Assembly: GCA_002502685.1 (NCBI GenBank)
Contig: DAQA01000029.1
Span: 4,957-68,956, forward strand
Length of the DNA stretch: 64,000 nucleotides
From: Euryarchaeota archaeon UBA202
GTDB lineage: Archaea; Thermoplasmatota; E2; UBA202
Reading direction: 5' to 3'
The notes under the pieces: model-generated
Seen by the model: the letters and a program-made list of their open reading frames with translations, nothing else
Database searches by the model: none
What the model was told of the DNA's origin: nothing
Part shown: positions 1 through 64,000 of the stretch, in pieces
Position numbering within the stretch: the first letter of the stretch is position 1
How the letters are laid out: each line of letters starts with the position of its first letter
Translations under genes and position numbers: made by a program

Positions 1-615
1 GTTTATGTTGATATTGTTAGATTCGGTGCAGAGAACACCAATACCATTTTTTTTAAAATTACAATGGGTCACTGCAATGTTTCGGTCGCTTAAAGACCGT
101 ATCCCCATGGCGGTATGATAAAAAGAACAATTTTTTATTGTCATCCGTGATCCCGTTGCCGCTAATATGCCATGACGTGCATTGTGAAATATACAGTTGT
201 TAACGGTTACATCTCCTTTGAGGATGTTTACCAAACTGTTGGTGATTTTTCCCCCAGCTTTCCTGAACTGGAGATTATCAATGGCTACTTTATCAGAATT
301 TATAATTACACCTGTTCCCGTAAATGATGCATCTATGATGGCATTTTGCATCGATTTACCATAGAGGGCCAGTGACTTTGATATGATGAGATGTTCACTA
401 TATGTACCGGGATAAATAAAAATTGTATAATTTTCACCGGCATCGTCGAGGGCAGCCTGAATACTGGAATAATTGGATTGCCCTGTACCCCCCACATATA
501 ATACAGTCCCCCCCTCTTTTTTGATGAATCCAGGATTATCACGGATGAATAGAACTCCCGCTGCTCCTAATACACAGGCCACACTGATGATTACTAAGAG
601 GAACCTTTTTTTCAT
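1..615 (-). CDS. Secreted right-handed beta-helix (PbH1/NosD-like) repeat protein, 3' end truncated by the window edge (ATG at 613-615; first 205 aa visible).
   Basis: Manual minus-strand translation from ATG 613-615 runs stop-free to position 1: MKKRFLLVIISVACVLGAAG (signal peptide), then SSIQAALDDAGENYTIFIYPGTYSEH and repeated NCxF/HN..GI units typical of parallel beta-helix proteins. The ORF is missing from the track only because it runs off the window. Track ORF 333..542 is the wrong frame of this gene. Confidence 0.6.
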   Translation of the reverse strand, partial: MKKRFLLVIISVACVLGAAGVLFIRDNPGFIKKEGGTVLYVGGTGQSNYSSIQAALDDAGENYTIFIYPGTYSEHLIISKSLALYGKSMQNAIIDASFTGTGVIINSDKVAIDNLQFRKAGGKITNSLVNILKGDVTVNNCIFHNARHGILAATGSRMTIKNCSFYHTAMGIRSLSDRNIAVTHCNFKKNGIGVLCTESNNININ

Positions 616-1001
616 TTCTTACCCGTACCTATAATAGGGTTTTACTATATTGCTATTATCTAAACCTCCTCTCCCCCTTTTCATCCTCCGATACAATGCG
701 ATAAGAAACAAAAAAAGATGACTAGATTCCATCCTTTCTTAAACCCCCCAGAATCACCTGTATTCTGGTATCTTGTCACCTCGTTACCCTTCCCTATAAT
801 CATTCATATAAATCATGAAAAATAATTCCCCCCCCTCCTAATTTTTTCCAGCCATCGCTACGGTTAATGAATCATTTATTATTATAAAAATATTTACCTA
901 GCTACATAATAATGAATAATTTATATTTTATACCCAAAAAAGTGATTGGTAATATTATCCTACTTCTTTGTAACCCTGGTGCTCATTATTAGACGACCCG
1001 G

Positions 1002-1145
1002 TCACAATTTTTTTACTTCCCCTAAATCTTTATCTATCTGCTTAAAGCATTTTTCACAGAGAAGCCCCCATCGATGATGAAATATCAATTCTTCCCGGGG
1101 AAAAAAACCTCTGCATTCATAGCAGATATGCATGCTTTTTGTCAT
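1002..1145 (-). CDS. Small zinc-ribbon protein (about 47 aa), not in the ORF track because it is under 60 aa.
   Basis: Manual translation gives MTKSMHICYECRGFFPREELIFHHRWGLLCEKCFKQIDKDLGEVKKL, with two CxxC pairs (CYEC...CEKC). Confidence 0.3.
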   Translation of the reverse strand: MTKSMHICYECRGFFPREELIFHHRWGLLCEKCFKQIDKDLGEVKKL

Positions 1146-1376
1146 GAATCATCAAGTTGCTACGAAGTATAAAATCATATATCTTATTTAGATATTTCCC
1201 CTAATAGGAACATACATATTTTTCTGATAACATTGTCACACCAAGATAAACATAAAGATAACCAAAGAAATAACACTAGCAAGCAATAAGTGGCATTGGA
1301 GAGGACAGAATTATAACACCACTATAAACTATACAGGGAAGTATATTTTTTCACAAAACATTTTAATTATAAAAAT

Positions 1377-2315
1377 GTGTATCACCTCAACATGGCTAAC
1401 CCAATCATCTACATATTGGAATTCATTGTTGGCTTAGTCATACTGGTTAAAGGATGCGCTATCTTTATAGATGGCGCTTCCAATATAGCAACAAAACTGG
1501 GGATATCTGAACATATAATCGGGCTAACCATCGTGGCACTTGCCACATCTCTCCCTGAATTAGCAGTTTCATCCATAGCATCCTATAATCAAGAGGCAGG
1601 TATTGCCATTGGAACTATCATCGGCTCAAACATCTCTAATATTTGTCTAATCCTCGGAATCGCCGCCATTATCATGATCCTAAAAACCGATAAACAAACA
1701 ATTGAAGACACATTTTTCATGATTGGGGTAACAATTCTATTTATTGGCTTAATAGCAATCGATCATACACTCAATAGATATGATGCTCTATTATTCCTCC
1801 TTCTCTATATCTATTTTATATATCGCCTCTATAAAGCCCATAAAAAAAAGATTGATCATCTCACTATTAAAAAAGAAGGAGTTTTCAAAGAAAGTTTATT
1901 TATACTCCTTGGCGCAAGCGCCCTCATTTTAGGCGCCCACTTTTTGGTGGAATCTGGAGTAGGCATAGCGCAACTCCTTGGTGTGCCACCCGCTATTATT
2001 GGTCTTACCATGATTGCACTTGGCACGTCCCTTCCTGAACTTTCAAGCACAATCACTGCCACTCTTAAAAAACGATATGGTATTGCGGTTGGTAATGTCA
2101 TTGGAAGTAATATTATTAATATCCTTTTGGTCTTAGGTATCTCAGGGCTTATCAACCCTCTTTCTATTGGAAAAAAAATTTTTATTTCAGCACCCTTTCT
2201 TATCGGTGTTTCTGTATTAACCCTTTTTTTTGTAAGGGGTAAAATCGGTAGAAAACAAGGATATATTCTTATTTTTCTATATGTTATTTTTATTGCTCTT
2301 ACTACAACAATCTAA
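1377..2315 (+). CDS. Ca2+/cation antiporter, CaCA (YrbG/NCX) family.
   Basis: Two internal repeats each carry the alpha-repeat signature GTSLPEL (ALATSLPELAVS and ALGTSLPELSST). About 10 TM helices, 312 aa. Confidence 0.75.
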   Translation: MYHLNMANPIIYILEFIVGLVILVKGCAIFIDGASNIATKLGISEHIIGLTIVALATSLPELAVSSIASYNQEAGIAIGTIIGSNISNICLILGIAAIIMILKTDKQTIEDTFFMIGVTILFIGLIAIDHTLNRYDALLFLLLYIYFIYRLYKAHKKKIDHLTIKKEGVFKESLFILLGASALILGAHFLVESGVGIAQLLGVPPAIIGLTMIALGTSLPELSSTITATLKKRYGIAVGNVIGSNIINILLVLGISGLINPLSIGKKIFISAPFLIGVSVLTLFFVRGKIGRKQGYILIFLYVIFIALTTTI

Positions 2316-2403
2316 GGTATACATGACATTCTAAACTATTTTTTGGATAAGGTTTTTCTGTTTCTGAATTTCACCACCGCATTATCAATTACTCTAATTG
2401 TTT

Positions 2404-2946
2404 CTAACTCTTATCCTTTTGAAAAGCAATGGCATATGCCCCAGTTGTCGTGCTGATTTCATTTAGATTATAGAATACAAATGTCCAGTATCCCTGGTTT
2501 TCTGGAGTGACCCATATTCTATGATGCTCTTGAGTGGTTTTATTGCTTGCATACAATTCTTCTTCAATTTCATATTTTCCATCTTTTTCACTCATTTTAT
2601 AGAGGACGCATTGTATATTCGTTGTGCTGTATGGTTGTGTGTTAAAGCCAAAGTCGATACGTGACAAAGTCTCATTGATTTCAAATGGCACGTGGCTATC
2701 ATTACCAATGTTTTCAGGGTAGCTGACCCAGTATTTTGCAGGATAAGCCCCCAGTGCTAAAAAGTTATTTTTAAATAAATAATACCATGACGATTTTGAT
2801 GCATTATTGTTGCCTGGGTCCTCGTTCTCTTCTTCATTCTTTTGAGGGTCAAAATATTGGGTTGTGTACACCCAAAATCCCACATAAACACCCAGTGTTA
2901 CTACCAAAAAGATTATCAATATTTTGAGATAGTGCCTCTTTCCCAT
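2404..2946 (-). CDS. Membrane-anchored extracellular hypothetical protein.
   Basis: N-terminal TM helix (ILIIFLVVTLGVYVGFWVY) followed by a hydrophilic domain with NxS/T sequons. Confidence 0.4.
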   Translation of the reverse strand: MGKRHYLKILIIFLVVTLGVYVGFWVYTTQYFDPQKNEEENEDPGNNNASKSSWYYLFKNNFLALGAYPAKYWVSYPENIGNDSHVPFEINETLSRIDFGFNTQPYSTTNIQCVLYKMSEKDGKYEIEEELYASNKTTQEHHRIWVTPENQGYWTFVFYNLNEISTTTGAYAIAFQKDKS

Positions 2947-3071
2947 ATCTAATACCGCTGGATTCCTTACTAAGGGTCAATATTTAAATGTTTGTTTTAA
3001 AATTTCTGAAGTTCATCCTAATCAGAACCATTTACAAAAAACTACTATTTACAGTCAAAAAAAGATAGGTA

Positions 3072-3677
3072 ATGAAAAGAAAATTTTATATCATACTCGC
3101 CTTCATGACATTTATGAAAGAAATCTGTAATTTTCTTTTTGAATTAGGTCATTTGAGGAGAATAAAACATGAGGGCTGGCGACTGACTGGGCTTGAGGAA
3201 CCTGAAAGCATAGCTGAACATTCTCTAAGAGCTGCACAAATTGGGTTTCTTCTTTCAAAATTAGAAAGTTATCCAAACCCCCAGGAAGTTTCGACCATAC
3301 TTGTTTTTCATGATATGGCTGAATGCAGAATCGGCGATCTCCACAGGGTTGCACAAAGGTATGCTCAAATTGACGAAGAAAGAGTGGTGAAAGATCAGGT
3401 GAAACCACTAAAAAAAATGGGGGTAGATCTTCTTAATATTTGGAAAAAATTTGAATATCGTAAAGACAAGGCTGGCCTATTAGCAAAAGATGCGGATCTT
3501 CTTGAAATGGCATTAACCGCCCGGGAGTATTACGCAAGGGGATATCATTCAACCCAGGATTGGATAAATAATATCTCCAAATCTCTAAAGACAAAATCTG
3601 CTAAAAAATTACTTGCATGCATAATAGAATCAAACCCAGTCAAATGGTGGAAGACACTGAAAAAAATACCAGAGTAA
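3072..3677 (+). CDS. HD-domain phosphohydrolase (YfbR-like 5'-deoxynucleotidase family).
   Basis: HD motif context SIAEHSLRAAQIGFLL...VFHDMAECRIGDL. About 200 aa, typical for this family. Confidence 0.65.
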   Translation: MKRKFYIILAFMTFMKEICNFLFELGHLRRIKHEGWRLTGLEEPESIAEHSLRAAQIGFLLSKLESYPNPQEVSTILVFHDMAECRIGDLHRVAQRYAQIDEERVVKDQVKPLKKMGVDLLNIWKKFEYRKDKAGLLAKDADLLEMALTAREYYARGYHSTQDWINNISKSLKTKSAKKLLACIIESNPVKWWKTLKKIPE

Positions 3678-4440
3678 AAATTAGTGCCAGATCCTGTTTT
3701 TGGAAAACAGGGGGAAAATTCTGCATTACTTAGGCCAAAAAAGATGCCACAATCACGGCGACAATAAAAGAAATCCATAAACTCTCTTTCCCTTAAAGCC
3801 TACTTGTTTCACCTATGACCCCATAGATTTCTGTACCTAAAATAATCATTAGCACCCATTCGTATGGCATCCGAGAAATTAAATAAGTATTCTAAACGAA
3901 CAATGGATAAAAAGTAATGAAGTTAAAGACATACATCTAGTATCTGTTCCTTCTTAGAGAAGCAAAATATCTGTTATAGGTGTCTCGTGCTAACAGTATA
4001 ATTTTATGTTATTTATTTAATACCCTAATACTCCCAAGATAGAAAAAAGAAGAATGAGGGGATAACGGTGGAAAAAACGTGGGATGTTTTTTTTAAAACC
4101 ATTGAATTCCCCTTCATTATTGTACTCATTCCTCATCATGCCATATATGGCATAACACTGATAATCCCATCATTTATAATTATTTTGTCTACTAAAATAA
4201 CCACTAATAAATAACCTAAACCACAATTCATCTGTATCAATTTCCCATTCGACCACACTGTATTGATAGGAAATGAAGGCAAAAGATTATGAAAAGTAAA
4301 TTATTTTCTTTGATCATTTCCATTATGTTTTTTAGATGCGGTTTATCCATTTTTTTTATGTATATCATACAAAGGGATTTCTAGAGATGCTTGCACAAAT
4401 TTTTATGGGAGCTAGCACTCATTGAGTGAAAAAAATAAAA

Positions 4441-4839
4441 TCATTTGAGGACAGTATAATCTAAGAGTGTAAGTATCCATTCAAAGATTTTTTCGATAAT
4501 CCAGTGAAGATTTCCAAGTGGTGTCTTAGGGACATCAACAATGAGAGGACCAGACCAATCACTTTCCATCCCGTTTTCATCCTTTGCCTTCACCCTGACA
4601 TCATATATCCCCTTTGTTTCCCATTCATGAGATGCATTTATGGAAACACCTGATGGATAAGGACCCATCCATGAACTTAGTGATTGATCTCCCCAATCCC
4701 ATCTATAATATACCTGGTCCCCATCTATGTCCTCGGTACTGGTGGTATAGGCATACAAAGTTCCTGCTTCAACCTTGGTTTCACGATAATGGGGTATTGG
4801 GAGGATTACTGGCACGAAGCGCCACCACGGGATCACCAA
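4441..4839 (-). pseudogene. PKD-domain C-terminal segment, frameshifted relative to the upstream C25 peptidase ORF. Together they form a disrupted C25-PKD gene, or the shift is a sequencing error.
   Basis: The domain DGDQVYYRWDWGDQS...GPYPSGV...YDVRVKAKDENGMESDWSGP is homologous to the C-termini of 7170..8480 and 8689..9951. The two ORFs overlap at 4781-4839 in different frames. Confidence 0.5.
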
Positions 4840-6616
4840 ACAGATTTAATTGATAGTAACACCATCTCATCATGGATCCATCAATAAGATAAAGATTGTC
4901 TTCTTTTGAGTCTTGGTTTGCTTTACTAATAATGGGTATATTCTCTGAGAAGACAGCATCCCAGAATTCTCTCATATAATGATGGTTGTCTCCATCGGTA
5001 CTATTGGACCAATAAAAACCATAGCGTGCATTCATGATAACTGCAAAAGCACCATATTCTGATTTGACCGTTAAGGCCTCTGCCATACAGTCCTCCGCAT
5101 CAAATCCTCCCGCATTGCAACCCTGAGAATAAACAAAGCAATATTTCTCATTTGTGAAAGAGTCAATATCCTCGGGAACCATTTTTAAAGCATGCTGGTA
5201 ATTGCTATGTCCTAAATGGTTTATGATATGAACACCATTATTGATATGATTTATGAGTTCTGTGTTCGGCCAGTTACCATCCGGCCAATCTCGGTCATAA
5301 AGTTTTGTGACATTAAATTTTTCTGAGGGTATCCCCCCAGTTTTATATCCCGAGTGATTACTTTGATCAATGAGTTCATCCATATACTCTGCCCCATATG
5401 TTACAGAATCAAGTTCTTCTGCTGCCATTAATATGCTTTTTAGGTAATCGTTGGCCTGGATGCTCATATATCCAATTGTTTTAGTGACAAAATTGCTTGC
5501 TTCTTCCCCATTACCTACACAGGCTCTTCCCACGTATACTTCTGCCATAAGATCCACATCGGTCCCATTTTCTCCATCATGGGGTTCTCCCAATCTATCA
5601 TCGCCATCATAATTGTAGGGGTCATCAAGACAGGCATAAAAAAGGTCAGAAGGCATCATAGTCTCGTAATATTCTGTTGTTTTATCTTCGTCGTATCCTG
5701 AAACCCATAACTGGGGTGCAGGAACAATGTCATCATCGCCTCCAAGGAGGACATAGTCAATGCCATATTGGAGATATGCATCCTTAATATAATTGCGGAT
5801 ATCCATGGGGCTTTCCGGATTTCCGATTTCACTTACTGATTTGATTAATGTCTTTATCCCATTAGCCTCATGATGGATTTTTAGTGGCCGAAAACGCCAG
5901 GTAAAATTTTCTTCTGTTAGAATAAAAAGATCATAGTTTTTTGATAGTGAATAGCTGTCTTTCAGCTTTCGGTAGGTAATTGCTACATTAGGATTATCAA
6001 CTTTTTTTATGACTTCACATTCATCTTTGTATACTCCCCGAAATAATGAATTCGAACTGGTGGTTTCCATGGTCTTTATTGAAACCGTGAGATCTTTGTA
6101 GTAATATATCTCTCCCGTGGCAGGGATATAGTGAACCGGGTGAAGTTGTAAAATGAGTATTCCATAACCCCTGAAAAAATATGTTGTCACTTCAGTAAAA
6201 AGGGTTCCTGGAAATGGTTTCTCTAAAAGCGTGCCTTTCAATTGAGGTGTAACAACACTCTTCTCACCTGCAATGGTGCAAGGACTACCTGCAGAAATGA
6301 TGTTAAATCCTTCTCCTAATACTTTCTTCTCTCCGGCTGTGACCATAATATCGCCCACCTTTGTATTTGGCGGGAGCAGTACGGCCGCTCCTTTTATTGG
6401 TAGACAGGGTTCACCAGGTCTCCCATAATTTATTGTTCCATCCATAATTATCTTATCATAGATTACATCATTTACCACAATTGTTTCCAATCGCGGTGTC
6501 GTAAAAGAGTAAACAAGTGGTTTGAGCACCTTGCCATCGGTTCTTTCGCTTAATCCCACCACTAGTGTGCCACTGAGAAATAAGAAAAAACAGATGATTA
6601 CTTTAATTTTACCCAT
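4781..6616 (-). CDS. Secreted clan-CD cysteine peptidase, C25 gingipain-like catalytic domain. The C-terminal PKD domain continues in another frame (see 4441..4839).
   Basis: Signal peptide MGKIKVIICFFLFLSGTLVVG. His/Cys dyad context INHLGHSNYQHAL ... VYSQGCNAGGFD. Shares YVLLGGDDDIVP and DLMAEVYVGRA with the C25-like protein at 31024..32931. Confidence 0.6.
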   Translation of the reverse strand: MGKIKVIICFFLFLSGTLVVGLSERTDGKVLKPLVYSFTTPRLETIVVNDVIYDKIIMDGTINYGRPGEPCLPIKGAAVLLPPNTKVGDIMVTAGEKKVLGEGFNIISAGSPCTIAGEKSVVTPQLKGTLLEKPFPGTLFTEVTTYFFRGYGILILQLHPVHYIPATGEIYYYKDLTVSIKTMETTSSNSLFRGVYKDECEVIKKVDNPNVAITYRKLKDSYSLSKNYDLFILTEENFTWRFRPLKIHHEANGIKTLIKSVSEIGNPESPMDIRNYIKDAYLQYGIDYVLLGGDDDIVPAPQLWVSGYDEDKTTEYYETMMPSDLFYACLDDPYNYDGDDRLGEPHDGENGTDVDLMAEVYVGRACVGNGEEASNFVTKTIGYMSIQANDYLKSILMAAEELDSVTYGAEYMDELIDQSNHSGYKTGGIPSEKFNVTKLYDRDWPDGNWPNTELINHINNGVHIINHLGHSNYQHALKMVPEDIDSFTNEKYCFVYSQGCNAGGFDAEDCMAEALTVKSEYGAFAVIMNARYGFYWSNSTDGDNHHYMREFWDAVFSENIPIISKANQDSKEDNLYLIDGSMMRWCYYQLNLFGDPVVALRASNPPNTPLS

Positions 6617-7169
6617 ATTTTTGTTACCCTGCTCACTGAAGGGAAGAAATGGTTAAAAAACCTTTCTTTTCCAGACATTTTAAAAATTTTTATTAAAAAA
6701 TATAATGTATTATCCAAGTACCATCATTTACTGCTACTTATCCCTCTTTTAGTACCATTTCATCTATAAACTTTGATTTAGTTTTCTCGAAATTATTATA
6801 AATTTTTTTTTTGTACTTATTATGGGAGAAATAAGATCCCTCCCGGGGGACGACCGGGGGACTAATATCTATCAATAACGACTCGTTCCCATTAACTATT
6901 TTTTTCCCCGGCATTTCCCTCAAAAAATATTTCACTATCTATTTTTCTTTACCAGCATATGCCTAAAAAAAATAATATATCTATAAAATTGAAAACCACC
7001 ATCCCATAAATATCCATATCTCATACCCTACTGTCTTATCTTGCAATCAACAAGGCCAATATATTATAGACACATACTAAAATTATCTAGCTGTTCTAAT
7101 GAAATATATATAAAAAATATCGATTATCAATAATTATAAAAAAAAATTTATAAATATAGGCATCCTCAC

Positions 7170-8480
7170 ATGTTTGTGAAAATATCTATGTCCCATAAAA
7201 AAATAAAAATGTTATGTACCCTAAGCATAATTGCAGCAATATCTTTACTACCCTTGCATGCCACTGGCAATTATCTCCACAAAAATCCAAGCACCAATAA
7301 TGAAAATCACACATCAGAAAGACAAGCAATAGAGCTATTCAAAAAAGCACTTCCTTCCGCCACCTCCTATCAAGGCCACCTTCGTGTCTATATAGTAGAA
7401 CCCACATCGCGATGGAACGATTATTCTAACAAACCCTACCATTTTGGCCTTCTAGATTTCGCATTTAATGACAAGCTCTCAATACCCTACGGCGAAACGT
7501 ACAATACCACGCTAACCTGGGATCCAAACGCAGAAGGATACAGTGGAATAACTGAAGATAACCTCATGGTCATAGCCGTACTTTTTAATCCTGAAGTAAA
7601 ACAAGCCTATGCACAACCCCCCATGGGCAATAAATTCACTGCCCATTATGTCGATGCATGCGCTGGTTCAGTCCCAGGAGGCCAGGGCCATAATGTCGTA
7701 ACTGATGTTTTTACTCATACAGTTTTTGTTGAAGAGGCAACCGCCACCTGGTGTCCCTATTGCCCTGCTATGTCTGAAGCACTTTACACAATCTATAAGT
7801 CAAGAAGCTATCCCTTTTATTTTGTATCCCTAGTGGGAGATAAAAATACAGAGGCAAATGAAAGATTGCAAAATGATTACAATCTCTATGGATACCCCAC
7901 GTCATTTTTTGATGGAGGAGTGAAGGTTTTAGTAGGGGGATATGATGATGAAAAATATTATCGATCAAGGATTGAATCTAGTGGGCAGAAGGATGTTCAT
8001 GATTTGAATTTCAGTCTTTCTGTTGAGTGGCAACAGAATAGTAGTATTTCTATTGATTTGCAAATCACCAATAATGAAGAAACCGAAAATAGCCCCCCCG
8101 GGACGCCCACGATAACTGGGATTACAGAAGGAAAGATTGGCACTGAATATGAATATACCTTTGTTTCTACAGATCCTGATGGCGATGATATTTACTATTG
8201 GGTACAATGGGGTGAAGGCTGCCCCAGTCTAGAGTGGATTGGTCCCTATAGCTCAGGAGAAGAAGTGACAATGAATTATACCTGGGCTAATAAGGGGGAT
8301 TATAACATAAGTGTTAAAGCAAAAGATACTAATGATGCTGAAAGTGAATGGGGAACACTAGAGATACACATGCCTAAATCAATGGCAAAGTCTTTCTTTA
8401 ATGTTATCTGGCTTCTTCTTGATAAATTTAGGGAAAGTTTTCCATTTCTTCACTATTTTTTTACCCATCTAGGCATCTAG
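7170..8480 (+). CDS. Secreted thioredoxin-fold protein (CPYC active site) with a C-terminal PKD domain.
   Basis: Signal peptide MLCTLSIIAAISLLPLHA. ATATWCPYCPAM and a cis-Pro loop GYPTSFFDGG. C-terminal PKD: DPDGDDIYYWVQWGEG...GPYSSGE...NISVKAKDTNDAESEWG, followed by the tail FFNVIWLLLDKF. Confidence 0.6.
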   Translation: MFVKISMSHKKIKMLCTLSIIAAISLLPLHATGNYLHKNPSTNNENHTSERQAIELFKKALPSATSYQGHLRVYIVEPTSRWNDYSNKPYHFGLLDFAFNDKLSIPYGETYNTTLTWDPNAEGYSGITEDNLMVIAVLFNPEVKQAYAQPPMGNKFTAHYVDACAGSVPGGQGHNVVTDVFTHTVFVEEATATWCPYCPAMSEALYTIYKSRSYPFYFVSLVGDKNTEANERLQNDYNLYGYPTSFFDGGVKVLVGGYDDEKYYRSRIESSGQKDVHDLNFSLSVEWQQNSSISIDLQITNNEETENSPPGTPTITGITEGKIGTEYEYTFVSTDPDGDDIYYWVQWGEGCPSLEWIGPYSSGEEVTMNYTWANKGDYNISVKAKDTNDAESEWGTLEIHMPKSMAKSFFNVIWLLLDKFRESFPFLHYFFTHLGI

Positions 8481-8688
8481 CTCCCCATTTCCCTATTTTT
8501 TTTTATTTTTCTTTTAATATATCCGAATTATTTTTGTTAAAATACATTTTTTTTTGGATAGATTCATGATTATGCTTACTCTTTTCCATGATTTCATTGT
8601 CCTTACAATAAACAAAAAATTACCAAAAGTTGCAGACAGAAATGTTTATATAGAAATAAAGCAACTATAATATTAAGAAAATGGTGGA

Positions 8689-9951
8689 GTGCAAATGATC
8701 AAAATAAATAGGATAATCCTATTCTGTGCCATCGGCATATTGTTTTGTCAGTTTGCATTATCACCATTATTACAAAGTGCCCCCTATTTTAGAAACACTA
8801 GTGTCCAGACATTAAGCAATCCTGCTATAGTGTGTGATTCAGATCAATATGTATTATCTTCTTCAGAAAAAAATTCACTCAAAGAAGATTCTATTCCGTC
8901 TAGTTGGGATTGGCGAGACGCTGAACACGAGGGCATAAGGGGAGACTGGACAACCCCGGCGAAAAATCAAAGAAATAGATGTTATGCCTTTACCATCCTT
9001 GGCTCCCTTGAAAGCATTATTAAGATTCGAGAAAAGTGTGTTGATTTCACTCCTGATCTATCAGAACAATATCTTATTTCCCATTACACCTATGACGATT
9101 TTTTAAAAAATAGAAGTGGTGTCACTGTTTTTGAGGAATGTTGCCCCTATAAAGGATTATGTGGAATAAATCTCAAATATCATTTATTCAATATCACTGG
9201 ATTATCGCCTGACTGGGAAAAGTATTGCATACCTGTATCAAACTTTTCAGTAACAGTTCGCACTTCACCTCCTCTAAACCCTGAAGAAAGAAGAAATGAA
9301 CTTAAAAGCCTTATACTAGAAAATGGTCCTATTGGATTACGTATTTATGCACCAGGCATGAGTGTATTTACTGTAGGGTCTTTAAGAAATTGGGGTCTAT
9401 TCCACAGGGGCCCTAACGATTATTATTCTGGGGAAGCGCCTGCAGGGGTTTTTAATCAAGCAGTTGTTCTTGCGGGATGGAAGGATGATCTGATGATTCC
9501 AAATGGTGGATATTGGATTATCAAGAACTCTTGGGGTTCTCTTTGGGGATGTGACGGTTTTTTTAACCTTGAATACGGTAGTCTGAACTCTGGTTGTGGC
9601 TATTATATCCGGGTTGACTACGACCCTAGTTGTTTTAATTGGCCTCCCATGGGTAGCCCCGTTCTTGTTGCACCTTCTCATGTGAATTCTGAGAAGGAGT
9701 ATCGTTGCTCATTTAGTTCAATTGATCCAGAGGAGAATCAGTTTAATTATCAAGGGGAGGTGTACTATAATTTTTCTTTTGGAGATTATACGTTTAGTGG
9801 ATGGCTGGGTCCCTATAAATCTGGTGAACAATGCTCAGTTTTTCATGTTTGGAGTCAAAGTGGATCAGTTGATATCAAGGTTAAGGCTAGAGATGATCCA
9901 GATGGCGATGGAGATTTTTCAGATGGGGCTGAGACTTATTGGATGTCCTAA
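8689..9951 (+). CDS. Secreted papain-family (C1A) cysteine peptidase with a C-terminal PKD-like domain.
   Basis: Signal peptide. Cys-motif NQRNRCYAFTILGSLES matches QGxCGSCWAF, and YWIIKNSWGSLWGCDGFFNLEYG is the Asn/Trp region. The C-terminal PKD-like repeat ends at the stop codon. Confidence 0.7.
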   Translation: MQMIKINRIILFCAIGILFCQFALSPLLQSAPYFRNTSVQTLSNPAIVCDSDQYVLSSSEKNSLKEDSIPSSWDWRDAEHEGIRGDWTTPAKNQRNRCYAFTILGSLESIIKIREKCVDFTPDLSEQYLISHYTYDDFLKNRSGVTVFEECCPYKGLCGINLKYHLFNITGLSPDWEKYCIPVSNFSVTVRTSPPLNPEERRNELKSLILENGPIGLRIYAPGMSVFTVGSLRNWGLFHRGPNDYYSGEAPAGVFNQAVVLAGWKDDLMIPNGGYWIIKNSWGSLWGCDGFFNLEYGSLNSGCGYYIRVDYDPSCFNWPPMGSPVLVAPSHVNSEKEYRCSFSSIDPEENQFNYQGEVYYNFSFGDYTFSGWLGPYKSGEQCSVFHVWSQSGSVDIKVKARDDPDGDGDFSDGAETYWMS

Positions 9952-10147
9952 TCCCTGCAAGTTTTTTTCTAATTTTTACCGGTTTTTTTTTCCTCTTTTA
10001 CTTTCCTATATATCATGATGGCATAAATCACACTTCCACTATTCTATTCCTCCAAGATGGTACTGAACCCTAGGGACTTCTTGCCATTGCCCCCAGTTTT
10101 TCCTTGCTGCAATAACCTTTATTTCTCCCTATACCATACAGGCATCA

Positions 10148-11803
10148 ATGAGAAAAGAATGCATTGCTGTTCTTGTACTATTAATCATAATGGGGAATTT
10201 TTTTCATTCTTTCTTTATAAATTCTACTGCCTTGGATGCAAAAAATGTAAAAGGGAATCCTTATGATAATAACTTGTTTAATCAAACTGATATACCTACT
10301 TGGACAATTGGTGATACCTGGACCTATGAATCATCAGTTTTTTTTGAAGGGGAAAACGGCTCCTTTGATGGTTATATCGAAGATCTGGTGCAAACTGTTG
10401 TAAAACTAGTGAACCTTATGCAAAATGAAACCATCCCTTTTTTTGTGGTAAATCTAAGTGGTAATATTAGTGGTGAGTTGGCATATGGAATTATAACAGG
10501 TGATGTGGAAGGGTCAATACAGGGTGAACTTATTGTTAGGTTATCTGATCTTGCAATAATAAGGACAGAAATCAAATCCTGGGGTGAGATTGATACTTTT
10601 TTATTGACCTTTGACTATGGATTAAACAGTACATTACTGTTTCAACCTCCTCTGGAAAATTATGATTTTCCCCTTAAATTAGAAGACAACTGGGAAGTTT
10701 TTTCCCATGTTACATCGAAGGGGAGTTTCTATATCGAGGGCCTTATCAATGAATCACTCTCCGGTGATTCCTTAATGGGTGGATTTATGGAATTTATCAA
10801 TATACAAAATATAAGTGTTCCTGCGGGAATCTTTGAAAGCTGTCAATTAACAGCTCTTAACAATGAATCTTTTGATTATTGGTATTCCCCATTAGTAAAA
10901 AATTCTGTTAAGTCTGTGATAAATATGTCCAGTGATAATTCCACAGTAAACCTAGAGATGAATCTTTCCTCTTATTCCTTAATAAATCAACAAATAAACA
11001 TTACCCAACAGTTCACGCCACCAAGTGTGTACGCAAATGAATATGCAAACATTACAGGAGAGGTTAGAAACACGACTACCGGTGATGCCATTCCTAATGC
11101 ATCCGTTTTCTTACGCCTGCCATGTAACAATCAGGTGTGGAATGTCACCACAAATAATCTTGGTTATTATCACACAATGATTATGGCACCACTCATACAT
11201 GATAACACACCGTCAAATGATGATATCGGATCAGATGGTATCATTGCTTGGACTTCAGGGATTTATGGTGATGGCTGTAGAATAACAACATTGACCATAA
11301 AGGGGATAAACTACACATTTTCTCTCACTGAGGAGTGGAATTTAATTTCGATTCCAACAGAAAATATATGGACTGCGGAAACCCTGGGACAAAATATTAG
11401 TGGCTGTACCGTGGTGTCCATATTTTATGGAAACAACCAGACGTTTATATCCCATGTGGTGGGATCACCCCACGATGATTTTCCCATTGTAGATGGCGTG
11501 GGGTATTTCATGTATGTAACCAATGACAGCAACCTTTCCATGAGGAATTTACCCCTCAATAATATCAATATAACAATTCACCCTGAGTGGAACCTTATTG
11601 GCTGGTATCATGACTATGTTACCACGGCGGAGTCCCTGGGGGCTGCCATTGCTAATTGTACCGTGGTTTCCATGTTTGATGGGGTCAGTAAGAATTTTAC
11701 CACGCATGTGGTGGGGACACCCCATGATGATTTCACTATTGAAACCGGTATGGGTCTTTTTATCTATGCCACTGAAACAAGTATTTGGCAGGGTGAAGGG
11801 TAA
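10148..11803 (+). CDS. Secreted or surface glycoprotein-like protein carrying an internal tandem duplication of a roughly 70-aa C-terminal domain.
   Basis: Signal peptide MRKECIAVLVLLIIMG. Dense NxS/T sequons. Tandem units EWNLISIPTEN...CTVVSIFYGNNQTFISHVVGSPHDDFPIVDGVGYFMYV and EWNLIGWYHDY...CTVVSMFDGVSKNFTTHVVGTPHDDFTIETGMGLFIYA. Confidence 0.5.
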   Translation: MRKECIAVLVLLIIMGNFFHSFFINSTALDAKNVKGNPYDNNLFNQTDIPTWTIGDTWTYESSVFFEGENGSFDGYIEDLVQTVVKLVNLMQNETIPFFVVNLSGNISGELAYGIITGDVEGSIQGELIVRLSDLAIIRTEIKSWGEIDTFLLTFDYGLNSTLLFQPPLENYDFPLKLEDNWEVFSHVTSKGSFYIEGLINESLSGDSLMGGFMEFINIQNISVPAGIFESCQLTALNNESFDYWYSPLVKNSVKSVINMSSDNSTVNLEMNLSSYSLINQQINITQQFTPPSVYANEYANITGEVRNTTTGDAIPNASVFLRLPCNNQVWNVTTNNLGYYHTMIMAPLIHDNTPSNDDIGSDGIIAWTSGIYGDGCRITTLTIKGINYTFSLTEEWNLISIPTENIWTAETLGQNISGCTVVSIFYGNNQTFISHVVGSPHDDFPIVDGVGYFMYVTNDSNLSMRNLPLNNINITIHPEWNLIGWYHDYVTTAESLGAAIANCTVVSMFDGVSKNFTTHVVGTPHDDFTIETGMGLFIYATETSIWQGEG

Positions 11804-11806
11804 ACC

Positions 11807-11983
11807 ATGATCCCATATCTACCTATATGGATAATCCTAATCATTGCCCTTGGGGCCATTGTAGGATGGAAAATCATCAAGTTCACCATCAAGATACTCA
11901 TCATAGTGTTCCTGTTCCTCTTTATCGTAGGTGTTATCTATTTTCTTCCACGCCTTATTGAATACTGTCCCTTGTGTGATTAA
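11807..11983 (+). CDS. Small two-TM membrane protein (58 aa), translationally coupled to the upstream gene.
   Basis: ATG sits 4 nt after the upstream stop. MIPYLPIWIILIIALGAIVGWKIIKFTIKILIIVFLFLFIVGVIYFLP... The alternative minus-strand ORF 11837..12040 looks less plausible. Confidence 0.3.
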   Translation: MIPYLPIWIILIIALGAIVGWKIIKFTIKILIIVFLFLFIVGVIYFLPRLIEYCPLCD

Positions 11984-12553
11984 ACCAAATCTTTGGTCGC
12001 GTTTCATTTGTATAATATCCTTATTGCAAAGGAGCGGCAAGGATAAAAAGTAGATTATTGGATGATAGGAAGGGTAGGTGTGGAGGTTAAAAAAATGAAT
12101 AATTTGGAGGTAAAATTCATTTTGCTACCCTTCCCACGAGAGCTTTAATTAGCATTGAATATTTAGCTTTTTCTCTACTTGCTTTATTTGGGTTTTCCCA
12201 TTCCCAATCAGCCTAATTTTTGTATTCACCTTTATTGTTTTACATTCTTGCAACCTGACTGTGGAGAGTGGTATCTGGATTTTTATTACATATTCTTATA
12301 CAACTTTTCAAAGACATAATAATACAATTAACTCCAAAGAGCCATAAAGATAAATAAAAAGAGGGATGCGCAATACCTCTCACATAATTTACCCCGCTCA
12401 TTAATACCCCCCTATCTATCCCTCCGTCATTCCGCTATTTGAATCAATGAATCAGATAGGTAGGCTTACCAGATCTCCCAAGGGATTAGCAATTTTTTTC
12501 ACTAAGTTTGTGATAATATAAAAGGATACCCACTATCTGGTATTGAGGATAAA

Positions 12554-12982
12554 TTATACGGTGGCGGCACAAGTTGCAAATCCGATGGCAAAATCAGATT
12601 GCTCTTTTTGGATCCATAAGCCTGTAAACCCAAAAAGGATGATATCCAGAGTTGGGTAGCCACCTGATTTTTCTGCTGTGCATGTCCCCTTAAAGCCCAT
12701 TGTTGTTATTGTATCCCATCCTTGGCAAAATAGGGTTGCTGAATGGTATAGTTTTAGTGGCATCCATCGTTGAACATCCATGTAACCATCAAGCAGAGAA
12801 CCAAAGATTTTTTCTAAAAAAGGAAAATCACAGATACCCAGGTAATAGGAAAAAAACTCAAACGTAAGATGCATGAACAGGGTACACCAGTGCCAACTTC
12901 CATTAATTATGGCCAAGCAGAAATAGTTTAAAACATCTAAATCTTGTATATCGATGACAGTTTCTTTTTCTTGTGATAGCAT
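12554..12982 (-). CDS. Hypothetical Cys- and aromatic-rich protein in an otherwise gene-poor 1.5-kb stretch; possibly spurious.
   Basis: Only ORF in the track here; no recognisable motif. Confidence 0.2.
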   Translation of the reverse strand: MLSQEKETVIDIQDLDVLNYFCLAIINGSWHWCTLFMHLTFEFFSYYLGICDFPFLEKIFGSLLDGYMDVQRWMPLKLYHSATLFCQGWDTITTMGFKGTCTAEKSGGYPTLDIILFGFTGLWIQKEQSDFAIGFATCAATV

Positions 12983-13537
12983 TGAAGATCAACCATCAAC
13001 TGAGAGTAACAATATGGCAACCAATAGACTTGGCAGTATGATGCGCATTCTCCCAATAGTGATATTGTGTGTCATGGTATATATTAACAAGTATAGAGCG
13101 TTGGCTTATAAAATTATCTATGTTATTATGAACTGAACCAATTATTTTATTGTGATAAAAATATTATCAAAAAAGAAGGGGAGGGGGATGGGATGCAAGA
13201 CTTAGAGGGATACTGTGCAGTTTTCCCATGCTCCCCCAATTATGGGTTTCATAATGCCATCGGTGTCCCCATTAGGACGCTATATAGACAGATGACATTT
13301 GGCTTTTCCATGTATCCTAAACAACATCGGTGTTTATATATAGAGGGAGGAGGGGCAATAAAATTCCCTTATAAATCTTTCTAAATATTCAATAGTTCCG
13401 AATGTAACTATATTTCCAACATAATAGGGGACTAAATGGATGTTTGTTAATCAAATTTTTTTAGTTTGCAGAGGATATCTTATTTTTGATGTGATAATAA
13501 ACCTATTAAAAAAGACAGCAGAAATAGATTTCATATT

Positions 13538-14806
13538 TTATTTATATTTCAAGTTTAAAATCATATCCACAATAAACCCTATTATAATCAGGAGTAAGCC
13601 CAAGGCAAGAACATTATAGGTAAGATTTGCTATCATGAATATTGATGTTACCATTCCAAAAAAAGGAATCACCGGGAATCTTCCCACATGGAGAGGAACC
13701 TTGAATCCTGTTGTTATCGGTTTTTTATAGCGGAAGTAAATAACAGAAGCGTTTATTGCAATAAAAACAGCAAAAATGGTGAAATTTGTTAAATTCGCAA
13801 TCGTTTTCAAATCTCCAAGGAATAAAAAAGGCATTGCTGCAACAACAATGCTAATGATGGCAACCCAGGGGGTACGAAATCGTTTCCCTACCATGGTGAA
13901 CACCTTTGGAATCGCTTCTTGCTGTGCAATGCCATATATTAATCGTGAGCCGGTCAAGAGCATCATGAGGGCCGTATTGAATGTAGAGAACAAGGCGATA
14001 ACTGAAAGGATGCGAAAACTTTGTTCACCTAAAACCCGCTCAGCTACCAATGCCAATGGTGCCTGTGCAGTTGACAGATCCTCCCAGGGGACAACACTAA
14101 CAGCCGAGATGCCGACGAGGATGTAAATGATAGTAGTGATAATCATGGAATACATGATTGCTTTGGGAATGTTTTTCTCTGGGTTTTTTGTTTCCTCTGC
14201 TAAACGGGTTATGCCTTCAAAACCCAGGTATCCAAAGAAAATCAGGACCCCTGCCTCGATAACCCCTTTCATTCCCTGTGCCGCTTCAAGATAGTTTACT
14301 GAGCCCATATAGGGTAAACCAACAAAGATCACAACCACTAATCCTGCTATTTCGATAGCCGTGAACAAGATGGTGATTTTCGCTGTTTCCTGTACGCCAA
14401 TAATAAGAATAATTTCTATGATGACTAACATAACCAGAGCGATGAGGATGATAGGTGTGTTAAAGATCGCAGAGAAATACTGTGCAAACCCCATCGCAAC
14501 TGTTGCGCCTCCTATCACGCTCCCAGCTAGAAGAAGCCATGAAACAAGCCACGCCGCTCTATGGCCAAAAGAGTTTTCAACATAGACATATTCCGCGCCT
14601 GCCTTGGGGAATCTGGAAGAAAGCTCTGCGTAGCTAAACGCGGTGAGTAGAGCAACAACGGCTGCAATAATAAATGATAACCATATATAGTTCCCGCTCA
14701 ATCCAGCTGCTTCACCAAGAATAACATAGATACCGGCACCCAATATGATGCCTACGCTCATGAGTGTGAGCTCCCATAGAGATAAAGTGCGTTCCAATTC
14801 AACCAT
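13538..14806 (-). CDS. Amino acid permease (APC superfamily transporter).
   Basis: About 12 TM helices. N-terminal LSLWELTLMSVGIILGAGIYVILGEAAG is typical of APC transporters. Confidence 0.75.
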   Translation of the reverse strand: MVELERTLSLWELTLMSVGIILGAGIYVILGEAAGLSGNYIWLSFIIAAVVALLTAFSYAELSSRFPKAGAEYVYVENSFGHRAAWLVSWLLLAGSVIGGATVAMGFAQYFSAIFNTPIILIALVMLVIIEIILIIGVQETAKITILFTAIEIAGLVVVIFVGLPYMGSVNYLEAAQGMKGVIEAGVLIFFGYLGFEGITRLAEETKNPEKNIPKAIMYSMIITTIIYILVGISAVSVVPWEDLSTAQAPLALVAERVLGEQSFRILSVIALFSTFNTALMMLLTGSRLIYGIAQQEAIPKVFTMVGKRFRTPWVAIISIVVAAMPFLFLGDLKTIANLTNFTIFAVFIAINASVIYFRYKKPITTGFKVPLHVGRFPVIPFFGMVTSIFMIANLTYNVLALGLLLIIIGFIVDMILNLKYK

Positions 14807-15530
14807 CTAGTCATGGAAATTGAATTTTGTTTTTAACAGTATCGTCGTGTTTTCCTTAGGGATTGCCTCTATTGGTGCTAGATACTAGTTTAAAAGGCGC
14901 CTGTAAAAAGATGAAAAAATAATTCCCTAAGATTTTATCTTTGTTTTTTCTAACAAGCGATTGGTATGAAGACTATGCTTTTTGTAGCAATTTCTACTGT
15001 AACACCTATGTTTGGAGAAGCACGAACAAGTCAAGCCCAGAACGATACCTAGGAAGTCGCATATATCCAGGAAATTCCATCTAAACACAACACTATAAAC
15101 AGGTGAGGAAGTATGGGAAATAATTGGATATACCTTTTTCGTTTTATTTTTTTTCCAAAAAACAGGAAAGGTAAACTTTTCTCTAGGGTTAAGATTCGGG
15201 CTGTGATAAAAATCATGAAGGAAAATGGCATACTAAGGCAAGAAGTCATGTGTACACAGTAGCATAGGCAATATGGATTTTTGTAGAAAATAAAAAATCA
15301 TATCCAGTTAGGCATATAAGGCAAGTTAGATTAGGGTATTCGCTATCGCTGGGGTATCATTTATAAACATCATTTTAATTACAAGCTAAGAGGTTAATAA
15401 TGGGAGATAATGATATACAAATGACACGGGGTGAAATAAACTTTAATGATAGGTCCATGGTATGTTATGGGATGATAAAAAAAAATAGGATTAATGTACT
15501 TAACACCTAAAACGAGATAGAAGTGAAAAA

Positions 15531-16997
15531 ATGAATTATAAAGGCAAAGCACTAACTATTGCAGGGTCTGATTCTGGAGGAGGAGCAGGTATACAAGCTG
15601 ATTTAAAAACCTTTCACTCCTTTGGCATCTTTGGGATGTCAGTACTAACCTCCGTAACGGCACAAAATACTTTGGGTGTACATGCCATCTATGACCTTCC
15701 CGCTAGCATCATTGCCGCCCAGATTGATGCAGTCATGGAAGATATTGAGGTTGATGCTGTAAAGACAGGGATGATCTCCACTACAGAGATAATAGAGACG
15801 ATTGTGGACAGAATAAAAAAATATGAGATAAACCAGCTGATAGTAGATCCTGTCATGGTGGCTAAAAGTGGTGATCGGCTCCTCAGGAAGGATGCAAAAA
15901 CATCACTTGTAAAGAATCTGTTGCCTCTGTCTTTCCTGATCACTCCCAATGTACCCGAGGCGGAAATAATCAGCGGCACCAAAATCGTAAGTATGGAAGA
16001 TGCCAAGAAAGCAGCCAAGATCATCCAGGCACTAGGACCTACTTTTGTGCTTCTAAAAGGAGGTCATCTCTATGAAGAAAACGCCATTGATATCTTGTTT
16101 GACGGAAATACATATAAATATTTTAAAGCGGAGAGAATTGATACAGCAAACACACACGGAACAGGTTGTACATTATCTGCCTCTATCACCGCTTGTTTAT
16201 CCAAGGGAATGAATGTCCATGATGCCATCAAGGTTGCAAAGGATTATATTACTCGAGCCATACAATATGCCCCTGATAATATTGGGAAAGGAAGTGGGCC
16301 TCTTTATCACAAGATAAAACCACTTGAAATATCTGCTTTTGGAGAAGCAGCTGCGGACTTTGATGTCTGGTTTGACAAAAACAAAATTATTTTCGAATCA
16401 GAGCTCCTTGCCGAAAAACAACTACTCCCTAATCCTGAAAATACCGTGAGCATAGGAGTGGGAAGCGGCCTGTTTGCTTCTCAAATAGGCATCAAATATG
16501 GTGTTGAGCCAGCAGAAGATATGGCCAAACTAGCACGAAAAAGAGGAATCAAAGTGAAAACAGGAATCGCAGAAGAAGTACCTTATCCTGATAAGCAGTT
16601 TGATACAGTACTGCTCAGCACGGTGTTGAGCTATGTAAAGGATGCCCAAAAAGCTGTCAATGAAGCATATCGGATTCTGAAGCCGGGAGGTCATGTTGTC
16701 ATTTCTTTTTTAGCTGGTGAAGGATCCTATGCCATGCTCTATGAACTTGCGCATCTCCGGGGTAGGCATGATTCTGAAATATCGCCGCCGCATCCCTATC
16801 CTCTGCCTTTTATCAGAGGGGCAAACTGGTTGACAACAGATCGAGTTACTGCTCTCTTGCAGAATGCTGGTTTCACTGACTTGTGCTATGTGCAAACCCT
16901 GCGTCGTCATCCGAAATACTCCAATGAAAAAGTAGAAACACCTGTAGAAGGTTATAAAGAGGGTGATTTTATTGTTGTTCAGGGGAAGAAACCGTGA
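15531..16997 (+). CDS. thiD: Hydroxymethylpyrimidine/phosphomethylpyrimidine kinase (ThiD) fused to a C-terminal class I SAM-dependent methyltransferase domain (Methyltransf_11-like).
   Basis: N-terminal ALTIAGSDSGGGAGIQADLKTF plus a ribokinase-fold ThiD body. C-terminal motif I VSIGVGSGLFA, acidic EPAED, FDTVLLSTVL and the post-I region YRILKPGGHVVISF. Confidence 0.7.
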   Translation: MNYKGKALTIAGSDSGGGAGIQADLKTFHSFGIFGMSVLTSVTAQNTLGVHAIYDLPASIIAAQIDAVMEDIEVDAVKTGMISTTEIIETIVDRIKKYEINQLIVDPVMVAKSGDRLLRKDAKTSLVKNLLPLSFLITPNVPEAEIISGTKIVSMEDAKKAAKIIQALGPTFVLLKGGHLYEENAIDILFDGNTYKYFKAERIDTANTHGTGCTLSASITACLSKGMNVHDAIKVAKDYITRAIQYAPDNIGKGSGPLYHKIKPLEISAFGEAAADFDVWFDKNKIIFESELLAEKQLLPNPENTVSIGVGSGLFASQIGIKYGVEPAEDMAKLARKRGIKVKTGIAEEVPYPDKQFDTVLLSTVLSYVKDAQKAVNEAYRILKPGGHVVISFLAGEGSYAMLYELAHLRGRHDSEISPPHPYPLPFIRGANWLTTDRVTALLQNAGFTDLCYVQTLRRHPKYSNEKVETPVEGYKEGDFIVVQGKKP

Positions 16998-17653
16998 AGG
17001 TGACTGATTGCCTTAGAAGGGATGCTGACGTCATATGGCAGCATCTTGTTAGGCATCCTTTTGTAGTTGAATTATACAGTGGTGATTTGCCCCTGGATAA
17101 GTTTAAATTCTATATTCTTCATGACTATTACTATCTTACCACGGCGATGAAAAATTTTAGTCTCTTGGCTGCCAAAGCCCCTACAGTAGAGGATCTGAGA
17201 GATATCCTTGATATACTCCGTTTGGAGGCAGAGAGTGAATACGAAGGATACAAAAAATTTCTGTATCGCCTTGGATATTCGATACCGGAAGCTGTAAAAC
17301 AAGAACCCATTCCAATTAGTATTTCCTATGGCAGTTTTCTTCTTTCAACAAGCACTCTGAAATCATATCCGGAGGCTATAACCGCGGTGCTTCCTTGCTT
17401 TTGGTCCTATGCCGAAATTGCGGATTATCATGGTGATAAGCTACATGACAATAAAAACCAGTTGTACACAGATTGGGCCAAAGTTTATGGAACGGATTCC
17501 TATCGGGATTTGGTTGGAAAGATTAAACAATTGGTGAACCGTGTTGATGAAACCTGTCCTTATGATAAACTCTTGAGGATATTTACCCAAGCAAGCAGAT
17601 ATGAATACTTGTTTTGGAATGCAGTATATACCCAAGAGCAGTGGCCTATATAA
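16994..17653 (+). CDS. tenA: TenA-family thiaminase II / aminopyrimidine aminohydrolase.
   Basis: DKFKFYILHDYYYL and YAEIA... match the TenA/PqqC haem-oxygenase-like fold. GTG start overlaps the thiD stop (coupled). Confidence 0.65.
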   Translation: MKVTDCLRRDADVIWQHLVRHPFVVELYSGDLPLDKFKFYILHDYYYLTTAMKNFSLLAAKAPTVEDLRDILDILRLEAESEYEGYKKFLYRLGYSIPEAVKQEPIPISISYGSFLLSTSTLKSYPEAITAVLPCFWSYAEIADYHGDKLHDNKNQLYTDWAKVYGTDSYRDLVGKIKQLVNRVDETCPYDKLLRIFTQASRYEYLFWNAVYTQEQWPI

Positions 17654-17865
17654 GCAGTAACTAAATCAAGAGGACAAATGAGATATTCCATATGCCTCCT
17701 AGTGTTCCCAATGTCTTGGCCACAAGCAACACTGGACTAAACACTATTCACCTCTGGCACTCCATGTATTTCTGTATCTATGTATTTGGTTAAGAGAAAT
17801 TGTGAATACTATCCGGTGGATTTGAATGGATGTGGGTAAAAAATATATGAAGAAAATATTAATAA

Positions 17866-19551
17866 GTGCTCTCTAATGCATCACCAGGGATTATGATAAA
17901 TGATACAAAAAAGAAGGGGTGGTGTTTACTTGTCATTATTTCTTTGTTACTGGGGACAATGATAAGTTATGTTGGTGGAAATACTGTTTCTACATCCTTT
18001 ATTCTTGATGATTACGACCCATTAGTTAACATTTGTGTTACCCTAATGATTAAGGCAATATGTTCTCTAGAGAGCAATGATACTTCTTCCTCAGACTTTT
18101 ATGTTAAGGCAGGTATTAATAATGAAAGCTTCACCAGCCCGATATGGCATAATAAAGACTATGTCTATCCAGATTGGCATGCCACGGTGGACGTTCCTGA
18201 TGAAGTTGAATATGTAAACATAACAATTGAATTATGGGACCACAATGAGGGAAGAGATATCCTGTGCGATATTAATGGTAATCTTGGAAACCCTCTTAAT
18301 TACCGGCATGTAAACCTTGTCTACAGTATCAAAACAGGATGTTGGGCAGGAGAGGATCACCTCGGTGACATGAGTGGATATGGCCGCTTAAATGGCTGTG
18401 GCGACGGAACTATCTACAATACAGATAGAGATTGTGAATTATGGTTTTCCCTATACCAAAATGATTACGGCAACGACGGATTATCCTATTGGATGGAAAT
18501 CATGGATTATGGAACAAATCCTTCCATTGATAATACAGGGAAGGATTATGATGAGGATGGAATCCCCATAGAGTGGGAACATAAATGGGGATTTAATCCT
18601 GTTTCCTGGGATGATCACATGCATCTTGATAGTGATAATGACAGTCTTACAAACACTGAAGAATATCTAACCCGGCGTTTTGGATCAGATCCTTTTAGGC
18701 GTGATTTGTTTTTGGAGCTTGATTTTATGAAAAATGAAAACAATCGCAGTGTAAATATTGTTTCACAAGATGCACTAGAACTTTTAAAAAACCCCTTCCA
18801 TAGACGAGATATACTCTTTTTTATTATGATCGATGGGTTTTTTCCCTTTGATGATTTTACTGACCAAGAAGCACTCCTGGATATTTATCAAACATTTTTC
18901 CTCACTGATGAGGAAAACATGTGGAAAAGAAGTGTTTTTCATTATGGCATCTTTGCTTATGATTGCATTCCCACAGGCTATTCATATGCTGGAGATGGAC
19001 CAGTTTTTTGGGGATATGTCCCTGGCACCAATGGATTTATTGTCTCACAGACACAGATGGAAAAATATAATAGGTTACGTCCTGATTTAACCCTGGATTA
19101 TTTCCATGCATCAGTAATCATGCACGAAATAGGGCATCATTTTGGTATTAGATTTGGTAATCCCTATGGATGTGATAACCATTTTGGTAAGTATCCCTGG
19201 CAATTAAGCTACTGGATTTTTGGCACCTATAAAAGTATCATGAACTATAGATACACCTATCAAATCCTTGATTACTCAGACGGTTCACATGGAAAAAGAG
19301 ATTTTGATGATTGGGGTTACATGAATTTAAGCTATTTTGAAAAAAATACAAGTACCTGCACCTATGGTGATCAGTCACTAAAACTAAAGAACACCATCCA
19401 AGAGAACATTAGAAGTGATGATATACCCTCTAGACAAGAGCCAATCAAGAAATACCTCGAACGGGAAATCATTGCAAAGACCCTTGAAACAATACGTACA
19501 GGATTAGACGAACAAAAAACTACTAAGCATATTGACCCAGCGTATCACTGA
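17866..19551 (+). CDS. Secreted zinc metallopeptidase with an HExxH motif (likely start at M10, 17893).
   Basis: Signal/TM KKKGWCLLVIISLLLGTMISYVGG. Zinc site VIMHEIGHHFGIRFGNPYGCDNHFG. Asp-rich N-terminal region. Confidence 0.5.
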   Translation: MLSNASPGIMINDTKKKGWCLLVIISLLLGTMISYVGGNTVSTSFILDDYDPLVNICVTLMIKAICSLESNDTSSSDFYVKAGINNESFTSPIWHNKDYVYPDWHATVDVPDEVEYVNITIELWDHNEGRDILCDINGNLGNPLNYRHVNLVYSIKTGCWAGEDHLGDMSGYGRLNGCGDGTIYNTDRDCELWFSLYQNDYGNDGLSYWMEIMDYGTNPSIDNTGKDYDEDGIPIEWEHKWGFNPVSWDDHMHLDSDNDSLTNTEEYLTRRFGSDPFRRDLFLELDFMKNENNRSVNIVSQDALELLKNPFHRRDILFFIMIDGFFPFDDFTDQEALLDIYQTFFLTDEENMWKRSVFHYGIFAYDCIPTGYSYAGDGPVFWGYVPGTNGFIVSQTQMEKYNRLRPDLTLDYFHASVIMHEIGHHFGIRFGNPYGCDNHFGKYPWQLSYWIFGTYKSIMNYRYTYQILDYSDGSHGKRDFDDWGYMNLSYFEKNTSTCTYGDQSLKLKNTIQENIRSDDIPSRQEPIKKYLEREIIAKTLETIRTGLDEQKTTKHIDPAYH

Positions 19552-19655
19552 AGTATGCCGTTTTCCCCCTATTTTGGGGGGAAAAGAGCAAACTGTTTGC
19601 CGTTTTCCAAACAAAAAGAGCATAATTATTTATTCCCTAAAAGATTACAAACATC

Positions 19656-20201
19656 ATGGGTGAGAAAATCCTTCTAGATAGTGAAATCTTTAAGGCGTTA
19701 GCTTCTCAAACCCGTTTAGAAATTTTAAAAGAGCTGGATGAACGAAAGAAAACAGTGACCGAACTGTCACGGATCATGGACCTCAATAAGGCCACCATTT
19801 ATGAACACCTTAACATCCTCCATATGGTGGGCTTGGTGTCAAAGATAGACTCATCAAACAAATGGGTGTACTATAAACTCACCTGGAGAGGCACAGATCT
19901 TCTCCACCCTGAAAAAAAAAGAATAGCTATCATTCTCTCCCTTGCTCTTTCCTTCCTCATCACAGGAATAATATCTTCCCTGGCATACATGAGGCAAGCT
20001 GCACAAAGTTACACCAACCTGGAATCACTTAAAACACCACTTGACAGTTATCCACTCAGCTCTTCCATCCTCCCCGGTATTAATAATCAGTATCTGGTGA
20101 TTGGCATATTCATGTTTTCTCTCTTTTGTCTACTCTCCCTATCCAGCCTATGGCTATGGAAAACCAGGAAGTCACTTATACTACAAAGCCTAAACAGATA
20201 G
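19656..20201 (+). CDS. ArsR-family winged-HTH transcription regulator with C-terminal transmembrane helices (membrane-tethered).
   Basis: LASQTRLEILKELDERKKTVTELSRIMDLNKATIYEHLNILHMVGLV is an ArsR/SmtB HTH. The C-terminal half holds two hydrophobic helices. Confidence 0.6.
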   Translation: MGEKILLDSEIFKALASQTRLEILKELDERKKTVTELSRIMDLNKATIYEHLNILHMVGLVSKIDSSNKWVYYKLTWRGTDLLHPEKKRIAIILSLALSFLITGIISSLAYMRQAAQSYTNLESLKTPLDSYPLSSSILPGINNQYLVIGIFMFSLFCLLSLSSLWLWKTRKSLILQSLNR

Positions 20202-20251
20202 CTACTGCTTCTTTTACTATATAGTCACTTGGGAATCTAGATTGCTGTATG

Positions 20252-23200
20252 CTAAGAGGATGATGTTATATCTACAGGTGGCGTCTCAGCAGTGATAGAG
20301 GGATTATACATATCATATGCCTTTACTCCCTGGATGGTTCCCTTAATGGGCTCGTTTGCTTCAAGCTGGTAATCAAAATGTACCCATTCCCCCCGTGCAA
20401 GACTTTCAATATATACCACTGCCTGTCTTCCCCTTATCTCAAAATTATCAATCGTATCATTGCCCAATAATGCACTAAAATCTGTAGAAACAAAGGAGAA
20501 ACCCACTGGAGCCCGAAGATCAATAAGAACCATGCGGGCACTCTCCGCGCTTCCATTATACATTAAGTCCACATGGGCCCAGAGCATATCAGATACTTTA
20601 ATTGATGTGGAATCATAGCTTACATTGATAATTAGTTCACGTGGTTTTTCTAGTGACACCAAATCCCAGGGGAGATATTGTTCAGAAAAGATTTGATAAA
20701 GGATGCTCCCATTTCCCTGTGCAGTAATCTCTATGGTGGCAACATCAGAAAGATAGGGACGTAAATCAATCAGGTATGTAACATCCTTGTTTTCGTCTGT
20801 CAGATCCAAAATGGCCACCGGTATATTATTGGCATAAATGTTGACCCGCATATCCTCGATTTCACCTGTTCCCTGTCCATTGAGAGCCTGTAAAGCAACA
20901 ACTGTATCCTGGGTGGATGAAAACCCTCCCATTTGATTTCTATGGTTCAAAAGATAACTGACAGCCCCTTTGATTATTCCTTCAGATCCGCCATGCTTTT
21001 GAAGCGCCATAATAGCATACGCAGTTGTTTCAATGGTATAGGTGCTCATTCCCCAAAATCGCGCTGTTTCAGTGTTTGAATACATATTATTTTCTGTTTC
21101 CCAATACATCGTTCCGTTGTCTTCATTTCGTAGCAAGAGTAGTTGACTGCAAATCCTGTCCTGCACACTCCTCTCCCCATTGGCGTCCTCTAGAACAATA
21201 AGTGCCAGGGCAAGGGTATAGGGATCATTCCAATGCTCATCGATATTTTCTTTAATGTACCCTAACGATTTTTTAATATGACTATCACTTTCATATCCAC
21301 TGTAGAGAAGTGATCGGGTGATATATGCCGTGGTCGCCACCTTTTTCATTTTAAGAATCGGATTAGTTGTTTCATATAATCCCCATTCAGGAAACCTATA
21401 GGATCCATCACTCATCTGTTGGTTGATGAGCCAGTTTTGCATGTCAGGGATAATTTTGTCATCAATGGTGAATCCTGTATTCTTGGCATCCTGAAATGTG
21501 AGAAGGCCCCATGAGGTTAACCAGGGATGTGGACTCTCCTCATGGGGGAACCAGACAATACCCCGTCCATCCTTATCCCGGACAAGATACATAAATTCAT
21601 GTTGTATCCCCTGGGTGACCATGGTTTCACTTTCAAAGAGTTGATCGGTTGTGATCCCGTCTTTTTTTAAGAGATTTTGATAGGCAAGGATATCAATGGC
21701 AAGCAAGGACATGGATTGTTCTCCGCATCCTGAAACAAAATTAAGAAATCCCTCGGCGCCATCTAGTATCACAGATTCCATTCCCCCCTGGATTTTGATG
21801 AAGGCGTTTTCACTGTTGGATATGCGTTCAGATGACAGGGGTATGATATGGGTCACTGTTTGGTTGTCTCTTAATTCACCATTTTCAATTTGTGTAATTG
21901 CTTTTCCATCCGGGTCTATCCTTATTTGTTTCACTATGGCATCGCTGTCTTCATTGGAGAGGGCGGTTATGGTAATATTATGGCTGCCGACACTGATGGG
22001 TCGAATAGTAAAAGCGACACCAGTGACACTATTTGGATGTATGGTAAGTGACTGCTTGCGTCTAGAGAGAAGATCATACCATTCGTCTTGTTCAATCTCC
22101 ACTGTCACTGTACTTGTTGTGTTGCCATAATTGTACACCAGGATATTTAGGGGGAACTCGTCATTCCTGATTGCTGCCACGGGGATATCGGGCTCAACAA
22201 AAAATTGTTTAAAGACCCGTATTTCCTGGTTTCCTACACCGATTTGTGCATCCATTGTGGAGGCAATGGCTTCAATATTCCAGGTGGTAATTGAATCCGG
22301 GGTGATTAGGGTGATATTTGCATTGCCCTGTTCATCTGTTATAATGAGGGGTTTCCAGTACCATGTCTCGGGAAAGAAATGTCTTACACGTTCTGGGGAA
22401 GTATCTTGTGCGCCATTACCCAATAAAATCGAATCCTTTACGAGGGCATCTTCCTCCCACCGACCCGTTATATTTACAAAAATATTTCCTCCTGGCCCAT
22501 CATTTCTATCTACTAGTCCAATATCACCTCCCATCCCGTCTTCCGTATCACTTGGTAAGGCTTGGTTCATTACCATGAACATACCGACACCACAAATACA
22601 AAGACCCAGGGTTGCCAGGGTGGCAAACATTTTTGTGTTCCCAAACACTTTACCGGCAAAATAAGTGGTTATTACAACCGCACAGACAATAAAGGCAATA
22701 AGCAGGGTCATCCAATAGACAAATATACTTTTTTCCTTGAATAATTGGGCATCCGCAAGGTATTTATCCGGGTTGCTAAGGACCATGTTTTCGTCTGTTT
22801 TAAAACTACTTTGGTCCACAAGATAGGGTGTTTCTCCTAAGGAGAGGATCCTTGTGGTATTAGTAAAGACATATTCATGAATCTCATATGCGGGAGTGAT
22901 AAATTCTTCCTCCAACTCAAAGTAAAGTTTTTCTAGACCCATAAAACGCTGGCTGACTTCAAAAACAGACTTGTCCACAATACTAATACCCATGGCGGCA
23001 ACCACGGGGTGTGATCCATCATCTACCTTGAACTGCAAGGTTATATTTTCGTGTGGTTCATACTCCTCCTGGGCAGTGTACACCTGCACATTTAAGGTAT
23101 CTGGTGATATTACCCCTATAACCGCGGTATCCCGTGCCACATTCAAATCTGGTTGTATCTTATAGGCTCGTATCTGGGTGAGAGGTATCATGTCAGGTGT

Positions 23201-24670
23201 CGCAATAATACTAAAATTTCCCTTCCCTTCACTGAGGGCGAGTCTGCCCGTGGTTGTCACAAAGCCGTTTGCTATCACGTCATAATAGACCCAATCGGTT
23301 GTACTGTTCCCTGTATAATATACTTCGCATTGGATATCATCACCCGCCAGATAATTTTCTTTATTGGGAATGACTTTAATACCTCGTGATCCAGTGAGGT
23401 CATGTTTGGAGACAATTCTTACATCATTTTTTATTACTTCAACCATAAGGGTGGTTTGATTGGTAAACAAAAAACTAAAATTGGCAATACCCCGTTCATT
23501 GGTCATTTTGCTTGTCATGTTTTTTCCATCAAGGAATACAGTCACCTGTGCATTATCCACAGCTACCCCGCAGGGATCCCGTACAATCACATAATACTTA
23601 GACAGGGTGTCTATGATATTGTTATCCCCAAGTGTGGTGATTACTAGTGAGTTATTTGCAAGGGGAATGATATGGGTCTCATTTTCCATATGTCCCCCGG
23701 TGTCCTCTACAGTGATTTGTAACTGAATTATCCCATTCTGGTTCCATACTGGAAGAGTCACAGCATAATTAACGGGTGGTAAAGTAAACTTAAATTCCCC
23801 ATTTGTTAGTTTTCCTTTCACCCCCGCCACATTTCCCCATTTCCCCAGATAGGTAGAAGCATTAATTTGGACAGTACCCTCCACCGCTTTACCAAAAAAG
23901 TATCTACAGGAAACAGCACCGGTGATGGATTCATTAATAAGATACCACGGTTTCATATCTTCAACCTCGATACTAAACTTGGGAAGAACATATTTTTCAA
24001 CCATAACCACCGTCTGGGTTTCCTCGCCACCTACCCGTGCCGTTATTTTATAATTACCCATGGGTAATTGATCAGAAAGAAAAAAATCATACTCTGTGAT
24101 CCCATACTCATTATCAGGTTGCAAAAATTCCTTTGCCATAAGGTTTCCCTCAGGATCCGCTATCGATAACTCTACTATGTCATCTGAGGCAACGGGATCA
24201 ATATTTTCATAGGTAAGCATCCTGATATGGATTGTTTGACCGGGCTGATAGAGGGGCTTATCCGTAGAAAGAAGAATCCGATGGATATCTACAATAGAGA
24301 TATCCTTCCTGATCTTTTCATCTCCAACCGTGACCACAAGTTTTCCCTCTCCCGTAATATTGGGAACAGTAAAGAGAGGTTTCACATATCCACCGTCATC
24401 CATCTTTCCCTCATAAAGATTAAATGTTTCATCCCCAAGGATAACATCAACAGTAACCTTTTCATCTGATGGAACACCCTTGATATCATGGGCAAGGACA
24501 AGGAGGGATGACTGAGAATTACTAAACAATTTCGAAGGCATATTCACCGTCACTAGATTTTTACTTGAAAGATAGAGGTCATCAGCAGTATAAGCCATGG
24601 CCCCGGAAGCTACAATGATACATCCAATGGCAATAATAAGCCATGTCTTTTTCCCAAGCATATTTTTCAT
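20252..24670 (-). CDS. Alpha-2-macroglobulin-family thioester-containing protein. The ORF extends to 24757; the likely start is MKNML at 24670.
   Basis: Canonical thioester motif FVSGCGEQSMSLL and TED-domain NWLINQQMSDGSY (QQxDGS). Signal/TM IIAIGCIIVASGAMA. About 1,470 aa with long MG-like beta regions. Two hydrophobic helices in mid-protein (LLIAFIVCAVVITTYFAG / LATLGLCICGVGMFMVM). Confidence 0.75.
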   Translation of the reverse strand: MKNMLGKKTWLIIAIGCIIVASGAMAYTADDLYLSSKNLVTVNMPSKLFSNSQSSLLVLAHDIKGVPSDEKVTVDVILGDETFNLYEGKMDDGGYVKPLFTVPNITGEGKLVVTVGDEKIRKDISIVDIHRILLSTDKPLYQPGQTIHIRMLTYENIDPVASDDIVELSIADPEGNLMAKEFLQPDNEYGITEYDFFLSDQLPMGNYKITARVGGEETQTVVMVEKYVLPKFSIEVEDMKPWYLINESITGAVSCRYFFGKAVEGTVQINASTYLGKWGNVAGVKGKLTNGEFKFTLPPVNYAVTLPVWNQNGIIQLQITVEDTGGHMENETHIIPLANNSLVITTLGDNNIIDTLSKYYVIVRDPCGVAVDNAQVTVFLDGKNMTSKMTNERGIANFSFLFTNQTTLMVEVIKNDVRIVSKHDLTGSRGIKVIPNKENYLAGDDIQCEVYYTGNSTTDWVYYDVIANGFVTTTGRLALSEGKGNFSIIATPDMIPLTQIRAYKIQPDLNVARDTAVIGVISPDTLNVQVYTAQEEYEPHENITLQFKVDDGSHPVVAAMGISIVDKSVFEVSQRFMGLEKLYFELEEEFITPAYEIHEYVFTNTTRILSLGETPYLVDQSSFKTDENMVLSNPDKYLADAQLFKEKSIFVYWMTLLIAFIVCAVVITTYFAGKVFGNTKMFATLATLGLCICGVGMFMVMNQALPSDTEDGMGGDIGLVDRNDGPGGNIFVNITGRWEEDALVKDSILLGNGAQDTSPERVRHFFPETWYWKPLIITDEQGNANITLITPDSITTWNIEAIASTMDAQIGVGNQEIRVFKQFFVEPDIPVAAIRNDEFPLNILVYNYGNTTSTVTVEIEQDEWYDLLSRRKQSLTIHPNSVTGVAFTIRPISVGSHNITITALSNEDSDAIVKQIRIDPDGKAITQIENGELRDNQTVTHIIPLSSERISNSENAFIKIQGGMESVILDGAEGFLNFVSGCGEQSMSLLAIDILAYQNLLKKDGITTDQLFESETMVTQGIQHEFMYLVRDKDGRGIVWFPHEESPHPWLTSWGLLTFQDAKNTGFTIDDKIIPDMQNWLINQQMSDGSYRFPEWGLYETTNPILKMKKVATTAYITRSLLYSGYESDSHIKKSLGYIKENIDEHWNDPYTLALALIVLEDANGERSVQDRICSQLLLLRNEDNGTMYWETENNMYSNTETARFWGMSTYTIETTAYAIMALQKHGGSEGIIKGAVSYLLNHRNQMGGFSSTQDTVVALQALNGQGTGEIEDMRVNIYANNIPVAILDLTDENKDVTYLIDLRPYLSDVATIEITAQGNGSILYQIFSEQYLPWDLVSLEKPRELIINVSYDSTSIKVSDMLWAHVDLMYNGSAESARMVLIDLRAPVGFSFVSTDFSALLGNDTIDNFEIRGRQAVVYIESLARGEWVHFDYQLEANEPIKGTIQGVKAYDMYNPSITAETPPVDITSSS

Positions 24671-24926
24671 ACAAACATTATCTGATTTTAAATAATAAAT
24701 ACTCTTATAACGTTTGGTGACCACCAAACCTCCTTTGCGCAAACAACTTGTCACCAACTATTCCGGCAGCATCCCATTTTTTTTTTCTATCATACGCGCG
24801 CTATTCTCCCCTAGCAATGGTGCTGTTTATCCTTCTCCACCGTTGTAGAAAAATGGTTCATCTAGATTGTACAAGGGTACCAAAAACCACACAAAGATCA
24901 TTATGCCAAATATTAATAACCCGTGA

Positions 24927-25859
24927 TTGAATATATCGCATATCTTCATGGACTCATTCCAAAAACATCTCAAAAAAGATAGTTTTCCTATAACATTTGA
25001 GCCAGATTCACCCAAGGGGACACAACTCACAAATTATCTTACCCTTGACATCCCCTCAAAAATAGCTGCGTTTTGTCTTTACAATAATCCCCGGGGTGAA
25101 CCTCGCCTGGATCCCTTTGTCTATGGAAAAAAATTAAGGGACATCTACAAAAAGGATATTATCGCAAATATACGTATACAGGATTACAGTATCCCCCTTT
25201 TCCAAAGCATTCTTTGGGGAGGATACAATCTGGGCATAAAAAACCTCTTAATGGTCACCGGTGACTATCACCATCACAGTCCCTTTCTCCTCGATGTAAC
25301 CGAGGGACTCACTGGCATCACTGCCTATCTGAATCAGGGCTATTTTATGCCCGAGTTAAAGGAAACAGCACAAAGATACCACAACCGTTATCTTGATACA
25401 AAAAAAGTTTTTTCACCCAAAACATGTGAGGGAAAAACTTCCTTTTTTGTTGGATCAGCCCTGGTGGCAACACGAAGAAAAGAAAAAGAGATATACCACA
25501 AAAAAATACAAGCAGGAAGCCAGTTTTTTATGACCCAACTCACCTATACACCCACAGATATCATTAACTTCATGGAAACCATAAATCCCACAAAGCCAAT
25601 ACTCGTGGGGTCAGGCCCCATTACCTCCCTAAAAACAATACGTTTTTTCAAGGAACAATTAAATATTCCGGGTCTGTCTCCTCGCCTCATCAACCGGCTA
25701 AAACAATCAAAGGACATGGGTAAAGAATCAGTGCACATCTGTACTGAAATGTATCATACCCTCAGAGATTTTGCCCGAGAAAATAATTACCTCCTAGGTG
25801 CACATGTGATGTCCATTCGAAAACCCCAATTAGCCCTGGAAATAATCAAGGAAATCTAA
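24927..25859 (+). CDS. Hypothetical protein, possibly a methylenetetrahydrofolate reductase (MetF)-like TIM barrel. First gene of the MtrAH/MetE operon.
   Basis: FPITFEPDSPKG loosely resembles the MetF SFEFFPPK motif. Its stop is 4 nt before the MtrA-like start. Confidence 0.3.
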   Translation: MNISHIFMDSFQKHLKKDSFPITFEPDSPKGTQLTNYLTLDIPSKIAAFCLYNNPRGEPRLDPFVYGKKLRDIYKKDIIANIRIQDYSIPLFQSILWGGYNLGIKNLLMVTGDYHHHSPFLLDVTEGLTGITAYLNQGYFMPELKETAQRYHNRYLDTKKVFSPKTCEGKTSFFVGSALVATRRKEKEIYHKKIQAGSQFFMTQLTYTPTDIINFMETINPTKPILVGSGPITSLKTIRFFKEQLNIPGLSPRLINRLKQSKDMGKESVHICTEMYHTLRDFARENNYLLGAHVMSIRKPQLALEIIKEI

Positions 25860-25862
25860 GTC

Positions 25863-26429
25863 ATGACAACAAAATATTATCCCTGGCCTGGCGATTTCAC
25901 CCCGTGTCACCCCACCGGTTCTGTGGCAGCAGTATTATTATCCACCGACTATATACCCTCACAAACTGTTGCTATTTATGGACACGTTAAAACAGAAAAC
26001 ATTGGCCTAGAAAAAATCATGGCCAATGTCATCTCCAATCCCCATATCCGCTACCTCGTACTGATTGGAAAAGATATCCGTGGTCATTTACCCGGCTCAT
26101 CACTCAAGGCACTCCACCAACATGGAATTGATCATACCAATAAAATCAATACCGCCCCCGGCGCAATCCCCTATATCGAAAACCTCTCAGAGGATGCTGT
26201 TAAAAGATTTCAAAACCAAGTAGTTATCATTGACCTCATGAATATTGCGGATAAGAACCGTCTTGATAATAAAATAAATGAACTTATCAACACGTCCCCT
26301 TCCTGCTACGGCGACCCCTTCATCGCACTGCGCCTGACGGTCATCTACAGTAAGCCAAGGGATGATAAAAGGGCATTACATTCAAAAATTATTATAGATT
26401 GGAGAGGAAAGATAAAAAAAAGGAGATAA
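25863..26429 (+). CDS. MtrA-like corrinoid-binding protein: soluble homologue of tetrahydromethanopterin S-methyltransferase subunit A, lacking the C-terminal TM anchor.
   Basis: VKTENIGLEKIMANVISNPHIRYLVLIGKDIRGHLPGSSLKALHQHGID closely matches the conserved MtrA core ([22 protein letters not shown]...GHITGQ...AL..NG). Confidence 0.65.
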   Translation: MTTKYYPWPGDFTPCHPTGSVAAVLLSTDYIPSQTVAIYGHVKTENIGLEKIMANVISNPHIRYLVLIGKDIRGHLPGSSLKALHQHGIDHTNKINTAPGAIPYIENLSEDAVKRFQNQVVIIDLMNIADKNRLDNKINELINTSPSCYGDPFIALRLTVIYSKPRDDKRALHSKIIIDWRGKIKKRR

Positions 26430-26430
26430 C

Positions 26431-27327
26431 ATGTTTTCTTTCACCCAGGAACAAAAAGTATTTCGTATCGGTGGCATCTCTATTGGAGGGCAACCCGGTG
26501 AACACCCCACGGTTCTTTTTGGCGGAGTATTTTTTAAAGGGGCACCCCGCCTTAAAGAAGCAAAAAAAAATCTTGATGACATGTTGGCACTAAGTCACAC
26601 CACACATATACCGGCTATCCCTGATTTTTTTATTCGATATGAAAAACATATCCCTCTTATTATTGATTTTATCAATTCTGCTCTCCCCTCCCACCATCCC
26701 TTCTCTGTTGACATCATTGATCCCCACCTGAAACCACAAGTTCTCAGCCACCTTGCAAAACATGATCTCCTCCACCGTACCATCTATAACTCGATACATA
26801 TAGGTATCACTGAAAAGGAAAGAAAAACCCTGCATAAATATCCCCCTGCCATGGCAATCATTTTAGCATTCAACCCCAAAGATAACTCCCCGGATGGAAG
26901 ACTTGAAATACTAGAAAATAGCGCCCATCTTCTCAATAAAGGTCTTCTAGAAATATCTAGAGAAGCAGGTATTGAAAAACTGTTAATTGACACTGCGGCA
27001 ATGGCACCAGGGGAAAATAGCGGCGCAGCCATTGCTGCCATCCCGGTAATCAAGGAAGAATATGGTCTACCTGTTGGCTGTGCCATCCATAACGTGGTGG
27101 AAAAATCTCATTGGCTTACATCCTTTAAGAAATCCATTGTTGATGCATCATCAAATACCACTATCCCCCTGTTTGGAGGCGATTATGTGCTTTATGGGCC
27201 ACTTACGCTCTCTTCGTCTGTGTTTCCCTTGATTGCCTGGGAGGATATTCTTATTTCAGAATATGTCGAGAACTACTTTGGGGTAAAACCCTGCGATGGG
27301 CATCCGCGAAAAAGGTTTTTTCCATGA
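26431..27327 (+). CDS. MtrH-like methyl-tetrahydropterin:corrinoid methyltransferase (pterin-binding TIM barrel).
   Basis: N-terminus MFSFTQEQKVFRIGGISIGGQPGEHPTVLFGGVFF parallels MtrH (FGGQPGEYPT). About 300 aa. Confidence 0.6.
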   Translation: MFSFTQEQKVFRIGGISIGGQPGEHPTVLFGGVFFKGAPRLKEAKKNLDDMLALSHTTHIPAIPDFFIRYEKHIPLIIDFINSALPSHHPFSVDIIDPHLKPQVLSHLAKHDLLHRTIYNSIHIGITEKERKTLHKYPPAMAIILAFNPKDNSPDGRLEILENSAHLLNKGLLEISREAGIEKLLIDTAAMAPGENSGAAIAAIPVIKEEYGLPVGCAIHNVVEKSHWLTSFKKSIVDASSNTTIPLFGGDYVLYGPLTLSSSVFPLIAWEDILISEYVENYFGVKPCDGHPRKRFFP

Positions 27328-28217
27328 TTCCTCAAACCACCATTATCGGTTCCTATCCTCTTTTTCCCAATAGAGGAAAAATTATGCAGAATTATTTTCA
27401 TCACTATACGTGTGATTCATGGAAACCACTCATTCAACAAGTAATAGATGATCTCAATACAGCAAGGATTGATATTCTCTCTGACGGACAAACACGTGAT
27501 CCTTTTGTCCAGTTATTTGCCCGAAAACTAAAAGGATGCCGCCTTAGAAACCGAGTTGAAATTATAGATGACATAGGGTACACCAAACCAATAACAGTAG
27601 ATGATCAAAGATATATCCAGTCCTTTATCCCCCAAGAAAAGCAATTAAAGGGTGTTATTACGGGTCCCTATACCCTGGCCAAATCATGCATTGATCTATA
27701 TTACCATGATGAGCAAGAGGTGGCTTTTTCTTTTGCCCATGCACTTAGAAAAGAAGTGGAGGAAATGCAATCATCAGTTGATATTTTGGGGATTGATGAA
27801 CCCTTTTTTTCTGTCTCTTTTCCTGAATATGCCCGAGATCTGATAGGTATCCTTACACATAACATCTCACTTCCTACCCTTCTGCACGTCTGTGGAAATG
27901 TGTCATCCGTTGTCTCCAAGATTTTTGATTTACCCGTTGACACTCTTTCTCATGAATTTAAGGCACGCCCTGATCTTTTTGACGTACTCCAAGATTTTTC
28001 TTTTCCCCAATCATTGTGTATCGGTTGTGTTCGATCGGATGATACACGTATCGAGCCTGTTCAAGAAATTACTTCCCATATCCAAAATGCTCTGGATCTT
28101 TTTGGTGAAAAGATACAGTATCTCTCTCCTGATTGTGGTCAACGGTCACTCCCCCGTGATGTAGCCTATCATAAGCTTGATAATCTTGTACAGGCTAAGG
28201 AGGCATTGAATGGATGA
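27324..28217 (+). CDS. metE: Core methionine synthase: MetE C-terminal (catalytic) domain only, a corrinoid/methylcobalamin:homocysteine methyltransferase.
   Basis: IIGSYPLFPNRG, LHVCGNVSSVV and a C-terminal SPDCGQRSLPRD (Zn-binding Cys region of MetE). About 300 aa, as in short archaeal MetE. Overlaps the upstream stop. Confidence 0.6.
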   Translation: MIPQTTIIGSYPLFPNRGKIMQNYFHHYTCDSWKPLIQQVIDDLNTARIDILSDGQTRDPFVQLFARKLKGCRLRNRVEIIDDIGYTKPITVDDQRYIQSFIPQEKQLKGVITGPYTLAKSCIDLYYHDEQEVAFSFAHALRKEVEEMQSSVDILGIDEPFFSVSFPEYARDLIGILTHNISLPTLLHVCGNVSSVVSKIFDLPVDTLSHEFKARPDLFDVLQDFSFPQSLCIGCVRSDDTRIEPVQEITSHIQNALDLFGEKIQYLSPDCGQRSLPRDVAYHKLDNLVQAKEALNG

Positions 28218-28530
28218 TATTCCTTGCATACAGGCTAAAAAGACACCACCCAAGGATGTCCAGTTGGATAAAGAAGGATTTTTTGTTATAGAAATAGTTG
28301 ACAAAGAAGTCCGGGTTGAATATTACTCCAATATCTATAAAAAAGGGAAGATAGTATCCGGAAAACTCAAGGCAATCTTTGTGGGTACACAGGCAGATGC
28401 ATTGTGTGACACCATAGCGCGTCATATTCCTTCTTTATATCCGGGGCATTATCTCTATCTTGGCCGAGAACTTCAAAGGGCGGAAGAGGCTTTGATGAGT
28501 GGAAAAAAATATGTCCAGGATGGCTGCTGA
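28210..28530 (+). CDS. Small hypothetical protein (106 aa), translationally coupled to the core-MetE gene (ATGA overlap).
   Basis: Start overlaps the metE stop. No recognisable motif. A GGCCT...AGGCC hairpin plus T-run follows at about 28555-28610, a possible terminator. Confidence 0.4.
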   Translation: MDDIPCIQAKKTPPKDVQLDKEGFFVIEIVDKEVRVEYYSNIYKKGKIVSGKLKAIFVGTQADALCDTIARHIPSLYPGHYLYLGRELQRAEEALMSGKKYVQDGC

Positions 28531-28656
28531 AGTGGAAGGGTACTTCACTTGGCCTTTACTGCGTAGAAAACAAACAGGCCTTAAAGGTAACTTTTTTCTT
28601 TGGCCTGGTTGCCTAGTGATTCCTTAGACGACTCCTCTTTTTTTTAGCTGGGGATA

Positions 28657-30264
28657 TCAAGTAAATAATGCCATTAAGTGAGGTATTATGATAAGTGAAA
28701 GAATTAAGGCTAATACCGCTAGTGAGATGAGAAAGGTTATTTTTCCTGCTATTTTTTCTTCTTGTTCCTTTTTAATATTTTTCTTTATCTTTTTTAATAA
28801 TATTGCGATCCCATCCTTTAAAAGATAACCCCCATCAAGGGGTATAGCGGGAAGGGCATTAAATGTTCCCAAGGCAAAATTTAACCAGAAAATCCAATAG
28901 ATGCTGTCACCCAGTCCCCAAAACAGTGATTTGGGTAATATGGACAGGGGTCCTGTTATTTTATACAGATTGCTCATCTCATCTGGAAAGGGTGACAGTC
29001 CCTGAAAGGGGAGAGTTATATAGGTGAAAAATCCGGATAGAGACGATGCAGGATGTACTAAAGCATCTATTAATGCTTCAGGGGAGGAAACCATGATGCC
29101 CAAAGGGAGAATATTGATTCCCAAAAAGCCCACATTAGTGTATTCTTCCTTGTTTTTGCCAGGGTAATATTTCTCATAATACTCGTATTTGTCACCCAGT
29201 GTTACTGTTTTGTTATAAAAAGTATAATTCTTTGTTTCCTGGTGATAACTAACCCCTTCGATATATATGGTTTTTCCCGCCCTAGTTGTATTCATGATGG
29301 TATTAAACTCTTCTTCATTTGTTACAAGTGTTCCATTGATCGTTTCTATAATGTCTCCCACTCTTATCCCCGCTTTATCAGCGGGGTATCCTTCTGCAAC
29401 AACAGCGATTACCAATCCACCCATAATGGTTTGTGTCTGAAAATTATTATCATGATAAAAAGTGAAGGTATAGTTTTTTGTGGGTTGCAGGCTAGCGGCT
29501 ACTTTGTCAAAATCATCAACATCTTTTATGGATTGTTCATCAATAGAGGTGATTAATGTCCAGGGTTCAATATCCAAAACATCGGCGGGACTGTTTTCAA
29601 TGATGCCCACCGCAAGGGTTCCATTATGGTGTGGTGACACGCTTGCCATGAAACCTAAGGAAAACACAAGGGCGCAGATAAACGCTAGAACCAAATTGGA
29701 TGACGGCCCCATTGCAAAAATACGCATCCGTTTCTTTTTGTGAATTTTCTCCATCTGTTTTTCATCGGGTTCCACAAATGCCCCAAGGGGTATAATCATA
29801 TACATGATCCCCAGGGCTTTAATCTTTATGTTTCCCACCATGGCCAGAATTCCATGTGAAAATTCATGAATAATGATGGCAATGATGATTCCCACAATTA
29901 AATAGGGAATAGATGAAAGGGGTATGAGGGGGTTAACACCAGGGAGAAGAAGCAACATTTGTGGTGTTGGTGCCTGCTCAGCTGGAATGCTAAACGAGAG
30001 GGTCATTTCCCATATAAGAAGTGCCATCATGGCAAACATGGCCATAAAGCAGAGGAAGACACCGAAATTTGCAAAATGTGTCCAAAAGAGTTTTGGCTGT
30101 GACAAAAATTTAATAATCTTTTTCCCCCGGGGTGTCCTCCACATCAGGACAGGACCCCACAAAGAAAGGTTGTATTTTTTTAACATCCCCCGGGTTTTTA
30201 CAATATAAAGTAAGAGAAACCAAAAAGATAGGATTATCAATAGCAGGGGCAGCAACCCAGGCAT
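28657..30264 (-). CDS. Site-2 protease (M50 family) intramembrane zinc metalloprotease with PDZ domain(s).
   Basis: HExxH in TM helix IIAIIIHEFSHGILA. Second motif ALPAIPLDGGYLLKDG (LDGG). Multiple TM helices. The central soluble region has PDZ-like G-hydrophobic-G loops. Confidence 0.75.
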   Translation of the reverse strand: MPGLLPLLLIILSFWFLLLYIVKTRGMLKKYNLSLWGPVLMWRTPRGKKIIKFLSQPKLFWTHFANFGVFLCFMAMFAMMALLIWEMTLSFSIPAEQAPTPQMLLLLPGVNPLIPLSSIPYLIVGIIIAIIIHEFSHGILAMVGNIKIKALGIMYMIIPLGAFVEPDEKQMEKIHKKKRMRIFAMGPSSNLVLAFICALVFSLGFMASVSPHHNGTLAVGIIENSPADVLDIEPWTLITSIDEQSIKDVDDFDKVAASLQPTKNYTFTFYHDNNFQTQTIMGGLVIAVVAEGYPADKAGIRVGDIIETINGTLVTNEEEFNTIMNTTRAGKTIYIEGVSYHQETKNYTFYNKTVTLGDKYEYYEKYYPGKNKEEYTNVGFLGINILPLGIMVSSPEALIDALVHPASSLSGFFTYITLPFQGLSPFPDEMSNLYKITGPLSILPKSLFWGLGDSIYWIFWLNFALGTFNALPAIPLDGGYLLKDGIAILLKKIKKNIKKEQEEKIAGKITFLISLAVLALILSLIIIPHLMALFT

Positions 30265-30460
30265 GGGGTGTAATAATTAATACTGTTATTAAGTCTTGTG
30301 TGAACCTTCAGGGAAAAAAATTTTTTCTCTACCCTTTCCTTGTCCAATGACCATAATACGCAGAACAATTTCTTTTTTCTTTATTGTCTCCTGGTCACCC
30401 CTCAAAAAAATAAGGAGTCTTTATAACCAATTTTTGCTATAGGTGCTATAGGTACAGTAC

Positions 30461-30976
30461 GTGAACCAAAAATGGATCAATGTCATGGTTGTTGCCATAA
30501 TCGTGGTAACACTCGCCTTTGGCTTCACCTGGATTATCCGAGAGGAACACAAATCCATCCAGGATCTACAATTGAGCCTTAGGGGCATCAAACTCATTGG
30601 TTTTAAATTCACCCCAGGAAGACTTTTACCCTCGGGTATGACCCTGGAAATGGCATTAGATGCCCATAATCCCAATGACCTAGATGTAGCCATCTATGAT
30701 CTTGAATATGGTGTATTTATCAACGATATATTTGTGGGGAACGGATCATTAAGTGAGAAAGAAAAGATTACTATCCCCCAAAATCAAACACGAGAAATCA
30801 CCATATCATATACTGCTAACCTAACCGTTCTTCCTGCGGTTGCCATCACAACCATACAAAATATTATCGATAAAGAAGAGAGTTATTGGGAAATCATTGG
30901 CATCGTCTATGTAGATACACCCCTAGGCAAGGACACATATCCCTTTTCATGGACCTATTCACCCCTAGATTCGTGA
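30461..30976 (+). CDS. Membrane-anchored LEA_2/NDR1-like (water-stress/Hin1-like) domain protein.
   Basis: N-terminal TM (VMVVAIIVVTLAFGFTWII) followed by a roughly 140-aa beta-rich domain. Weak family recognition. Confidence 0.3.
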   Translation: MNQKWINVMVVAIIVVTLAFGFTWIIREEHKSIQDLQLSLRGIKLIGFKFTPGRLLPSGMTLEMALDAHNPNDLDVAIYDLEYGVFINDIFVGNGSLSEKEKITIPQNQTREITISYTANLTVLPAVAITTIQNIIDKEESYWEIIGIVYVDTPLGKDTYPFSWTYSPLDS

Positions 30977-31023
30977 TAGATTTTTATAGCAACATAATAT
31001 TCTTTATTATGGTGATAAATGAT

Positions 31024-32931
31024 ATGAAAACCAAAATCCTTGTCATCCCGGTTTTAATAATTCTTCTGACAAGCACAATCACCCTTGCCCATAGAGACAT
31101 AAATGACACACAGGAACTCTCCCTAACACACCATTTTTCACCGCCCTTAATTACAGATGATGGAAACTCGGTAAGTATCTCCATACCTGAAGCCTCCTCA
31201 TGTGATTATACCCCGGGTGAGCCTCTTCTCCCTGTTCATACAGAAATACTACCTTTCCCCATAGGGACCCATATAACAAAAATCATGAGCGCCCCCAGCA
31301 CCATTCATACCGTATCTCTTCCAAAACAAATACAAAAAACCCCTGATCCTTTCTCCCTCACCACACATTATCCTTCCTCAAATCCAGGCACTACAGCACC
31401 AGTCACAGCTCCCTCTCCTGTTCAATGGTATAGCTTCCATTTGGGGATTGGAAGGCATGAAAACAATCCCACTCTTTTTCTATCCCTTACCGTGTACCCC
31501 TGTCAATATAACGCTTTAACCAACGAATTATACTATATACAGGACATAACCTTCTCTATCCAGTACACCACCCCCCAGGCCCTCCTGTCCCTTCCAGATG
31601 GCTATAATCTGCTTATCATTTCTCCTGTCCAGTTTCACACTGACCTTCAAAATTTAGTTTCCCATAAAGAAAGCCATGGCCTTAAAACCAAACTGGTGAC
31701 CACTGAAGAAATCTATACCGGTGACTATTTCCCGGTCATGGGTAGGGATGATGCAGAAAAAATCAAATATTTCATAAAAAACGCTCTTGAGGAATGGGGC
31801 ATTGATTACGTGCTCTTGGTTGGAGGGTTAACCTCACAAATAATGGGTGACACCTGGCACGCCCCCGTGAGATATTCACATCTTGTTACCACGGGTGGAT
31901 ATGGTGAAAAAAGCTACCTGACAGATCTTTATTTTGCAGATATATACAAAAGTGACGACCAGGGCAACCCGGTCTTTGATGACTGGGATTCAAATGGAAA
32001 TAATATATTTGCGGAATGGCCCCGGTTTGGCAGTAGGGATGAACTAGATTTGTACCCCGATGTCTATGTCGGCCGTCTTGCCTGTCGGAATACACAGGAG
32101 GTACAAACAGTCATAGACAAAATCAAAACCTATGAAAACACACAGGATCCATCATGGTTCAAGCGATTGGTGCTCGCCGGGGGAGACACCTTTAATGATC
32201 AAACGGGACATAACTATTATGAAGGAGAAATCTCCAATCAACGGGTCTTGGAGATCCTTTCCAGCTTTGAGGCACAACGTATCTGGTATACCCTAGATAA
32301 TTTTAAACAAAAAAATATTGTGGATGCCATTAGCAAGGGATGTGGATTCGTCCATCTTTCCGGTCACGGAAGCCCAGGTATGTGGATGGCTAAGGACTTC
32401 ACCGATGACCCCCAGGGGGAATACCTCTTGGGTCTGGATGTCTATCACATGCCTCAATTATCCAACAAGGACCAATACCCCATCGTGGTAATTGGAGGCT
32501 GCCATAACAGCTTGTTTAATGTCACCTTCCTGGGAAGCCTCATAGGTTGCATCAAATCACTCACTGGGTCCCCCACATGGTATTGGATGCCCATCCCTGA
32601 ATGTTTTGGGTGGTGGCTGGTCAAGCAGCCCCAGGGCGGTGCCATTGCAACTCTTGGTTGCACGGGTCTTGGTTTAGGAACAATTGGTGATTCCAACCAG
32701 GATGATATCCCTGATGCTCTCCAGTTTTTGCTAACATGGCTTGAACTTCGTTTTTTTGAGGCATATGCACAGGACAACATTACCATGTTAGGGCACACAT
32801 GGGGAACTGCCATAACTGACTATATCCATACCTTTGATTGTTATCGGGATAAAGGAGACCAAAAAACAGTGGAAGAATGGATTCTCCTCGGTGATCCCTC
32901 CCTTATGATAGGAGGATATCCCATCTGCTAG
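31024..32931 (+). CDS. Secreted clan-CD cysteine peptidase, C25 gingipain-like. The ORF extends to 30886; the likely start is MKTKIL at 31024.
   Basis: Signal peptide MKTKILVIPVLIILLTSTITLA. His GFVHLSGHGSPGMW and Cys IVVIGGCHNSLFN. YVLLVGG and PDVYVGRLACRN are shared with 4781..6616. Confidence 0.65.
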   Translation: MKTKILVIPVLIILLTSTITLAHRDINDTQELSLTHHFSPPLITDDGNSVSISIPEASSCDYTPGEPLLPVHTEILPFPIGTHITKIMSAPSTIHTVSLPKQIQKTPDPFSLTTHYPSSNPGTTAPVTAPSPVQWYSFHLGIGRHENNPTLFLSLTVYPCQYNALTNELYYIQDITFSIQYTTPQALLSLPDGYNLLIISPVQFHTDLQNLVSHKESHGLKTKLVTTEEIYTGDYFPVMGRDDAEKIKYFIKNALEEWGIDYVLLVGGLTSQIMGDTWHAPVRYSHLVTTGGYGEKSYLTDLYFADIYKSDDQGNPVFDDWDSNGNNIFAEWPRFGSRDELDLYPDVYVGRLACRNTQEVQTVIDKIKTYENTQDPSWFKRLVLAGGDTFNDQTGHNYYEGEISNQRVLEILSSFEAQRIWYTLDNFKQKNIVDAISKGCGFVHLSGHGSPGMWMAKDFTDDPQGEYLLGLDVYHMPQLSNKDQYPIVVIGGCHNSLFNVTFLGSLIGCIKSLTGSPTWYWMPIPECFGWWLVKQPQGGAIATLGCTGLGLGTIGDSNQDDIPDALQFLLTWLELRFFEAYAQDNITMLGHTWGTAITDYIHTFDCYRDKGDQKTVEEWILLGDPSLMIGGYPIC

Positions 32932-33087
32932 CTTGAGTTTCTGCATTAGATCATTACTTCTCTATGCAACATCAAACTTCTCCAATGCCGATGTTGCTAG
33001 AGGATGAAATAGACCAAAGATTCACACGAGTCCCCCTTTTTAATTATTTCCTAAAAACTTATTTACTCTATTGATATTCCACTATGG

Positions 33088-33480
33088 GTGCTTGAAATGA
33101 AACAAGTTTCTGAGGTACGCCAATTAAAGGTCAACCGGTACATTATAATTGATGATGAACCCTGTAAAATTGTCTCCATTACCACCTCAAAGCCAGGGAA
33201 ACATGGTGAGGCAAAGGCACGCATTGAAGCAATAGGGATATTTGATGAACAAAAAAGGAGTGTTGTTCATCCTGTTCGTCATAAGGTACAGGTTCCCATC
33301 ATTGATAAAAGAACAGCACAAGTTGTGGCCCTCATGGGTGACCAAGTTCAGCTCATGGATATGGATACCTATGAAACTTTTGAGATGAACATCCCGGAAG
33401 ATTTCAAGGGGCAACTTAATGCTGGAGAAGAAATTCAATATCTCTCAACCCTTGGAAAAATGAAGATTACCCGGGTATGA
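33088..33480 (+). CDS. eif5a: Translation initiation factor 5A (aIF5A), hypusine-containing.
   Basis: Hypusination loop TSKPGKHGEAKAR and an OB-fold C-terminus. Archaeal/eukaryotic marker. Confidence 0.9.
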   Translation: MLEMKQVSEVRQLKVNRYIIIDDEPCKIVSITTSKPGKHGEAKARIEAIGIFDEQKRSVVHPVRHKVQVPIIDKRTAQVVALMGDQVQLMDMDTYETFEMNIPEDFKGQLNAGEEIQYLSTLGKMKITRV

Positions 33481-34310
33481 AATTTCCCTCTTTTTTTGCT
33501 GATGCTGAAGAAAGTTTCGGCGATGCTGAGTATATTATCGTGGGGGCACCATATGAGGATGCCAGTCCCTCATTTCGAGAGGGTACACAGTCTGCCCCTG
33601 ACGCCATAAGAGAGGCGTCATGGAATTTTGAAACCTACAATCTTTTTAATCACATGGACTTACAAGATATTAAGGTACATGACTTTGGTAATATCGATGA
33701 TCTAGAATCACTCCGGAAACTTGTGAAGAGGGCTTTGGAGAATAAAAAGAAAATTATTACAATAGGGGGCAGCCATTCTATCACCCCTCACGTGGTGTTG
33801 CCTATTTCAATATCTTATCCCCATATGGGTGTTCTAGTCATGGATGCCCATCTTGATTACCGGGATACCTATCAAGGCAACCCTGCAAGTCATGCCTGTG
33901 CCATAAGACGGATTTCTGAGATTGTAGGCATTGATCATGTAGCTGTTATCGGCATCAGATCTGGATGTAAAGAAGAAAAAATCAAGAGTGAAGCAGACGG
34001 CTTATCCTATTATACACCTTGTGATGTGACACGATTGAGTATAAAGAGAATTCTAAAAAAATTAGATTTTGACCATGTCTATCTAAGTATTGATATGGAT
34101 GCTGTTGATCCTTCCTATGCACCCGGTGTCTCGACACCTGAGCCGTTTGGCTTATGTGCAACTGATGTCTTGCAGATCATTAGGAAGATTGCCCCAAGGG
34201 TAATAGGAATGGATATTATGGAAGTCTGTCCCTCATATGACACAGGCAATACAGCAATACTTGCGGCTAAATTCATAAGAGAATATATCACCTGGAATAA
34301 TAAAAATTAA
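33477..34310 (+). CDS. speB: Agmatinase / arginase-family ureohydrolase.
   Basis: Mn-ligand motifs GGSHSIT, MDAHLDYRD, SIDMDAVDPSYAPGVSTPEPFG. Start overlaps the aIF5A stop. Confidence 0.8.
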   Translation: MKFPSFFADAEESFGDAEYIIVGAPYEDASPSFREGTQSAPDAIREASWNFETYNLFNHMDLQDIKVHDFGNIDDLESLRKLVKRALENKKKIITIGGSHSITPHVVLPISISYPHMGVLVMDAHLDYRDTYQGNPASHACAIRRISEIVGIDHVAVIGIRSGCKEEKIKSEADGLSYYTPCDVTRLSIKRILKKLDFDHVYLSIDMDAVDPSYAPGVSTPEPFGLCATDVLQIIRKIAPRVIGMDIMEVCPSYDTGNTAILAAKFIREYITWNNKN

Positions 34311-34873
34311 ATCATCTCCAAAAAATATTTGTGTATCCGTACATCCTCACCCAGTTCAGGGTGAAAGACAACCGCCAAAAAATGTTTGTCTTGAGCCATG
34401 ACAATCTTGTCATCAATCCATGCAAGGGGCTGACAGTTATTCCATACTCGACGTATTACAGGAGCGCGAATGAAAATACCGGGAAAGAATCCTTTGAATC
34501 CCTGTATTTTAAGGGGGGATTGAAATGAATATCGCTGGCGACCAAAAGCATTCCTTTCCACTTCCATATCCATGACCCCCAGTGTTTTAACCCCTTCAGT
34601 TTTCTGGGCCAATAAAATGCAGCCAGCGCATGTCCCCATAATCGGAAGAGAGGATGCCCTGGCCTCGATGTCCGTAAACAGACCTGATTTCAGTAAAAGA
34701 TGGGAAATGGTGGTGCTTTCCCCCCCGGGTATAATGAGCCCATCAAGGGAAGGAAGTTTGGTTTTAACGGGGATAGCCTCCCCTTTGATGTTAAGGTCAG
34801 CCAATGCATTTTTGACAGCCTGGATGTGTTCAGTGACGGCGCCTTGAAGGGCAACTACTCCGATTTTGATCAT
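34307..34873 (-). CDS. pdxT: Pyridoxal 5'-phosphate synthase glutaminase subunit PdxT (class I glutamine amidotransferase).
   Basis: MIKIGVVALQGAVTEHI... catalytic GTCAGCILLA. About 188 aa. Confidence 0.75.
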   Translation of the reverse strand: MIKIGVVALQGAVTEHIQAVKNALADLNIKGEAIPVKTKLPSLDGLIIPGGESTTISHLLLKSGLFTDIEARASSLPIMGTCAGCILLAQKTEGVKTLGVMDMEVERNAFGRQRYSFQSPLKIQGFKGFFPGIFIRAPVIRRVWNNCQPLAWIDDKIVMAQDKHFLAVVFHPELGEDVRIHKYFLEMI

Positions 34874-35388
34874 AAAAATTCATTTAGAGCACAGTGGCAT
34901 AGTTTTTCTAGTTTGTTGTGTAGTTTTTTCAGTCGGTCTGCTCCCCTGTCATGGCCTTTTTTTTGAAAACGATGAATAAGAGTATTAATATCTGTAATGC
35001 CACAGAGATTATCGGCATGGGCCACGATTTCTTCTTCAAGTGTGTTGGGTATATAGTCTTTCTTAGGAAGACCAAGAGTCATTGCTTCTTCCTTGTCTAT
35101 CCCGGCACCTATATGATGTTCAATCAGGGATACCACCGTGGGGGGAAATCCTTGCTGTTGGGCAATTTTTGCTCCTTCAATTGCATGACGGATTCCCTGT
35201 GTCTGGCTTCGCCCGATGTCGTGAAGGAGTGCACCCATGGCCACAAGGTCCTTGTCGACCGTTACTCCTGCATCCTCAAGTTTTTTGACGATTTTCATGG
35301 CAATCTCATACACTCTTTGGGAATGTGTAATCACCTCTGTGGAACATCCAGCCTCAGAGAGCATCCTGAGATATTTTTTATGGTTCAT
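34870..35388 (-). CDS. HD/HDIG-domain metal-dependent phosphohydrolase.
   Basis: H...HD motif context AMGALLHDIGRS...HH. Confidence 0.55.
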   Translation of the reverse strand: MNHKKYLRMLSEAGCSTEVITHSQRVYEIAMKIVKKLEDAGVTVDKDLVAMGALLHDIGRSQTQGIRHAIEGAKIAQQQGFPPTVVSLIEHHIGAGIDKEEAMTLGLPKKDYIPNTLEEEIVAHADNLCGITDINTLIHRFQKKGHDRGADRLKKLHNKLEKLCHCALNEFL

Positions 35389-35825
35389 AGTCTTTTGGTT
35401 AATCTATCAAGAAATATGGCCAGGGCGGCAACCTCCGAATGCGGCTGGTGCCCTATGGCAACATTGAAATCAGAAAGGTGATAAAAATCTCCAGGGACTT
35501 TTTTTGATCCTACAATTACCAAGATATCCGTTGCTTTTTTTATCTCATGGACAACCTCGCCGAGTTCTGTCCCATACATGGTCAAATGAACAATAAGTCC
35601 CCTCCATTTACAAAAACATTTTCTCCATTGCACACCGGTTCTAATCCGAAATTCTCCTCCAAAACGCTGGACAACATCAGTAATTGTGTCCTCAAGCTCC
35701 GAGCTTTTTGTATCTATGAGTATCTCTTTTGCCCCCAGGGCCCGTGCCACTAGTGCGACATGTGTTGTGATTCGTTTATCCCGGTCTGGCCGATGGCCAT
35801 ATCTAAAAACAGTGATGTTTACCAT
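35385..35825 (-). CDS. trm56: tRNA (cytidine56-2'-O)-methyltransferase aTrm56 (SPOUT).
   Basis: VFRYGHRPDRDKRITTHVALVARALGA ... NVAIGHQPHSEVAALAIFLDRL closely matches Pyrococcus aTrm56. Confidence 0.8.
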   Translation of the reverse strand: MVNITVFRYGHRPDRDKRITTHVALVARALGAKEILIDTKSSELEDTITDVVQRFGGEFRIRTGVQWRKCFCKWRGLIVHLTMYGTELGEVVHEIKKATDILVIVGSKKVPGDFYHLSDFNVAIGHQPHSEVAALAIFLDRLTKRL

Positions 35826-35992
35826 GATCTTACTTAGATGATAAAGAAAAATGAATGTTTACCCGGCTGTATTTCCTGTTTCTTCTTTTATACATGGATA
35901 CATCTTGTGGATAAGATTTTTTGTTAGTTTCTTTTTGTATCATGATTACGTATCTATAAAAAAATTATGGTTAATTCCTTGATATCCTACGG

Positions 35993-36502
35993 TTATATTT
36001 TTTCTATCATCATCCCTTTATAGACAAGGCGATCTGATCGTTTCACGATTGCTTTGAGTTTAACCGGGGAAAGATGATATTGAATCTCCACTTCCCGTCC
36101 CATTTTTCCTGTTCCAATCCAGTCATAGATTTTTTTCTCTATTTCACTAAATTCTTTATCATCCAGGCGTGCAACGGCAAATGCATCACTGATTTTGTCA
36201 ATGCTAGATACGATTCTGATGTGAAACGAGTTATAGTTTGCCCGATATTCCTTTTTAGGTTTTTCATCTTCAGGCATAGCCCATCGTGTTTCAACAAGTT
36301 TGATTTTTTCAAAATAGGATAAAGCTTCAATGCCCTCATCACCAAATTTTTCCACTATGGAATCAATTGTTTTCCATTCTGATAAAATCTCATTAAAAAC
36401 CTTCTTTTTTAAATCAGTATCAAATCCTCGTAATAGCCACACTAAATCAGTTACTTCATTAATTAGTTTAGCATGAGCCATTATGTTGTTATCGTATATC
36501 AA
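35993..36502 (-). CDS. Hypothetical protein (169 aa).
   Basis: ORF only; no motif recognised. Confidence 0.3.
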   Translation of the reverse strand: MIYDNNIMAHAKLINEVTDLVWLLRGFDTDLKKKVFNEILSEWKTIDSIVEKFGDEGIEALSYFEKIKLVETRWAMPEDEKPKKEYRANYNSFHIRIVSSIDKISDAFAVARLDDKEFSEIEKKIYDWIGTGKMGREVEIQYHLSPVKLKAIVKRSDRLVYKGMMIEKI

Positions 36503-36940
36503 TTTAAAATTCTATTGGTATCCGTAATTATCTATAAAACCTGCAACACCCCCGGTTATACCCTGGGTTCCCATAACTATTTTCATGGTCATCCCTCATA
36601 GAGAAAAAGAAATGAATAGAATGGTAAAAAGCAGGAAAAAAACAATCAAATAAAAATATATCAATCCAGCCAGTGCATCGTACCAAAGGATTAGCATAAG
36701 AAGGAAGGGATGTAGTGCCCCAAAAACAGATAGTTTCAATTTTTATTTTGTCCAATTATCAAATCCAAAAAAGTGCCAATATGATAATGCCCAATATTAC
36801 AAAATTACATAGAAAACAAACCGTTCTTTGGTTATCTAGTGCCCTTATCACATGTCAAGAAAAAAATATATTTACAGGATTCATGTCGCAACTGGAAATA
36901 ATTAAATATAAAATCTGCCATAGATAATACAGGATTTCAT

Positions 36941-37864
36941 ATGGGAAAAGGTAAAGGGTTTGGAAAAGTCATTTTATTCAATGAACATTTTGTGGTCTAT
37001 GGCATACCTTCCATTGTTTCAGCAATTGATCTAAAGACAACAGCGGTAGTGGAAAAACATACAAAAAATCAAGTGATACTAGATGATCAAAGACCTGCCA
37101 CAAAAGGGTACAAAGAGGAAAAAAAGAAACACCGGAAGGAATCACTCAATCGTATATTAAAAAAAATGGAGAAAGAAAATCATCCTTTAAAAATCACCCT
37201 GGGAGGTAACCTGGTGGCAGCAAGTGGTATTGGTGCCAGTGCAGCCTCATGTGTAGCAATTGCTCGGGCTATAAATGAGGAATTCAACATGGAGCTCACT
37301 GAAGAAGAGATTAACGCCGTAGCCTTCGAGGGCGAAAAGGGATATCATGGATCTCCTTCAGGGGTGGATAATACCGCCGCCACCTATGGTGGTCTTATCT
37401 GGTTTAAAAAAGGGGCTCCTGATGTCATGGAACGTTTGAAGATAAAGACCCCTCTTGGGATTGTCATGGGGAATACTGGGGTGGTCGCCAATACAAAACT
37501 AGCTGTAAAAAATGTTCGCCAAAAAAAAGAGAAATATCCCTGCCTCTATGAAAAAATTTTTACCCATGCAGAACAAGTTGTTGAGCACGCAAAGGAGGCC
37601 CTCATGTCATATAATCTTACAGAGCTAGGGGAATGTATGAACAAAAATCATAGCCTTCTACAAAAAATAGCTGTATCAAATAAAAACCTGGATTTTTTGG
37701 TACAATTAGCCCGGGAAACAGGAGCCTTGGGAGCAAAATTAACAGGGGGAGGATTGGGGGGCTACATGGTGGCCTTAACTCCCGGGAGTACTCTTCAGGA
37801 AAAGGTAGCCCGAGCCATCACTCGTGAAGGATTTTATGCCCTTAAAACCCGGATAGGTGTTTAA
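36941..37864 (+). CDS. mvk: Mevalonate kinase (GHMP kinase).
   Basis: N-terminal GKVILFNEHFVVYG. ATP-loop GGNLVAASGIGASAASCVA. C-terminal GAKLTGGGLGG. Confidence 0.85.
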   Translation: MGKGKGFGKVILFNEHFVVYGIPSIVSAIDLKTTAVVEKHTKNQVILDDQRPATKGYKEEKKKHRKESLNRILKKMEKENHPLKITLGGNLVAASGIGASAASCVAIARAINEEFNMELTEEEINAVAFEGEKGYHGSPSGVDNTAATYGGLIWFKKGAPDVMERLKIKTPLGIVMGNTGVVANTKLAVKNVRQKKEKYPCLYEKIFTHAEQVVEHAKEALMSYNLTELGECMNKNHSLLQKIAVSNKNLDFLVQLARETGALGAKLTGGGLGGYMVALTPGSTLQEKVARAITREGFYALKTRIGV

Positions 37865-39139
37865 ATGAATCTAGGAGATTTTGTAAAGGAACTACGTAAA
37901 AAAGATATGATAAAAACGATTCATAAAGAAGTGGACGTGCAATATGAAATTGCAACGATATTAAAGCAACTTGATGGTACTCCTCTTTATTTTGACAAAG
38001 TAAAAGGTTTTTCAATGCCTGTTGTGGGAAATATTTGTTCCACACGAGAATTAGTCTCTCTAGGGTTGCAAATCAAAAAAGAAGACATTATCCCTCATCT
38101 TTCACAGGCGATTGCCCATCCCCGGGATCCCGTTGTTACTCAGCCCAAGAATTATCATCAGATATCGCCTGATTTGTCAAATCTCCCTATTTTGACATAT
38201 TATCCCTTCGATGGAGGCCCCTATATCGCCTCTGCAGTCATTGTTGCAGATGACGCTGATTACGGTTTAAATGCCTCATATCACCGATTGATGGTCATTG
38301 GTCATGATAAAATCGTCATGAGGATCCTCCCGCGTCATTTCCATGAATATCTCACACGGGGTTTACAGGAATTTGCTATCTGTATTGGTAATTCCATCCC
38401 GGTTTTACTGGCATCAGCAGTGTCAACATCCATTCAGGTTAGTGAACTTAGTATAGCAAATGCATTACTTGAAGAACCCCTTATTGAGCTTGATGGCCAC
38501 CGGGTTCCTGAATCCGAGATAGTGATGATCGCTGAGATGACCGAAGAGAAACATGAGGAAGGGCCTTTTTTGGACTTAACCGAAACACCAGATATTGTCA
38601 GGCAACAACAAGTAGCACAAATAAAAAAGACATATGTTAAGGAAAAACCTGTTTTTCATGCTCTTTTACCCGGGGGTCTTGAACATAAAGTTTTAATGGG
38701 AATGCCCCGGGAACCAACGATTTATAATGAGGTCAATCAGGTGTGTCATTGCAATGATGTTTTCATAACACCCGGTGGTTGCTCCTGGCTTCACGGAGTT
38801 GTAGGCATCACCAAGCATCATCCTGATGATAGCAAAAAGGCCATAGAGGCGGCATTCAAGGGGCATAACTCCATGAAACATGTCTTTGTTGTGGATGATG
38901 ACATAAACATACATGATCCCAATGAGGTTGAATGGGCAATGGCCACCCGATTCCAGGGGGACAAAGATATGATTATTAGACAAGAAAAAGGGTCTTCCCT
39001 TGATCCATCCTCCGATCTTGAAACACGACAAACTACCAAAATTGGCTTTGATCTTACCATCCCCTGGGGTCAAGATCCTAAAAAATTTAAAAAGCCGGAA
39101 TTATCGCTGGCAATCAAGGCAGATGACTACCTAGATTGA
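37865..39139 (+). CDS. UbiD-family (prFMN-dependent) decarboxylase. A candidate trans-anhydromevalonate-5-phosphate decarboxylase of the archaeal alternative mevalonate pathway.
   Basis: UbiD-fold length (424 aa). Position immediately after mvk and upstream of the aconitase-X dehydratase/IPK genes. Confidence 0.6.
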   Translation: MNLGDFVKELRKKDMIKTIHKEVDVQYEIATILKQLDGTPLYFDKVKGFSMPVVGNICSTRELVSLGLQIKKEDIIPHLSQAIAHPRDPVVTQPKNYHQISPDLSNLPILTYYPFDGGPYIASAVIVADDADYGLNASYHRLMVIGHDKIVMRILPRHFHEYLTRGLQEFAICIGNSIPVLLASAVSTSIQVSELSIANALLEEPLIELDGHRVPESEIVMIAEMTEEKHEEGPFLDLTETPDIVRQQQVAQIKKTYVKEKPVFHALLPGGLEHKVLMGMPREPTIYNEVNQVCHCNDVFITPGGCSWLHGVVGITKHHPDDSKKAIEAAFKGHNSMKHVFVVDDDINIHDPNEVEWAMATRFQGDKDMIIRQEKGSSLDPSSDLETRQTTKIGFDLTIPWGQDPKKFKKPELSLAIKADDYLD

Positions 39140-39155
39140 GCATAATCAGGGCACC

Positions 39156-40352
39156 ATGATCCCTGGGGGAAAAGAGAAAAGGATGATGCCATGTTATGCT
39201 GTTATTGGGGCTGGCCGCCAGGGTATTGCAGCAGCCTATGATCTAGCAAAATTTGGGAAACCTGACGGTCTTATCCTTATTGATAAAAATACTGAGATCT
39301 TACGGGAGGCAACAGATCACCTCAATTCGTTACTGGGTTCATCATTGGTTTCGTATAGTACAGCAGATGCTTCAAATATCTCCCAGCTTACCCATACCCT
39401 CAAGGGGGTTACAACCTTGATAAGTGCTGTCCCCTACACCCTTAATCTAGGCATTACTGATGTGGCCCTTGCCAAGGGTATTAACATGTTTGACATGGGG
39501 GGAAATACATACATTGTTCAGCAACAGTTACAAAGAGATAAGGAAGCAAAAGATAGCGATATTACCCTTGTTCCTGATTGTGGCATGGGGCCAGGTATGA
39601 ATATCTCCCTAGCCACCTATGCCATGTCATTAATAGATAGCCCTACAGAAGTCTATATATGGGATGGAGGCTTACCGCAACAACCAACCCCTCCGTGGAA
39701 CTATCTTTTATCCTTTAACATTGGCGGGTTAACTAATGAATATCATGGGCATGCCTATTTCCTCAGACAAGGAACAGTTGTTAAAGTACCCTGTTTTACA
39801 GGATATGAAAAAATAGATTTTCCTCCAGTTGGGCGACTAGAGGCCTTTGTTACCTCTGGTGGCTTGTCAACTATGCCTTGGACATTTCAGGGAATACTTA
39901 CAACTCTTGAAAATAAAACTCTTCGATATCCTGGACATTGGGCCTCCTTCAAAGCCTTTGCAGATCTTGGATTATTAAGCCTTACTCCTATCACGGTAGG
40001 CAAAAATCAAATTGTCCCAAGAGATCTATTCCATGCCCTATTGGAACCAAAAATTATCCAACCAATAATCCATGATATTGCCCTGATAAGAATAAACTGC
40101 CGGGGGGCCAAGAATGAAAATCCAGCCTTGGTTAATATTGAACTCATCGATTCCTATAATCACCAAACTGGCTTTATGGCTATGCAACGGGTCACTGGTT
40201 GGCATGCATCCATCTTGGCTATTCTTGCCGCTCAAGGAAAACTGCCCCCTGGAGCTATACCCGTAGAATCAGTTGCTCCGGGAGTCACTATCGTTAATGA
40301 AGCACGTAAAAGAGGATTTATCATACACGAGGAAGTTAAAACTTATCTATAA
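39156..40352 (+). CDS. Saccharopine-dehydrogenase-like NAD(P)-binding oxidoreductase family protein.
   Basis: Rossmann N-terminus CYAVIGAGRQGIAAAYDL and an Sacchrp_dh-like length. Confidence 0.45.
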   Translation: MIPGGKEKRMMPCYAVIGAGRQGIAAAYDLAKFGKPDGLILIDKNTEILREATDHLNSLLGSSLVSYSTADASNISQLTHTLKGVTTLISAVPYTLNLGITDVALAKGINMFDMGGNTYIVQQQLQRDKEAKDSDITLVPDCGMGPGMNISLATYAMSLIDSPTEVYIWDGGLPQQPTPPWNYLLSFNIGGLTNEYHGHAYFLRQGTVVKVPCFTGYEKIDFPPVGRLEAFVTSGGLSTMPWTFQGILTTLENKTLRYPGHWASFKAFADLGLLSLTPITVGKNQIVPRDLFHALLEPKIIQPIIHDIALIRINCRGAKNENPALVNIELIDSYNHQTGFMAMQRVTGWHASILAILAAQGKLPPGAIPVESVAPGVTIVNEARKRGFIIHEEVKTYL

Positions 40353-40448
40353 CCCTTATTTTTTCTTGTGCCCCCTCCACGTTTTCTCTTTTCTTCCTTT
40401 TATGTTATCATAAATACTGATGTGGCTGTAGTAACACACTGCTGCAGA

Positions 40449-40910
40449 CTAGTTTCTTTCCTGATTAGTGTTATCCCTTTGGATATTTTTGTGAAGCGTC
40501 ATCTCAAGCAAACCCATTTTGTTTTTTTTTCTTCTGATTTTGATTCCATCCAGTTTTTTAAGAGCAATTTCATTGACCACAGTGGCTTCTCCGTCCATAA
40601 GATGTCCTCCCTTGAGTTGATGATTTTGGTCAGCCACGGCCGCATGAAGATGACACACCACCTCATTTGATTCCTGTAGCCGGGCGATGTTTCCTTGCAG
40701 TGAGACTAACTCTACAGGATCTTTGATATGTTCCTTTACATAGTTTTTTCCATTAAAATAGCCAATAGTGGTATTTTTAAGCATTCCTATACCTGAAATA
40801 ACAAGGGCAGAATCAAAGCAATTATCATCCATTAAGGATGATAAATTTGTGATAATATGTCCCTCACTAAATTTTACCATTATTAAATCTTTTTCTTCCT
40901 GTATCTCCAT
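40449..40910 (-). CDS. PPC/DUF296-domain protein.
   Basis: GIGMLKNTTIGYF...ELVSLQGNIA...VCHLHAAVADQNHQLKGGHL matches DUF296. Confidence 0.5.
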   Translation of the reverse strand: MEIQEEKDLIMVKFSEGHIITNLSSLMDDNCFDSALVISGIGMLKNTTIGYFNGKNYVKEHIKDPVELVSLQGNIARLQESNEVVCHLHAAVADQNHQLKGGHLMDGEATVVNEIALKKLDGIKIRRKKNKMGLLEMTLHKNIQRDNTNQERN

Positions 40911-41073
40911 GTAATACCTCTCTTTTCTTTCTATGGCATACGTACCTTATTTTTTTTTCTTATGTTTTCCCTTGTTTTGATGCAGGGAGGCTTCCTCATG
41001 ATCTTTGGGATGATATATGCCAAGGGTAAAGGTAATAAATTATTATATTTATACCATCCCTAACCGTGGTATC

Positions 41074-42261
41074 ATGTACTTGACAAGAGAACAGGAACAA
41101 ATTCTTAATGGGGAAAAAGGAGAAATATTACAACGAATGTTTCGCTTGCTTACCCGGTTAGGGGATATCTATAAGGCAGACAAAATGATTCCCATTGGCT
41201 CTGTTCAGGTTGCGGGTGTCTCCTATAAATCAATAGGTGATCCAGGGCTAGAGTTCCTTGAAGATTTAGCGCATAAGGGAGCCCGGGTTCAGGTTCTCAC
41301 CTTTCTTAATCCCGCAGGGATGGATCTTGAGGAATGGGACATTCTGGGTTTCCCCCATGATTTTTCCGCAAAGCAACTTCGAATCATTACCGCCTTTAAG
41401 GAAATGGGTATTGTTCCCACAGCAACCTGTACCCCTTATCTCATAGGTAATCTTCCTCGATTTGGTGAGCATCTTGCCTGGTCTGAGTCATCTGCTGTTT
41501 CATTTGCCAATTCTGTTATTGGGGCACGAACAAACCGGGAGGGTGGCCCTTCGGCATTGGCAGCTGCTTTGTGTGGTCTTACGCCTAATTATGGCCTGCA
41601 TCTCCCTGGAAACCGTATCCCTGAGGTGGTAATAGAGGTAAAGGCACAGATGGGCACCCTCGCTGATTTTGGTGCTTTAGGTCATCTAGTGGGAAAACAA
41701 GTAAGAAGCAAGATTCCCTATTTCACCGGGATATTCGATGTTACTAGTGATCATTTAAAGTCGTTGGGTGCCGCCATGGCAGCTTCTGGTGCTGTTGCTC
41801 TTTACCACATCAAAGATATTACCCCTGAATCTCATCTCATGGATGTCAAGGGCCTGGAAACCATACATGTTACTCAAAAAGACATAAAGGAGACCTATGA
41901 GTCGCTTAATCAAGGTACCAATCCAGATATCATAATCTTTGGATGTCCACATTCCTCGCTTAGAGAAATAATACATTTGGCTAAAAAAATTGAAGGAAAA
42001 AAATTAAAGAAACCTGTCTGGATATGTACCTCACGAGCCATGAAAGAAATTGCGAATAGGATGGGTTTGACATCCATTATTGAAAAAGCGGGCGGTAAAC
42101 TTGTAGCTGATACGTGTATGGTTGTATCTCCCCTGGAACAGATGGGATATTCAACTACTGCAGTGAACTCGGCTAAGGCTGCACAGTATCTCCCCGGATT
42201 TTGTAAACAAACTGTTGTTTATGGAAACATAGATGATTTACTCAAGGAACAAATAAAATGA
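41074..42261 (+). CDS. Aconitase-X-type mevalonate-5-phosphate dehydratase, large subunit (DUF521). The ORF extends to 41017; the likely ATG is 41074.
   Basis: AcnX-like length and position, immediately followed by a DUF126 small subunit, IPK and IDI2. Confidence 0.65.
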   Translation: MYLTREQEQILNGEKGEILQRMFRLLTRLGDIYKADKMIPIGSVQVAGVSYKSIGDPGLEFLEDLAHKGARVQVLTFLNPAGMDLEEWDILGFPHDFSAKQLRIITAFKEMGIVPTATCTPYLIGNLPRFGEHLAWSESSAVSFANSVIGARTNREGGPSALAAALCGLTPNYGLHLPGNRIPEVVIEVKAQMGTLADFGALGHLVGKQVRSKIPYFTGIFDVTSDHLKSLGAAMAASGAVALYHIKDITPESHLMDVKGLETIHVTQKDIKETYESLNQGTNPDIIIFGCPHSSLREIIHLAKKIEGKKLKKPVWICTSRAMKEIANRMGLTSIIEKAGGKLVADTCMVVSPLEQMGYSTTAVNSAKAAQYLPGFCKQTVVYGNIDDLLKEQIK

Positions 42262-42653
42262 AGGGACGAACTATCTCGTCTGGTAAAACCCAGGGAATTG
42301 CATTGGTATCCCAGCAGCCTGTTAGTTTTTATGGAGGCATAGATGTCAATACAGGAATCGTTATAGAAAAAGGGCATGAACTTGAGGGACAGTGTGTCAA
42401 GGACAAAATCCTTGTTTTTCCCCAGGGGAAAGGATCCACGGTAGGATCATATGTTCTTTATGGATTAAAAAAGAATGGTGTGGCACCCAAGGCCATTATT
42501 AACAAGGAAACAGAAACCATAGTGGCAACAGGTGCCATCCTTGCGGGCATACCTGCAATTGATGGGATTGATATCACTTCGCTAAAAACGGGCGACAAAC
42601 TTGTTGTGGATGCTGATAAGGGAATAGTACAATTAAGTAGGCAAACCTTTTAA
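42258..42653 (+). CDS. Aconitase-X-type dehydratase small subunit (DUF126).
   Basis: 131-aa protein coupled (overlapping start) to the large subunit. The conserved pairing is characteristic of the family. Confidence 0.6.
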   Translation: MKGRTISSGKTQGIALVSQQPVSFYGGIDVNTGIVIEKGHELEGQCVKDKILVFPQGKGSTVGSYVLYGLKKNGVAPKAIINKETETIVATGAILAGIPAIDGIDITSLKTGDKLVVDADKGIVQLSRQTF

Positions 42654-42659
42654 TTTTCG

Positions 42660-43433
42660 GTGGCAATTCCCATGACAGTGAAGACCATTATCATAAAATT
42701 TGGAGGATCAGTCATTACCCATAAGGCTATTCCCTATCATTTTAATGCAGAGATAACAAGGAATTTATGTCAAGATTTGGTGACCGCTGGAGGTCGCTTT
42801 GTATTGGTCCATGGAGCCGGCTCCTTTGGTCATCCCCTGGCAAAAAAATTCCATTTAGACCAGGGATTATCTAGAGAAAAAAAGGATGAACAAGTGAAGG
42901 GTGCTGCCCAAACCCATCAATCTGTACGGGATCTCAATGGCAAAGTGATACATACCCTCCTTGATGTGGGTATCCCTGCTGTTTCCCTTTCTCCTTTCCT
43001 TTTTTTTAATTCACTTTTTGGCAGTAATCTTTTTGAACGGATTTTAAAATTTGGTTTCACCCCCGTGACTTTTGGGGATGTTGTTTTAAAAGATGATAAT
43101 ATTACTATTTATTCCGGTGATTTTCTTATGAAGAAAATAGCCCTTGAATTGAACCCTGAGAAAGCCATATTTGTAACCGATGTTGACGGTATTTTCCCTG
43201 ATCTGCAGGACATGACAACAATTCTTACAGATACCACATTAAAGGAAGTAGAAAAAGTGGTTCTTAGAGGCAGTTCACATCCAGATGTTACCCAGGGCAT
43301 GGCTGGCAAAATCAGGGAAATAAAGGACATGGTCAATAAGGGAATAGAGGTGGATATCATAAATGGCCAAAAGCCAAGATGCCTACTGGATGCCATCAGG
43401 GGACATGTGGCAGGAACACGAATTAGGGGGTAA
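42660..43433 (+). CDS. ipk: Isopentenyl phosphate kinase (amino-acid-kinase fold).
   Basis: IIKFGGSVITHK and VLVHGAGSFGH match IPK/AAK. Confidence 0.75.
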   Translation: MAIPMTVKTIIIKFGGSVITHKAIPYHFNAEITRNLCQDLVTAGGRFVLVHGAGSFGHPLAKKFHLDQGLSREKKDEQVKGAAQTHQSVRDLNGKVIHTLLDVGIPAVSLSPFLFFNSLFGSNLFERILKFGFTPVTFGDVVLKDDNITIYSGDFLMKKIALELNPEKAIFVTDVDGIFPDLQDMTTILTDTTLKEVEKVVLRGSSHPDVTQGMAGKIREIKDMVNKGIEVDIINGQKPRCLLDAIRGHVAGTRIRG

Positions 43434-43437
43434 AGAT

Positions 43438-44448
43438 ATGAAAACAATGGAAGGAAGAAAAAAGGATCACTTGGAGATTGTCCTTGGGGAAGATATTGAA
43501 TCTAGTTATAATTACTGGGATGATTTCCATTTTATTCATAATGCCTTACCTGATATCAATATTGATGATATCGATCTTTCAACACGATTATTTGACAAAA
43601 AAATGGATGCCCCTCTTATCATGGCAGGTATGACCGGTGGATTTTCAAAGGCAAAAAAAATCAATGAAAGATTTGCCCAGGTGGCGGAAAAATATCAAGT
43701 TGGTATGGGTGTCGGTTCCCAACGGGCAGGACTGGAGGATCTATCACTTGTCGATACCTATTCAATTATTAAAAACTATGATATCCCCTTAAAGATAGCT
43801 AATCTTGGGGTCCCTCAGCTTATTGAATGGAACGACCCACTTGAAAAAGCAGAAAAGGCAGTGGAAATGATAGATGCCGATGTGTTAGCCATCCATCTAA
43901 ACTTTCTCCAGGAATCTGTCCAAGTGGAAGGAGAAAGAAACGCTCATGGATGCCTTGAGGGAATAAAAAAAATCTGTACGTCTCTTTCAACACCCGTCAT
44001 TGTCAAAGAAACTGGTGCAGGAATATCCTCTGAAGTAGCCAAAAAAATCTGTGATATCGGCATCAAGGGAATCGATATCGGGGGAAGAGGGGGAGCCTCT
44101 TTTGCAGCAATTGAGGCCTATCGGGCACAAAAGAGAGGGGATACGATGCAGAGTCGTTTGGGTCATACTTTTTGGGACTGGGGTATACCCACACCCTTTT
44201 CTCTTCTTGAGGTACATGAGGTCTGTGGTGACGCATTTCCTGTTATCGCCACGGGGGGTGTCAGGAATGGATTGGATGTTGCAAAAGCTCTTGCGTTGGG
44301 TGCCTCGGCAGCAGGGATGGCTTCTGTTTTGCTTAAAAATGATGTCGACCAAGAAATCGCCATATGTCTCAAAGAACTTAAAACAGCGATGTTTTTAACC
44401 GGGTCAAAGAATATAAAACTTCTGAAAGAGCAGGAACTATGGATGTAA
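43438..44448 (+). CDS. fni: Type 2 (FMN-dependent) isopentenyl-diphosphate isomerase. The ORF extends to 43363; the likely start MKTMEG is at 43438.
   Basis: IVKETGAGIS and GIDIGGRGGASFAAIE are the FMN-binding glycine-rich region. Confidence 0.8.
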   Translation: MKTMEGRKKDHLEIVLGEDIESSYNYWDDFHFIHNALPDINIDDIDLSTRLFDKKMDAPLIMAGMTGGFSKAKKINERFAQVAEKYQVGMGVGSQRAGLEDLSLVDTYSIIKNYDIPLKIANLGVPQLIEWNDPLEKAEKAVEMIDADVLAIHLNFLQESVQVEGERNAHGCLEGIKKICTSLSTPVIVKETGAGISSEVAKKICDIGIKGIDIGGRGGASFAAIEAYRAQKRGDTMQSRLGHTFWDWGIPTPFSLLEVHEVCGDAFPVIATGGVRNGLDVAKALALGASAAGMASVLLKNDVDQEIAICLKELKTAMFLTGSKNIKLLKEQELWM

Positions 44449-45419
44449 AAAAATGGATGGCAACAGAAGCTAAACGCTTCACGGATTCCTTATTGACGTA
44501 TCTACCAGATGGGGAACCTAAAAAATTATATCAGGCAATCAATCATCTTCCCTCAGCTGGTGGTAAATGCCTCCGTCCCCTCCTGTCCTTTCTTTCTTGT
44601 GAAGCAGTGGGGGGCAATCCCACTGATACAGTCCCCTATGGTGTTGCATTGGAACTTATTCATACCTTTACCCTGATACATGATGACCTTATGGATCATG
44701 ATGAAGAACGCCGGGGGCTCCCAACTGTACATGCGCTCTTTGGAGAGGATACTGCCATACTAGCGGGAGATGCATTATTTGCCAAGGCATTTGAGGTAGC
44801 ATCCCAGACACCGGTTACAGATTCGATCCTCACCGTTCTTATTCGTAATCTCTCACGTATGACACAAGAAATCTGTGAAGGGCAACAACTGGATATGGAT
44901 TTTGAATATAGAGATGATGTCAGTGAAAACGATTTTATTGAAATGATTGAAAAAAAAACCGCGAAAATGTTTGAGTATGCCACCTATGGTGGTTCCATTA
45001 TTGGCGGGGCAAGCAAGATGGAAGCACATGCATTACGTCAATACGGGAGAAACCTGGGTTTAGCCTTTCAAATTTGGGATGATTGCTTGGATCTTGTAGG
45101 AGGTGATACCCTGGGAAAACCCCTTGGAAGTGATATACGGGAAGGAAAAAAGACAATGGTGTATATCCATGCTCTTCCGTATCTCACAAGTACGGATAAA
45201 AAAATATTTTCTTGCATCTTTGGAAATAAATCAGCCAACAAAAAAGATATCCAATCTGTTATCGCCCTCCTAAAAAAAACAGGGTCAATTACATATGCCG
45301 GTTCACAGGCATCTAAATTTGTATCTCAAGCATGTGCTTCTCTTGAAACGTTGCAAGAAAGCACAGCTAAAAATAAGTTGTCTAAAATCGCATCGTATGC
45401 AATTGAGAGAACAAAATAG
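44439..45419 (+). CDS. idsA: Geranylgeranyl diphosphate synthase (short-chain trans-prenyltransferase).
   Basis: FARM LIHDDLMDHDEERRG and SARM FQIWDDCLD. Confidence 0.85.
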   Translation: MDVKKWMATEAKRFTDSLLTYLPDGEPKKLYQAINHLPSAGGKCLRPLLSFLSCEAVGGNPTDTVPYGVALELIHTFTLIHDDLMDHDEERRGLPTVHALFGEDTAILAGDALFAKAFEVASQTPVTDSILTVLIRNLSRMTQEICEGQQLDMDFEYRDDVSENDFIEMIEKKTAKMFEYATYGGSIIGGASKMEAHALRQYGRNLGLAFQIWDDCLDLVGGDTLGKPLGSDIREGKKTMVYIHALPYLTSTDKKIFSCIFGNKSANKKDIQSVIALLKKTGSITYAGSQASKFVSQACASLETLQESTAKNKLSKIASYAIERTK

Positions 45420-45657
45420 GGTGCATCTCTTTTTAGATTTTACAACCCATGCGGCATGATAAGTAACTGTTGATACTTGTTCTTTCCCAAGATTATACAA
45501 ACTGTCATTCTGTTTGTGTTCACATCATTTTTTTCTATAGGTATTGGCATCAGCTAGATGCCCCCAAAAAATTGCATCGATGCCCCGTAATAAGGGCATA
45601 CATCATTTCAGAAGGGATTCTATCCCTACTGCTTAATCTATGAGGGTAGTGGAGTTT

Positions 45658-46530
45658 TCACACCATTTTTTTTTTTGCCTTATATTGGGTAACTCCTTCA
45701 CTTATAATCCCATAAATATAGGGAAGTGGCGTACCGATATAAAGTAGGCATCCACAAAAAGCTATTGCCTTATTGTGCTTTTTCATATGGGACACCCTTT
45801 TCAGGGGATCCTCGTTTCCTAGTATGTTATTTTTCCAGGGGGTAAGGAGTGTCTTTATGACGGCATAGGGGATTTCCATGATCCACAGAATGCACTGTCG
45901 AAGATATGCCGGATTCCCCATGGGTTTTGTCTGTCTTTTTTTAATGCATTGATATAACTCTTCTCCTGATACACCCATAAATTCAGTATAGGTCATTCCT
46001 AGCCAAATAGTGGAGTGTGCATCACTTCCTCCCACCTGGGCTAATGACATTAATGTGTGCTGTTCAGCTAATTTATTTACATAGGGATCTCTATGAAATC
46101 CATTCAAAATCTCTACTCCATCCAGATTGAGTGTTTTAATCTTATCTCCCAGGCTGGGGCAATGGTAACTGTAGGGATGAGGAGCCACCGCAAACCCCCC
46201 TTGTTCATGGATGAGGTCAATGGATTCTTCCACTGTTTTTCCTGGTGGTATCAATTCTTGTATAAATAATCCAAGGAGCTCGCCATCAAGGGTGGTTATT
46301 TCTTCTCCAATCACAATATCCACCTCAAGTTTATTCTGTTGTGCATACTTTTTTGCTCGATATGCACCCTTTATTTCATCATGGTCAGTGATTGAGAGGA
46401 CATCAAGATTATTCCTGATTGCCCTGTCTACCATTTTTTCCGGGGGTATCACAGATTCAGGAAATGGTATCCGTAAAAAATGGGCAATACCTGAAAAATT
46501 GGTATGGCAATGAAGATCGGCCTTTCCCAT
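45658..46530 (-). CDS. PHP-domain metal-dependent phosphoesterase.
   Basis: ADLHCHTNFS...LSITDHD is the PHP signature. Confidence 0.6.
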   Translation of the reverse strand: MGKADLHCHTNFSGIAHFLRIPFPESVIPPEKMVDRAIRNNLDVLSITDHDEIKGAYRAKKYAQQNKLEVDIVIGEEITTLDGELLGLFIQELIPPGKTVEESIDLIHEQGGFAVAPHPYSYHCPSLGDKIKTLNLDGVEILNGFHRDPYVNKLAEQHTLMSLAQVGGSDAHSTIWLGMTYTEFMGVSGEELYQCIKKRQTKPMGNPAYLRQCILWIMEIPYAVIKTLLTPWKNNILGNEDPLKRVSHMKKHNKAIAFCGCLLYIGTPLPYIYGIISEGVTQYKAKKKMV

Positions 46531-46749
46531 ACTTTTTCCTCCTTTCAGCTCAAGTTTTTTTCTTTTCCTAAATTCTTCCCATCCTGTTATTGGATAAATT
46601 AGGATATCCTTGCTGGTGTGATATAGATTTTTGATCCCACATGGAGATAGTACTTTTGACTCTTTCTTTTCTATCTTTTTTTTTCATCTCTTCTATCTTC
46701 CTATATTTATCATATTTTAGCAGTGTTTACTTCCCTTAGTGACCAGTGA

Positions 46750-47751
46750 TTATAGTTCTTTGGCAAATTGCTGATTTATCGAAATTTCCGCGATGTCTAA
46801 GGCATAGGAACGCATTCGTTCAAGGCTATCAATTATATAAGCAAACGATACAGTTTCCAGCGTGTTTTCTTTAATCTCCATTAGGTCATGCCTGAGTTTA
46901 TTTATACTCTTAGATATTTTCTTTGCCGCGCTCACAACATTATTTGCCTCTTCAAATCTCTTTGCATAGAATGCATTCATGGCAGCATCAAGGATAGCAC
47001 TAATTTTTGTACTGACTTCAATAATATTAGAAATGATTTTATTGTTTGTGTGAATATTTTCTACATTGGATGCCAGTTTTTTTGCATGATCCGCGATTCT
47101 CTCAATTGCACGGGCAATAAGAAGGTAACTGAGGGCGGCAATGGGTGTAAATCCCATTTTTTCTGCGAAAAAAACATCTTGAAGGATGAGATTATATTGT
47201 TTTGCAATCATCCAATATAGTTTATCCACCTCGTCATCTCGTGACTCCACATCCTTTGCAAGTTGCTTGTCTTTTTCTTTTAGGGCAATGATGGCGTCAT
47301 GATGCATTTCTCTCGTTATGGCATGCATGCGGCGTAGTCCCTTTTTTAGGGAAAATTCACCGGCATCAATGAGGTCCTGCACCGTCATGCTAATCATTGT
47401 TTCATCAATAATTTCTGGTCCAATGACATAATGTGATAGATCCCGGATTCTTTGTCTTACAGGGGGCGTAAGACGATTTTTTGATCTAAATTCGATAATA
47501 TCATAGCCTGAAAGATAAGCAGCAATAAATTTCCTGGTCATTTTTTCTGTTTCATCATAGTCAATATTAATTGATTTTTTGGGTTTGCTTGTTCCATTTT
47601 TTAGTTTTGGATTAATGAAAAGTGTACCATCTGCCTGGGGGTTAAGGACGATATAATCCCCGTTTTTGACTCCTGCTTTTTTAACCCATTTTTTCGGAAG
47701 TGAGATGATATAGGTTGAGCCTCCCGTTATTTGAATCTTACGTGTTTCCAT
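46750..47751 (-). CDS. PhoU-domain phosphate-regulon regulator with an N-terminal AbrB/SpoVT-like DNA-binding domain.
   Basis: N-terminal IQITGGSTYIISLPKKWVKKAGVKNGDYIVL (swapped-hairpin) followed by two PhoU-like helical repeats. Confidence 0.6.
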   Translation of the reverse strand: METRKIQITGGSTYIISLPKKWVKKAGVKNGDYIVLNPQADGTLFINPKLKNGTSKPKKSINIDYDETEKMTRKFIAAYLSGYDIIEFRSKNRLTPPVRQRIRDLSHYVIGPEIIDETMISMTVQDLIDAGEFSLKKGLRRMHAITREMHHDAIIALKEKDKQLAKDVESRDDEVDKLYWMIAKQYNLILQDVFFAEKMGFTPIAALSYLLIARAIERIADHAKKLASNVENIHTNNKIISNIIEVSTKISAILDAAMNAFYAKRFEEANNVVSAAKKISKSINKLRHDLMEIKENTLETVSFAYIIDSLERMRSYALDIAEISINQQFAKEL

Positions 47752-47978
47752 TAATTTAGGCCATTCATTTATTCTATTTAGAGTTATTGATTCTATATAT
47801 TTAATTTTTTTTTATATAGTATCTGTTTCCTATTATTTTCCAGGATTTTACTGTTGGTAATGCCTTTACTATCTACATCACGGTGAATATCATGCCTTCA
47901 CTGGTTTGTATGTTTTGCAGTTAGGTAGAATGGCACTCTTGCAATAATTACCTGAAGAATCTGCAAAAACTTTCCTTT

Positions 47979-48644
47979 TCATTTGATCTCAATTCTTTCG
48001 CCTGTTAGCATATAATGGATTTTTTCAGCCATTTTACAGGCATGGTCACCGCATCTTTCTAAATACCGTGCAATCATCAAGTAATGGGCACCTCTTCTGA
48101 TTTTTTTTGAATCTTCCATCATATAAGTTAGGCATTCCCGAAATATGGAGTACCTCAAATTGTCTATGTCATCATCTCTTTCTGAAAGATTGCTAAGAAG
48201 GGAGATATCCTCTGTTTTGTACGCAGTGAGGGTATCTTGGATCATTCCTAAAACCAGATTTGCCATATAGGGGATACTCACCAGCTTTGCCAAGTGTTTT
48301 TTAGGTTTAATTTCAAGTGAGGTATTGGCGATATCCTTCCCGTAGCGTCCAATCCGGGCAAGATAAGTAATCATCTTGAGGCAACAGGCAATTGTCCTCA
48401 TATCCTTTGCCATGGGTTGATAAAGGGCAATCAGCCTCAGAGCTTTTTCCTCAGTTTTTTCATCCATATCAGCAAGCTTATTTTTCTGATTATTCACCCA
48501 CTCCACCATTTCTGCATCCTGGTTTTTTAATGCCTCTATGGATTTTTCCAGCATTGCCATGGCTAATTCCCCCATTTTTAACACATCGTCTTTAAGCACA
48601 TCTATTTCCTTATAAAATTTTTCTACCATTTTTTCACTATCCAA
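47979..48644 (-). CDS. phoU: Phosphate transport system regulator PhoU.
   Basis: PhoU repeats. Position immediately downstream of pstB. Confidence 0.75.
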
Positions 48645-49404
48645 ATCTTCCCGTTATATAATTTTCAGTTAATTCTTCCTTTGGGTTTTCAAATACCTGC
48701 CTTGTTTTACCAAACTCGACAAGCTTACCCAGATACATATAGGCCGTAAAGTCACTGACCCGAGCAGCTTGCTGCATATTGTGTGTGACAATGACGACGG
48801 TATAATTTTTTATGAGAACACGAATTAAATCCTCAATTTTTGCAGTGGCAATGGGATCCAGGGCACTGCATGGTTCATCCATTAGTATAACCTCTGGCTG
48901 TATGGCTAATGCCCGTGCAATACAGAGGCGTTGCTGTTGTCCCCCGGACAATCCCGTGGCTGAGTCGTCAAGACGATTGCATACTTCGTCATAGAGGGCC
49001 GCCTCATGCAAACTTCGTTCCACTATCTCATCAAGTGAATTTTTATTTTTTATTCCCGCGATACGGCAGCCATAGGCAATGTTTTCGTAGATACTTTTTG
49101 GAAAGGGATTTGGTTTTTGAAAAACCATGCCTACTTTTTTCCGGATTTCTACCACATCAATTTTTTTATCATAGATATTCATACCATCTAAGATTACCTT
49201 ACCTTTAACCCGGCACTTAGGAATAATATCATTCATACGGTTAAGGCAACGAATCAGTGTTGATTTACCGCAACCCGATGGCCCAATAATGGCAGTGACC
49301 TTGTTTTCCTCGATGGGCATGTATACATTTTTGACAGCCTGGTTTTTGTCATACCAGAAACTGAGATCCTGGACATCAATTTTTATATTTTTCTTAGAGG
49401 CCAT
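48637..49404 (-). CDS. pstB: Phosphate ABC transporter ATP-binding protein PstB.
   Basis: Walker [10 protein letters not shown], signature [15 protein letters not shown], Walker B ILMDEP. Confidence 0.9.
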
Positions 49405-49469
49405 TTTATGTCATCCCCCTCATTATTTTCTTAGGCATGAAATATAACTTTTTATTTCTAAGTACCATG

Positions 49470-50774
49470 TTAGAATTCCTTCCTAAATTTTTCTCTAATG
49501 ACTAAGGCAACTACATTTAAGATTAAGATAATTGTGAGCAATATAAGGGCAGTGGACCAAGCATTTTGCATCCGGGCCGCCACTTCAACCTCGTCTCCAA
49601 GCCCCCCACGCATACCAAAAAGGGTGTAGAGATGGGTGGGGAGTGAGGCAACCATTCCCAACAAGTTAGGGGGCATCTTGATGATTAATGTACTAACAAA
49701 AAGTAAAGGTGCAGTTTCGCCAGCTGCTTCACCAATCCCCAATACAACCCCTGTAATAATGCCTGGAAGGGAAGGAGGAAGCACAACTCTCCTAATTGTT
49801 TGCCATTTAGTGGCACCCAAGGCAAGGCTTCCCTCCCTGAGACCCTGAGGTATACTTTTTAGCGCCTCGGCTGACGATCGAATAATCATGGGAAGGGCAT
49901 AAAAACTCAGAACAAGGCCCCCCGTAAGAAACGATATACCAAATATGGGAACAAAAAATGCCAAGGCAAACAAACCAAAAACAATAGAGGGGACACCCCG
50001 CAATATACTGACAGCCATTTTAATCACTCGAACCATAAAGTGGCCACCAGCATACTCTTCTAGATATATTGCTGCACCAATACCAAGGGGAACAGCGATT
50101 ACAAACATGATAAACATTAATAACAAAGTACCCACAATAGCCGGTAATATCCCCCCTGATTCACCGAGTCCTCTCACATCACTAGTGAGAAATTCCCACG
50201 TAATACCCGGAGCGCCATTGATGGTTACCTGCCCAATGATTATGACTAGAGGATAAAGTATGATTAGCATACATACCACGAGTAAAAAATATGCTCCATA
50301 CTGGTTACCCAAAGGCTTAAAATTAAAAAGGGCCCCCAAGGATAACAACGCCCCAATCAAGCCAAATATAATTAAGCCAATGGAAAAAATCATATTGTAT
50401 GTCAAGCTTGCACTTAGGCCATAATCCTGGAGACCCACCGATGAAGGATAAGCCGTACTTACAAAGACTATAAGAAATAAAATCAGGGAAAAAATCAAGA
50501 TACGAACACTCTTTTTTTTGTTTATTTTGATGCTGCTTATACCTGTTAATAAAAAACAAATACCAAAAATAAGAAACAGGTACCCATAGATATCCTCGCC
50601 GATATAATTCAATGTTGCCACAATCGTAAATCCCGCTAGGGCATAAAGGCACGATAGACAAAGAGAAAGTAAGAAAAGTAATCTTTGGAGAGAAACATAT
50701 TCATAAAGCATTTTTGTATTAATTATTTTCCCAAATACATTCCTCATGCTATCCCCCCTTGAATTTTTTTTCAA
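49470..50774 (-). CDS. pstA: Phosphate ABC transporter permease PstA. An N-terminal extension makes it longer than typical.
   Basis: ABC permease EAA-region and TM topology. Gene order pstS-pstC-pstA-pstB. Confidence 0.8.
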   Translation of the reverse strand: MKKNSRGDSMRNVFGKIINTKMLYEYVSLQRLLFLLSLCLSCLYALAGFTIVATLNYIGEDIYGYLFLIFGICFLLTGISSIKINKKKSVRILIFSLILFLIVFVSTAYPSSVGLQDYGLSASLTYNMIFSIGLIIFGLIGALLSLGALFNFKPLGNQYGAYFLLVVCMLIILYPLVIIIGQVTINGAPGITWEFLTSDVRGLGESGGILPAIVGTLLLMFIMFVIAVPLGIGAAIYLEEYAGGHFMVRVIKMAVSILRGVPSIVFGLFALAFFVPIFGISFLTGGLVLSFYALPMIIRSSAEALKSIPQGLREGSLALGATKWQTIRRVVLPPSLPGIITGVVLGIGEAAGETAPLLFVSTLIIKMPPNLLGMVASLPTHLYTLFGMRGGLGDEVEVAARMQNAWSTALILLTIILILNVVALVIREKFRKEF

Positions 50775-51618
50775 TACGGTATTGCATGATTTCTGAAATA
50801 ATACTCATGACACTCACAATTATAAAAAGAAATACACCAGCTGCAAACAACACATTAACTTTTAAACCATAAGCTTCACCCCAATGACCTGCAATTAAAG
50901 AGGTGAGAACAGGGCCTGATTCAAATATATCAAACCACGAATCAGGAGCACGTGTAATGGCGCTAACCACCATCAGAACAGCCATTGTTTCACCTAAGGC
51001 TTTCCCTACCCCCAGGGTTGCTCCCGCAAAGATACCAGATGAGGCAGCAGGAAATGTTACTTTTTTTATCGTCTGCCAGGGAGTGGCTCCTAGGGCCAAT
51101 GAAGCTTCCTTTATTTCTCGTGGAACACTTTTTAGGGAGTCATCAGAAATGCTAATTATTATCGGAAGGGTCATGACTCCAATTATAAGCCCTCCCGCCA
51201 GCAAAGAAAAGCCAGAAATCATTCTAAAAGAATCTGTAAGAAAGGGAACTAATATAATTGCTCCTATAAATCCATAAACCACCGATGGTATCCCCGCCAG
51301 TACTTCAATAATGGGTTTTAATATCCGACGTATCCATACGGATGCCACCTCTGATAAAAAGATACCCCCTCCAATACCTAAAGGATAGGCAATTAATAAG
51401 GCGCCACCGGTTACAATAAGCGATCCCCTAATTGCGCCCCCGAGACCCAGTTCATTGGAAAAGTCCGTACTAAAAATATCTCCCCCGACTTCAATAAATG
51501 CAGGGATTGCCTCTTTGAATAGAAAAAAGAATATAAAAAAGATAATAAAAATAGAAAAAGAAGCTATCAAAAGAAAAATACCCTGAATGATATGTTCCTT
51601 TGATAGCTTTTTTTTCAT
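50749..51618 (-). CDS. pstC: Phosphate ABC transporter permease PstC.
   Basis: Permease TM topology and gene order. Confidence 0.8.
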   Translation of the reverse strand: MKKKLSKEHIIQGIFLLIASFSIFIIFFIFFFLFKEAIPAFIEVGGDIFSTDFSNELGLGGAIRGSLIVTGGALLIAYPLGIGGGIFLSEVASVWIRRILKPIIEVLAGIPSVVYGFIGAIILVPFLTDSFRMISGFSLLAGGLIIGVMTLPIIISISDDSLKSVPREIKEASLALGATPWQTIKKVTFPAASSGIFAGATLGVGKALGETMAVLMVVSAITRAPDSWFDIFESGPVLTSLIAGHWGEAYGLKVNVLFAAGVFLFIIVSVMSIISEIMQYRIEKKFKGG

Positions 51619-51642
51619 TTTTCCTCTCGTGTACCATCTGTC

Positions 51643-52479
51643 CTATAACCGGATAAAGCCCGCATCTGCAATAATGTCCTGGCCAGCACTGCTCTGGACG
51701 AAATCTATGAACACTTTCACGGCGCCTTTTGGCGCCCCATCCGTGTACATATGTAGTGATCGAGAAATCGGATAGGTACCTGCCTTTATTGTTGTCTCTG
51801 AAGGTGCTATACCATCTAGTTTTAGTGCCGGTGTCGAGTTGCTCACATACCCAAGTCCAACATATCCAATACCATTATCGGAATTTGATACAGCGCTCTT
51901 AACCTCGGCATTGCTGGGCCATGCTTGATTTGCCACGGTTTCTTCAATATCGATTGCCGCCATGAAGGTATCATGTGTTCCCGATCCTTCTTCTCTTTCA
52001 TTGATATTGATTTGTCTATCTGGTCCCCCAACATCCATCCAGTTTGTTACTGTTCCAACATAGATATCAACCAATTGTGCCGTTGTTAATCCAGTCACTC
52101 CAGCATCATAAATATCTTTGCTCACAATTACGGCAACTCCATCAAAGGCAATCACATTATCGGTAAAATCAACATTTGGAAATTTATCAATTTCAGTTTG
52201 CTTGATTTCCCGAGAGGCGGCACCGATATGGATGTTTCCTTCACCCAGTTGAGTTATACCGCCACCTGACCCAATGGGTGGAGCGCCAACCTCTACGGTG
52301 ATATCATCATGTTCTTGATCGAATTTTTCGGCGCATCGTTGAGCTATCGGAAAGACTGTTGATGAGCCGTTTAGTTTTACCATTTCGCTTTCTGATCCAA
52401 TGCATCCGCTCATAAATGCAGTTAATGCAAATACGCCTGCAAGTACGGCCAGAGTCCTCAATGTATTTATTTTCTTCAT
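51643..52479 (-). CDS. pstS: Phosphate-binding protein PstS (possibly lipid-anchored substrate-binding protein).
   Basis: Signal with a Cys lipobox-like LTAFMSGC. PBP type-2 fold motifs. Confidence 0.8.
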   Translation of the reverse strand: MKKINTLRTLAVLAGVFALTAFMSGCIGSESEMVKLNGSSTVFPIAQRCAEKFDQEHDDITVEVGAPPIGSGGGITQLGEGNIHIGAASREIKQTEIDKFPNVDFTDNVIAFDGVAVIVSKDIYDAGVTGLTTAQLVDIYVGTVTNWMDVGGPDRQININEREEGSGTHDTFMAAIDIEETVANQAWPSNAEVKSAVSNSDNGIGYVGLGYVSNSTPALKLDGIAPSETTIKAGTYPISRSLHMYTDGAPKGAVKVFIDFVQSSAGQDIIADAGFIRL

Positions 52480-53472
52480 GATTTAATATCCTCCAAGTTT
52501 TCCAATAGACCTATAGTTTAACAAGTTTGTGTATAGAAAATATATAAGCTATATAAATTATATATTAATTTATTACCTAATAAAATAACGGTCCTATCTT
52601 TTTGTATGCCGTACTCTAAAAGCATATTAGTGATTAATCATCATGATTTTTCATGTTTCTTTCTAAAATATCTTTTTATGTCTATCTTTTTATTAAATTT
52701 ATAAATGTATAAATAAATAGTTTTTTTATATTCAGAAAGGTACGGGCAAGACACAATAATTATATGTGAATCCTAGCTGATTAGTTAAAGTAGATCTTCG
52801 GCAAGATACTTATAACCTAAAAACGGTTTATCCTTCATTCCAAAATAGAGGAAAAAAAATGGAGGCAAAGGGTAGGGGAGGAAAGCAAAAAAGAGTGCGG
52901 TAGGAAAGACCTCGCCCATACCCTATTTATCTATTTATTCTCTTTATGTATATATAATATATATGTGACAAACATCGAAGCATATAACACAAATATCGAA
53001 GGCTAGGTATCCCTATCCCTTCCCTATTTTTTTCATATTTTGTGTGGAAAATGTTAAAAACCATTAGTGGTTATAGATTATGGGAGAGGCAGTGGAGAAC
53101 ATGATAGGGTAGGGAAGTTTCCATGGGCAGGTATCCAGAGGAATCATTCTTTTGTGAAATATTCCTCTAACTTTTCTATTATCTGCCCTTACTCTCTAGT
53201 TTCCTACCAGCTTGGGAATCGACCTTCTTCTCTACCTCTCTCTTATTTCCACTACATTCTTTCGATACTATATAAGTATTATTAATTTTTTCAGAGAAAC
53301 ATGATCCTTATTGATTCTCTATATTTCCAATATTTATTTACACAACGTTTGGTTTATGGGAAACAAAAATACAGTCTTTTTAGTAGTTCAAACATTTAAA
53401 TAATTGAGGTGATTGAAAATGGAAAGGATAATCATAACTGGTTTGTGTGTATTCCTACTCTCATTATGTCCC

Positions 53473-53770
53473 TAGGTCTATAATGCCAGCACAACTCATA
53501 TACCCAAAAGAAATTTCAACGATGATCCAAGACATTCCCTTCGCAGGTGGTCTTGATGACCCAACCGATTGGGCCTACTTCTTTTTTGGAATTGGGTATG
53601 TATGATTAGTTACTGGGTTTATGTTTCTCCTTCTATTCCCCTATTTTGAAACATTAAAGAAAATTTTGAGTTTTACAGGTTCCATTCTATATATTCGTTA
53701 CTTCCCATAGGTGCATCCAAGAATTATGGCGAAGCCTTTGATACCTGGTATGTTGACAAGGATGCGCGTC
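53473..53770 (+). pseudogene. Decayed paralogue of the small secreted protein at 59590..59982, with a premature stop and frame changes.
   Basis: MPAQLIYPKEISTMIQDIPFAGGLDDPTDWAYFFFGIG matches AYAGGLDDPTDWENFFWGVAKIG in the intact copy. Downstream fragments FMFLLLFPYFETLK and GEAFDTWYVDKDARQ match LLFPDFETLRG and AEAFDLKDIDNDGQ in other frames. Confidence 0.55.
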
Positions 53771-53997
53771 AAGAGAAGGTATATTCTCTTAGCTATTATC
53801 CTTTTTTTTGAATTCTCTTGTTTAACTCATCTTTTTTGACTGTTATCTTCTAACATCGCCTAGGCCATAAATTTTCAAAACAATATTCTTTATCTATTAC
53901 AAAAAGATAGTTTACTAACTTCATTAGATATTAATAAATAATATTTATTGTTATTTTTACCCCTATTCACTTACATTAATATATACCTTTATGGGCT

Positions 53998-54056
53998 TTG
54001 CACATAAAACCCCCACTTTATGTGCAAAATGCAATTCTGCACATAAACTCTTATTT
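53998..54056. repeat. Perfect 12-bp inverted repeat hairpin (TTTGCACATAAA-8 nt-TTTATGTGCAAA) plus a third partial copy. It shares its 13-mer with the two direct GTTTATGTGCAAA copies at the 3' end of the transposase gene (58636-58680).
   Basis: Read directly: ctTTGCACATAAAacccccacTTTATGTGCAAAatgcaattcTGCACATAAACtc. Compare gaGTTTATGTGCAAAttcagactagattaaGTTTATGTGCAAAgcc at 58636-58680. Confidence 0.6.
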
Positions 54057-54457
54057 TAATGCAGAAATACAAAGGTCAATTGTTGGATACAGTAGTTGGA
54101 AAAGTTGATATATTTAGTTCGGTCAAGAAATGAGAAAGACAAAAAGGATGCTAATAAAATTGGTCTTGGGTAGGAGGAGTAATGAAAGCACAATATTACA
54201 TCTTCCGAAGAAAATGTGTACTTTATTGCCTACCCCCAACTTTATTTAATCATAGCGTTATCCCCTTTGTCTTTCTCAAGATTATAATCAACAAGTTCTT
54301 CTTAACTTTTACCCTCTAGAATAATTGTCAAAAATATTAACATTAGAATTTTTCGATAATTGTACTAAAACATCCGATGCTTGTGCCATACACCATTTAT
54401 ATTTTTCAATGTCTTTCTTATTTGCCTGCCCCGCTTTGGGGTCAGGAGGAGATATAA

Positions 54458-55201
54458 ATGAAAGCAAACAAAGAAAAAATAGTAAAAAGAAAGAAAATAT
54501 CTGTTGTACTGGCACTAGCAGGTATCCTTTTGATACCCGCAATAATAATGCCAGTAAGTGCAGAAGAACCTGAGTTGCCGGAACCAGATAACGAGGGAGA
54601 CATTATATGGGCTGATGCAGGGCGCATACCAGGTGTATCAGGATGGGACCATTCCCAATTACATGTAGGTTCTAGTTCCTGCATCGAGGCTGATCCTCAC
54701 ACTGAAAAATGGCCTAGTCCTTGGAATCATACACTTCCATCTCTTATACCCAACTGGAAATTAAAAGAGTTAGAAGATGATTATGGAAGGGTGGAATATA
54801 CAGATATAAATGAAACGTACTATGAATATAAAGAAGCGGAGCCTAAACCCGGGGATAAAGGACATGTGGCCATGGGTTATGGGGAGGTAGGAACTCAGCA
54901 AATTAACCGAGACAAAGCTGTTGATTTTGTAGAGGAACAAGAAAATGACAGTAGAAAATTTGATTTAATATCGTACTGGAAATGGAACACAAAACAGATA
55001 GATGAAGATGATGCTGCTATCCCTGAGAGAGGTAGAAAATATTACTGCTCCGAGTTAGTGTGGGCTTCTTACGCATACGAGGAGGTAGGAATAGATTTAG
55101 ATCCAGATCTTTTTAAAGTTACACCTCAGGAACTCTACGATGAAATTGATGATGATAGCAATGATCATGAAATCTACTGGCAATATAGGCAACCGATTTA
55201 G
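54458..55201 (+). CDS. Secreted permuted-papain-fold peptidase/amidase, YiiX/YebB (C92/DUF830)-like.
   Basis: Signal peptide. GDIIWADAG and YYCSELVWASYAYEEVG match E. coli YiiX GDIIF...YCSEVVWKVY. Confidence 0.5.
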   Translation: MKANKEKIVKRKKISVVLALAGILLIPAIIMPVSAEEPELPEPDNEGDIIWADAGRIPGVSGWDHSQLHVGSSSCIEADPHTEKWPSPWNHTLPSLIPNWKLKELEDDYGRVEYTDINETYYEYKEAEPKPGDKGHVAMGYGEVGTQQINRDKAVDFVEEQENDSRKFDLISYWKWNTKQIDEDDAAIPERGRKYYCSELVWASYAYEEVGIDLDPDLFKVTPQELYDEIDDDSNDHEIYWQYRQPI

Positions 55202-55283
55202 TCCCTCCAGTATTTAACCAAATGAGACATCTCCTCTTTCCTTTTTTTTTTATTCCACGGCAAAAAGCTTAAATAAAAAAAAT

Positions 55284-56828
55284 ATGATGGGTAACAATAT
55301 GAAAAAAATGATGATTGTTCTTGTATTTTTTTCACTTTTAATAGTATTGCTTTCTTTCTCATTAAATTTATATGGAAGTGAAAGAAGAAATAACGATGAA
55401 TGGAACAAATTGTTGGGTGGATATAACTCTGATGGTGCACAATCAATTGCACTAACAGAAGACGAAGGTTACATAATTGGGGGACTTACAAAGAGCTATG
55501 GTTCTGGAAGTTGGGATGTCTGGTTAATAAAAACGGATGAAGATGGTAATATGCTGTGGAACAGAACATTTGGGGGAAAAGAAGAGGATAGTGCAGAATC
55601 CGTTATCCAAACGAAAGACGGAGGATATCTTTTGTGTGGATATACATTCTCTTTTGGAACCGGGAGTGCAGACATATGGATTATAAAAACTGATGATGAT
55701 GGAAACATGCTTTGGAATAAAACATTTGGAGGAGAAAACAATGATTATGGGCAATCTATTATACAAACAAATGATGGTGGATATGCTCTCATTGCAACAA
55801 CTCTTTCTTTTGGATCTACAGACAATGATAGAGATATCTGGCTGATAAAAACAGATGGAAATGGAGATATTATGTGGGATAAAATCTTTGGTGGATCAGG
55901 GATAGAATGGGGTTCTGATTTAATTCAAACAAACGATGGAGGGTATTGTATTGTAGGTTCTACCGCCTCTTATGGTGCAGGAGGATGGGATGTTTGGCTC
56001 TTAAAGTTGGATGAAAACGGTGATGTAATCTGGGAGAAAACTATCGGAGACGAAGGAATGGATGATGGAAGTTGTATAGAACAAACAAGAGATATGGGAT
56101 TTATTATTACGGGATCTTCTACATCGTATAGCTCAGGGGGGTGGAATAATGCTTTATTAATAAAAACTGATCAGAATGGGAATACGCAATGGATAAATGT
56201 GTTCGGAGATTATGTGGGAAAACTTGCTGAAGATGCCGGTAATTCTGTTATTGAGACTCAGGATAGTTACCTTATTGCTGGAATTACTTCATCGTACGAT
56301 ATCGGGGCTTTTGATGCATGGCTGTTAAAGATAGATAAAAAAGGAAATGAGATATGGAATAAGACATTTGGAGGACGAGAAAGAGAAACAGCCAATTGTG
56401 TGTTACAAGCAAAAGATGGAAGCTATATTATATTAGGGGAAACAAATACTTATGGACAAAAAAAAGATGCATGGTTAATAAAGTGTCAGGATTACCCTCC
56501 GCCAGAAATTAAGATAGAAAGACCAAAACCAAACTATCTCTATCTTTTTGGTAAGGAAATATTACCTCTCAGACAAACAATAATACTAGGGGGAATTATC
56601 GTCACTTCTGAGGTATATGATCTTCAGAATAAGATAGATAGAGTAGAATACTATCTAACTGGGCAAGACTATGAAACCGAGCCCAGGGCAATCATTCATT
56701 CACCCCCATTTAATTGGGAATGGACTTCCTCTGCATTTGGGTTATATGAAATAACAGCTGGTGCATATTATGGAAATGCTGGTTCCGTAGCAGTAGATAC
56801 AGTCAATGTAAGAATTTTTAACATCTAG
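55284..56828 (+). CDS. Secreted beta-propeller protein built from about 8 SBBP-type repeats.
   Basis: Signal peptide. Repeating roughly 47-aa unit DGGY.I.G.T.S.G.G..D.WLIKTD.DGN.LWNKTFGG..D...S.IQT. Confidence 0.6.
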   Translation: MMGNNMKKMMIVLVFFSLLIVLLSFSLNLYGSERRNNDEWNKLLGGYNSDGAQSIALTEDEGYIIGGLTKSYGSGSWDVWLIKTDEDGNMLWNRTFGGKEEDSAESVIQTKDGGYLLCGYTFSFGTGSADIWIIKTDDDGNMLWNKTFGGENNDYGQSIIQTNDGGYALIATTLSFGSTDNDRDIWLIKTDGNGDIMWDKIFGGSGIEWGSDLIQTNDGGYCIVGSTASYGAGGWDVWLLKLDENGDVIWEKTIGDEGMDDGSCIEQTRDMGFIITGSSTSYSSGGWNNALLIKTDQNGNTQWINVFGDYVGKLAEDAGNSVIETQDSYLIAGITSSYDIGAFDAWLLKIDKKGNEIWNKTFGGRERETANCVLQAKDGSYIILGETNTYGQKKDAWLIKCQDYPPPEIKIERPKPNYLYLFGKEILPLRQTIILGGIIVTSEVYDLQNKIDRVEYYLTGQDYETEPRAIIHSPPFNWEWTSSAFGLYEITAGAYYGNAGSVAVDTVNVRIFNI

Positions 56829-56973
56829 AAATTTGATTTTCGGTGAAAGTTGGCAAAGACCAAAAAAAAAACGCATCAACTTTTCCAACTACATTAATAA
56901 AAAATGGAAGTGAAACTTGATTAAAATTTATAACCGATTTAAATTTGTATATTTGGCAATAATTGAGCTATTT

Positions 56974-57204
56974 TTATTTGATATACCAAAAGTTAGCTCT
57001 CCCTTTTTTTTCTCTGTATATCCCAATGTCTCGTTTTGAAAGATTAACAAGATGTTTTTTTGCTGTCAGCCAGCTCATATTTCCATAATCTGCTACTTCA
57101 TTTGTAGTCAGAGGGCGACGTGCATTTTCTAATATTTCACAGGTTAGCCGTTCATAGGGGGTCAATGAACTTAAATTGCATCCTACTTTTTTTGCTTTAA
57201 TCAA
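56974..57204 (-). CDS. Small winged-HTH DNA-binding protein.
   Basis: LTCEILENARRPLTTNEVADYGNMSWLTAKKHLVNLS is HTH-like. Overlaps the upstream small ORF. Confidence 0.35.
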   Translation of the reverse strand: MIKAKKVGCNLSSLTPYERLTCEILENARRPLTTNEVADYGNMSWLTAKKHLVNLSKRDIGIYREKKGRANFWYIK

Positions 57205-57445
57205 TTATCTCACCTACCATGATTTTTTTATTAACTTTTTCTATGTATGCAAGATTGACAATAAATCTCATTTTATTACCTTTCCTAACATCTAATATAT
57301 CCGATATCTTTTTAGGGAGTCTGACTAAAAATTGTTCGCCATCAAAACTAATAGTGGCTGCTTTCTCAATTTTTTCTTCCCTATATGCACCCTCATCAAG
57401 TATACTTTCGATTTGTTCTTTCATTTTATATAGATAATCGTACAA
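57197..57445 (-). CDS. Small AbrB/SpoVT-like (swapped-hairpin) protein.
   Basis: FLVRLPKKISDILDVRKGNKMRFIV is loosely AbrB-like. Confidence 0.3.
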   Translation of the reverse strand: MYDYLYKMKEQIESILDEGAYREEKIEKAATISFDGEQFLVRLPKKISDILDVRKGNKMRFIVNLAYIEKVNKKIMVGEIID

Positions 57446-57571
57446 TTTATTTATATAATTTTTGATAAAAAACCTATAATTCGTACGATATATTATTAAA
57501 AAATAAAAACTTTTAAATACTCTTAATGCATTATAATCGTACGAAATAATTAGTATATATTAATAATATAA

Positions 57572-58663
57572 ATGAAGAAACAAACTCATCTTGACCAATG
57601 GGGTGTTTGTGGCACCCCAAAGGTCTGGAGGTCTGATAGAATGAGTATCAAACCCCTAAAAGATATAGAAAAAAAAGTAAATAAAGGTTCATATCCTCAA
57701 GATTGGGTAGCATACAATCTAGCACAAACACAAGAAAAACTCCTATTTATTGAATTATTACATGAGCTAACATCACAGATACCGCAACCAAAATATAAAG
57801 GAAACGGGAGACCTCCAGCAAACTTTGGAGAAATGGTTTTCACGTGTTGTCTCAAGACTTATCTTGATTTTAGTAGTAGGAGAAGTGAATCAGACATCAA
57901 ATTAGTAAAACAGCTTGGTTATATCACCCATGCTTCACATTTCAATACCATCCTTAAATATCTTAACCAACCAATTATGAAAAAAGTTTTAGCAAAGCTC
58001 ATTGCTTTATCATCTTTACCCCTTAAAGAAATTGAAAAGGATTTCACCATGGATGCCTCAGGTTTTAGCACGGCAATGGTGTGTAACTGGAATAAATCAC
58101 AAAAAATCCACTCGGAGAAAAGACTTTTTAAGAAGGCTCATGTGATGAGCGGTGTTAAAACCAATATCATAACTCACGTTGAGATTACAGATGGATATGT
58201 CCATGATAGTCTGATGCTAGAAAAACTCGTAGTTTCGACAAATAAACATTTTAGGATGGAGGAAGTGAGTGCTGATAAAGGTTATTCATCAGAAAAAAAC
58301 CTCCAGATAATTGCGAAAACTGGGGCTGTACCCTATGTTTTATTTAAAATTAATGCTAAAAAAACGAAGGACAGACTTCCTATCTGGCGTACCATGCTTC
58401 TATTTTTTAGGGAGAATAAAGAAGAGTTTATGGAACATTATCATAAGAGAAACAATGCAGAATCTGTGTTCTCGATGATGAAACGGAAGTTTGGTGGATT
58501 TGTTCGAGCACGGAAATCACTTGCACAGGAAAACGAGGTCTTATGTAAAGTGCTCTGCCACAACATTTGTGTCCTTATCCAAGAAATGTTCGAGTTGGGA
58601 ATAAAAATTGATTTTGAAGAAATCGTCAGGGATGAGTTTATGTGCAAATTCAGACTAGATTAA
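57572..58663 (+). mobile_element. DDE transposase of the IS4/IS5 superfamily (DDE_Tnp_1). The true start may be the internal MSIKPL.
   Basis: DDE residues in MDASGF, ADKGYSS and the Y-x2-R-x3-E-x6-K motif YHKRNNAESVFSMMKRK. Repeated 13-mer at the 3' end. Confidence 0.8.
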
Positions 58664-58667
58664 GTTT

Positions 58668-58859
58668 ATGTGCAAAGCCACCTTTATGATTATGTTAATT
58701 ATCATGGGAATTAAGGTTCGTGTTCGTTTGTGTGGCGACAGCCTCGCAATAACACTACCCCGTCAGGTTGCCAAGTTGCATAATATTGAGAAGGGAAACT
58801 ATATGGAGATAAGTCCTATTGGCACGGGTGAGTTCAAGATAAAGAAGATAGAGGGATAA
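58668..58859 (+). CDS. Small AbrB/MazE-like swapped-hairpin protein (63 aa).
   Basis: VRLCGDSLAITLPRQVAKLHNIEKGNYMEI. Confidence 0.4.
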   Translation: MCKATFMIMLIIMGIKVRVRLCGDSLAITLPRQVAKLHNIEKGNYMEISPIGTGEFKIKKIEG

Positions 58860-58878
58860 GAAGGATAAGCCTAATACA

Positions 58879-59193
58879 TTATTTTAATTTTACAGCTGTG
58901 CCATATGCTAATATTTCTGCTGCACCACTCATTATCGCCGCTGTCATAAACCGAATATTAATCACTGCATCGGCACCCATTTTCTCTGCTTTTTCCTCCA
59001 TCCGTTTCAATGCAATTTCACGTGCCTCGGCAAGCATTTGGGTATATTCTTTTATTTCTCCGCCAGCTATGTGCCTAAAACCAGCTTTGATATCTTTCCC
59101 TATATTTTTTGCTTGGATGGTGTTTCCCCGGGCTACTCCGAGAATCTCTTTAATTTCTTTACCTGCAACAAAATCGGTGTTAGTTATAATCAT
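58879..59193 (-). CDS. YbjQ/UPF0145 (DUF74) family protein.
   Basis: MIITNTDFVAGKEIKEILGVARGNTIQAKNIGKDIKAGFRHIAGGEIKEY...ADAVINIRF...AYGTAVKL matches the YbjQ consensus. Confidence 0.7.
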   Translation of the reverse strand: MIITNTDFVAGKEIKEILGVARGNTIQAKNIGKDIKAGFRHIAGGEIKEYTQMLAEAREIALKRMEEKAEKMGADAVINIRFMTAAIMSGAAEILAYGTAVKLK

Positions 59194-59450
59194 GGTTCCA
59201 AATCCTCCTTTTTTATTTTTTCCTTCATTTTTTTCGTATCTTTCCGTTGTTCGATAATAATCGAAACAACCAGGACAAACAAACCGACCAGGATTAACCC
59301 CACTACAAATCCTGTTACAACATCGATTACTTTCATTATTTCTTCAAAGCCCAGGTACAATCCGTATGCTATCCATATGATTATCCCTGCAATTACCATG
59401 AGTAATCCAATTGATGCCCATTTTCTCATATTCTCTTTCTCCTTGCTCAA
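59190..59450 (-). CDS. Small two-TM membrane protein, coupled upstream of ybjQ-like.
   Basis: 4-nt overlap with the YbjQ-like gene. Two hydrophobic helices. Confidence 0.45.
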   Translation of the reverse strand: MSKEKENMRKWASIGLLMVIAGIIIWIAYGLYLGFEEIMKVIDVVTGFVVGLILVGLFVLVVSIIIEQRKDTKKMKEKIKKEDLEP

Positions 59451-59454
59451 GGTT

Positions 59455-59520
59455 ATAGTGTTTGTGTTTTTAAAGGATAAGGGTCAAAAAACAAGTATTG
59501 GGACAGGGGAATTCAAAATC
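59455..59520 (-). promoter_or_regulatory. Putative archaeal promoter module (TATA-like CTTTAAAAA about 35 nt upstream of the ATG), repeated at 61433..61495 upstream of the MAM/dockerin gene.
   Basis: Minus-strand reads ...caatacttgttttttgacccttatcCTTTAAAAAcacaaac... versus ...caatattgttttgactcttatcCTTTAAAAAcactcaat... at the second locus. Confidence 0.4.
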
Positions 59521-59589
59521 AAAAGGCCATAAAAAAATAGGGGAAAAATTGGAGAAATTCCTGGTGGGTATTATATTACGATATCGGCA

Positions 59590-59982
59590 TCATTGTCCAT
59601 CGTTGTCTATGTCTTTCAAATCGAAAGCCTCTGCAAAAGATCTCAACCCAGTTATGGAATTAAAGCCAACCCCAAAAATGGCTAACATAAATCTCATAGT
59701 TCCACGTAGTGTTTCAAAATCAGGGAATAAAAGTCTTACCACAGCCACACCAAGAAAACCGATTTTTGCTACACCCCAAAAAAAGTTCTCCCAGTCCGTT
59801 GGGTCATCAAGACCACCTGCATAGGCCCCATCCGGATCACCATTTGGTGTCGGTGCAATTTTTTGATATTCTGGTACAAATGACTTTGGGGATACTGCCA
59901 ATGAAGTAAAAGGTATTGCTAGGAGTAGTGTAGTACATATACACACCATGATTATTTTTTTCATATTTTCATTAGCCTCCAA
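59590..59982 (-). CDS. Small secreted/membrane-associated protein (130 aa). Intact member of a family with a decayed copy at 53473..53770.
   Basis: Signal peptide MKKIIMVCICTTLLLAIPFTSLA. GGLDDPTDW motif. Confidence 0.5.
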   Translation of the reverse strand: MEANENMKKIIMVCICTTLLLAIPFTSLAVSPKSFVPEYQKIAPTPNGDPDGAYAGGLDDPTDWENFFWGVAKIGFLGVAVVRLLFPDFETLRGTMRFMLAIFGVGFNSITGLRSFAEAFDLKDIDNDGQ

Positions 59983-60187
59983 ATATTATAATCAATTATG
60001 TGGCTATAAACCCATTGCCAACTAGGGAAAGTTCAGGATAAATAAGGTGGAGTAAAAATTAAATAGTCGATGATTATTCGAAGTCCCATGGGAGAGGTAG
60101 AATAAATAGATAATTATTCCTCCAAAAATTTTTATCATATTTTACCTCCACAACTACCTCTCCCTATTTTTCAGAATTCTGATTTTT

Positions 60188-61432
60188 TTATCCTGTCCAG
60201 TGCTGACCAACCAGGATCATATCCAGGATATTAACCACCCCGTCACAGTTCACATCAGCCGATATCCAACAAGGTGGCCCTGCCTCACCCCAATCCTGAC
60301 CAATAAGGATAAGGTCAAGAATATTCACCGAATCATCATTATTAACATCCCAAGGTTCATTCGGGAGAACAGTAACACTTGCATTTTCAATAATAACAGG
60401 CACGGGTGAACCATTAGGCTGACCCACCACCACATTTGAGAGATTAAACCAAGAGGTACCATTGGCATCAAGGGGGGCAGTGAAATTAACATAGACTGCT
60501 TCCCCAGAATGGATCACATTATCACCAGGAGTGGTAATAACAACATAAACATCAGTAATTGTTCCATTAATATTATCCACTATTCCTGGATTAAAGTAGG
60601 TACTGGAGCCATAAAAAAGACTGCCTTCATGGACTGACCCTGCCTGGAAAAGGGTGAGGTCAAAAGTGAGGTCAAACTGCACACCTGCGATAGGCTCCGC
60701 TGGGTCAACCTCAATGAATAGGGTGAATCCATTACCTGCATAAATCTCGTTATATGTTAAGAGAGGATTGATTTTAACGATAGTGTCCGTGGGTACAATC
60801 AGTGGTGCAATGATAGTTATATTGTCAATATACCAACCGTATTCATGCCCAGTACCATCTGCAGTGTGAAGAAATGCAAATCTTATCCATTTTCCTTCAA
60901 AAGGTAATAGATTCACATGGATAGGTGTCCATATTACTGATTTCCAGGTAAAATGCTCTGTGATATTCTCCCACGGCTCCTAGGATTCCTGGCTTTCATT
61001 ATAAATCGAAACTTCTACTTGTCCATAATCTGGGGAGTAAAAATAGTCAAAATAGTGCCAGAATCGAAGTTCTAATATGTCCCCCTCGGTCACATAGGGT
61101 AATTGTACAGGAGGGCTAATCAAGCGACTGTCAGTATAATCTGGATATTTTTCCCCGAGGATTGTTCCAGCACAGTTTTCACCCGATGGACAGCCACCGG
61201 GACCCGCAGTTGGTGCTCCAATCTGCCAAATGCCATTGGTTGTATACCATTCCCCCCATCCAGATTCAAAATCTTCTTCAAATATTACTATATGAGATGC
61301 CTGTATCGGATTTGGTATTATCATTAGAGATAAAATTAATACTGTAACTATTCCACTTGATAATACCAATATCTTTGTTCTATTACCATCAATTATATCC
61401 ATTTTTTTCCTCCCTGCTATATTCCTTATCAA
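60188..61432 (-). pseudogene. Membrane-anchored MAM/lectin-like plus dockerin-repeat protein interrupted by one in-frame TAG. Track ORFs 60980..61432 and 60188..60916 are in the same frame.
   Basis: Reading through the TAG at about 60977-60979 gives continuous ...VEVSIYNESQES*EPWENITEHFTWKSVIWTPIHVNLLPFEGKWIRFAFLHTADGTGHEYGWYIDNI... C-terminal dockerin-like pair DVNNDDSVNILDLILIGQ / DVNCDGVVNILDMILVGQ. Confidence 0.5.
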
Positions 61433-61846
61433 TTGAGTGTTTTTAAAGGATAAGAGTCAAAACAATATTGAGAGGTGGGGGAGGGGATAACAATATAACT
61501 TTTTGTTATTTCCCCCAATTTTTAAGCCTCATTCCTCTCACCCATGATATTTACCCTATTGTTTATAAATATTTTGTGTACTGGACTTGACAAAACTAAA
61601 AGAGAAAGATATAAATATTCTGGAATTGTGATAAAATCTGGGGAGGGTTGAATAACCCTACATTAAGATTTGTTTTCAGGGTTCATTTTCGAGCCTCCAC
61701 TCATCACCCTCCCCACTTTTCTGTACCAGGATGAGATAGTTCCCTTTATCCTTCCCCAAATCTATCTGCATTACCACAAATAGTAAATATTTTAACTACA
61801 TTTTTCTATCAGTCTTTATGGATATGAATAAAGGAGGAAGGTGATA

Positions 61847-61963
61847 TGAGTAAAGCCAAGGGCAGAAAAGATATGGCTCCAGGAAAGAAACCTGTGCCTT
61901 TAACAAAGAAGGAAAGAAAGGAACGTAAGAGAAAAAGAAAAGAAAAACATGCCTTGCGATGAA
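61847..61963 (+). CDS. Small Lys/Arg-rich basic protein (38 aa) with a strong Shine-Dalgarno-like GGAGG 8 nt upstream.
   Basis: aaaGGAGGaaggtgatATG. MSKAKGRKDMAPGKKPVPLTKKERKERKRKRKEKHALR. Confidence 0.3.
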
Positions 61964-62268
61964 TGCATGCGGATACTGTCCTTATCAACCCTAATTCAAC
62001 AATCCATGTTTTAACAGATATAGAATAGATGCCAAAAACCAAACAGGGAAGGCAATTTAATAACTTAATACCTGGAAAAGGAGGTGAGAGAGGCAGCTGT
62101 GGAGGTAAAAAAAATAATGATTTTTTGGAGGAAATAAAAATATTAAATCATATATTTTACTACCTCTCTCAAACCTACGATATTTTTAATTATTTATAAT
62201 TGTTTCTATAATAAATATAAGAATTAAATAGTTATAATCTTATATATTATAGAAAAAATAAGGAAAAT

Positions 62269-62967
62269 ATGAATGATTGGGAAAATGATTATGTTAAGTG
62301 TCCTAAGTGTCATTGTACCAATAGGATGAAGGGGGAGTATGATTTCATTATTGATGATTCCAGGATTGGTGTTTTTATTGTGGGGTATGTGTGCCAATGG
62401 CCTGAGTGTTGGGGTAAGCTCATTGATTATAGACACTCTAATCTCAGCCCCTTAGTGTATCAATTGGGAGAGGATGAAGATTTAAGTGAACCAGGTTTAA
62501 TTAAAGAGATTCGTTTCTATCTATTTCTTAGGATGTATTGGATGGGGGAGATAGTACGGTTTCCCCATAGTGGCAAGAGTATGATTCATAGTTTTGATAT
62601 TGAAGCCCATGATCTTGATGGGAATAATTATTTTTTGGAGATTGTGAGTACCTATCGGGATCAGGGTGGCTTTCGGTTACAGACATATAATAAGGATCGG
62701 AGGGAACGGTTAGAGATTGCAAAGGAGTGTGGGAATGGCGGGGATGTATATCCCTTTATCATCTTTGAGTTGCCCTATAAGGGTGGCCAAGAGTGGTATG
62801 GCCTCCCAGTTACCTCTCGTTCAAAGTTCCTGGACTATACCTCGGATTTGAGGCTTTCGAAGAAGCTGAAGCGTAAAATTTTGCGATTATCAAAAATGAA
62901 GGAAATTGAAATTCATCAATCTGTTGTAAGTATGTATCAGGGTAAAACCACAATTACCCGATCTTAG
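62269..62967 (+). CDS. Hypothetical protein with an N-terminal zinc ribbon (CPKCHC...CQWPEC), in a locally GC-richer segment.
   Basis: ORF plus a Cys4 ribbon. No family recognised. Confidence 0.4.
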   Translation: MNDWENDYVKCPKCHCTNRMKGEYDFIIDDSRIGVFIVGYVCQWPECWGKLIDYRHSNLSPLVYQLGEDEDLSEPGLIKEIRFYLFLRMYWMGEIVRFPHSGKSMIHSFDIEAHDLDGNNYFLEIVSTYRDQGGFRLQTYNKDRRERLEIAKECGNGGDVYPFIIFELPYKGGQEWYGLPVTSRSKFLDYTSDLRLSKKLKRKILRLSKMKEIEIHQSVVSMYQGKTTITRS

Positions 62968-63278
62968 CCACTCGTCATATGATTGATGTGGTACTATCTA
63001 TATGGTTGTGGTGACACCCCATTTTTACCCCTTGGGATTTTGGAGTTAATATTTACTTCGTAAATATCCGCATTTTTTCCCCCTATTTTTACCCTAATCT
63101 TGCTTTTTTGAGGGTTAATTAGGGTATAGTGGAGTATTCCGGGGAATAGTGGGCATAAGGGGTTATAGATGGAATAAAGGTGGCTTATTGAGGGTTATTC
63201 AGGGGTGTACCAATGAGATTGTTTTTGTCAAGTTGAGTAAACAAACCTATTATATATCCATTAGGCTTAATTGCAATA

Positions 63279-63824
63279 TTGGAGGCAAAAAATATGAATA
63301 AAAAAATAGTAGGCATGTTGGTTAGCATGCTATTGATTATAGTTGCTACTTTACCAGTAATGGGGATAATAGATAAGCCAGTGGTATCGAAGAATGAAAA
63401 TTTGGTAATGGAATCAGCTTCATCTCCTCTAATAGGATTTAATAAATTTGAGGAAGAATCTGCGTCTCTGATAGCATCTGCAGAGGTATATACTAACAAA
63501 TTTTTATATCAAATAGGTGAATCCATTGATATTACTTTTTTGAATACAGGAACCTCTACTCTCAGTCTTGGAGGATCCCCCTGGTATCAAATGTGGAGAT
63601 TTCATTTTATTGGAGGGTTTGGCTGGGAAAAACTTTATCCTGATTTTGTTCATCCAATACTTATCTTTGTTCAAGCTGGAGAATTTATGACGGAAACTTG
63701 GGATCAGGAAGACTCAAATGGCAATCAAGTCCCTATGGGATTTTATCGAATAGATGTACCTTGTTCAGGCAATGGAAATCAGCTAACCGCTTATGATTAT
63801 TTCTTGATTCTTCTTCCACCATAA
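63279..63824 (+). CDS. Secreted hypothetical protein.
   Basis: Signal peptide MNKKIVGMLVSMLLIIVATLPVMG. Confidence 0.4.
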   Translation: MEAKNMNKKIVGMLVSMLLIIVATLPVMGIIDKPVVSKNENLVMESASSPLIGFNKFEEESASLIASAEVYTNKFLYQIGESIDITFLNTGTSTLSLGGSPWYQMWRFHFIGGFGWEKLYPDFVHPILIFVQAGEFMTETWDQEDSNGNQVPMGFYRIDVPCSGNGNQLTAYDYFLILLPP

Positions 63825-64000
63825 ATAAAAGCATGAAATAAATAAGTATTGCACATCTGTTCCCAATCCTAAGATAAATTCTGTTGTTTTTAGGATAATC
63901 CTCTTAACAACCTCCTCTTCCTTTTTCTTTTTTATTTTTCTATACTTTCTTTACTCTACACTTTTTTATACCTTTTATCCTGTGTCTGAGCTGTACCCAA

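Follow-up and report, generated by a model that had tools for sequence, protein, structure and literature searches.

Do the secreted enzymes encoded between positions 4441 and 11803 of the window (the whole stretch of 64,000 nucleotides that was analysed) share a C-terminal element that could sort them to the cell surface or attach them there? The initial annotation had described three enzymes of this region as ending in the same PKD module, two of them with similar tails behind it. Four open reading frames with signal peptides were confirmed here, and BLASTP rendered homologous PKD domains in the C-terminal regions of the C25-, thioredoxin- and C1-type genes (C25 versus thioredoxin-like, E=5e-22; C1 versus thioredoxin-like, E=6e-14). 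The PKD homology therefore holds for all three, but the domain of the C25 gene has been frameshifted off its enzyme and that of the C1 gene is truncated.

C-terminal regions of the genes in the window

The C25 (gingipain-family) cysteine peptidase is encoded on the reverse strand by an ORF of 611 aa (4781-6616), which comprises a signal peptide, a propeptide (Pfam Propeptide_C25, E=3e-7) and the catalytic domain (Peptidase_C25, E=9e-56) and ends prematurely at a TGA at 4783-4781. Orthologues with 83-90% identity are intact 727-aa proteins with C25 domain, PKD and tail. Alignment with the DNA of one of them (locus L086, gene for protein P0123) located a deletion of 8 bp, ACCAATGG in the orthologue, at 4784-4785 on the reverse strand. 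This deletion shifts the frame between the peptidase and its own PKD and tail, which are encoded in another frame in the ORF 4441-4839, so that the enzyme, as assembled, lacks the module at its end. The same split into 611 and 124 aa recurs in a JGI assembly and in a Logan assembly. The out-of-frame PKD (4525-4782, reverse strand; residues 20-105 of the ORF 4441-4839) is followed by the tail TPLGNLHWIIEKIFEWILTLLDYTVLK (4444-4524, reverse strand) and a stop codon at 4441-4443. The tail is of an 'EKI(N/F)EW' subtype, which in our data is confined to C25 homologues; 11 of 120 have it.

The thioredoxin-like protein (P0001; 436 aa; 7170-8480, forward strand) is intact, with a signal peptide, a beta-sandwich, a thioredoxin fold, a PKD and a tail; Pfam rendered a weak thioredoxin match and the PKD. 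It has 821 homologues, those named being mainly from Thermoplasmatota. Its AlphaFold2 model has a mean pLDDT of 86, and a Foldseek search with it found thioredoxins and PDB 4XED. Both cysteines of its CPYC redox motif (Cys195 and Cys198; 7752-7763, forward strand) are invariant across 100 homologues. The PKD (8088-8378, forward strand) ends in '...LEIHMPK' and is followed by a divergent tail, SMAKSFFNVIWLLLDKFRESFPFLHYFFTHLGI (8379-8477, forward strand).

The papain-family C1 peptidase (420 aa; 8689-9951, forward strand; Peptidase_C1, E=8e-15) has a signal peptide and a truncated PKD-like domain, at about 9643-9948, which lacks the last strand and carries no tail. Relatives at 83% identity have the identical ending 'ETYWMP*' and are also truncated and tail-less. 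An alternative-frame translation of the T-rich 3' region at 9945-10017 (forward strand), KFFSNFYRFFFPLLLSYIS, was considered as a C1 tail and rejected, scoring 3.6 bits against the tail profile, a value equalled by 470 of 1000 shuffles; it lies outside the tail system. The same applies to the 551-aa signal-peptide protein at 10148-11803 (forward strand), which falls inside the coordinates given by the initial annotation: its single Pfam match is a weak one to CarboxypepD_reg, with no PKD in Pfam and no match to the tail profile.

The PKD domains belong to a group already known from extracellular peptidases of MBG-D archaea (4XED; Thermoprofundales, PMC6461988). With the PKD models (PF00801 / PF18911), the C25-linked ORF scored E=6.9e-10 and the thioredoxin-like protein E=1.9e-4, just short of the curated cut-off. 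The latter domain aligns end to end with 4XED, the PKD of an MBG-D M14-like peptidase (58% identity, rmsd 0.8 A). The crystallised construct stops exactly at 'MPK', the starting point of the tail, whereas the protein of the window continues into it. C25, C1 and PKD-bearing peptidases of Thermoprofundales are described as known and expressed in the part of PMC6461988 that was searched, and that text makes no mention of the tail.

The initial annotation had also put the two window tails, KIFEWILTLLDY and FFNVIWLLLDKF, forward as similar. This similarity was not significant: the C25 tail scored 4.2-4.3 bits against a profile of thioredoxin-family tails, which 6-8% of composition-preserving shuffles equal, and it has no significant similarity to canonical tails either. 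The tail of the thioredoxin-like protein reached 5.5-7.9 bits (p about 0.01) when its close relatives were kept out of the profiles, and the tails of its orthologues form a gradation into the canonical motif; it is a marginal, divergent member of the tail family. The window is thus a poor example, in which the copies of the element are worn down: one is intact but diverged, one has been cut off by the 8-bp frameshift, and the C1 peptidase has none.

A terminal tail on diverse exported proteins of Thermoplasmatota

In relatives, the ancestral form of the element is seen as a motif of about 30 residues at the extreme C-terminus, PKNK-x-INTPFLxFLE(N/Q)HPxxFP(I/L)LRQLLGL. A profile search with the last PKD strands plus the tail as query rendered 2,473 protein clusters at E<=1e-3, of which 556 remain at E<=1e-10. 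Among the best 150 of the 2,473 clusters, 147 matches stop no more than 10 residues short of the protein end, although conservation among these 150 is partly by construction, since they were picked by the profile. In 0.97 Mb of loci there are 132 carriers, 128 of whose matches end within 20 residues of the stop codon. The proposal of a conserved C-terminal element on diverse secreted cargo is thus strongly confirmed in relatives.

In thioredoxin-like and in C25 proteins, which are unrelated, one and the same tail stands behind the PKD, and it is also found directly behind domains other than PKD, such as C25 catalytic domains, NosD beta-helices, beta-propellers, and BNR-like and arylsulfotransferase-like domains. 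The unit is therefore the tail, and not PKD plus tail as had been suggested. The PKD, which also occurs internally, ahead of a different terminal domain, is merely the commonest stalk in front of it. The 86 full-length matches include peptidases of families C25, C1, C11, C13 and C14, and NosD/beta-helix, PQQ and other propellers, LamG, FG-GAP, cadherin-like and Kelch proteins, so that the tail is joined to at least six different folds. Export of the carriers is supported by a signal-peptide-like N-terminus in 63 of 78 complete matches (81%, by a crude heuristic rule).

Of 78 genome loci, 76 come from Thermoplasmatota MAGs or chromosomes. One MAG has at least 18 of the loci and chromosome CP070724.1 at least 9, and partial genome samples contain 11-19 tail carriers per genome. 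No gene family recurs next to more than four of the 78 tail loci, and no candidate processing enzyme was found near them. The tails have no Pfam match at E<=10, no NCBIfam match over the tail (in a scan of tail peptides and ten full-length carriers), no PDB match and no entry in open-access text.

Sequence conservation and predicted structure of the tail

When paralogues within a single genome are compared, identity amounts to 60-64% in the tail, 27-36% in the preceding 80 residues and about 21% further upstream, which makes the tail the best-conserved part of otherwise unrelated proteins. Identity in the tail is 0.92 at second, 0.68 at first and 0.53 at third codon positions; identical residues share the same codon just 54% of the time, and Leu and Arg at conserved sites are encoded by four to five synonymous codons. 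Selection therefore acts at the protein level. Near-invariant positions are E (80%), P (95-99%), R (88%) and the terminal G-L, and a conserved K/R-N-K/R is located exactly at the boundary between domain and tail. The canonical tail ends in ...LRQLLGL, those of the window in ...THLGI and ...YTVLK. Many orthologues, those of the window included, have lost the motif and kept a helix-Pro-helix pattern.

AlphaFold2 predicts the tail as a helix-kink-helix with pLDDT 55-77, beside domains above 90: two short amphipathic helices (hydrophobic moments 0.39-0.45) with the kink at His-Pro, which in the thioredoxin-like protein span residues 408-423 and 425-433 (pLDDT 60-77). Judged from pLDDT alone, the tail appears unpacked against the domains. 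The maximum Kyte-Doolittle mean over 19 residues is 0.36 for the canonical tail, 0.83 for the thioredoxin-family tail of the window and 1.12 for its C25 tail, below the usual transmembrane threshold of about 1.6, so that the tails have no transmembrane segment, as had been noticed at the outset.

Possible roles of the tail

An element at the extreme C-terminus with many carriers per genome is what one would expect to see if it were a tag for sorting or attachment. That the tail exists, that it is terminal and autonomous, that it is carried in many copies by diverse cargo, that it is under selection as a protein and that it has no transmembrane segment can be taken as shown; a partner that recognises it, retention at the surface and a possible cleavage are inferences from these observations. 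The explanation that we prefer, and to which we give an even chance, is that the tail is an autonomous tag of about 30 residues on Sec-exported proteins of sediment Thermoplasmatota, recognised and retained through a partner. After export of the cargo, the tag would be read by a common protein partner, for which a surface receptor or a processing enzyme are candidates, and this partner would hold or position the cargo on the surface of the cell. Hydrolases, redox enzymes and adhesin-like proteins would thereby be spared from loss to the sediment. The conserved K/R-N-K/R upstream of the tag may serve as a cleavage site. By analogy with known systems, docking of the dockerin-cohesin kind is the mechanism we favour. 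That certain polar and Pro residues (E, H-P, F-P, R) are near-invariant speaks for specific recognition rather than for lipid binding of a generic kind.

It can also be the case, though it is rather unlikely, that the tail is an in-plane membrane anchor, whose amphipathic helices would lie in the outer face of the cytoplasmic membrane with no protein partner, in the way that a C-terminal amphipathic helix anchors PBP5 and PBP6 of Escherichia coli. The hydrophobic moments and the C-terminal position agree with such a role, the low pLDDT would suit a segment that becomes ordered on a surface, and the orthologues that retain the hydrophobic helix-Pro-helix pattern and not the sequence fit lipid binding as well as they fit a receptor. 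However, the conservation of E, P, R and G-L at the levels given above, across thousands of proteins, would be unusual for a purely lipid-binding helix. We regard as unlikely, and slightly more so, a cleaved sorting signal, removed by a dedicated peptidase or transpeptidase that would link the cargo covalently to lipid or surface glycan. Processing of this kind is known for C-terminal tags on which many substrates converge (PMC6098224; bioRxiv 10.1101/2023.06.07.544157), and the K/R-N-K/R at the boundary would fit it. The enzyme could come from the expanded C25 family, by analogy with PorU of bacterial type IX secretion, and the C25 protein of the window does have a weak match to PorU (66 bits, where the cut-off of the model is 420), but this likeness is that of a shared catalytic fold only, and the C25 peptidases are themselves cargo. 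Moreover, the tail has neither a transmembrane segment nor a basic cluster to keep the substrate at the membrane, and the surroundings of the loci yielded no candidate enzyme.

A structural cap, an oligomerisation helix or a latency peptide, spread by domain shuffling with no common targeting role, is improbable. Shuffling is evident, the same cargo families bearing alternative C-terminal modules, but the tail is better conserved than anything else in unrelated paralogues with at least six folds, is almost always terminal and is seemingly unpacked in the models. Least credible of all is an element acting as DNA or RNA, either a conserved 3' recombination cassette or an mRNA signal: the many copies per genome at the 3' ends of genes would agree with it, but third codon positions (53% identical, against 92% for second ones) and the varied Leu and Arg codons contradict it.

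In a broader form, the proposal is that a protein-sorting or surface-docking system so far undescribed operates in sediment Thermoplasmatota (MBG-D / Thermoprofundales and relatives), and this we judge to be slightly more likely than not. Such a system would use a non-membrane helix-kink-helix tag, HP-x-x-FP-(I/L)-LRxLL, which in each genome would mark secreted peptidases, redox enzymes and adhesin-like proteins by the dozen, together with a putative receptor or processing enzyme. Thermoprofundales-type archaea are among the most abundant archaea in marine sediments and thought to live on detrital protein by means of extracellular peptidases (PMC6461988). Whether their enzymes are released or held by the cell decides who benefits from hydrolysis and how enzyme activity in sediments is to be interpreted. 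If the proposal is true, a tag common to thousands of such proteins would allow the surface proteome of uncultured lineages to be recognised by a simple sequence marker, and the partner machinery to be traced through phylogenetic profiling. It would also be an archaeal surface-display signal of a new type, one that works without a membrane helix, and it would justify new models in Pfam and NCBIfam, since the carriers are now named by their cargo domain or as 'hypothetical' only.

Comparison with known systems

Like the PGF-CTERM/archaeosortase A, LPXTG, PEP-CTERM, GlyGly-CTERM, MYXO-CTERM and CGP-CTERM signals, the tail is a short conserved tag at the extreme C-terminus of unrelated exported proteins, and it shares with them the many copies per genome and the restriction to one lineage. 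In those signals, which are tripartite, the motif is accompanied by a transmembrane helix and a basic cluster (PMC6098224). The tail differs from them in its motif, in having no transmembrane segment and no basic end, and in matching no NCBIfam or Pfam model. Regular expressions applied to about 1 Mb of loci and to the window found no tripartite ends of the PGF/PEF/PIP type, nor did any curated CTERM model match.

The CTD of the type IX secretion system, with gingipains as cargo and PorU as processing enzyme, is likewise a non-membrane C-terminal element common to peptidases and adhesins; in both cases C25 peptidases figure prominently, and the last domain before the end of the protein is usually Ig-like. 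The CTD, however, is a beta-sandwich of about 80 residues of diderm Bacteroidota, whereas the tail is a helical peptide of about 30 residues, archaeal, and present also where there is no Ig-like PKD. The Por_Secre_tail models matched neither the C25 protein of the window nor ten full-length carriers.

Dockerins, which bind a cohesin, are small, uncleaved C-terminal modules that bring diverse secreted enzymes to a common scaffold, as the tail would do under the mechanism that we favour. They are calcium-binding duplicated loop-helix modules of about 60-70 residues (the Pfam model Dockerin_1, PF00404, has 57 positions), and the tails do not match this model at E<=10. A true protein with cohesin and dockerin is encoded elsewhere in the window, at 60188-60916. 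The anchors of E. coli PBP5 and PBP6 are, like the tail, amphipathic, helical and placed at the end of exported enzymes, and they too have no transmembrane segment, but they are single, poorly conserved helices of one protein family, whereas the tail is a conserved two-helix motif carried by hundreds of families.

A C-terminal tag on exported proteins of Thermoplasmatota

The initial annotation proposed that diverse secreted enzymes share a terminal element. Such an element, a tail of about 30 residues, is real, but the form found in the window is degraded and the PKD domain plus the tail do not constitute the unit. A profile of 42 positions, covering the last PKD strands and the tail, was searched against 1.84 billion representative proteins and matched 2,473 clusters (E<=1e-3), 556 of them with E<=1e-10. 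Among the best 150 matches, which were 49 to 916 amino acids long, the match ended at most 10 residues from the end of the protein in 147. According to Pfam, the cargo in the 86 matches of at least 250 amino acids comprised NosD/beta-helix proteins, PQQ and other propellers, and C25, C1, C11, C13 and C14 peptidases, as well as LamG, FG-GAP, cadherin-like and Kelch proteins; a crude rule detected a signal-peptide-like start in 63 of 78 complete sequences.

When one genome per species was scanned with 10 canonical tails as the query, 78 loci were obtained, 76 of them in Thermoplasmatota MAGs or closed chromosomes; a single MAG accounted for at least 18 loci and chromosome CP070724.1 for at least 9. 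The 0.97 Mb of fetched loci contained 132 carrier ORFs, and in 128 of these the match ended 20 residues or fewer from the stop codon. The two of the 78 loci outside Thermoplasmatota are 2-3 kb contigs bearing canonical tails, ascribed to a Heimdallarchaeota MAG (L006) and an Altiarchaeota MAG (L013), and may represent mis-binning or lateral spread.

The tail is not covered by any Pfam or NCBIfam model, whether scanned by itself or as part of ten full-length carriers, and no PDB relative came to light: a search of PDB sequences with its profile gave nothing beyond a His-tag artefact (E=9.7). Characteristic tail strings were absent from the searchable literature in a full-text search; papers on these archaea treat C25, C1 and PKD-bearing peptidases, with no mention of the tail in the passages searched. 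A PADLOC scan found nothing. The tag seems to represent a C-terminal class that is lineage-wide and unannotated.

The tail as the conserved unit

Paralogues from a single genome share 60-64% identity in the tail, compared with 27-36% in the preceding 80 residues and about 21% further upstream. Within a 16-residue core, identity is 92% at second, 68% at first and 53% at third codon positions, and identical residues are encoded by the same codon in 54% of cases; this pattern indicates selection on the peptide and not on DNA or RNA, so that a DNA repeat or an RNA element can be ruled out. In the profile-selected matches the most conserved positions are a Pro (99%), F-P (99%), a Leu (97%) and the Pro of H-P (95%), followed by an Arg (88%), a Glu (80%) and the final L-L-G-L, and in the carriers a conserved P-(K/R)-N-(K/R) just precedes the tail. 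The canonical tail has two amphipathic stretches and a maximum 19-residue hydropathy of 0.36, that is, no transmembrane potential, which bears out its original description as a non-transmembrane tail. AlphaFold2 predicted a helix-kink-helix, with pLDDT 55-77, for the tail of the window's thioredoxin-like protein and for one canonical tail, and the segment may be read, from the low pLDDT rather than from contacts, as unpacked on its own domains.

The stalk in front of the tail is most often PKD, but a tail-only profile also detected the motif directly after C25 catalytic domains ('...MFGDPTLVIEDGDDPKNIPTSTPFLNFLENHPNLFPILR...'), NosD beta-helices, beta-propellers, one BNR-like and one arylsulfotransferase-like protein, and a non-PKD beta domain ending in '...IDVSLTTPKNK'. 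Absence of PKD from these proteins was confirmed by Pfam, and PKD can itself be internal, preceding a different terminal domain, so that the proposal of PKD plus tail as the module has to be abandoned.

Tails and PKD domains of the window genes

Four ORFs with signal-peptide-like N-termini occupy the flagged stretch, three of which were named by Pfam. ORF 4781-6616 (minus) combines a C25 propeptide and peptidase, 7170-8480 (plus; hereafter TRX) matches thioredoxin weakly and contains a PKD domain, and 8689-9951 (plus) codes for a C1 peptidase of the papain family. The fourth (10148-11803, plus) is a 551-aa secreted protein with no family match, no PKD and no tail; its C-terminal end is a tandem duplication of a segment some 65-70 residues long, with the pattern '..WNLI...TAE(T/S)LG...C TVVS(I/M)F.G....F..HVVG(S/T)PHDDF..'. 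Most named homologues come from Thermoplasmatota, among them the MBG-D single cell SCGC AB-539-C06. The remaining window is ordinary archaeal housekeeping, e.g. genes of the mevalonate pathway and phosphate transport; it also holds a DDE transposase gene (57572-58663, plus). With respect to the tag, the window contains one intact divergent copy (TRX), one detached by a frameshift (C25) and one that is absent (C1).

BLASTP upheld the homology of the three PKD modules: compared with that of TRX, the PKD linked to C25 gave E=5e-22 and that of C1 E=6e-14. In the AlphaFold2 model of TRX (mean pLDDT 86, domains >90) the PKD superposes at 0.8 A and 58% identity on PDB 4XED, which comes from an MBG-D M14-like peptidase (Thermoplasmatales single cell) and is its PKD domain. 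The 4XED construct stops exactly at 'MPK', immediately before the tail would begin, and thus marks the PKD domain boundary.

The C25 enzyme was expected to end in PKD plus tail, which holds for its closest orthologues (83-90% identity), single 727-aa proteins, but not for the window ORF: this stops at 4781, and an ORF in the next frame (4441-4839) encodes PKD and tail. When the DNA was aligned with that of an intact orthologue, 8 bp (ACCAATGG) proved to be missing from the window between 4785 and 4784 on the minus strand. Since the difference is an 8-bp deletion, a homopolymer sequencing error is ruled out and, as judged from this alignment, the truncation of the gene ahead of its C-terminal module looks genuine; the identical split is present in one JGI and one Logan assembly, which could both derive from one set of reads. 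If the deletion is real, the C25 enzyme of this strain is made without a tag. A second C25 peptidase (30886-32931, plus) ends at its catalytic domain ('...LLGDPSLMIGGYPIC') with neither PKD nor tail, and two further untagged secreted proteins are encoded just upstream of the window (locus L001, 1-997 and 1443-3446).

As for the C1 protein, its PKD is homologous to the others, but the last strand and the tail are missing, the protein ending in 'ETYWMS*' before that strand. A tail restored by frameshift was rejected, because the alternative-frame string in the T-rich 3' region scores no better than noise, and in relatives (83% identity) the protein stops at the same position ('ETYWMP*'). A CPYC thioredoxin-like gene followed by a C1 cysteine peptidase gene is found at 7170-9951 and also in relatives (loci L082 and L083); the thioredoxin-like protein is a plausible extracellular redox partner for cysteine peptidases.

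The resemblance noticed at first between the C25 and TRX tails is not significant, the C25 tail scoring 4.2-4.3 bits against the thioredoxin-family tail profile, a value reached by 6-8% of shuffles. The TRX tail is a marginal member of the tail family, scoring 5.5-7.9 bits (p ~0.01) against profiles excluding its close relatives. In nearly every one of the 120 best-matching thioredoxin-family homologues, '...LEVSMPK' is followed by 25-35 residues, ranging from loose helix-Pro-helix patterns to the sharp motif, e.g. 'MPKNKPYINPLFSRFLEQHPNLFPILRQLLGL', and a subset of C25 homologues ends in that same sharp motif, e.g. '...MPKNKPYLNPSFFWFLEQHPHLFPILRHLLKLQ'. The C25 window tail (4444-4524) is of an 'EKI(N/F)EW' subtype, a single-helix tail of the form '(I/L)(I/L)EK(I/L)NEW(L/F)..' that was observed only within a C25 subfamily (11/120 homologues, among them P0128, P0129, P0135, P0141, P0149, P0151, P0178 and P0201). 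An alternative unannotated terminal domain, ending in '...TATAFLLGPFVLNIR' or '...GFVFGPFVMV', occurs in the C25 family and in one TRX-like protein (homologues P0139, P0143, P0152, P0191, P0211 and others; P0105; L072:7459-8385; L058:11641-12801) and could represent a second, exchangeable module at the C-terminus.

Possible role of the tag

We give about even chances to the tag being recognised by a shared protein partner, which would keep or place the tagged cargo at the cell surface. Near-invariance of polar and Pro positions across unrelated cargo and genomes favours such recognition over the main rival, a direct in-plane lipid anchor; the latter, which we consider rather improbable, would explain why many lineages, including that of the window, keep only the amphipathic pattern. 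No candidate for the partner emerged among the genes next to the cargo genes: none is present in more than 4 of the 78 loci, and those that recur look like housekeeping genes or other cargo. C25, C11 and C13 are Lys-, Arg- or Asn-specific peptidase families. The K/R-N-K/R at the boundary between domain and tail could be a processing site and, given peptidases of these specificities among the cargo, self- or cross-processing is conceivable.

Three loci (L037:13061-13765, minus, and two others) share, close to tagged genes, a small Cys-rich protein whose N-terminus carries a signal or anchor and whose C-terminal region is hydrophobic. An RseP-like M50 site-2 protease with PDZ domains (28657-30264, minus) is encoded about 600 bp upstream of, and divergently from, the second C25 gene, and could in principle act on exported proteins as an intramembrane protease. 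The window also encodes a 1501-aa alpha-2-macroglobulin-type protein (20252-24757, minus) with MG2, MG3, bait region, TED and receptor-binding domains, a protease inhibitor among archaeal secreted-peptidase genes.

Comparison with known systems

Known C-terminal tags in prokaryotes (sortase, exosortase and archaeosortase classes) are tripartite: a motif is accompanied by a transmembrane helix and by a charged end (PMC6098224). The tail departs from this definition, and an archaeosortase-type signal is ruled out by its lack of both a transmembrane helix and a basic cluster. At 60188-60916 (minus) the window encodes a small protein that combines a genuine cohesin domain with a type I dockerin, which implies that the organism also has classical cohesin-dockerin parts. 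The tail has no sequence match to dockerins, and it differs from the T9SS C-terminal domain, a beta-sandwich of diderm bacteria; yet these two systems are the closest in logic, each being a non-membrane C-terminal element carried by many secreted enzymes.

Follow-up and report, generated by a model that had tools for sequence, protein, structure and literature searches.

Of the organisms that break down protein buried in marine sediments, Thermoprofundales (MBG-D) and their neighbours count among the principal ones, and work on them has centred on extracellular cysteine peptidases. To our knowledge, the upkeep of extracellular thiol-dependent enzymes and the opening of disulfide-stabilised substrates have not been addressed for these archaea. 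In the respective literature searches nothing was found on thioredoxins in MBG-D proteolysis, on the family described here or on Omp28 selenoproteins, and the M9B1D scaffold, on which a homologue is encoded, does not figure in a Thermoprofundales transcriptome paper or its supplements.

Several described systems combine a CxxC site with a location outside the cytoplasm. TlpA, ResA and CcmG are exported thioredoxin-fold reductases which act on specific extracytoplasmic targets. HBP35 of P. gingivalis (5y1a) is a surface-attached CxxC protein with a C-terminal sorting module, exported as T9SS cargo by a host which feeds with C25 gingipains. This protein has a CxxC-dependent insulin-reducing activity, and deletion of hbp35 leaves gingipain activity unchanged (PMC2907840). 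GILT is a CxxC reductase located in a digestive compartment beside C1 and C13 cysteine peptidases, where it denatures substrates by reducing their disulfides, and it enhances cathepsin activity, that of cathepsin K in the extracellular resorption lacuna included (PMC8064644).

The window, that is, the whole 64-kb stretch of DNA analysed, contains a gene of a secreted thioredoxin-fold protein between genes of the C25 and C1 peptidase families. The exact 436-aa protein is present in public assemblies together with 822 homologues. The features of the locus are as follows.

4441..4839, minus strand: remnant of the C25 gene, encoding its former PKD domain and C-terminal tail, now out of frame (Pfam PKD E=7e-10, tail HMM, alignment with the orthologue of locus L086)
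4781..6616, minus strand: Peptidase_C25, gingipain-like, 611 aa, divergently transcribed (Pfam E=9e-56)
6617..7169, no strand: AT-rich divergent intergenic region of 553 bp between the C25 and thioredoxin genes (sequence read)
7170..8480, plus strand: gene of the secreted thioredoxin-fold protein, 436 aa (ORF list; stop codon 8478-8480)
7170..7268, plus strand: signal peptide, aa 1-33 (n-region HKKIK, h-region MLCTLSIIAAISLLPL, c-region H-A-T-G)
7359..7697, plus strand: β-sandwich domain, aa 64-176 (motif YxGxLRVYIVEPxSRW...PYHFGFLDFA...AHYVDA)
7698..8081, plus strand: thioredoxin/glutaredoxin-type domain, aa 177-304 (AF2, Foldseek, family profile)
7752..7763, plus strand: active site C195-P-Y-C198 (TGT CCC TAT TGC), within WCPYCP at aa 194-199
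7896..7898, plus strand: Pro243 of 'GYPT', at the cis-proline loop position just before β3 (invariant in alignments A1 and A4)
8085..8378, plus strand: PKD domain, aa 306-403 (match to 4xed_A)
8379..8477, plus strand: conserved helical C-terminal tail, aa 404-436 (AF2 helices 406-434)
8496..8555, plus strand: oligo-T runs just past the stop codon, a putative terminator of archaeal type
8689..9951, plus strand: papain-family Peptidase_C1 homologue with signal peptide (Pfam E=8e-15)
10148..11803, plus strand: 551-aa protein with N-terminal hydrophobic segment (ORF and hydrophobicity)

The signal peptide, the WCPYCP site, the cis-Pro loop and the PKD tail that an earlier note had read from this gene were all recovered. 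The probable conserved start is Met7 at 7188, as judged from the alignment of 64 homologues (A1). The signal peptide combines a basic n-region with a hydrophobic core of 16 residues, which is the sole segment of the protein with a 19-residue Kyte-Doolittle mean >1.6, and an equivalent hydrophobic N-terminal segment is found in 99 of the 101 full-length homologues. In the AF2 model a helix occupies aa 9-25 and is followed by a disordered stretch (29-63).

The PKD domain is 58% identical to 4xed_A (E=1e-32), with a close structural match (Foldseek E=1e-13, TM 0.96, rmsd 0.8 Å), and the Pfam PKD score of the protein (21.8 bits) lies just under the cut-off of 23.5. The tail that follows reaches a Kyte-Doolittle maximum of 0.9, too little hydrophobicity for a transmembrane helix. 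At related loci the tail HMM matches C25, C1 and M28 peptidases and many PKD proteins at their C-termini, and the tail is a candidate sorting or anchoring signal common to secreted peptidases. In bacterial homologues, a dockerin or a T9SS sorting domain takes the position of the PKD domain and tail. Given the conserved signal peptide, a PKD domain and tail that recur in secreted peptidases, and the dockerin or T9SS domains of the bacterial proteins, the 436-aa protein is almost certainly extracytoplasmic and exported via a Sec-type signal peptide.

The thioredoxin domain scores 21.3-24.2 bits with Pfam Thioredoxin_2 and Thioredoxin, against a gathering score of 27. The AF2 model (pLDDT 86, and >90 across aa 185-272) shows a β-α-β-α-β-β-α topology, composed of β1 (185-191), α1 (198-211), β2, α2, β3 (244-247), β4 and α3 (261-272), with two extra strands at aa 279-301. 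The Foldseek search matched the thioredoxins 2cvk, 2ynx and 4x43 with a target TM of about 0.65-0.67, and the family profile (A4) matched PDB thioredoxins with E=2e-5, the CxxC and the proline being in register. Thus, for the thioredoxin fold that the earlier note suggested checking by HMM and structure prediction, model, structural matches and profile agree in supporting it despite the sub-threshold Pfam scores.

The topology, with W-C-x-x-C at the start of α1, is the same as in thioredoxin/glutaredoxin-fold oxidoreductases such as Thermus 2cvk and the M. jannaschii redoxin 1fo5. As in thioredoxins, an acidic residue is found six positions before the first Cys and a proline in the cis-Pro loop, and CPYC is the classical dipeptide motif of glutaredoxins. 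The motifs 'YPT' and 'VGGYDD' resemble the glutathione-binding TVP and GG-x-DD of glutaredoxins, but other family members do not conserve the DD, and the Pfam Glutaredoxin match (E=0.022) is below cut-off. The window protein differs from these oxidoreductases in being secreted, in its obligatory fusion to a β-sandwich, in its PKD domain and tail, and in its Pfam score below gathering. The characteristic insertions of TlpA, ResA and CcmG are absent, no Redoxin or AhpC-TSA match was obtained in Pfam and NCBIfam, and no CcdA/DsbD or cytochrome-maturation genes are evident nearby in the 64-kb window.

The redox site appears functional. The CxxC is kept in 119 of 120 homologues, as CPYC in 95 of the 119, and variants with a PH dipeptide also occur. 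Alignment A1 shows no variation at C198, P199 and P243 and at least 90% conservation of C195; in A4 both active-site cysteines and P243 are invariant. Trp194 precedes the first Cys (Trp or Tyr in 114/119 homologues), Glu189 lies at -6 (Glu in 116/119) and the adjoining Glu188 at -7 (Glu in 119/119). The pair is placed at the N-terminus of helix α1 in the AF2 model (C195/C198; helix 198-211). P243 aligns with the thioredoxin cis-Pro in the profile alignments, and the sequence strongly indicates that Glu189 stands where E. coli thioredoxin has its buried acid, Asp26, and Pro243 at the site of the cis-Pro. The CxxC pair accounts for all the conserved cysteines of the mature protein, and therefore no need for a structural disulfide is indicated.

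The near-invariance of the Cys pair, of the Glu at -6 and of the cis-Pro position, and the apparent replacement of the first Cys by selenocysteine (Sec) in 12 homologues from bacteria, make it almost certain that the CxxC has a redox-catalytic function. CPYC is a motif of intermediate redox potential, and the direction of catalysis cannot be read from the sequence. The two findings which the earlier note named as speaking against its reading, a cytoplasmic prediction and the loss of CPYC in orthologues, were looked for and neither was obtained. The protein is best explained as an extracytoplasmic thiol-disulfide oxidoreductase, probably retained at the cell surface. As to its role, the reading preferred here, whose chances we place at about even, is a secreted reductase, analogous to GILT, that would aid the digestion of disulfide-locked proteins and/or protect the catalytic Cys of C25 peptidases.

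The 12 bacterial homologues, from Zixibacteria, Ignavibacteriales and related groups, have 12 independent in-frame TGA codons, exactly at the first-Cys position, after which the frame continues. A GC-rich SECIS-like hairpin with a GGUCU-type loop, which we take to resemble the SECIS of E. coli fdhF, is found 15-33 nt downstream of these codons. The mean ΔG of the hairpin is -10.0 kcal/mol, compared with -5.4 in 26 Cys-type bacterial homologues (p=1e-4), in a local-window analysis; whole-region MFE z-scores downstream of the TGA were uninformative. The in-frame TGA together with the downstream hairpin indicates selenocysteine at this position, and the existence of Sec-containing homologues implies strong selection on the active site for catalysis.

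Enzymes that react with peroxides or sulfenates typically have Sec variants, and the family is widespread in anaerobes of redox-gradient sediments. This would fit a surface antioxidant or repair enzyme acting on sulfenic acids or peroxides after transient oxygen, with no specific peptidase partnership. Such a role is very unlikely, as no peroxiredoxin or GPx signatures were found, the examined loci show no link to oxidative-stress genes, and the proposal overlaps with the part of the preferred reading in which a reductase keeps the catalytic Cys reduced.

The opposite direction of catalysis was also considered, that is, a general folding catalyst of the secretome, a DsbA/PDI-like oxidase or isomerase which would form or shuffle disulfides, those of the peptidases included. 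No DsbA-type helical insertion is found in the ~90-aa thioredoxin region of the AF2 model, there is no DSBA match in Pfam, and no DsbB/VKOR-like re-oxidant was seen nearby in the 64-kb window. Replacement of Cys by Sec is, in our view, more typical of reductive or peroxidatic enzymes, which counts against a folding catalyst. The PKD domain of the protein itself and 4xed are without disulfides, and the canonical papain Cys22 is gone from the C1 homologue of the window. The hosts live as anaerobes in sulfidic sediments that lack oxidants (PMC6461988). Nevertheless, the CPYC/CPHC-type dipeptide, with its PH variants, is near that of DsbA, the 'YGYPT..F.DGG' loop is like that of PDI a-domains, with PDIA3, PDIA4 and TXNDC5 among the profile matches, and the gene lies within islands of secreted PKD proteins generally. 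In addition, an hbp35 plasmid reportedly complements an E. coli dsbA mutant (PMC2907840). On balance, a folding catalyst is unlikely, and a reductase remains the preferred reading.

The β-sandwich is all β and has a pLDDT >90 in the AF2 model. Its sequence is highly conserved, without any match in Pfam or the PDB, and its Foldseek matches are generic CARDB, SoxY and FN3 sandwiches only. It is invariably paired with the thioredoxin domain, in both domain orders. This core belongs to no curated family. The two domains define an uncharacterised family, in which a novel β-sandwich is fused to a minimal thioredoxin/glutaredoxin fold. The family comprises ~870 clusters at 50% identity and is hosted by Thermoplasmatota, Zixibacteria, Ignavibacteria and others. 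Proteins of the thioredoxin fold are often found outside the cytoplasm, and the JGI annotation of homologues already reads 'thiol-disulfide isomerase/thioredoxin'; the earlier description of the protein as an unusual extracellular redox partner is overstated.

The unusual conservation of the sandwich, with invariant or near-invariant H91, D96, D162, H183 and E188, and its structural likeness to metal-binding CARDB domains (3idu) raise a different kind of substrate. In this case a TlpA-like reductant or binding protein would act at the surface on an inorganic or small molecule (Cu(II), other thiophilic metals, polysulfide, Se or As species). The ~677-aa paralogue examined, from locus L038, has this module joined to a CopC copper-binding domain, same-length paralogues are found at the equivalent position in related loci, and most orthologue loci have no peptidase neighbour. 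Against it, the orthologue group itself has neither a metal-binding domain nor metal-transport neighbours, the layout of the active site is that of a disulfide exchanger, and the enrichment of C25 and C1 genes at ±1, described below, would be left unexplained. We regard such a substrate as quite unlikely, and protein disulfides or oxidised thiols as the substrates to be preferred.

Sequence kinship with HBP35 and with Omp28 is remote at best. HBP35 differs from the window protein in having no β-sandwich core and in binding hemin, and any relationship would be at the superfamily level only. Homology was not established, since the profile match to 5y1a (E=0.11) covers 29 residues around the CxxC, and HBP35 appears neither among the 50 best Foldseek matches listed nor in the search with a paralogue as query. 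The match, and the fact that HBP35 is a hemin-binding surface protein of a gingipain producer, could suggest a heme- or nutrient-binding surface receptor in which the CxxC is secondary. With near-invariant redox residues and a Sec substitution that point to catalysis, this is highly improbable.

The lipoproteins of the Omp28 family and the 'Omp28-related selenoprotein' (NF033782, NF045500) have a similar Thr-x-x-Cys-x-x-Cys-Pro context, with a Sec form also in NF045500. The window protein and a number of its paralogues give weak matches centred on the CxxC (E 0.0015 to 0.012; 15-18 bits). For the window protein the scores are 16.6 and 15.0 bits, over aa 182-220 only, against cut-offs of 150 and 200. 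Since the scores are about a tenth of the cut-offs, membership in Omp28 or Omp28_seleno was rejected and kinship is at best remote. The stronger NF045500 match of the homologue in L068 stems from TSP3 repeats and a CTD, not from the core.

The C25 and C1 genes that the earlier note placed on either side are both present, the C25 gene being cut short and the C1 gene altered at a catalytic codon. In the case of C25, the 611-aa protein has a signal peptide, a propeptide, the catalytic His (about residue 470) and Cys500. An 8-bp deletion relative to the intact 737-aa L086 orthologue shortens it, so that the product ends before the PKD domain. C25 genes are dense in these genomes, with two in the window and a third on the same contig just past its left end. 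The C1 homologue retains Cys25, Gln19 and Asn175 and has Gln (CAA, 9457-9459) at the catalytic His159, as a codon check and a comparison against papain and the C1 homologues of L019 and L005 show. The same His159->Gln replacement is found in the C1 proteins of L086 and L090. Because the catalytic His is lost, the C1 neighbour is probably inactive as a peptidase. An ORF 3′ of the C1 gene (9722..10018) was rejected as a frameshifted tail, being a T-rich terminator-like stretch in another frame with no match to the tail HMM.

The C25, thioredoxin and C1 genes appear to be separate transcription units. The intergenic region in front of the thioredoxin gene contains a TATA-like TTTATA at 7147, a putative promoter, and an odd GC-rich element (~6838-6862) without a credible Rfam match; another TATA-like box lies at 8645, ahead of the C1 gene. 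The 551-aa protein farther downstream, for which CarboxypepD_reg is the only match and a weak one, brings the secreted proteins clustered here to four. No CcdA/DsbD-like membrane protein was seen in the window; a six-TM ORF elsewhere in it (50749..51618) looks, from its 12-TM and ABC-ATPase-like neighbours only, like part of a Pst-like ABC phosphate transporter.

The conservation of this gene order, whose check the earlier note had proposed, was examined in 111 non-redundant orthologue loci, with positions ±2 to ±6 as comparison. Of 91 loci, 15 have a C25 gene at -1, in divergent orientation in 13, compared with 16/591 at ±2 to ±6 (OR 7.1, p=1.3e-6). Respectively, C1 genes are located at +1 in 7 of 94 loci and at 3/591 of the comparison positions (OR 16, p=6e-5). 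Secreted PKD proteins in general, counted above in favour of a folding catalyst, are also more frequent among immediate neighbours (12/73 vs 6/144, p=0.003). The order C25-TRX-C1 is kept in loci whose thioredoxin-fold proteins are 81% identical at full length (84-88% over the core), and several distinct arrangements of peptidase and thioredoxin genes occur across loci. For instance, C25, C13 and C1 genes surround the thioredoxin gene in L005. The divergent upstream neighbours of 630-637 aa in L017, L019 and L026, although of C25 size, are threonyl-tRNA synthetases.

The enrichment, however, has clear limits. In ~80% of the 111 loci neither a C25 nor a C1 gene adjoins, and adjacency is restricted to ~20%. 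Eight of the 15 C25 cases form one syntenic clade, so that the counts are not phylogenetically independent, and since this clade also keeps an unrelated cytoplasmic diphthamide-synthase gene, part of the C25 signal is explicable by descent alone. The peptidase link is real but partial, and specific in position and orientation. The protein could plausibly assist the digestion of proteins outside the cell. Of the earlier proposal of a redox partner for cysteine peptidases, the enriched adjacency stands; against it are the density of C25 genes in these genomes, the apparently separate transcription units, the lack of an electron donor in the window, the lost His of the C1 neighbour and the precedent of the hbp35 deletion.

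For the preferred reading, a secreted disulfide reductase, the following course can be proposed. The exported protein would be retained, probably at the cell surface, and the occurrence of its PKD and tail module on C25, C1 and M28 peptidases too offers a point of co-localisation. Cys195, at the N-terminus of α1, is strongly indicated as the nucleophile and Cys198 as the resolving Cys. In an anoxic, sulfidic habitat the enzyme would run in the reducing direction, the reduced CxxC attacking a protein disulfide or an oxidised thiol and the resulting mixed disulfide being resolved by Cys198. Ambient sulfide, small thiols or some membrane donor may then re-reduce the oxidised enzyme. Most likely, it would make disulfide-locked detrital proteins accessible to digestion and/or maintain the catalytic Cys of co-localised C25 peptidases in the reduced state. 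The likeness to GILT would be one of function: there is no sequence relationship and no Pfam GILT match, and the organisms and compartments are different.

A wider and more tentative proposal, which we consider possible but less than likely, is that the fusion of β-sandwich and thioredoxin domain marks out a hitherto undescribed family of Cys/Sec oxidoreductases that act outside the cell, with archaeal tails, dockerins or T9SS domains serving their export. Its members would be dedicated disulfide reductases, a microbial counterpart of GILT, which in anoxic sediments would render cross-linked detrital protein digestible and gingipain-like peptidases lastingly active. The bacterial UxxC members would be a new family of secreted selenoproteins.

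Should the peptidase link prove wrong, the protein would be one more thioredoxin-fold protein of the ordinary extracytoplasmic kind, notable only for its unusual domain partner. The tail common to the redox protein and the peptidases may in itself be an unrecognised archaeal surface-sorting signal, and the bacterial Sec homologues may be an unlisted family of secreted selenoproteins. An exported redox enzyme that carries the sorting module of the peptidases is a concrete candidate for the missing step in sediment protein degradation.

The ORF at 7170..8480 (+) encodes a protein of 436 aa, the redox protein, of which an identical copy is present in public assemblies. Its anatomy was drawn from an alignment of 64 homologues (A1) and an AlphaFold model of high confidence (mean pLDDT 86):

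aa 1-33: signal peptide, with a conserved Met (Met7)
aa 34-63: disordered linker
aa 64-176: all-β sandwich
aa 177-304: thioredoxin/glutaredoxin-type domain
aa 306-403: PKD domain
aa 404-436 (nt 8379-8477): helical C-terminal tail

The signal peptide, the WCPYCP motif (aa 194-199; CPYC at nt 7752-7763), the proline of "GYPT" and the PKD domain, which the earlier note had read in this gene, were all found. The PKD domain is 58% identical (E = 1e-32) to the solved PKD domain 4xed of another MBG-D archaeon (Foldseek TM 0.96). Database searches (E ≤ 1e-3) returned 822 homologues, mostly of 400-530 aa and from Thermoplasmatota metagenome bins. Several are annotated by JGI as "thiol-disulfide isomerase/thioredoxin", and one, from the MBG-D single-cell genome SCGC AB-539-C06, as "hypothetical protein".

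Three independent lines, i.e., model topology, Foldseek and a family profile, agree that the redox protein is predicted to be of the thioredoxin fold. The AlphaFold topology is β1(185-191)-α1(198-211)-β2-α2-β3(244-247)-β4-α3(261-272), with α1 beginning at the CxxC. Foldseek matches include Thermus, ancestral-archaeal and E. coli thioredoxins (target TM ~0.65-0.67). A sub-domain profile from 39 diverse family members matches PDB thioredoxins (E = 2e-5 to 1e-4) and aligns both its CxxC and its proline with theirs. Of the checks proposed earlier, structure prediction was therefore positive and the Pfam HMM remained below threshold: Thioredoxin_2 scored 21-24 bits (gathering score 27), so that Pfam alone would not call the fold.

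The CPYC motif, whose conservation the earlier reading had presupposed, is kept as CxxC in 119 of the 120 homologues listed, and the Pro-Tyr dipeptide inside it in 95/119. Among the 119 listed homologues scored from the first Cys, Glu is found at -7 in all (119/119) and at -6 in 116, where E. coli thioredoxin has its buried Asp26; Trp/Tyr precedes the Cys (-1) in 114/119. P243, the "GYPT" proline, is invariant, and the CxxC pair provides the only conserved cysteines of the mature protein.

The strongest new evidence for redox catalysis comes from putative selenocysteine homologues in bacteria. Family members occur in Zixibacteria, Ignavibacteriales, GN15, LCP-89 and others, and 12 of these genes were split in two by ORF calling. 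The "stop" is always TGA, exactly at the first-Cys position, in the context T-x-x-U-x-x-C-P, and the conserved protein goes on in frame (TGA-type loci L043, L047, L049, L050, L056, L061, L063, L068 and L072). Each TGA has a GC-rich hairpin of 5-7 bp located 15-33 nt downstream, with loops of the GGUCU or CGUGC type that resemble the fdhF SECIS of E. coli in its upper stem-loop. The hairpin averages a local ΔG of -10.0 kcal/mol, vs -5.4 at the same position in 26 Cys-type bacterial homologues (Mann-Whitney p = 1e-4). Alternation of Cys and Sec at the nucleophilic position is a hallmark of redox-catalytic residues. At their C-termini the Sec-type proteins carry dockerin repeats or a T9SS sorting domain, which means that they are exported as well. 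They are likely secreted selenoproteins of a family outside NCBIfam's selenoprotein models. For the redox protein itself, three points are either established or strongly indicated: that it is exported, that its active site is of the thioredoxin type and that the first Cys serves in catalysis.

Two conserved genes, neither with a Pfam match, precede the homologue in Zixibacteria and Ignavibacteria (L031, L044, L045, L052-L054, L057, L059, L062-L065). One encodes a ~140-aa protein with DxDGDG repeats and the other a protein of ~385-420 aa that has a signal peptide and may be an outer-membrane barrel.

No curated model spans the core of the redox protein (aa 64-304). The β-sandwich had no Pfam match even at E ≤ 10 and no sequence relative in the PDB, and Foldseek matched it to generic CARDB, SoxY and FN3 sandwiches only. 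The CxxC segment scored 15-18 bits against NCBIfam Omp28 and "Omp28-related selenoprotein" (cut-offs 150-200). For the P. gingivalis protein HBP35 (5y1a), the family profile gave E = 0.11 across 29 residues, a match not reproduced with a paralogue as query. Membership in these families was rejected and the matches regarded as superfamily-level echoes. An exhaustive HMMER search of the core over 1.84 billion cluster representatives gave 868 clusters with E ≤ 1e-3, of which 264 reached E ≤ 1e-30. Many carry the two domains swapped, the thioredoxin domain coming first, and the occurrence of both orders implies that the two behave as a single functional unit.

Thermoplasmatota also carry a conserved paralogue cluster, with proteins of ~371 aa, ~483 aa, ~150 aa and ~660-680 aa (L006, L034-L036, L038, L046, L051, L077, L079, L080, L084). 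The longest paralogue has the thioredoxin domain ahead of the β-sandwich and, in L038, also CopC, Big_5 and Y_Y_Y domains as a fusion. Often a gene for a NapH-like polyferredoxin is close by on the opposite strand. A role of the redox protein in metal or chalcogen handling would fit paralogues that carry the module fused to CopC, and is considered improbable.

The C25 and C1 flanks named in the earlier note were borne out by Pfam (Peptidase_C25, E = 9e-56; Peptidase_C1, E = 8e-15). The C25(-), redox(+), C1(+) and 551-aa(+) genes stand in a row, all with N-terminal hydrophobic signal-like segments. The neighbouring features are:

4441-4860 (-): C25 break region, with 8 bp deleted in comparison with locus L086, where the 737-aa orthologue is intact
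4441..4839, other frame than the C25 catalytic part: stranded C25 PKD domain and tail, from the alignment to L086
4781..6616 (-): C25 gene
8689..9951 (+): C1 homologue
10148-11803 (+): 551-aa protein
30874..32931 (+): second gingipain-like C25 gene, 685 aa

The C25 gene still encodes both catalytic residues, His and Cys. Compared with L086:3208-5421, it bears the deletion (CCATTATC--------GTGAAACC) at the PKD junction, and its catalytic part (611 aa) is cut off from its own PKD domain and tail; the break is also seen in two public assemblies of the same contig. The C1 homologue retains Gln19, Cys25 and Asn175 and lacks papain Cys22, with Gln (CAA, 9457-9459) at the catalytic His159. The same replacement is found in the C1 orthologues of L086 and L090; His is present in C1 neighbours of other lineages (L019, L087, L100) and in the C1 gene of L005, a few genes downstream of the redox gene. 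The C1 homologue is a conserved, maintained and probably non-proteolytic variant. The replacement and the C25 truncation weaken the case for two active cysteine peptidases. Oligo-T runs after the redox stop codon and TATA-like boxes ahead of the redox and C1 genes suggest separate transcription units.

The AT-rich, 553-bp divergent C25/redox intergenic region holds a GC-rich element (cctcccgggggacgaccgggggac) at 6838-6862, for which Rfam gave a sub-threshold, chance-level match only. In the 551-aa protein, encoded 3' of the C1 homologue, a segment close to the C-terminus is internally duplicated (…TAE(T/S)LG…CTVVS.F.G…F..HVVG.PHDDF…); past a weak CarboxypepD_reg match, the protein has no family assignment.

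Gene order was compared in 42 archaeal orthologues, where C25 gave a modest signal (7/73 immediate neighbours vs 3/144 at ±4 to ±6, p = 0.03) and genes of PKD-bearing secreted proteins made up 12/73 vs 6/144 (p = 0.003). In AB-539-C06, for instance, the neighbours are NosD-PKD, M28, FG-GAP-PKD and PKD proteins. With metagenome contigs added (111 non-redundant loci), the pattern became sharply position-specific: C25 lies at -1 in 15/91 (13 divergent) vs 16/591 at ±2 to ±6 (odds ratio 7.1, p = 1.3e-6), and C1 at +1 in 7/94 vs 3/591 (odds ratio 15.8, p = 6e-5). The arrangements are:

divergent C25 and downstream C1: clade of the window, core identity 84-100%
divergent C25 and downstream diphthamide synthase
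C25 on the same strand: L012, L040
C25 downstream: L154
C1 alone downstream, in unrelated contexts: L019, L087, L100

These p-values overstate independence, since descent alone can keep neighbours. Eight of the C25-adjacent cases form one syntenic clade in which a neighbouring cytoplasmic diphthamide-synthase gene is conserved too. This gene (~222 aa) follows the redox gene, with or without an upstream C25, in one clade (L003, L005, L008, L009, L015, L088, L097, L106, L116, L137, L145). A third C25 gene of the contig (L001) lies just past the window's left end, and such density of C25 genes in this genome raises the chance level of adjacency. For the gene order pointed out earlier, C25 is enriched at -1 and C1 at +1, and ~80% of the orthologue loci are without an adjacent cysteine peptidase.

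A tail HMM, covering the final ~50 residues, matched proteins of Thermoplasmatota loci at their very C-terminal ends: C25, C1, M28, metallo-β-lactamase-PKD and numerous further PKD proteins, with many bearers in L005, L007, L012, L019, L021, L040 and L048. The conserved part, of ~30 aa after the PKD domain, is amphipathic (roughly MPK-x(6-9)-FLxxFLExHPxxFPLLRQLLGL). It is too polar for a transmembrane helix (KD maximum 0.9), and none of the NCBIfam sorting-signal models recognises it. It takes the position of the dockerin or T9SS domain of the bacterial homologues. The tail may be a common, undescribed archaeal surface-sorting or anchoring signal, in which case the redox protein and the peptidases would reach the same place.

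The hosts live anaerobically in sulfidic sediments, and a published account describes them likewise (PMC6461988). Because of this lifestyle, the lack of an oxidant-regenerating partner near the redox gene and the lack of structural disulfides in the protein, a reductase or isomerase is favoured, with direction and substrate inferred; a DsbA/PDI-like folding catalyst is unlikely, and a surface antioxidant improbable. As a reductase or isomerase, Cys195 would attack a target disulfide or oxidised thiol, the mixed disulfide would be resolved by Cys198, and ambient sulfide/thiols or some other donor would re-reduce the enzyme.

Extracellular proteolysis is the most likely context, given the enriched divergent C25 pairing and the tail common to both proteins. 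GILT, which denatures substrates via disulfide reduction and enhances cathepsin K activity, is a precedent for both proposed actions (PMC8064644). In a gingipain producer, the surface protein HBP35 has a CxxC as well and reduces disulfides in vitro. Its deletion, however, left gingipain activity unchanged (PMC2907840), which argues against activation as an obligatory role. The features read earlier in this gene are thus borne out, and the earlier proposal of a redox partner for the neighbouring peptidases is partly supported: export, the redox site, the C25/C1 enrichment and the common tail speak for it, the peptidase-free majority of loci and the C1 homologue without His159 against it.

Overall, the redox protein is an extracytoplasmic thioredoxin-fold oxidoreductase of a kind already known and not a categorically new system; new are its obligate, novel β-sandwich partner and its predicted Sec-containing relatives. 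As a putative redox helper in the breakdown of protein in sediments, it makes a good candidate, and a testable one.

Follow-up and report, generated by a model that had tools for sequence, protein, structure and literature searches.

An archaeal thioester-bearing macroglobulin with a predicted transmembrane hairpin at the bait-region site and a conserved membrane-anchored winged-helix neighbour

The type I bacterial alpha-2-macroglobulins (A2Ms) ECAM (YfhM) of Escherichia coli and Salmonella A2M are inner-membrane lipoproteins and provide precedents for tethered A2Ms; they are thioester-bearing, monomeric traps that are held by an N-terminal lipid anchor and thought to protect the envelope. 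MagD of Pseudomonas aeruginosa, a type II protein, is not known to carry a thioester or to span the membrane. In the abstract of a study on the mag operon, a conserved thioester is ascribed to the type I bacterial proteins and MagD is described as working with co-encoded inner-membrane proteins, among which regulator genes are not mentioned (PMC5764988). A further precedent for a membrane-tethered A2M is CD109, which carries a C-terminal GPI anchor on MG8, is released on activation, and acts by bait cleavage followed by conformational change and thioester conjugation (PMC12927315). Archaeal homologues were reported in 2021 by Makarova et al. and, like the protein described here, have MG/Ig domains, a thioester domain (TED), an intact CxEQ motif and usually a signal peptide. 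That survey names Halobacteria and Methanomicrobia, judges the Methanolobus proteins to be bacterial acquisitions, and makes no mention of Thermoplasmata, of mid-protein transmembrane (TM) helices or of a membrane-bound winged-helix (wHTH) partner (PMC8416519).

We analysed a 64,000-nucleotide stretch of DNA from Euryarchaeota archaeon UBA202 (the window), in which an earlier note, made from the sequence, had picked out an A2M-like protein of about 1,470 amino acids with GCGEQ and QQxDGS motifs. The maximal open reading frame (20252..24757, minus strand, as are all features of this protein given below) has a TTG start and encodes 1,501 residues. The ATG at 24670 is the likely start, with the open frame extending upstream to the TTG at 24757; the resulting coding sequence (20252..24670) specifies 1,472 residues, the length both of a 100% identical public database protein and of the called gene in locus L001. 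A basic MKNMLGKK sequence is followed by a hydrophobic segment (aa 8–30, 24581..24649) that may be a signal peptide or an uncleaved signal-anchor. A lipobox was considered at this end and rejected, the cysteine lying inside the hydrophobic stretch and not being conserved in relatives.

An HMM search, one of the checks proposed in the earlier note, returned the A2M-family Pfam set in canonical order: MG2 (aa 132–216, 24023..24277, E = 2e-13), MG3 (aa 226–297, 23780..23995, 5.9e-10), A2M_BRD, spanning MG5 to the first half of MG6 (aa 431–571, 22958..23380, 2.5e-14), A2M (aa 769–858, 22097..22366, 6.1e-24), preceded by an invariant VRxxFPETWYW motif in the alignment, TED_complement (aa 969–1263, 20882..21766, 1.5e-40) and A2M_recep/MG8 (aa 1377–1462, 20285..20542, 2.4e-07). 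Apart from a weak MG4, all matches exceed the curated cut-offs, which takes the similarity far beyond a chance motif. Both motifs of the earlier note are present: GCGEQ (aa 981–985, 21716..21730) is clade-invariant, unchanged across 33 aligned relatives, and QQMSDGS (aa 1084–1090, 21401..21421) belongs to the alpha/alpha toroid of the TED. The protein is a bona fide alpha-macroglobulin/TEP thioester protein with a complete MG-BRD-A2M-CUB-TED-MG8 architecture. The Pfam scan gave no matches to the bMG domains (bMG3, bMG5, bMG6, bMG10), nor, at E ≤ 0.1, to ANATO or C345C/NTR. Hydropathy revealed no C-terminal hydrophobic tail, the protein ending in ...PPVDITSSS.

Among PDB sequences the best matches were the human proteins CD109 (3.5e-66), A2ML1 (4.7e-65) and A2M (5.6e-55). 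An AlphaFold2 (AF2) model (pLDDT 77) was searched with Foldseek and gave E-values of 1e-56 to 1e-48 against A2ML1, CD109, A2M, C5 and TEP1, with A2ML1 (2.9e-56) first and native CD109 (3.1e-54) second. Query-normalised TM-scores were 0.44–0.46 against native forms, 0.31–0.33 against most activated forms and 0.38 against one induced A2M chain, so that the modelled fold resembles native more closely than activated A2ML1, CD109 and A2M. Like CD109, this is a monomer-sized thioester protein that would be displayed on its own cell's membrane. It differs in the catalytic histidine, which in CD109 lies about 115 residues past the thioester: at the aligned position, occupied by Asp in C4A, the window protein has Tyr1099 (21374..21376) and no histidine, and this tyrosine is conserved in at least 90% of the clade. 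Overall, the fold of ECAM-type proteins can still be recognised (Foldseek, about 1e-42), but neither ECAM nor Salmonella A2M gave a PDB sequence match at E ≤ 1e-5, and the bMG domains and lipobox of that type are missing.

The earlier note had placed two hydrophobic helices where canonical A2Ms carry the bait region. Hydropathy, AF2 and alignment with human A2M all agree with that placement. Downstream of three short conserved helices (aa 568–602, 22865..22969, alignment and AF2; consensus SVFEL..RF.G.E..YF.LEE.F..PQYQI), which we infer to be the LNK/bait-region-domain helices, lie a juxtamembrane helical extension (aa 634–648) and TM helix 1 (aa 649–672, 22655..22726), a basic loop predicted to be cytoplasmic (GKVFGNTK, aa 673–680, 22631..22654), TM helix 2 (aa 681–701, 22568..22630) and an acidic, glycine-rich, disordered linker of variable length (aa 702–759, 22394..22567), the candidate bait region, which runs into the invariant FPETWYW strand. 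The hairpin thus falls between A2M_BRD (end, 571) and the A2M domain (start, 769). The TM helices were assigned from hydropathy, the positive-inside rule and the secondary structure predicted by AF2: the Kyte–Doolittle peaks of the two segments were 2.1–2.8, and AF2 placed helices at aa 634–674 and 680–704 (pLDDT 53–75), followed by a linker with pLDDT of about 25–30. At the bait-region position the segments are therefore predicted to be long helices, not the buried beta-strands that would have told against the earlier note. Residue 754 aligned with residue 723 of the human A2M precursor, so that the C-terminal end of the linker corresponds to the end of the human bait region.

The two-helix hairpin was common to all 75 thioester-bearing relatives examined, mainly from Thermoplasmatota genomes. 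Their connecting loops have a median length of 7 residues and contain on average 3.3 K/R vs 0.19 D/E, and the linkers after TM helix 2 are 52–161 residues long with 18% D/E and 14% Gly. Column identity was 0.16–0.23 in hairpin and linker vs 0.41–0.58 in the folded domains, a pattern that fits a generic anchor joined to a fast-evolving bait. At the hairpin site, thioester-less relatives, bacterial ones included, have about 4–11 hydrophobic segments, most often 6–8; Methanosarcinales-type proteins (YGCGEQNM, about 1,400 residues) have no hairpin. Anchoring in the bait-region domain differs from the MG8-borne GPI anchor of CD109 and the N-terminal lipid anchor of ECAM, and complement C3/C4/C5, which also have a C345C/NTR domain, carry ANATO at the MG6 insertion where the window protein has the hairpin. 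We found no description in the literature of the two-helix bait-site architecture or of the regulator pairing described below, though archaeal A2M homologues as such are known. Calling these homologues rare in Archaea, as the earlier note did, was an overstatement: the 80 loci kept here include about 70 archaeal species-level genomes, and CxEQ homologues had been reported before (PMC8416519).

The gene next to the A2M stop codon encodes an ArsR/SmtB-type wHTH domain (HTH_5, aa 9–76) with two TM helices (aa 88–112 and 142–160; 19656..20201, plus strand); it is convergent and ends 51 nucleotides from that stop. The earlier note had seen this membrane-tethered ArsR neighbour but underrated it, for it turned out to be the sole conserved linkage. 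A membrane wHTH gene lies directly downstream of the A2M gene in 40/49 loci: 35 have a wHTH + zinc-ribbon protein with a polytopic membrane part (about 10 TM), five, the window included, have the convergent ArsR + 2-TM protein, and the remaining nine have neither family. Gaps between the A2M and regulator genes range from −154 to +288 nucleotides in most loci. Within the window's subclade the ArsR + 2-TM pairing is retained, and it is kept even where none of the other flanking genes is shared. In reverse look-ups, the wHTH–zinc-ribbon family adjoined an A2M gene in 3/3 cases and the ArsR + 2-TM family at 5/6 places, L093 being the exception. Both families are small (31 and 20 clusters) and seem confined to these archaea, and no HMM similarity was found between them. 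The window ArsR protein scored 49.7 bits against SdpR-type autorepressors, below the cut-off of 100. The conserved membrane-anchored wHTH neighbour is probably a dedicated regulator of the A2M system. A simple trap would not need a pairing this strongly conserved, which may point to a further role.

The earlier note gave functional weight to a secreted-protease neighbourhood. The C25 (4781–6616 and 30886–32931), C1 (8689–9951) and M50+PDZ (28657–30264) peptidase genes are indeed present in the window, the first three with N-terminal signal-like hydrophobic segments and the last without one. The supposed secreted HExxH metallopeptidase (17866–19551) shows a HEIGH motif as well as a hydrophobic segment at its N-terminus, but its zincin/reprolysin score is sub-threshold (E = 0.012; 15.7 bits vs a cut-off of 22). 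When every window neighbour was searched by tblastn within ±10 kb of the 80 related loci, no C25, C1, M50, HExxH or MtrAH gene was found, and all of these were missing even from the relatives that share 81%, 52% and 50% identity. The neighbour survey that the earlier note had proposed thus removes the peptidase link and replaces it with the wHTH gene. Extracellular C25/C01 peptidases are in general numerous and expressed in sediment Thermoplasmatota (PMC6461988), and the local cluster is therefore more probably a matter of lifestyle than a dedicated module. The archaeal context is supported: the window contains MtrA/MtrH genes and a mevalonate/isoprenoid cluster of archaeal type (GHMP kinase, UbiD-like, AcnX, isopentenyl-phosphate-kinase-like, IDI2-like and polyprenyl synthetase), and every named close homologue carries a Thermoplasmata name. 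A PBP1c-type transglycosylase/transpeptidase, the neighbour of ECAM-type proteins, was found neither among the window neighbours nor as a recurring partner in the 80 loci.

We propose, with no more than middling confidence, that the window protein is a cell-surface, membrane-integrated macroglobulin acting as a tethered protease trap. A surface trap remains the most economical function; that part of the earlier proposal stands, while the support it drew from neighbouring, unconserved peptidases does not. The N-terminus would be cytoplasmic or cleaved and MG1–MG6a extracellular; TM helix 1 would run inward and TM helix 2 outward, with the loop cytoplasmic and the linker and MG6b-MG7-CUB-TED-MG8 extracellular. 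In such a topology the two halves of the trap would lie on the membrane's outer surface and be pinned to it at the hinge. Disordered, variable and acidic, the candidate bait is where a bait region would be expected and is joined to the TM hairpin. As in A2M, ECAM and CD109, a protease would cut one of the variable, exposed stretches that flank the hairpin, whereupon the protein would rearrange and expose its thioester. Because the catalytic-histidine position holds a tyrosine, the thioester would react directly with protease lysines, and the protease would end up covalently fixed to the membrane of the very cell that carries the trap. Archaeal hosts of this type of protein have no peptidoglycan; given also the lack of a PBP1c partner and the secretion of cysteine peptidases by many of these archaea, the structures protected from own or foreign proteases would be the membrane and surface proteins. 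Since the peptidase neighbours are unconserved, they indicate no specific target protease. At most a few tens of residues would separate the bait from the bilayer, and large proteases may have difficulty reaching it.

The regulator pairing raises the tentative possibility, which could coexist with trapping, that the hairpin macroglobulin is an extracellular protease sensor and the membrane wHTH protein its transducer: bait cleavage or conformational change would alter the sequestration, or cause the proteolytic release, of the DNA-binding domain and so change transcription. The position of the wHTH gene in 40/49 loci, its retention where all other flanks differ, and the small, seemingly restricted partner families favour such coupling, as does the sub-cut-off similarity to SdpR-type proteins (49.7 bits vs 100). 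SdpR of Bacillus subtilis is regulated through membrane sequestration. Hairpin column identity of just 0.17–0.23 argues, however, against a specific helix–helix interface; the cytoplasmic loop has only about 7 residues, two unrelated families share the slot, 9/49 loci have neither, the homologue at L093 does not adjoin an A2M gene, and ordinary local transcriptional regulation would explain the adjacency equally well. That the two proteins form a two-component-like 'protease alarm', relaying membrane-proximal bait cleavage to the DNA-binding domain, we consider rather unlikely. If true, this would make a receptor of an A2M-family protein and, with the thioester-less multi-helix bacterial relatives, would establish membrane-integrated macroglobulins as a class not recognised before, changing the picture of how the CD109/A2M/complement lineage originated.

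It is quite unlikely that the thioester serves instead as a covalent adhesin or opsonin-like tag, resembling complement or the TEPs of insects and not a protease inhibitor, binding the cell or a shed C-terminal half to foreign surfaces, partner cells, viruses or detrital particles. The domains fit TEP1 and CD109 just as well, any covalent reaction of a membrane-fixed protein would tether its target to the cell, one subclade has beta-propeller surface proteins downstream, and immune or conflict roles have been put forward for archaeal homologues by Makarova et al. (PMC8416519). Tyr1099 tells against it, since without a catalytic histidine, reaction with hydroxyls on carbohydrate surfaces is disfavoured; ANATO and C345C domains are absent from the Pfam scan, and the neighbourhoods are not of a hypervariable or conflict type, with housekeeping flanks in many genomes. 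The comparison of C3/C4B with C4A/A2M is the established basis for histidine-dependent hydroxyl reactivity. Very improbable is a soluble, secreted macroglobulin in which the hydrophobic segments pack into a buried core or serve as an oligomerisation interface. The modest helix pLDDT (53–75) leaves room for it, but each segment has 21–24 consecutive apolar residues with Kyte–Doolittle means above 2 and is predicted as a long helix, not a strand; the K/R-rich connecting loop is universal, hydrophobicity alone and not sequence is conserved, and the roughly 4–11 segments at this site in thioester-less relatives are impossible as a soluble core.

The minus strand at window positions 20252-24757 is a single open frame of 1,501 codons when read from a TTG. 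Starting at the ATG at 24670 gives a protein of 1,472 aa, a length shared by P0001, a public protein of identical sequence, and by the corresponding gene call on an independent assembly. Pfam models matched above their curated cut-offs for MG2 (aa 132-216), MG3 (aa 226-297), A2M_BRD (aa 431-571), A2M (aa 769-858), TED_complement (aa 969-1263, E 1.5e-40) and A2M_recep (aa 1377-1462), with a weak match to MG4 between MG3 and A2M_BRD. The thioester motif GCGEQ was found at aa 981-985 and a QQMSDGS motif at aa 1084-1090. An ordered domain set with both motifs goes far past a chance motif, and the earlier observation of a thioester macroglobulin in an archaeon was therefore correct. The same Pfam scan returned no bMG models and no anaphylatoxin or C345C domain. 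Good independent evidence for an archaeal origin of the window comes from an archaeal-type mevalonate/isoprenoid cluster at 36941-45419, comprising a GHMP kinase, a UbiD-like decarboxylase, AcnX, an amino-acid-kinase-fold protein (isopentenyl phosphate kinase-like), an FMN-dependent IDI2-like protein and a polyprenyl synthetase. A scan for bacterial-type promoters and terminators, using bacterial models unsuited to archaea, gave counts in line with those of shuffles.

The nearest solved structures by sequence were human CD109 (3.5e-66), followed by A2ML1, A2M, C4, insect TEP1 and C3, while E. coli ECAM and Salmonella A2M fell short of 1e-5 in the same search; by sequence, ECAM is thus more distant from the archaeal protein than are human CD109, A2ML1 and A2M. 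With 32 homologues as input, AlphaFold2 modelled aa 273-1472 at mean pLDDT 77, covering the hairpin separately from MG1-MG3 and the N-terminal helix. In Foldseek this model matched A2ML1, CD109 in its native form, A2M of frog and human, C5 and TEP1 (E 1e-56 to 1e-48), with bacterial A2Ms ranking lower (about 1e-42). Query-normalised TM-scores were 0.44-0.46 for native forms against 0.31-0.33 for most activated forms, one induced A2M chain reaching 0.38. In the TED alignment, Tyr1099, at least 90% conserved in the clade, stands where CD109 has its catalytic His and C4A an Asp. The established chemistry of C3/C4B versus C4A/A2M is that a thioester without this His reacts directly with amines, as in protease-trapping A2Ms; by this analogy the missing His points to direct reaction with amines in the archaeal protein.

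In the textbook picture, alpha-macroglobulins are protease traps that are either soluble or lipid-tethered, and the prokaryotic members have been explained as guards of peptidoglycan synthesis, encoded beside PBP1c. In its predicted working, the archaeal protein is nearest to CD109 and the Gram-negative lipoprotein A2Ms, which are cell-tethered monomeric traps. Unlike CD109, however, it lacks the His and any GPI or C-terminal anchor; unlike the ECAM type, it lacks a lipobox, bMG domains and a PBP1c partner; and unlike complement, it lacks ANATO and C345C domains. With the defining features of each subgroup absent, it can safely be assigned only to the alpha-macroglobulin superfamily. It is a full, thioester-competent macroglobulin in wall-less or S-layer archaea without PBP1c.

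Two segments in the middle of the protein (aa 649-672 and 681-701) are strongly hydrophobic. Structure prediction returned helices rather than buried strands here (aa 634-674 and 680-704, with a five-residue turn between them), followed by pLDDT of about 25-30 up to residue 759; their placement relative to MG6/MG7 was judged by pLDDT, secondary structure and order along the sequence. Residue 754 aligns with residue 723 of the human A2M precursor, in which we take the bait region to be 690-728 (UniProt). On that basis the hairpin and trailing linker (aa 702-759) would fill the bait-region slot, between LNK-like helices (568-602) and an invariant VRxxFPETWYW motif, and the architecture proposed in the earlier note, hydrophobic helices at the bait-region position, holds. 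The membrane threading would sit at the hinge where proteases supposedly cut.

Among thioester-bearing relatives, 75/75 have two hydrophobic 18-mers upstream of FPETW. Their connecting loop (median 7 residues) averages 3.3 Lys/Arg and 0.19 Asp/Glu, a composition that would make it a textbook positive-inside cytoplasmic loop, and the linker after the second helix runs to 52-161 residues (18% acidic, 7% basic, 14% Gly). Per-column identity is 0.41-0.58 for the folded domains but 0.17-0.23 for the helices and 0.16 for the linker; the hairpin therefore retains hydrophobicity only, as a generic anchor would, and the linker evolves as a bait region does. At the N-terminus, a basic stretch and a hydrophobic segment lie next to a conserved VYNxDxxYL motif. 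Comparison of N-termini revealed no obvious small-x-small cleavage site in most relatives and no conserved Cys, and the segment may serve as a signal-anchor that stays uncleaved. Whether or not cleavage occurs, the two halves of the protein are both predicted to be extracellular.

Clustering of all flanking open reading frames identified a conserved element that the earlier note had overlooked, a membrane-bound regulator. Counts were made over the 49 hairpin-class loci whose downstream flank spans at least 1.5 kb. At 35 of these, a same-strand downstream gene of about 500-640 aa (wHTH-Zn-ribbon-polytopic) follows, usually 15-290 nt away and sometimes overlapping. In the window and its subclade (5/49) the neighbour is a convergent gene for an ArsR/HTH_5 protein that has two TM helices (ArsR-2TM; 19656-20201, plus strand, in the window), ending 2-66 nt from the A2M stop codon, and all other surroundings differ among these five loci. 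The two families have no detectable mutual homology, and the wHTH-Zn-ribbon-polytopic HMM had no match in a six-frame search of the 64 kb window; the window's lineage uses the unrelated ArsR-2TM gene in place of the other partner. The regulators form small families of 31 and 20 clusters, whose source names all belong to archaea (Thermoplasmata, Thermoplasmatota or Methanobacteriota). Starting from the regulators, look-ups at loci that are in part redundant reached an A2M neighbour in 3/3 cases for wHTH-Zn-ribbon and at 5/6 places for ArsR-2TM, the homologue at L093 not adjoining an A2M gene. Neither regulator is present at 9/49 loci, and at some of these a beta-propeller surface protein takes the place. 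One hairpin subclade has such a protein, with Beta_propel (PF09826), encoded downstream (L009:14790-18323, L018:3692-5473, L031:11191-12378), and L009 also carries a second A2M-family gene of 1,291 aa.

The window encodes secreted-looking peptidases of the C25 (two) and C1 families and a possible zincin, together with a site-2 protease of family M50. The earlier note had based a protease-trap function on this neighbourhood, a rationale that fails: tblastn of 26 window proteins against 80 loci carrying related A2M genes found no peptidase, and a conserved A2M-peptidase module was rejected. The matches were to A2M, to ArsR-2TM (2 loci) and to four housekeeping genes, the last isolated in L023, L054 and L072, and flanks differ in relatives at 81%, 52% and 50% identity. 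Sediment Thermoplasmatota generally encode and express C25/C01-type extracellular peptidases (PMC6461988). Given this and the lack of recurrence, the local cluster is best read as lifestyle background. The HExxH protein matched no family at curated cut-off, so that its label of metallopeptidase is a motif-level guess. Two further secreted-looking proteins are encoded between the C25 and C1 genes (7170-8480 and 10148-11803, both plus strand), one with thioredoxin-like and PKD domains and the other with a CarboxypepD_reg-like domain only. The only protease seen adjoining any related A2M gene is an HtrA-like Trypsin_2 plus PDZ protein, the upstream divergent gene of a hairpin A2M at a locus without either regulator (L003:8464-9402, minus strand).

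The reading we favour, with about even confidence, is a thioester protease trap stapled at its hinge to the outer face of the membrane. A superfamily member with an intact thioester, the protein has a helical hairpin with a basic loop, a disordered and variable linker at the bait position, and a conserved regulator neighbour. With both halves outside, a protease would cut the flanking variable segments, a conformational change would follow cleavage, the thioester would conjugate to lysine, and the captured protease would be kept on the cell. Such a trap would represent a new anchoring solution and likely self-protection for sediment archaea living by secreted peptidases.

That membrane-bound DNA-binding proteins are the conserved partners suggests that proteolysis outside the cell may be linked to gene regulation. 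The pairing supports a rival reading, protease-sensing signalling through the regulator, which is compatible with trapping. We consider signalling unlikely, however, as the hairpin is poorly conserved, its cytoplasmic loop is tiny and two unrelated regulators are used. A role as a covalent adhesin or opsonin is more doubtful still, the missing His arguing against it, and we think it very improbable that the hydrophobic helices lie anywhere other than in the membrane.

Of the 829 relatives that a word-indexed protein search gave at E <= 1e-10, the first 33 (identity 33-100%; coverage 98-100% in 30/33 by best BLASTP local alignment) all had GCGEQ and the hairpin, and those among them with a source name were Thermoplasmata or Methanobacteriota archaea. 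The feature is real, intact and conserved. The 80 loci were obtained by scanning a single genome for each GTDB species; about 50 of them are hairpin-class loci in Thermoplasmatota MAGs. In Methanosarcinales, Hadarchaeota and Micrarchaeota the scan also found a second class of archaeal protein (YGCGEQNM), which is about 1,400 aa long and lacks the hairpin. Its loci (L047, L060-L061, L063-L081) represent Methanolobus, Methanomethylovorans, Methanococcoides, ANME-2, Methanoperedens, Hadarchaeota and Micrarchaeota; a C-terminal hydrophobic segment replaces the hairpin in some members (L067, L069, L072, L077), and eight loci (e.g. L047, L060, L065, L070) share conserved genes, about 887 and 630 aa in length, close to A2M and usually downstream of it. 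Archaeal homologues with CxEQ have been described, with Halobacteria and Methanomicrobia named and no mention of Thermoplasmata, mid-protein TM helices or regulator pairing (Makarova et al., 2021; PMC8416519). A literature search of incomplete coverage found no description of membrane-inserted prokaryotic macroglobulins. Membrane-inserted relatives occur widely and open up an unexplored part of the superfamily, one that bears on how animal thioester immunity arose.

Searched against 1.84 billion representatives, a profile built on the insert gave 27 whole-profile matches at E <= 1e-30. Among 144 further representatives, a sample skewed by the hydrophobic search profile, 22 had hairpin and thioester, eight had the hairpin without thioester, and 36 were thioester-less with more than two hydrophobic helices at the hairpin site (about 3-11 by hydropathy, most often 6-8). 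In the polytopic thioester-less proteins (P0035, P0048, P0053, P0057, P0059, P0062, P0064, P0066, P0071, P0072, P0080, P0083, P0085, P0101, P0103, P0106-P0108, P0118 and 36 of P0123-P0266), the helices lie between the A2M_BRD and A2M domains, i.e. at the bait-region site; the few with source names are labelled Verrucomicrobiota, with one 'Woesearchaeota'. The polytopic inserts matched no Pfam family, and a comparison of those in bacterial relatives with the partner's membrane domain gave no evidence of homology, matches being at most 13 bits and attributable to composition. Many bacterial relatives carry PF08334 (type II secretion GspG/pseudopilin-like; one is annotated GspG) and others DUF4159 (PF13709), as fusions with A2M-like proteins (P0043, P0047, P0049, P0054, P0061, P0063, P0074 and others).

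Elsewhere in the window, MTHFR-like, MtrA, MtrH and MetE-like (Meth_synt_2) genes at 24927-28217 form a cluster with the look of a corrinoid/pterin methyl-transfer module. A gene for a pterin-binding DUF4346 protein comes after this cluster on the sister contig L001, and in the 81% relative (L082) the MTHFR-like gene likewise lies upstream of A2M. At 15531-16997 (plus strand), a fusion joins ThiD (phosphomethylpyrimidine kinase) to a class I SAM-methyltransferase domain, and TenA (16994-17653) comes next. A small protein with cohesin and type I dockerin domains is encoded at 60188-60916 (minus strand), with a DDE transposase nearby at 57572-58663.

What the first reader, a model, noticed from the sequence alone, without database searches (positions are those of the whole stretch)
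24927..28530. Tightly coupled MetF-like, MtrA-like, MtrH-like, core-MetE operon: corrinoid-dependent methionine synthesis built from methanogen Mtr parts
Five ORFs with 4-nt gaps or overlaps. The order is a putative MTHFR-like protein, a soluble MtrA corrinoid protein (TENIGLEKIMANVISNPHIRYL), an MtrH-like methyl-pterin:corrinoid methyltransferase, and a MetE catalytic-core-only methyltransferase. This order predicts a methyl relay from methyl-pterin through an MtrA-bound corrinoid to homocysteine. It would be a cobalamin-dependent route using Mtr complex subunits outside methanogenesis. No other methanogenesis genes are visible in this window.
Basis: partly seen in the sequence, partly recalled or inferred. 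Interest (0 to 1): 0.7.

Follow-up and report, generated by a model that had tools for sequence, protein, structure and literature searches.

The report
Modular B12-dependent archaeal methionine synthase operon
An uncultured, apparently non-methanogenic archaeon carries a tightly packed five-gene operon that most likely makes methionine by passing a methyl group from a folate-like carrier, via a soluble vitamin-B12 protein borrowed from the methanogen Mtr family, to homocysteine; the same cassette sits in dozens of archaeal species and offers a likely explanation for "orphan" mtrA/mtrH genes that are usually read as traces of methane metabolism.

Summary
Five co-directional ORFs at 24927-28530 are separated by 3 and 1 nt or overlap by 4 and 8 nt.

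- **Residues.** The MtrA-like protein keeps the cobalt-ligand His and its Glu partner and has no membrane anchor. The core MetE keeps the zinc tetrad and the homocysteine-binding Ser/Gln/Asp signature of MesA.
- **Synteny.** In 71 species-representative non-methanogen genomes (Thermoplasmatota, Methanomassiliicoccales-labelled MAGs, Altiarchaeota, some DPANN), MtrH lies directly upstream of the core MetE in 62/63 loci. MtrA does so in 55/59, and DUF4346 lies directly downstream in 54/66. Methanogen MesA loci show none of these (0/9).
- **Other links.** Core-MetE–DUF4346 fusion proteins exist. The MTHFR-like family elsewhere sits beside split MetE and homocysteine-synthesis genes.

Best reading (about 0.75): a dedicated relay from methyl-pterin through MtrH and the MtrA cobamide to homocysteine, functionally a MetH analogue built from different parts. 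The literature anticipated it only in part (Price 2021/2024, Loh 2021), and other papers still assign such mtrAH genes to methyl-CoM formation. It is a new variant of a known kind. There is no biochemistry, and corrinoid reactivation and the role of DUF4346 remain open.

The parts
24910..24919 (+). AT-rich TATA-like box (ATATTAATAA), a putative archaeal promoter element about 30-38 nt upstream of ATG 24948
   Evidence: Read directly from the sequence. Its function is inferred. The sigma-70 scan is uninformative for an archaeon.
24927..25859 (+). MTHFR-like (MetF-family) methylene-pterin reductase. The ORF opens at TTG 24927, but the probable true start is ATG 24948 (303 aa).
   Evidence: Pfam MTHFR 44.2 bits against cut-off 24. 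The AlphaFold model has pLDDT 86.6, and its top Foldseek hits are all MTHFRs (T. thermophilus E 2e-14, TM 0.72). The E18 / TGD106 / TQ197 motifs are invariant in the family alignment. Homologues sit next to split MetE and HcyBio/Asd/Asp-kinase genes.
25863..26429 (+). Soluble MtrA-like corrinoid (cobamide-binding) protein, 188 aa, with no C-terminal membrane helix
   Evidence: Pfam MtrA 153.8 bits. The best PDB hit is 5LAA, the cytoplasmic MtrA homologue with bound cobalamin (E 2e-40). His75 (=His84) and Glu45 (=Glu54) are invariant in 54 operon-linked homologues, and maximum hydropathy is 1.10.
26431..27327 (+). MtrH-like methyl-pterin:corrinoid methyltransferase (DHPS-like barrel), 298 aa
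   Evidence: Pfam MtrH 182 bits. PDB hits are MtrH 9qtp (E 5e-43) and the D. hafniense methylcorrinoid:tetrahydrofolate methyltransferase 6sj8 (E 3e-36).
27324..28217 (+). Core (single-domain) MetE, MesA-like: a Zn-dependent methylcorrinoid:homocysteine methyltransferase, 297 aa
   Evidence: Pfam Meth_synt_2 113.5 bits. The best NCBIfam model is NF002119 at 227 bits, which is the methanogen MesA model. S10, Q56, D158, H188, C190, E211 and C271 are conserved and match the functional residues listed in PMC7857596. There is no Meth_synt_1 partner in the window.
28210..28530 (+). PterinBD-DUF4346 small protein (106 aa, three strands plus two helices), proposed adaptor or docking subunit
   Evidence: Pfam PF14251 76.3 bits. 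It lies directly downstream of the core MetE in 54/66 loci. It is fused to core MetE in six representative proteins and to MtrA in the NF002128 architecture. The model has pLDDT 88.9, and no informative structural neighbour was found.
28592..28645 (+). Two oligo-T tracts (T6 at 28592-28597, T8 at 28638-28645) in the 126-nt convergent intergenic space, likely archaeal terminators of the operon
   Evidence: Read directly from the sequence. Function is inferred.

Best explanation
The five genes form one operon encoding a dedicated, soluble, cobamide-dependent methionine synthase made of separate subunits.

1. The MetF-family reductase makes 5-methyl-pterin (tetrahydrofolate or an archaeal analogue) from the methylene form. 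This step is inferred.
2. The MtrH-like barrel transfers that methyl group to Co(I) of a cobamide held, His-on, by the soluble MtrA-like protein. This is inferred from homology; conservation of the ligand residues is shown.
3. The MesA-like core MetE activates homocysteine on its zinc site and takes the methyl from CH3-Co(III), giving methionine. This is inferred from homology to the characterised methylcobalamin:homocysteine methyltransferase; conservation of the Zn and substrate residues is shown.
4. DUF4346 is probably a small docking or adaptor subunit that holds the partners together. This is speculative and rests on gene fusions.

Functionally the system is an analogue of MetH built from different parts. 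It is the non-methanogen counterpart of the proposed 'MesA takes methyl groups from MtrA' route.
For: - **Family calls.** All five calls pass Pfam cut-offs.
- **MtrA-like protein.** It best matches the cobalamin-bound cytoplasmic MtrA homologue 5LAA. It keeps His84/Glu54/Ile111 equivalents, with His and Glu invariant in 54 operon copies. No transmembrane segment is predicted in any of the five proteins.
- **Core MetE.** It keeps the Zn ligands H188/C190/E211/C271 and S10/Q56/D158. This is exactly the MesA-type signature (Gln for Glu484) described in PMC7857596. Its best NCBIfam model is the one that methanogen MesA proteins hit at 390-472 bits.
- **Synteny.** Among 71 non-methanogen species representatives, MtrH is upstream in 62/63, MtrA in 55/59 and DUF4346 adjacent in 54/66, with diverse flanks. 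Among methanogen MesA loci the count is 0/9 (60/63 by script, and L052 and L075 were added by hand because the genes overlap).
- **Five-gene form.** The version with MTHFR-like upstream recurs at only 22-33% identity in L032, L033, L045, L067, L070, L073, L078 and L080, the last labelled Aenigmatarchaeota.
- **Fusions.** Rosetta-stone fusions of core MetE with DUF4346 exist, as does the MtrA+DUF4346 architecture of NF002128.
- **MTHFR-like homologues.** They lie beside split MetE, and in L009 also beside HcyBio, Asd and aspartate kinase. This family is therefore a methionine-pathway gene. Its fold is MTHFR.
- **Coupling signals.** Junctions are overlapping or 1-3 nt apart, with SD-like motifs before three of the four internal starts.
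Against: - No experiment exists for any member of this cassette.
- The window's core MetE scores 227 bits, below the 258-bit equivalog cut-off of the MesA model. It is only 31-35% identical to methanogen MesA, so substrate identity rests on seven conserved residues.
- The MTHFR-like gene is present in only 8/48 loci, so the methyl-pterin supply is usually encoded elsewhere. The pterin (H4F or H4MPT-like) is undetermined: MtrH-like scores similarly to an H4MPT enzyme and an H4F enzyme.
- No corrinoid reductive activase was found in or beside the cassette in 70 loci.
- The rest of the genome was not available. A second methionine synthase, B12 supply, or mcr/mtrB-G genes cannot be excluded for this organism.
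- The direction of methyl flow is not proven.
Confidence: 0.75

Rival explanations
1. The cassette runs in reverse as a catabolic demethylase. The MetE-like enzyme removes the methyl group from methionine or another methyl-thioether (for example methylmercaptopropionate or DMS) onto the MtrA corrinoid. MtrH passes it to a pterin, and the MTHFR-like enzyme oxidises it, feeding C1 units into metabolism in a peptide-fermenting archaeon.
For: The window encodes many secreted peptidases and an amino-acid permease, which suggests a proteolytic lifestyle. MtrH-family enzymes such as the D. hafniense methylcorrinoid:THF methyltransferase work in the corrinoid-to-pterin direction. Methylthiol:corrinoid transfer is known from methanogen Mts systems (general knowledge).
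Against: In other Thermoplasmata the MTHFR-like family sits beside split MetE and homocysteine-biosynthesis genes, a biosynthetic context. The amino-acid-binding Ser/Gln/Asp residues point to homocysteine/methionine rather than small thiols. Demethylating a thioether such as methionine with Co(I) is thermodynamically unfavourable (general knowledge). The cassette occurs in reduced DPANN-like genomes, where a biosynthetic role is simpler to explain.
Confidence: 0.08
2. The MtrA/MtrH pair is a methyl-pterin:coenzyme M (or other thiol) methyltransferase linked to methane or methyl metabolism, as proposed for Methanomassiliicoccales 'MALP'. On this view the MetE-like protein is the thiol-methylating MT2 component, analogous to MtaA/MtbA, rather than a methionine synthase.
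For: This interpretation has been published for orphan mtrAH (PMC6147122; PMC10804542). The core MetE gives faint hits to URO-D/MtaA-type methylcobamide:CoM methyltransferases (23-26 bits; URO-D hits).
Against: MtaA-type hits are more than 200 bits weaker than the methionine-synthase model. The homocysteine alpha-amino and carboxylate ligands Ser/Gln/Asp are conserved. The window shows no methanogenesis genes. SG8-5-type Thermoplasmata with mtrAH lack mcr and the Wood-Ljungdahl pathway. The cassette is also found in Altiarchaeota and DPANN-labelled MAGs.
Confidence: 0.05
3. Co-location reflects shared regulation only. The core MetE uses free methylcobamide or another corrinoid protein, while MtrA/MtrH funnel methyl groups into or out of a Wood-Ljungdahl-type pathway, the common reading of 'MtrAH remnants'.
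For: The literature hypothesis is that non-methanogen MtrAH funnel methyl groups into the WLP (PMC9635834). Methanogen MesA genes are not linked to mtrA/mtrH (0/9).
Against: Invariant order, overlapping stop/start codons and conservation down to about 35% identity across phyla are typical of subunits of one system. Fusions tie DUF4346 to both MetE and MtrA. Characterised core MetEs have a very high Km for free methylcobalamin (about 240 uM, PMC7005905). SG8-5 genomes with mtrAH lack the WLP.
Confidence: 0.07

Closest known systems
MesA, the methylcobalamin:homocysteine methyltransferase of methanogens (MTH775 type; Schroeder & Thauer 1999, family defined in PMC7857596)
   Same: Both are single-domain MetE cores without a folate-binding domain. 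Both have the same Zn tetrad and the diagnostic Ser/Gln/Asp substrate residues. The best-scoring NCBIfam model is the MesA model NF002119. The predicted donor is an MtrA-type corrinoid protein.
   Different: Identity to methanogen MesA is only 31-35%. The score of 227 bits is below the 258-bit cut-off. The host is apparently not a methanogen. Here the gene is translationally coupled to dedicated soluble mtrA and mtrH homologues and DUF4346, which methanogen mesA genes are not (0/9).
MetH, the cobalamin-dependent methionine synthase, including split MetH forms
   Same: The overall chemistry is the same: methyl-pterin to Co(I)/CH3-Co(III) to Zn-activated homocysteine. The pterin-binding module of MetH is distantly homologous to MtrH (PMC4632066).
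   Different: The B12 carrier has the MtrA fold, which binds cobalamin in a different mode from the MetH B12 domain (PMC4915002). The homocysteine module is MetE-type, not the MetH/BHMT type. There is no AdoMet reactivation domain. The components are four or five separate polypeptides. No MetH-type domains were detected.
MtrA-H, the Na+-pumping methyl-H4MPT:coenzyme M methyltransferase of methanogens
   Same: The system contains homologues of the two soluble catalytic components: MtrH (methyl-pterin to corrinoid) and MtrA (corrinoid carrier with a His ligand).
   Different: There are no membrane subunits and no transmembrane anchor on MtrA (188 aa against about 240 aa). Both proteins score below the equivalog cut-offs. 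The acceptor enzyme is a MetE core rather than MtrE/CoM. There is no energy coupling.
MesB plus the corrinoid iron-sulfur protein (Dehalococcoides core-MetE, PMC7005905) and MesC
   Same: [quoted passage not shown]
   Different: The donor protein is different (CoFeSP of the Wood-Ljungdahl pathway). They are separate core-MetE families, below 30% identity to MesA according to PMC7857596. No MtrA/MtrH/DUF4346 linkage has been reported for them.
CoP-MtrH-metE gene cluster noted in 'Ca. Methanomethylicus mesodigestum' (PMC7886697) and the MtgBCD split methionine synthase/glycine-betaine methyltransferase of Ruegeria (PMC12478193)
   Same: These are modular corrinoid-dependent systems in which a separate corrinoid protein and a pterin methyltransferase are linked to methionine synthesis. 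The first also pairs MtrH with a metE homologue.
   Different: Their corrinoid proteins are of the MttC/MtgC (classical B12-binding domain) type, not MtrA. No DUF4346 or MTHFR-like linkage is described for them. The Ruegeria system is bacterial and aerobic.
mtxXAH (soluble MtrA/MtrH paralogues of Methanosarcinales)
   Same: This is also a soluble MtrA-like plus MtrH-like pair encoded away from the mtr operon, of unknown function.
   Different: It is clustered with mtxX, not with a MetE core or DUF4346, and is restricted to some methanogens.

Membership tests
MtrA (Pfam PF04208) family | Score above the Pfam gathering threshold over the cobalamin-binding domain | tested here: met
   153.8 bits against 25, covering profile positions 13-158 of 173.
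MtrA (Pfam PF04208) family | Cobalt lower-ligand His84 with its Glu54/Ile111 hydrogen-bond relay (PMC4915002) | tested here: met
   His75, Glu45 and Ile102 align to these residues in 5LAA. His and Glu are invariant in 54 operon-linked homologues.
Canonical MtrA subunit of the Mtr complex (TIGR01111 equivalog) | Equivalog score cut-off and a C-terminal membrane helix | tested here: not met
   143.9 bits against 249.15. The protein is 188 aa, with a maximum 19-residue hydropathy of 1.10, so no TM helix.
MtrH (Pfam PF02007) family | Full-length match above the gathering threshold | tested here: met
   182 bits against 22.8, covering profile positions 1-293 of 299. PDB MtrH 9qtp gives E 5e-43.
Canonical MtrH (TIGR01114 equivalog) / MtgA (NF047990) | Equivalog score cut-off | tested here: not met
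   194.3 bits against 271.4, and 142.6 against 550. Pterin specificity is therefore undetermined.
MesA core methionine synthase | Single Meth_synt_2 domain with no Meth_synt_1/folate-binding domain or adjacent split partner | tested here: met
   297 aa, with only Meth_synt_2 detected. tblastn with split-MetE subunits finds nothing else in the window.
MesA core methionine synthase | Zn ligands His/Cys/Glu/Cys and substrate residues Ser, Gln (in place of Glu484) and Asp (PMC7857596) | tested here: met
   H188, C190, E211, C271, S10, Q56 and D158 are conserved in alignment A1 and match the published residue list.
MesA core methionine synthase | Close homology to the characterised enzyme (about 40% identity or more in PMC7857596; NCBIfam NF002119 cut-off 258 bits) | tested here: not met
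   227.4 bits, below 258, and 31-35% identity to methanogen MesA homologues. Relatives of the same operon type straddle the cut-off at 244-288 bits. The NJ tree does not separate the operon-linked clade from methanogen MesA (9/100 bootstraps). The MTH775 sequence itself was not available.
MesA core methionine synthase | Occurrence restricted to methanogens (as stated in PMC7857596) | tested here: inconclusive
   The window has no methanogenesis genes, and its relatives are Thermoplasmatota, Altiarchaeota and DPANN MAGs. The whole genome could not be checked.
MTHFR / MetF (PF02219) | Pfam threshold and MTHFR TIM-barrel fold | tested here: met
   44.2 bits against 24, C-terminal half only. For the model (pLDDT 86.6), the top 50 Foldseek hits are all MTHFR or MTHFR-like (E 2e-14, TM 0.72).
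MTHFR / MetF (PF02219) | Equivalog to NAD(P)H-dependent MetF (TIGR00676), FAD binding | tested here: not met
   29.8 bits against 293.7. Motifs resembling the catalytic Glu/Asp/Gln are invariant, but that assignment is by eye. FAD-dependent and FAD-independent types were both among the structural hits, so the cofactor and electron donor remain unknown.
MetH (cobalamin-dependent methionine synthase) | S-methyl_trans homocysteine domain, classical B12-binding domain and AdoMet activation domain | tested here: not met
   None of these families is hit by any of the five proteins. The resemblance is functional only.
PterinBD-DUF4346 (PF14251) | Full-length match above the gathering threshold | tested here: met
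   76.3 bits against 29.6, covering profile positions 1-86 of 86.

The most novel reading that the evidence does not exclude
The MtrA-MtrH-coreMetE-DUF4346 cassette, with an optional MetF-like gene, is a complete, previously uncharacterised type of cobamide-dependent methionine synthase, convergent with MetH. On this reading:
- It is the main methionine synthase of many uncultured anaerobic archaea (Thermoplasmatota, environmental Methanomassiliicoccales, Altiarchaeota, some DPANN).
- Most 'orphan mtrAH' genes reported as methanogenesis remnants or methyl-CoM-forming enzymes are this biosynthetic system.
- DUF4346 is a new docking subunit for corrinoid methyl relays.
- The soluble arm of the Mtr complex shares ancestry with a methionine synthase.
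Probability: 0.45. Interest if true: 0.75.

Novelty: new variant of a known kind. Interest (0 to 1): 0.6.

Why it matters
1. The physiological methyl donor of MesA-type core methionine synthases has been open since 1999. Here a MesA-like gene is translationally coupled to its presumed donor (MtrA) and loader (MtrH) in about 60 species. This is the strongest genomic support so far, and it supplies a compact four- or five-gene set that can be reconstituted directly.

2. Metagenome papers keep reading mtrA/mtrH in non-methanogens and environmental Methanomassiliicoccales as methyl-CoM formation, methanogenesis remnants or 'unknown'. A biosynthetic role would change those metabolic reconstructions.

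3. It would make methionine synthesis in these abundant sediment archaea B12-dependent, which bears on cobamide cross-feeding.

4. It gives DUF4346 a concrete, testable context.

Tried and rejected
- tRNA and Rfam scans of the window found nothing.
- The sigma-70 promoter/terminator scan was at or below the shuffle expectation and is not relevant to an archaeon.
- I looked for further conserved partners, especially a RamA-like corrinoid activase, by clustering all ORFs of 71 loci. Only lineage-specific neighbours turned up: an OB-fold protein, DUF1616/DUF58/MoxR, PAS sensors, an aldehyde dehydrogenase, and unannotated 706-, 524- and 364-aa ORFs.
- The NJ tree did not make the operon-linked MetE clade monophyletic against methanogen MesA (9/100), so I do not claim a separate family.
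- The genome-contig scan did not recover the window's own genome, because the search pattern does not match its 'RIDILSDGQT' motif. The organism is therefore placed only by its homologues.
- No split-MetE partner and no paralogues of the five genes are present in the window.

Full report
**Observation.** Five same-strand ORFs occupy 24927-28530. The junctions are a 3-nt gap, a 1-nt gap, a 4-nt overlap and an 8-nt overlap. GGAG-type Shine-Dalgarno-like motifs precede three of the four internal starts; only a weak AAAGG precedes the MetE start. Two oligo-T tracts follow the last stop codon. An AT-rich TATA-like box lies about 30 nt before ATG 24948. All 14 homologues of ORF1 begin at the position of that ATG, so the TTG at 24927 is probably not the real start. 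The flanking genes run on the opposite strand: an alpha-2-macroglobulin-like giant at 20252-24757 and an M50 peptidase at 28657-30264. The operon boundaries are therefore clean.

**Identity of the parts.** Pfam supports each call well above threshold: MTHFR 44.2 bits, MtrA 153.8, MtrH 182, Meth_synt_2 113.5 and PterinBD-DUF4346 76.3. None reaches an NCBIfam equivalog cut-off, so these are divergent members of their families rather than orthologues of the characterised enzymes.
- The MtrA-like protein best matches PDB 5LAA, the cobalamin-bound cytoplasmic MtrA homologue of Methanothermus fervidus (E 2e-40).
- The MtrH-like protein matches MtrH of the Mtr complex (E 5e-43). It matches almost as well the Desulfitobacterium methylcorrinoid:tetrahydrofolate methyltransferase (E 3e-36). 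The pterin therefore cannot be assigned.
- The MTHFR-like protein models confidently (pLDDT 86.6) as an MTHFR barrel, and its top 50 Foldseek hits in the PDB are all MTHFRs or MTHFR-like proteins.

**Functional residues.** In 5LAA the cobalt ligand is His84, held by Glu54 and Ile111 (PMC4915002). The window protein has His75, Glu45 and Ile102 at these positions. His and Glu are invariant in 54 operon-linked homologues. No protein of the operon has a hydrophobic segment compatible with a membrane helix, so this MtrA is soluble. The core MetE keeps the zinc ligands H188/C190/E211/C271 and S10/Q56/D158. Price et al. list exactly these positions as defining, with Gln replacing Glu484 as the mark of MesA and MesC (PMC7857596). 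[quoted passage not shown]

**Comparative genomics.** Close homologues of the core MetE come from uncultured Thermoplasmatota. Three look-ups showed the cassette MtrA-MtrH-coreMetE-DUF4346 in different neighbourhoods. A scan of one genome per GTDB species, using a core-MetE profile, returned 80 loci. I searched these with the five window proteins.
- Among 71 non-methanogen loci, MtrH is immediately upstream of the core MetE in 62 of 63 loci with enough upstream sequence. The script counted 60; L052 and L075 overlap the MetE start and were added by hand.
- MtrA is upstream in 55 of 59 loci.
- DUF4346 is directly downstream in 54 of 66 loci.
- An MTHFR-like gene lies directly upstream of MtrA in 8 of 48 loci.
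- The taxa include Thermoplasmatota, MAGs labelled Methanomassiliicoccales, Altiarchaeota, Ca. Saliniplasma, and MAGs labelled Undinarchaeota and Aenigmatarchaeota. Core-MetE identity to the window falls as low as 35%.
- The nine methanogen loci (Methanocaldococcus, Methanobacterium, Methanoregula), which carry bona fide MesA, have none of the partner genes nearby.

NF002119 is the MesA model: methanogen proteins score 390-472 bits. The operon-linked proteins straddle its 258-bit cut-off (window 227, others 244-288), whereas a split-MetE catalytic subunit scores 111. A neighbour-joining tree does not separate the operon-linked proteins from methanogen MesA. I therefore call the window protein MesA-like and do not propose a new family.

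**The MTHFR-like gene.** Its family is small, with 15 clusters. In other Thermoplasmata its members lie beside the two genes of a split MetE. In one locus they also lie beside HcyBio, aspartate-semialdehyde dehydrogenase and aspartate kinase. The family is thus a methionine-pathway gene that supplies methyl-pterin to whichever methionine synthase the genome has. In the window's lineage, that place is taken by the MtrA/MtrH/core-MetE module.

**DUF4346.**
- A whole-library search with the core MetE found representatives of 407-431 aa, six of which are core MetE with DUF4346 fused at the C-terminus.
- NCBIfam NF002128 describes a 390-aa MtrA with a C-terminal DUF4346, and TIGR00284 a dihydropteroate-synthase-like protein ending in the same domain.
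- The model is a three-strand sheet packed on two helices (pLDDT 88.9). It has no informative structural or sequence neighbour.
- Nine residues are invariant in 51 operon-linked copies.
- I propose an adaptor or docking role, but this is the weakest step of the model.

**Mechanism.** Methylene-pterin is reduced by the MetF-like enzyme. MtrH-like methylates Co(I) on MtrA-like. The core MetE then transfers the methyl from CH3-Co(III) to zinc-bound homocysteine. The steps are inferred from homology. What is shown here is residue conservation, the solubility prediction, conserved gene order and the fusions. No reductive activase was found near the cassette, so how oxidised Co(II) is rescued remains open.

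**What was known.**
- Schroeder and Thauer suspected a corrinoid protein as the donor for the methanogen enzyme (cited in PMC7005905).
- Price et al. stated that MesA occurs only in methanogens and predicted MtrA as donor from co-occurrence. [quoted passage not shown]
- Loh et al. noted a CoP-MtrH-metE cluster in Ca. Methanomethylicus and raised an anabolic role.
- Other work calls non-methanogen MtrAH 'unclear', 'unknown' or methyl-CoM-forming.
- In the searched library I found no description of the full cassette, its breadth, the MetF-like link or the DUF4346 link. 'DUF4346' occurs in no paper.
- The finding is therefore a new variant of a known kind: its principle was partly anticipated, but its composition and distribution were not.

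**Context and limits.** The rest of the window encodes peptidases, transporters, thiamine genes and an archaeal mevalonate pathway, and no methanogenesis genes. The rest of the genome could not be examined. The absence of mcr and mtrB-G, the B12 supply and the absence of another methionine synthase are therefore untested for this organism.

Noticed in passing
window 20252-24757 (-), 4781-6616 (-), 8689-9951 (+), 30886-32931 (+): A 1501-aa alpha-2-macroglobulin-like protein (MG2, A2M and TED domains) lies directly upstream of the operon. The window also holds two C25 (gingipain-type) peptidases and a papain-family peptidase. Together these suggest a protein-degrading lifestyle with a bacterial-type protease-inhibitor system in an archaeon.
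   Followed up: partly
window 36941-45419 (+): A cluster for the archaeal modified mevalonate pathway: GHMP kinase, a UbiD-like decarboxylase, AcnX (phosphomevalonate dehydratase type), an amino-acid-kinase-fold isopentenyl phosphate kinase, an FMN-dependent IDI2-like enzyme and a polyprenyl synthase. It confirms an archaeal host.
   Followed up: partly
window 15531-17653 (+): A ThiD (phosphomethylpyrimidine kinase) is fused to a class-I SAM methyltransferase domain (488 aa). It is followed, with overlap, by TenA. This is an unusual fusion in a thiamine-salvage pair.
   Followed up: no
window 52000-58700: A low-GC stretch (0.33-0.37, against about 0.41 elsewhere) contains a DDE transposase (57572-58663) and a 514-aa ORF with no Pfam match (55284-56828). 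It may be a mobile insertion.
   Followed up: no
window 60188-60916 (-): A small protein carries both a cohesin and a type-I dockerin domain, which are cellulosome-type modules, in an archaeal contig.
   Followed up: no
L008 6001-9001, L009 1692-8955, L010 6001-8989: In other Thermoplasmata the same MTHFR-like family is paired convergently with a two-gene split MetE. In L009 it also follows HcyBio-AbpE-Asd-aspartate kinase, forming a compact methionine-biosynthesis island.
   Followed up: yes
P0143, P0148, P0154, P0184, P0185, P0186: Natural fusion proteins of a MesA-like core MetE with a C-terminal DUF4346 domain (407-431 aa). Their taxonomic origin is unknown because the representative library carries no annotation.
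   Followed up: partly
L046 4850-6970, L046 7916-9502, L052 7921-10606, L054 5522-6196: In Altiarchaeota-type and related loci, extra genes are inserted in or after the cassette. They are a 706-aa ORF between MtrH and MetE and 524-528-aa plus 364-aa ORFs between MetE and DUF4346, and they have no or only faint Pfam matches. They could be additional components, for example an activase, or unrelated insertions.
   Followed up: partly
L044, L047, L053, L058: MAGs labelled Methanomassiliicoccales carry the same MtrA-MtrH-coreMetE-DUF4346 cassette, followed by a large multi-PAS/GAF sensor protein. Published reconstructions treat mtrAH of environmental Methanomassiliicoccales as methyl-CoM-forming enzymes.
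   Followed up: partly
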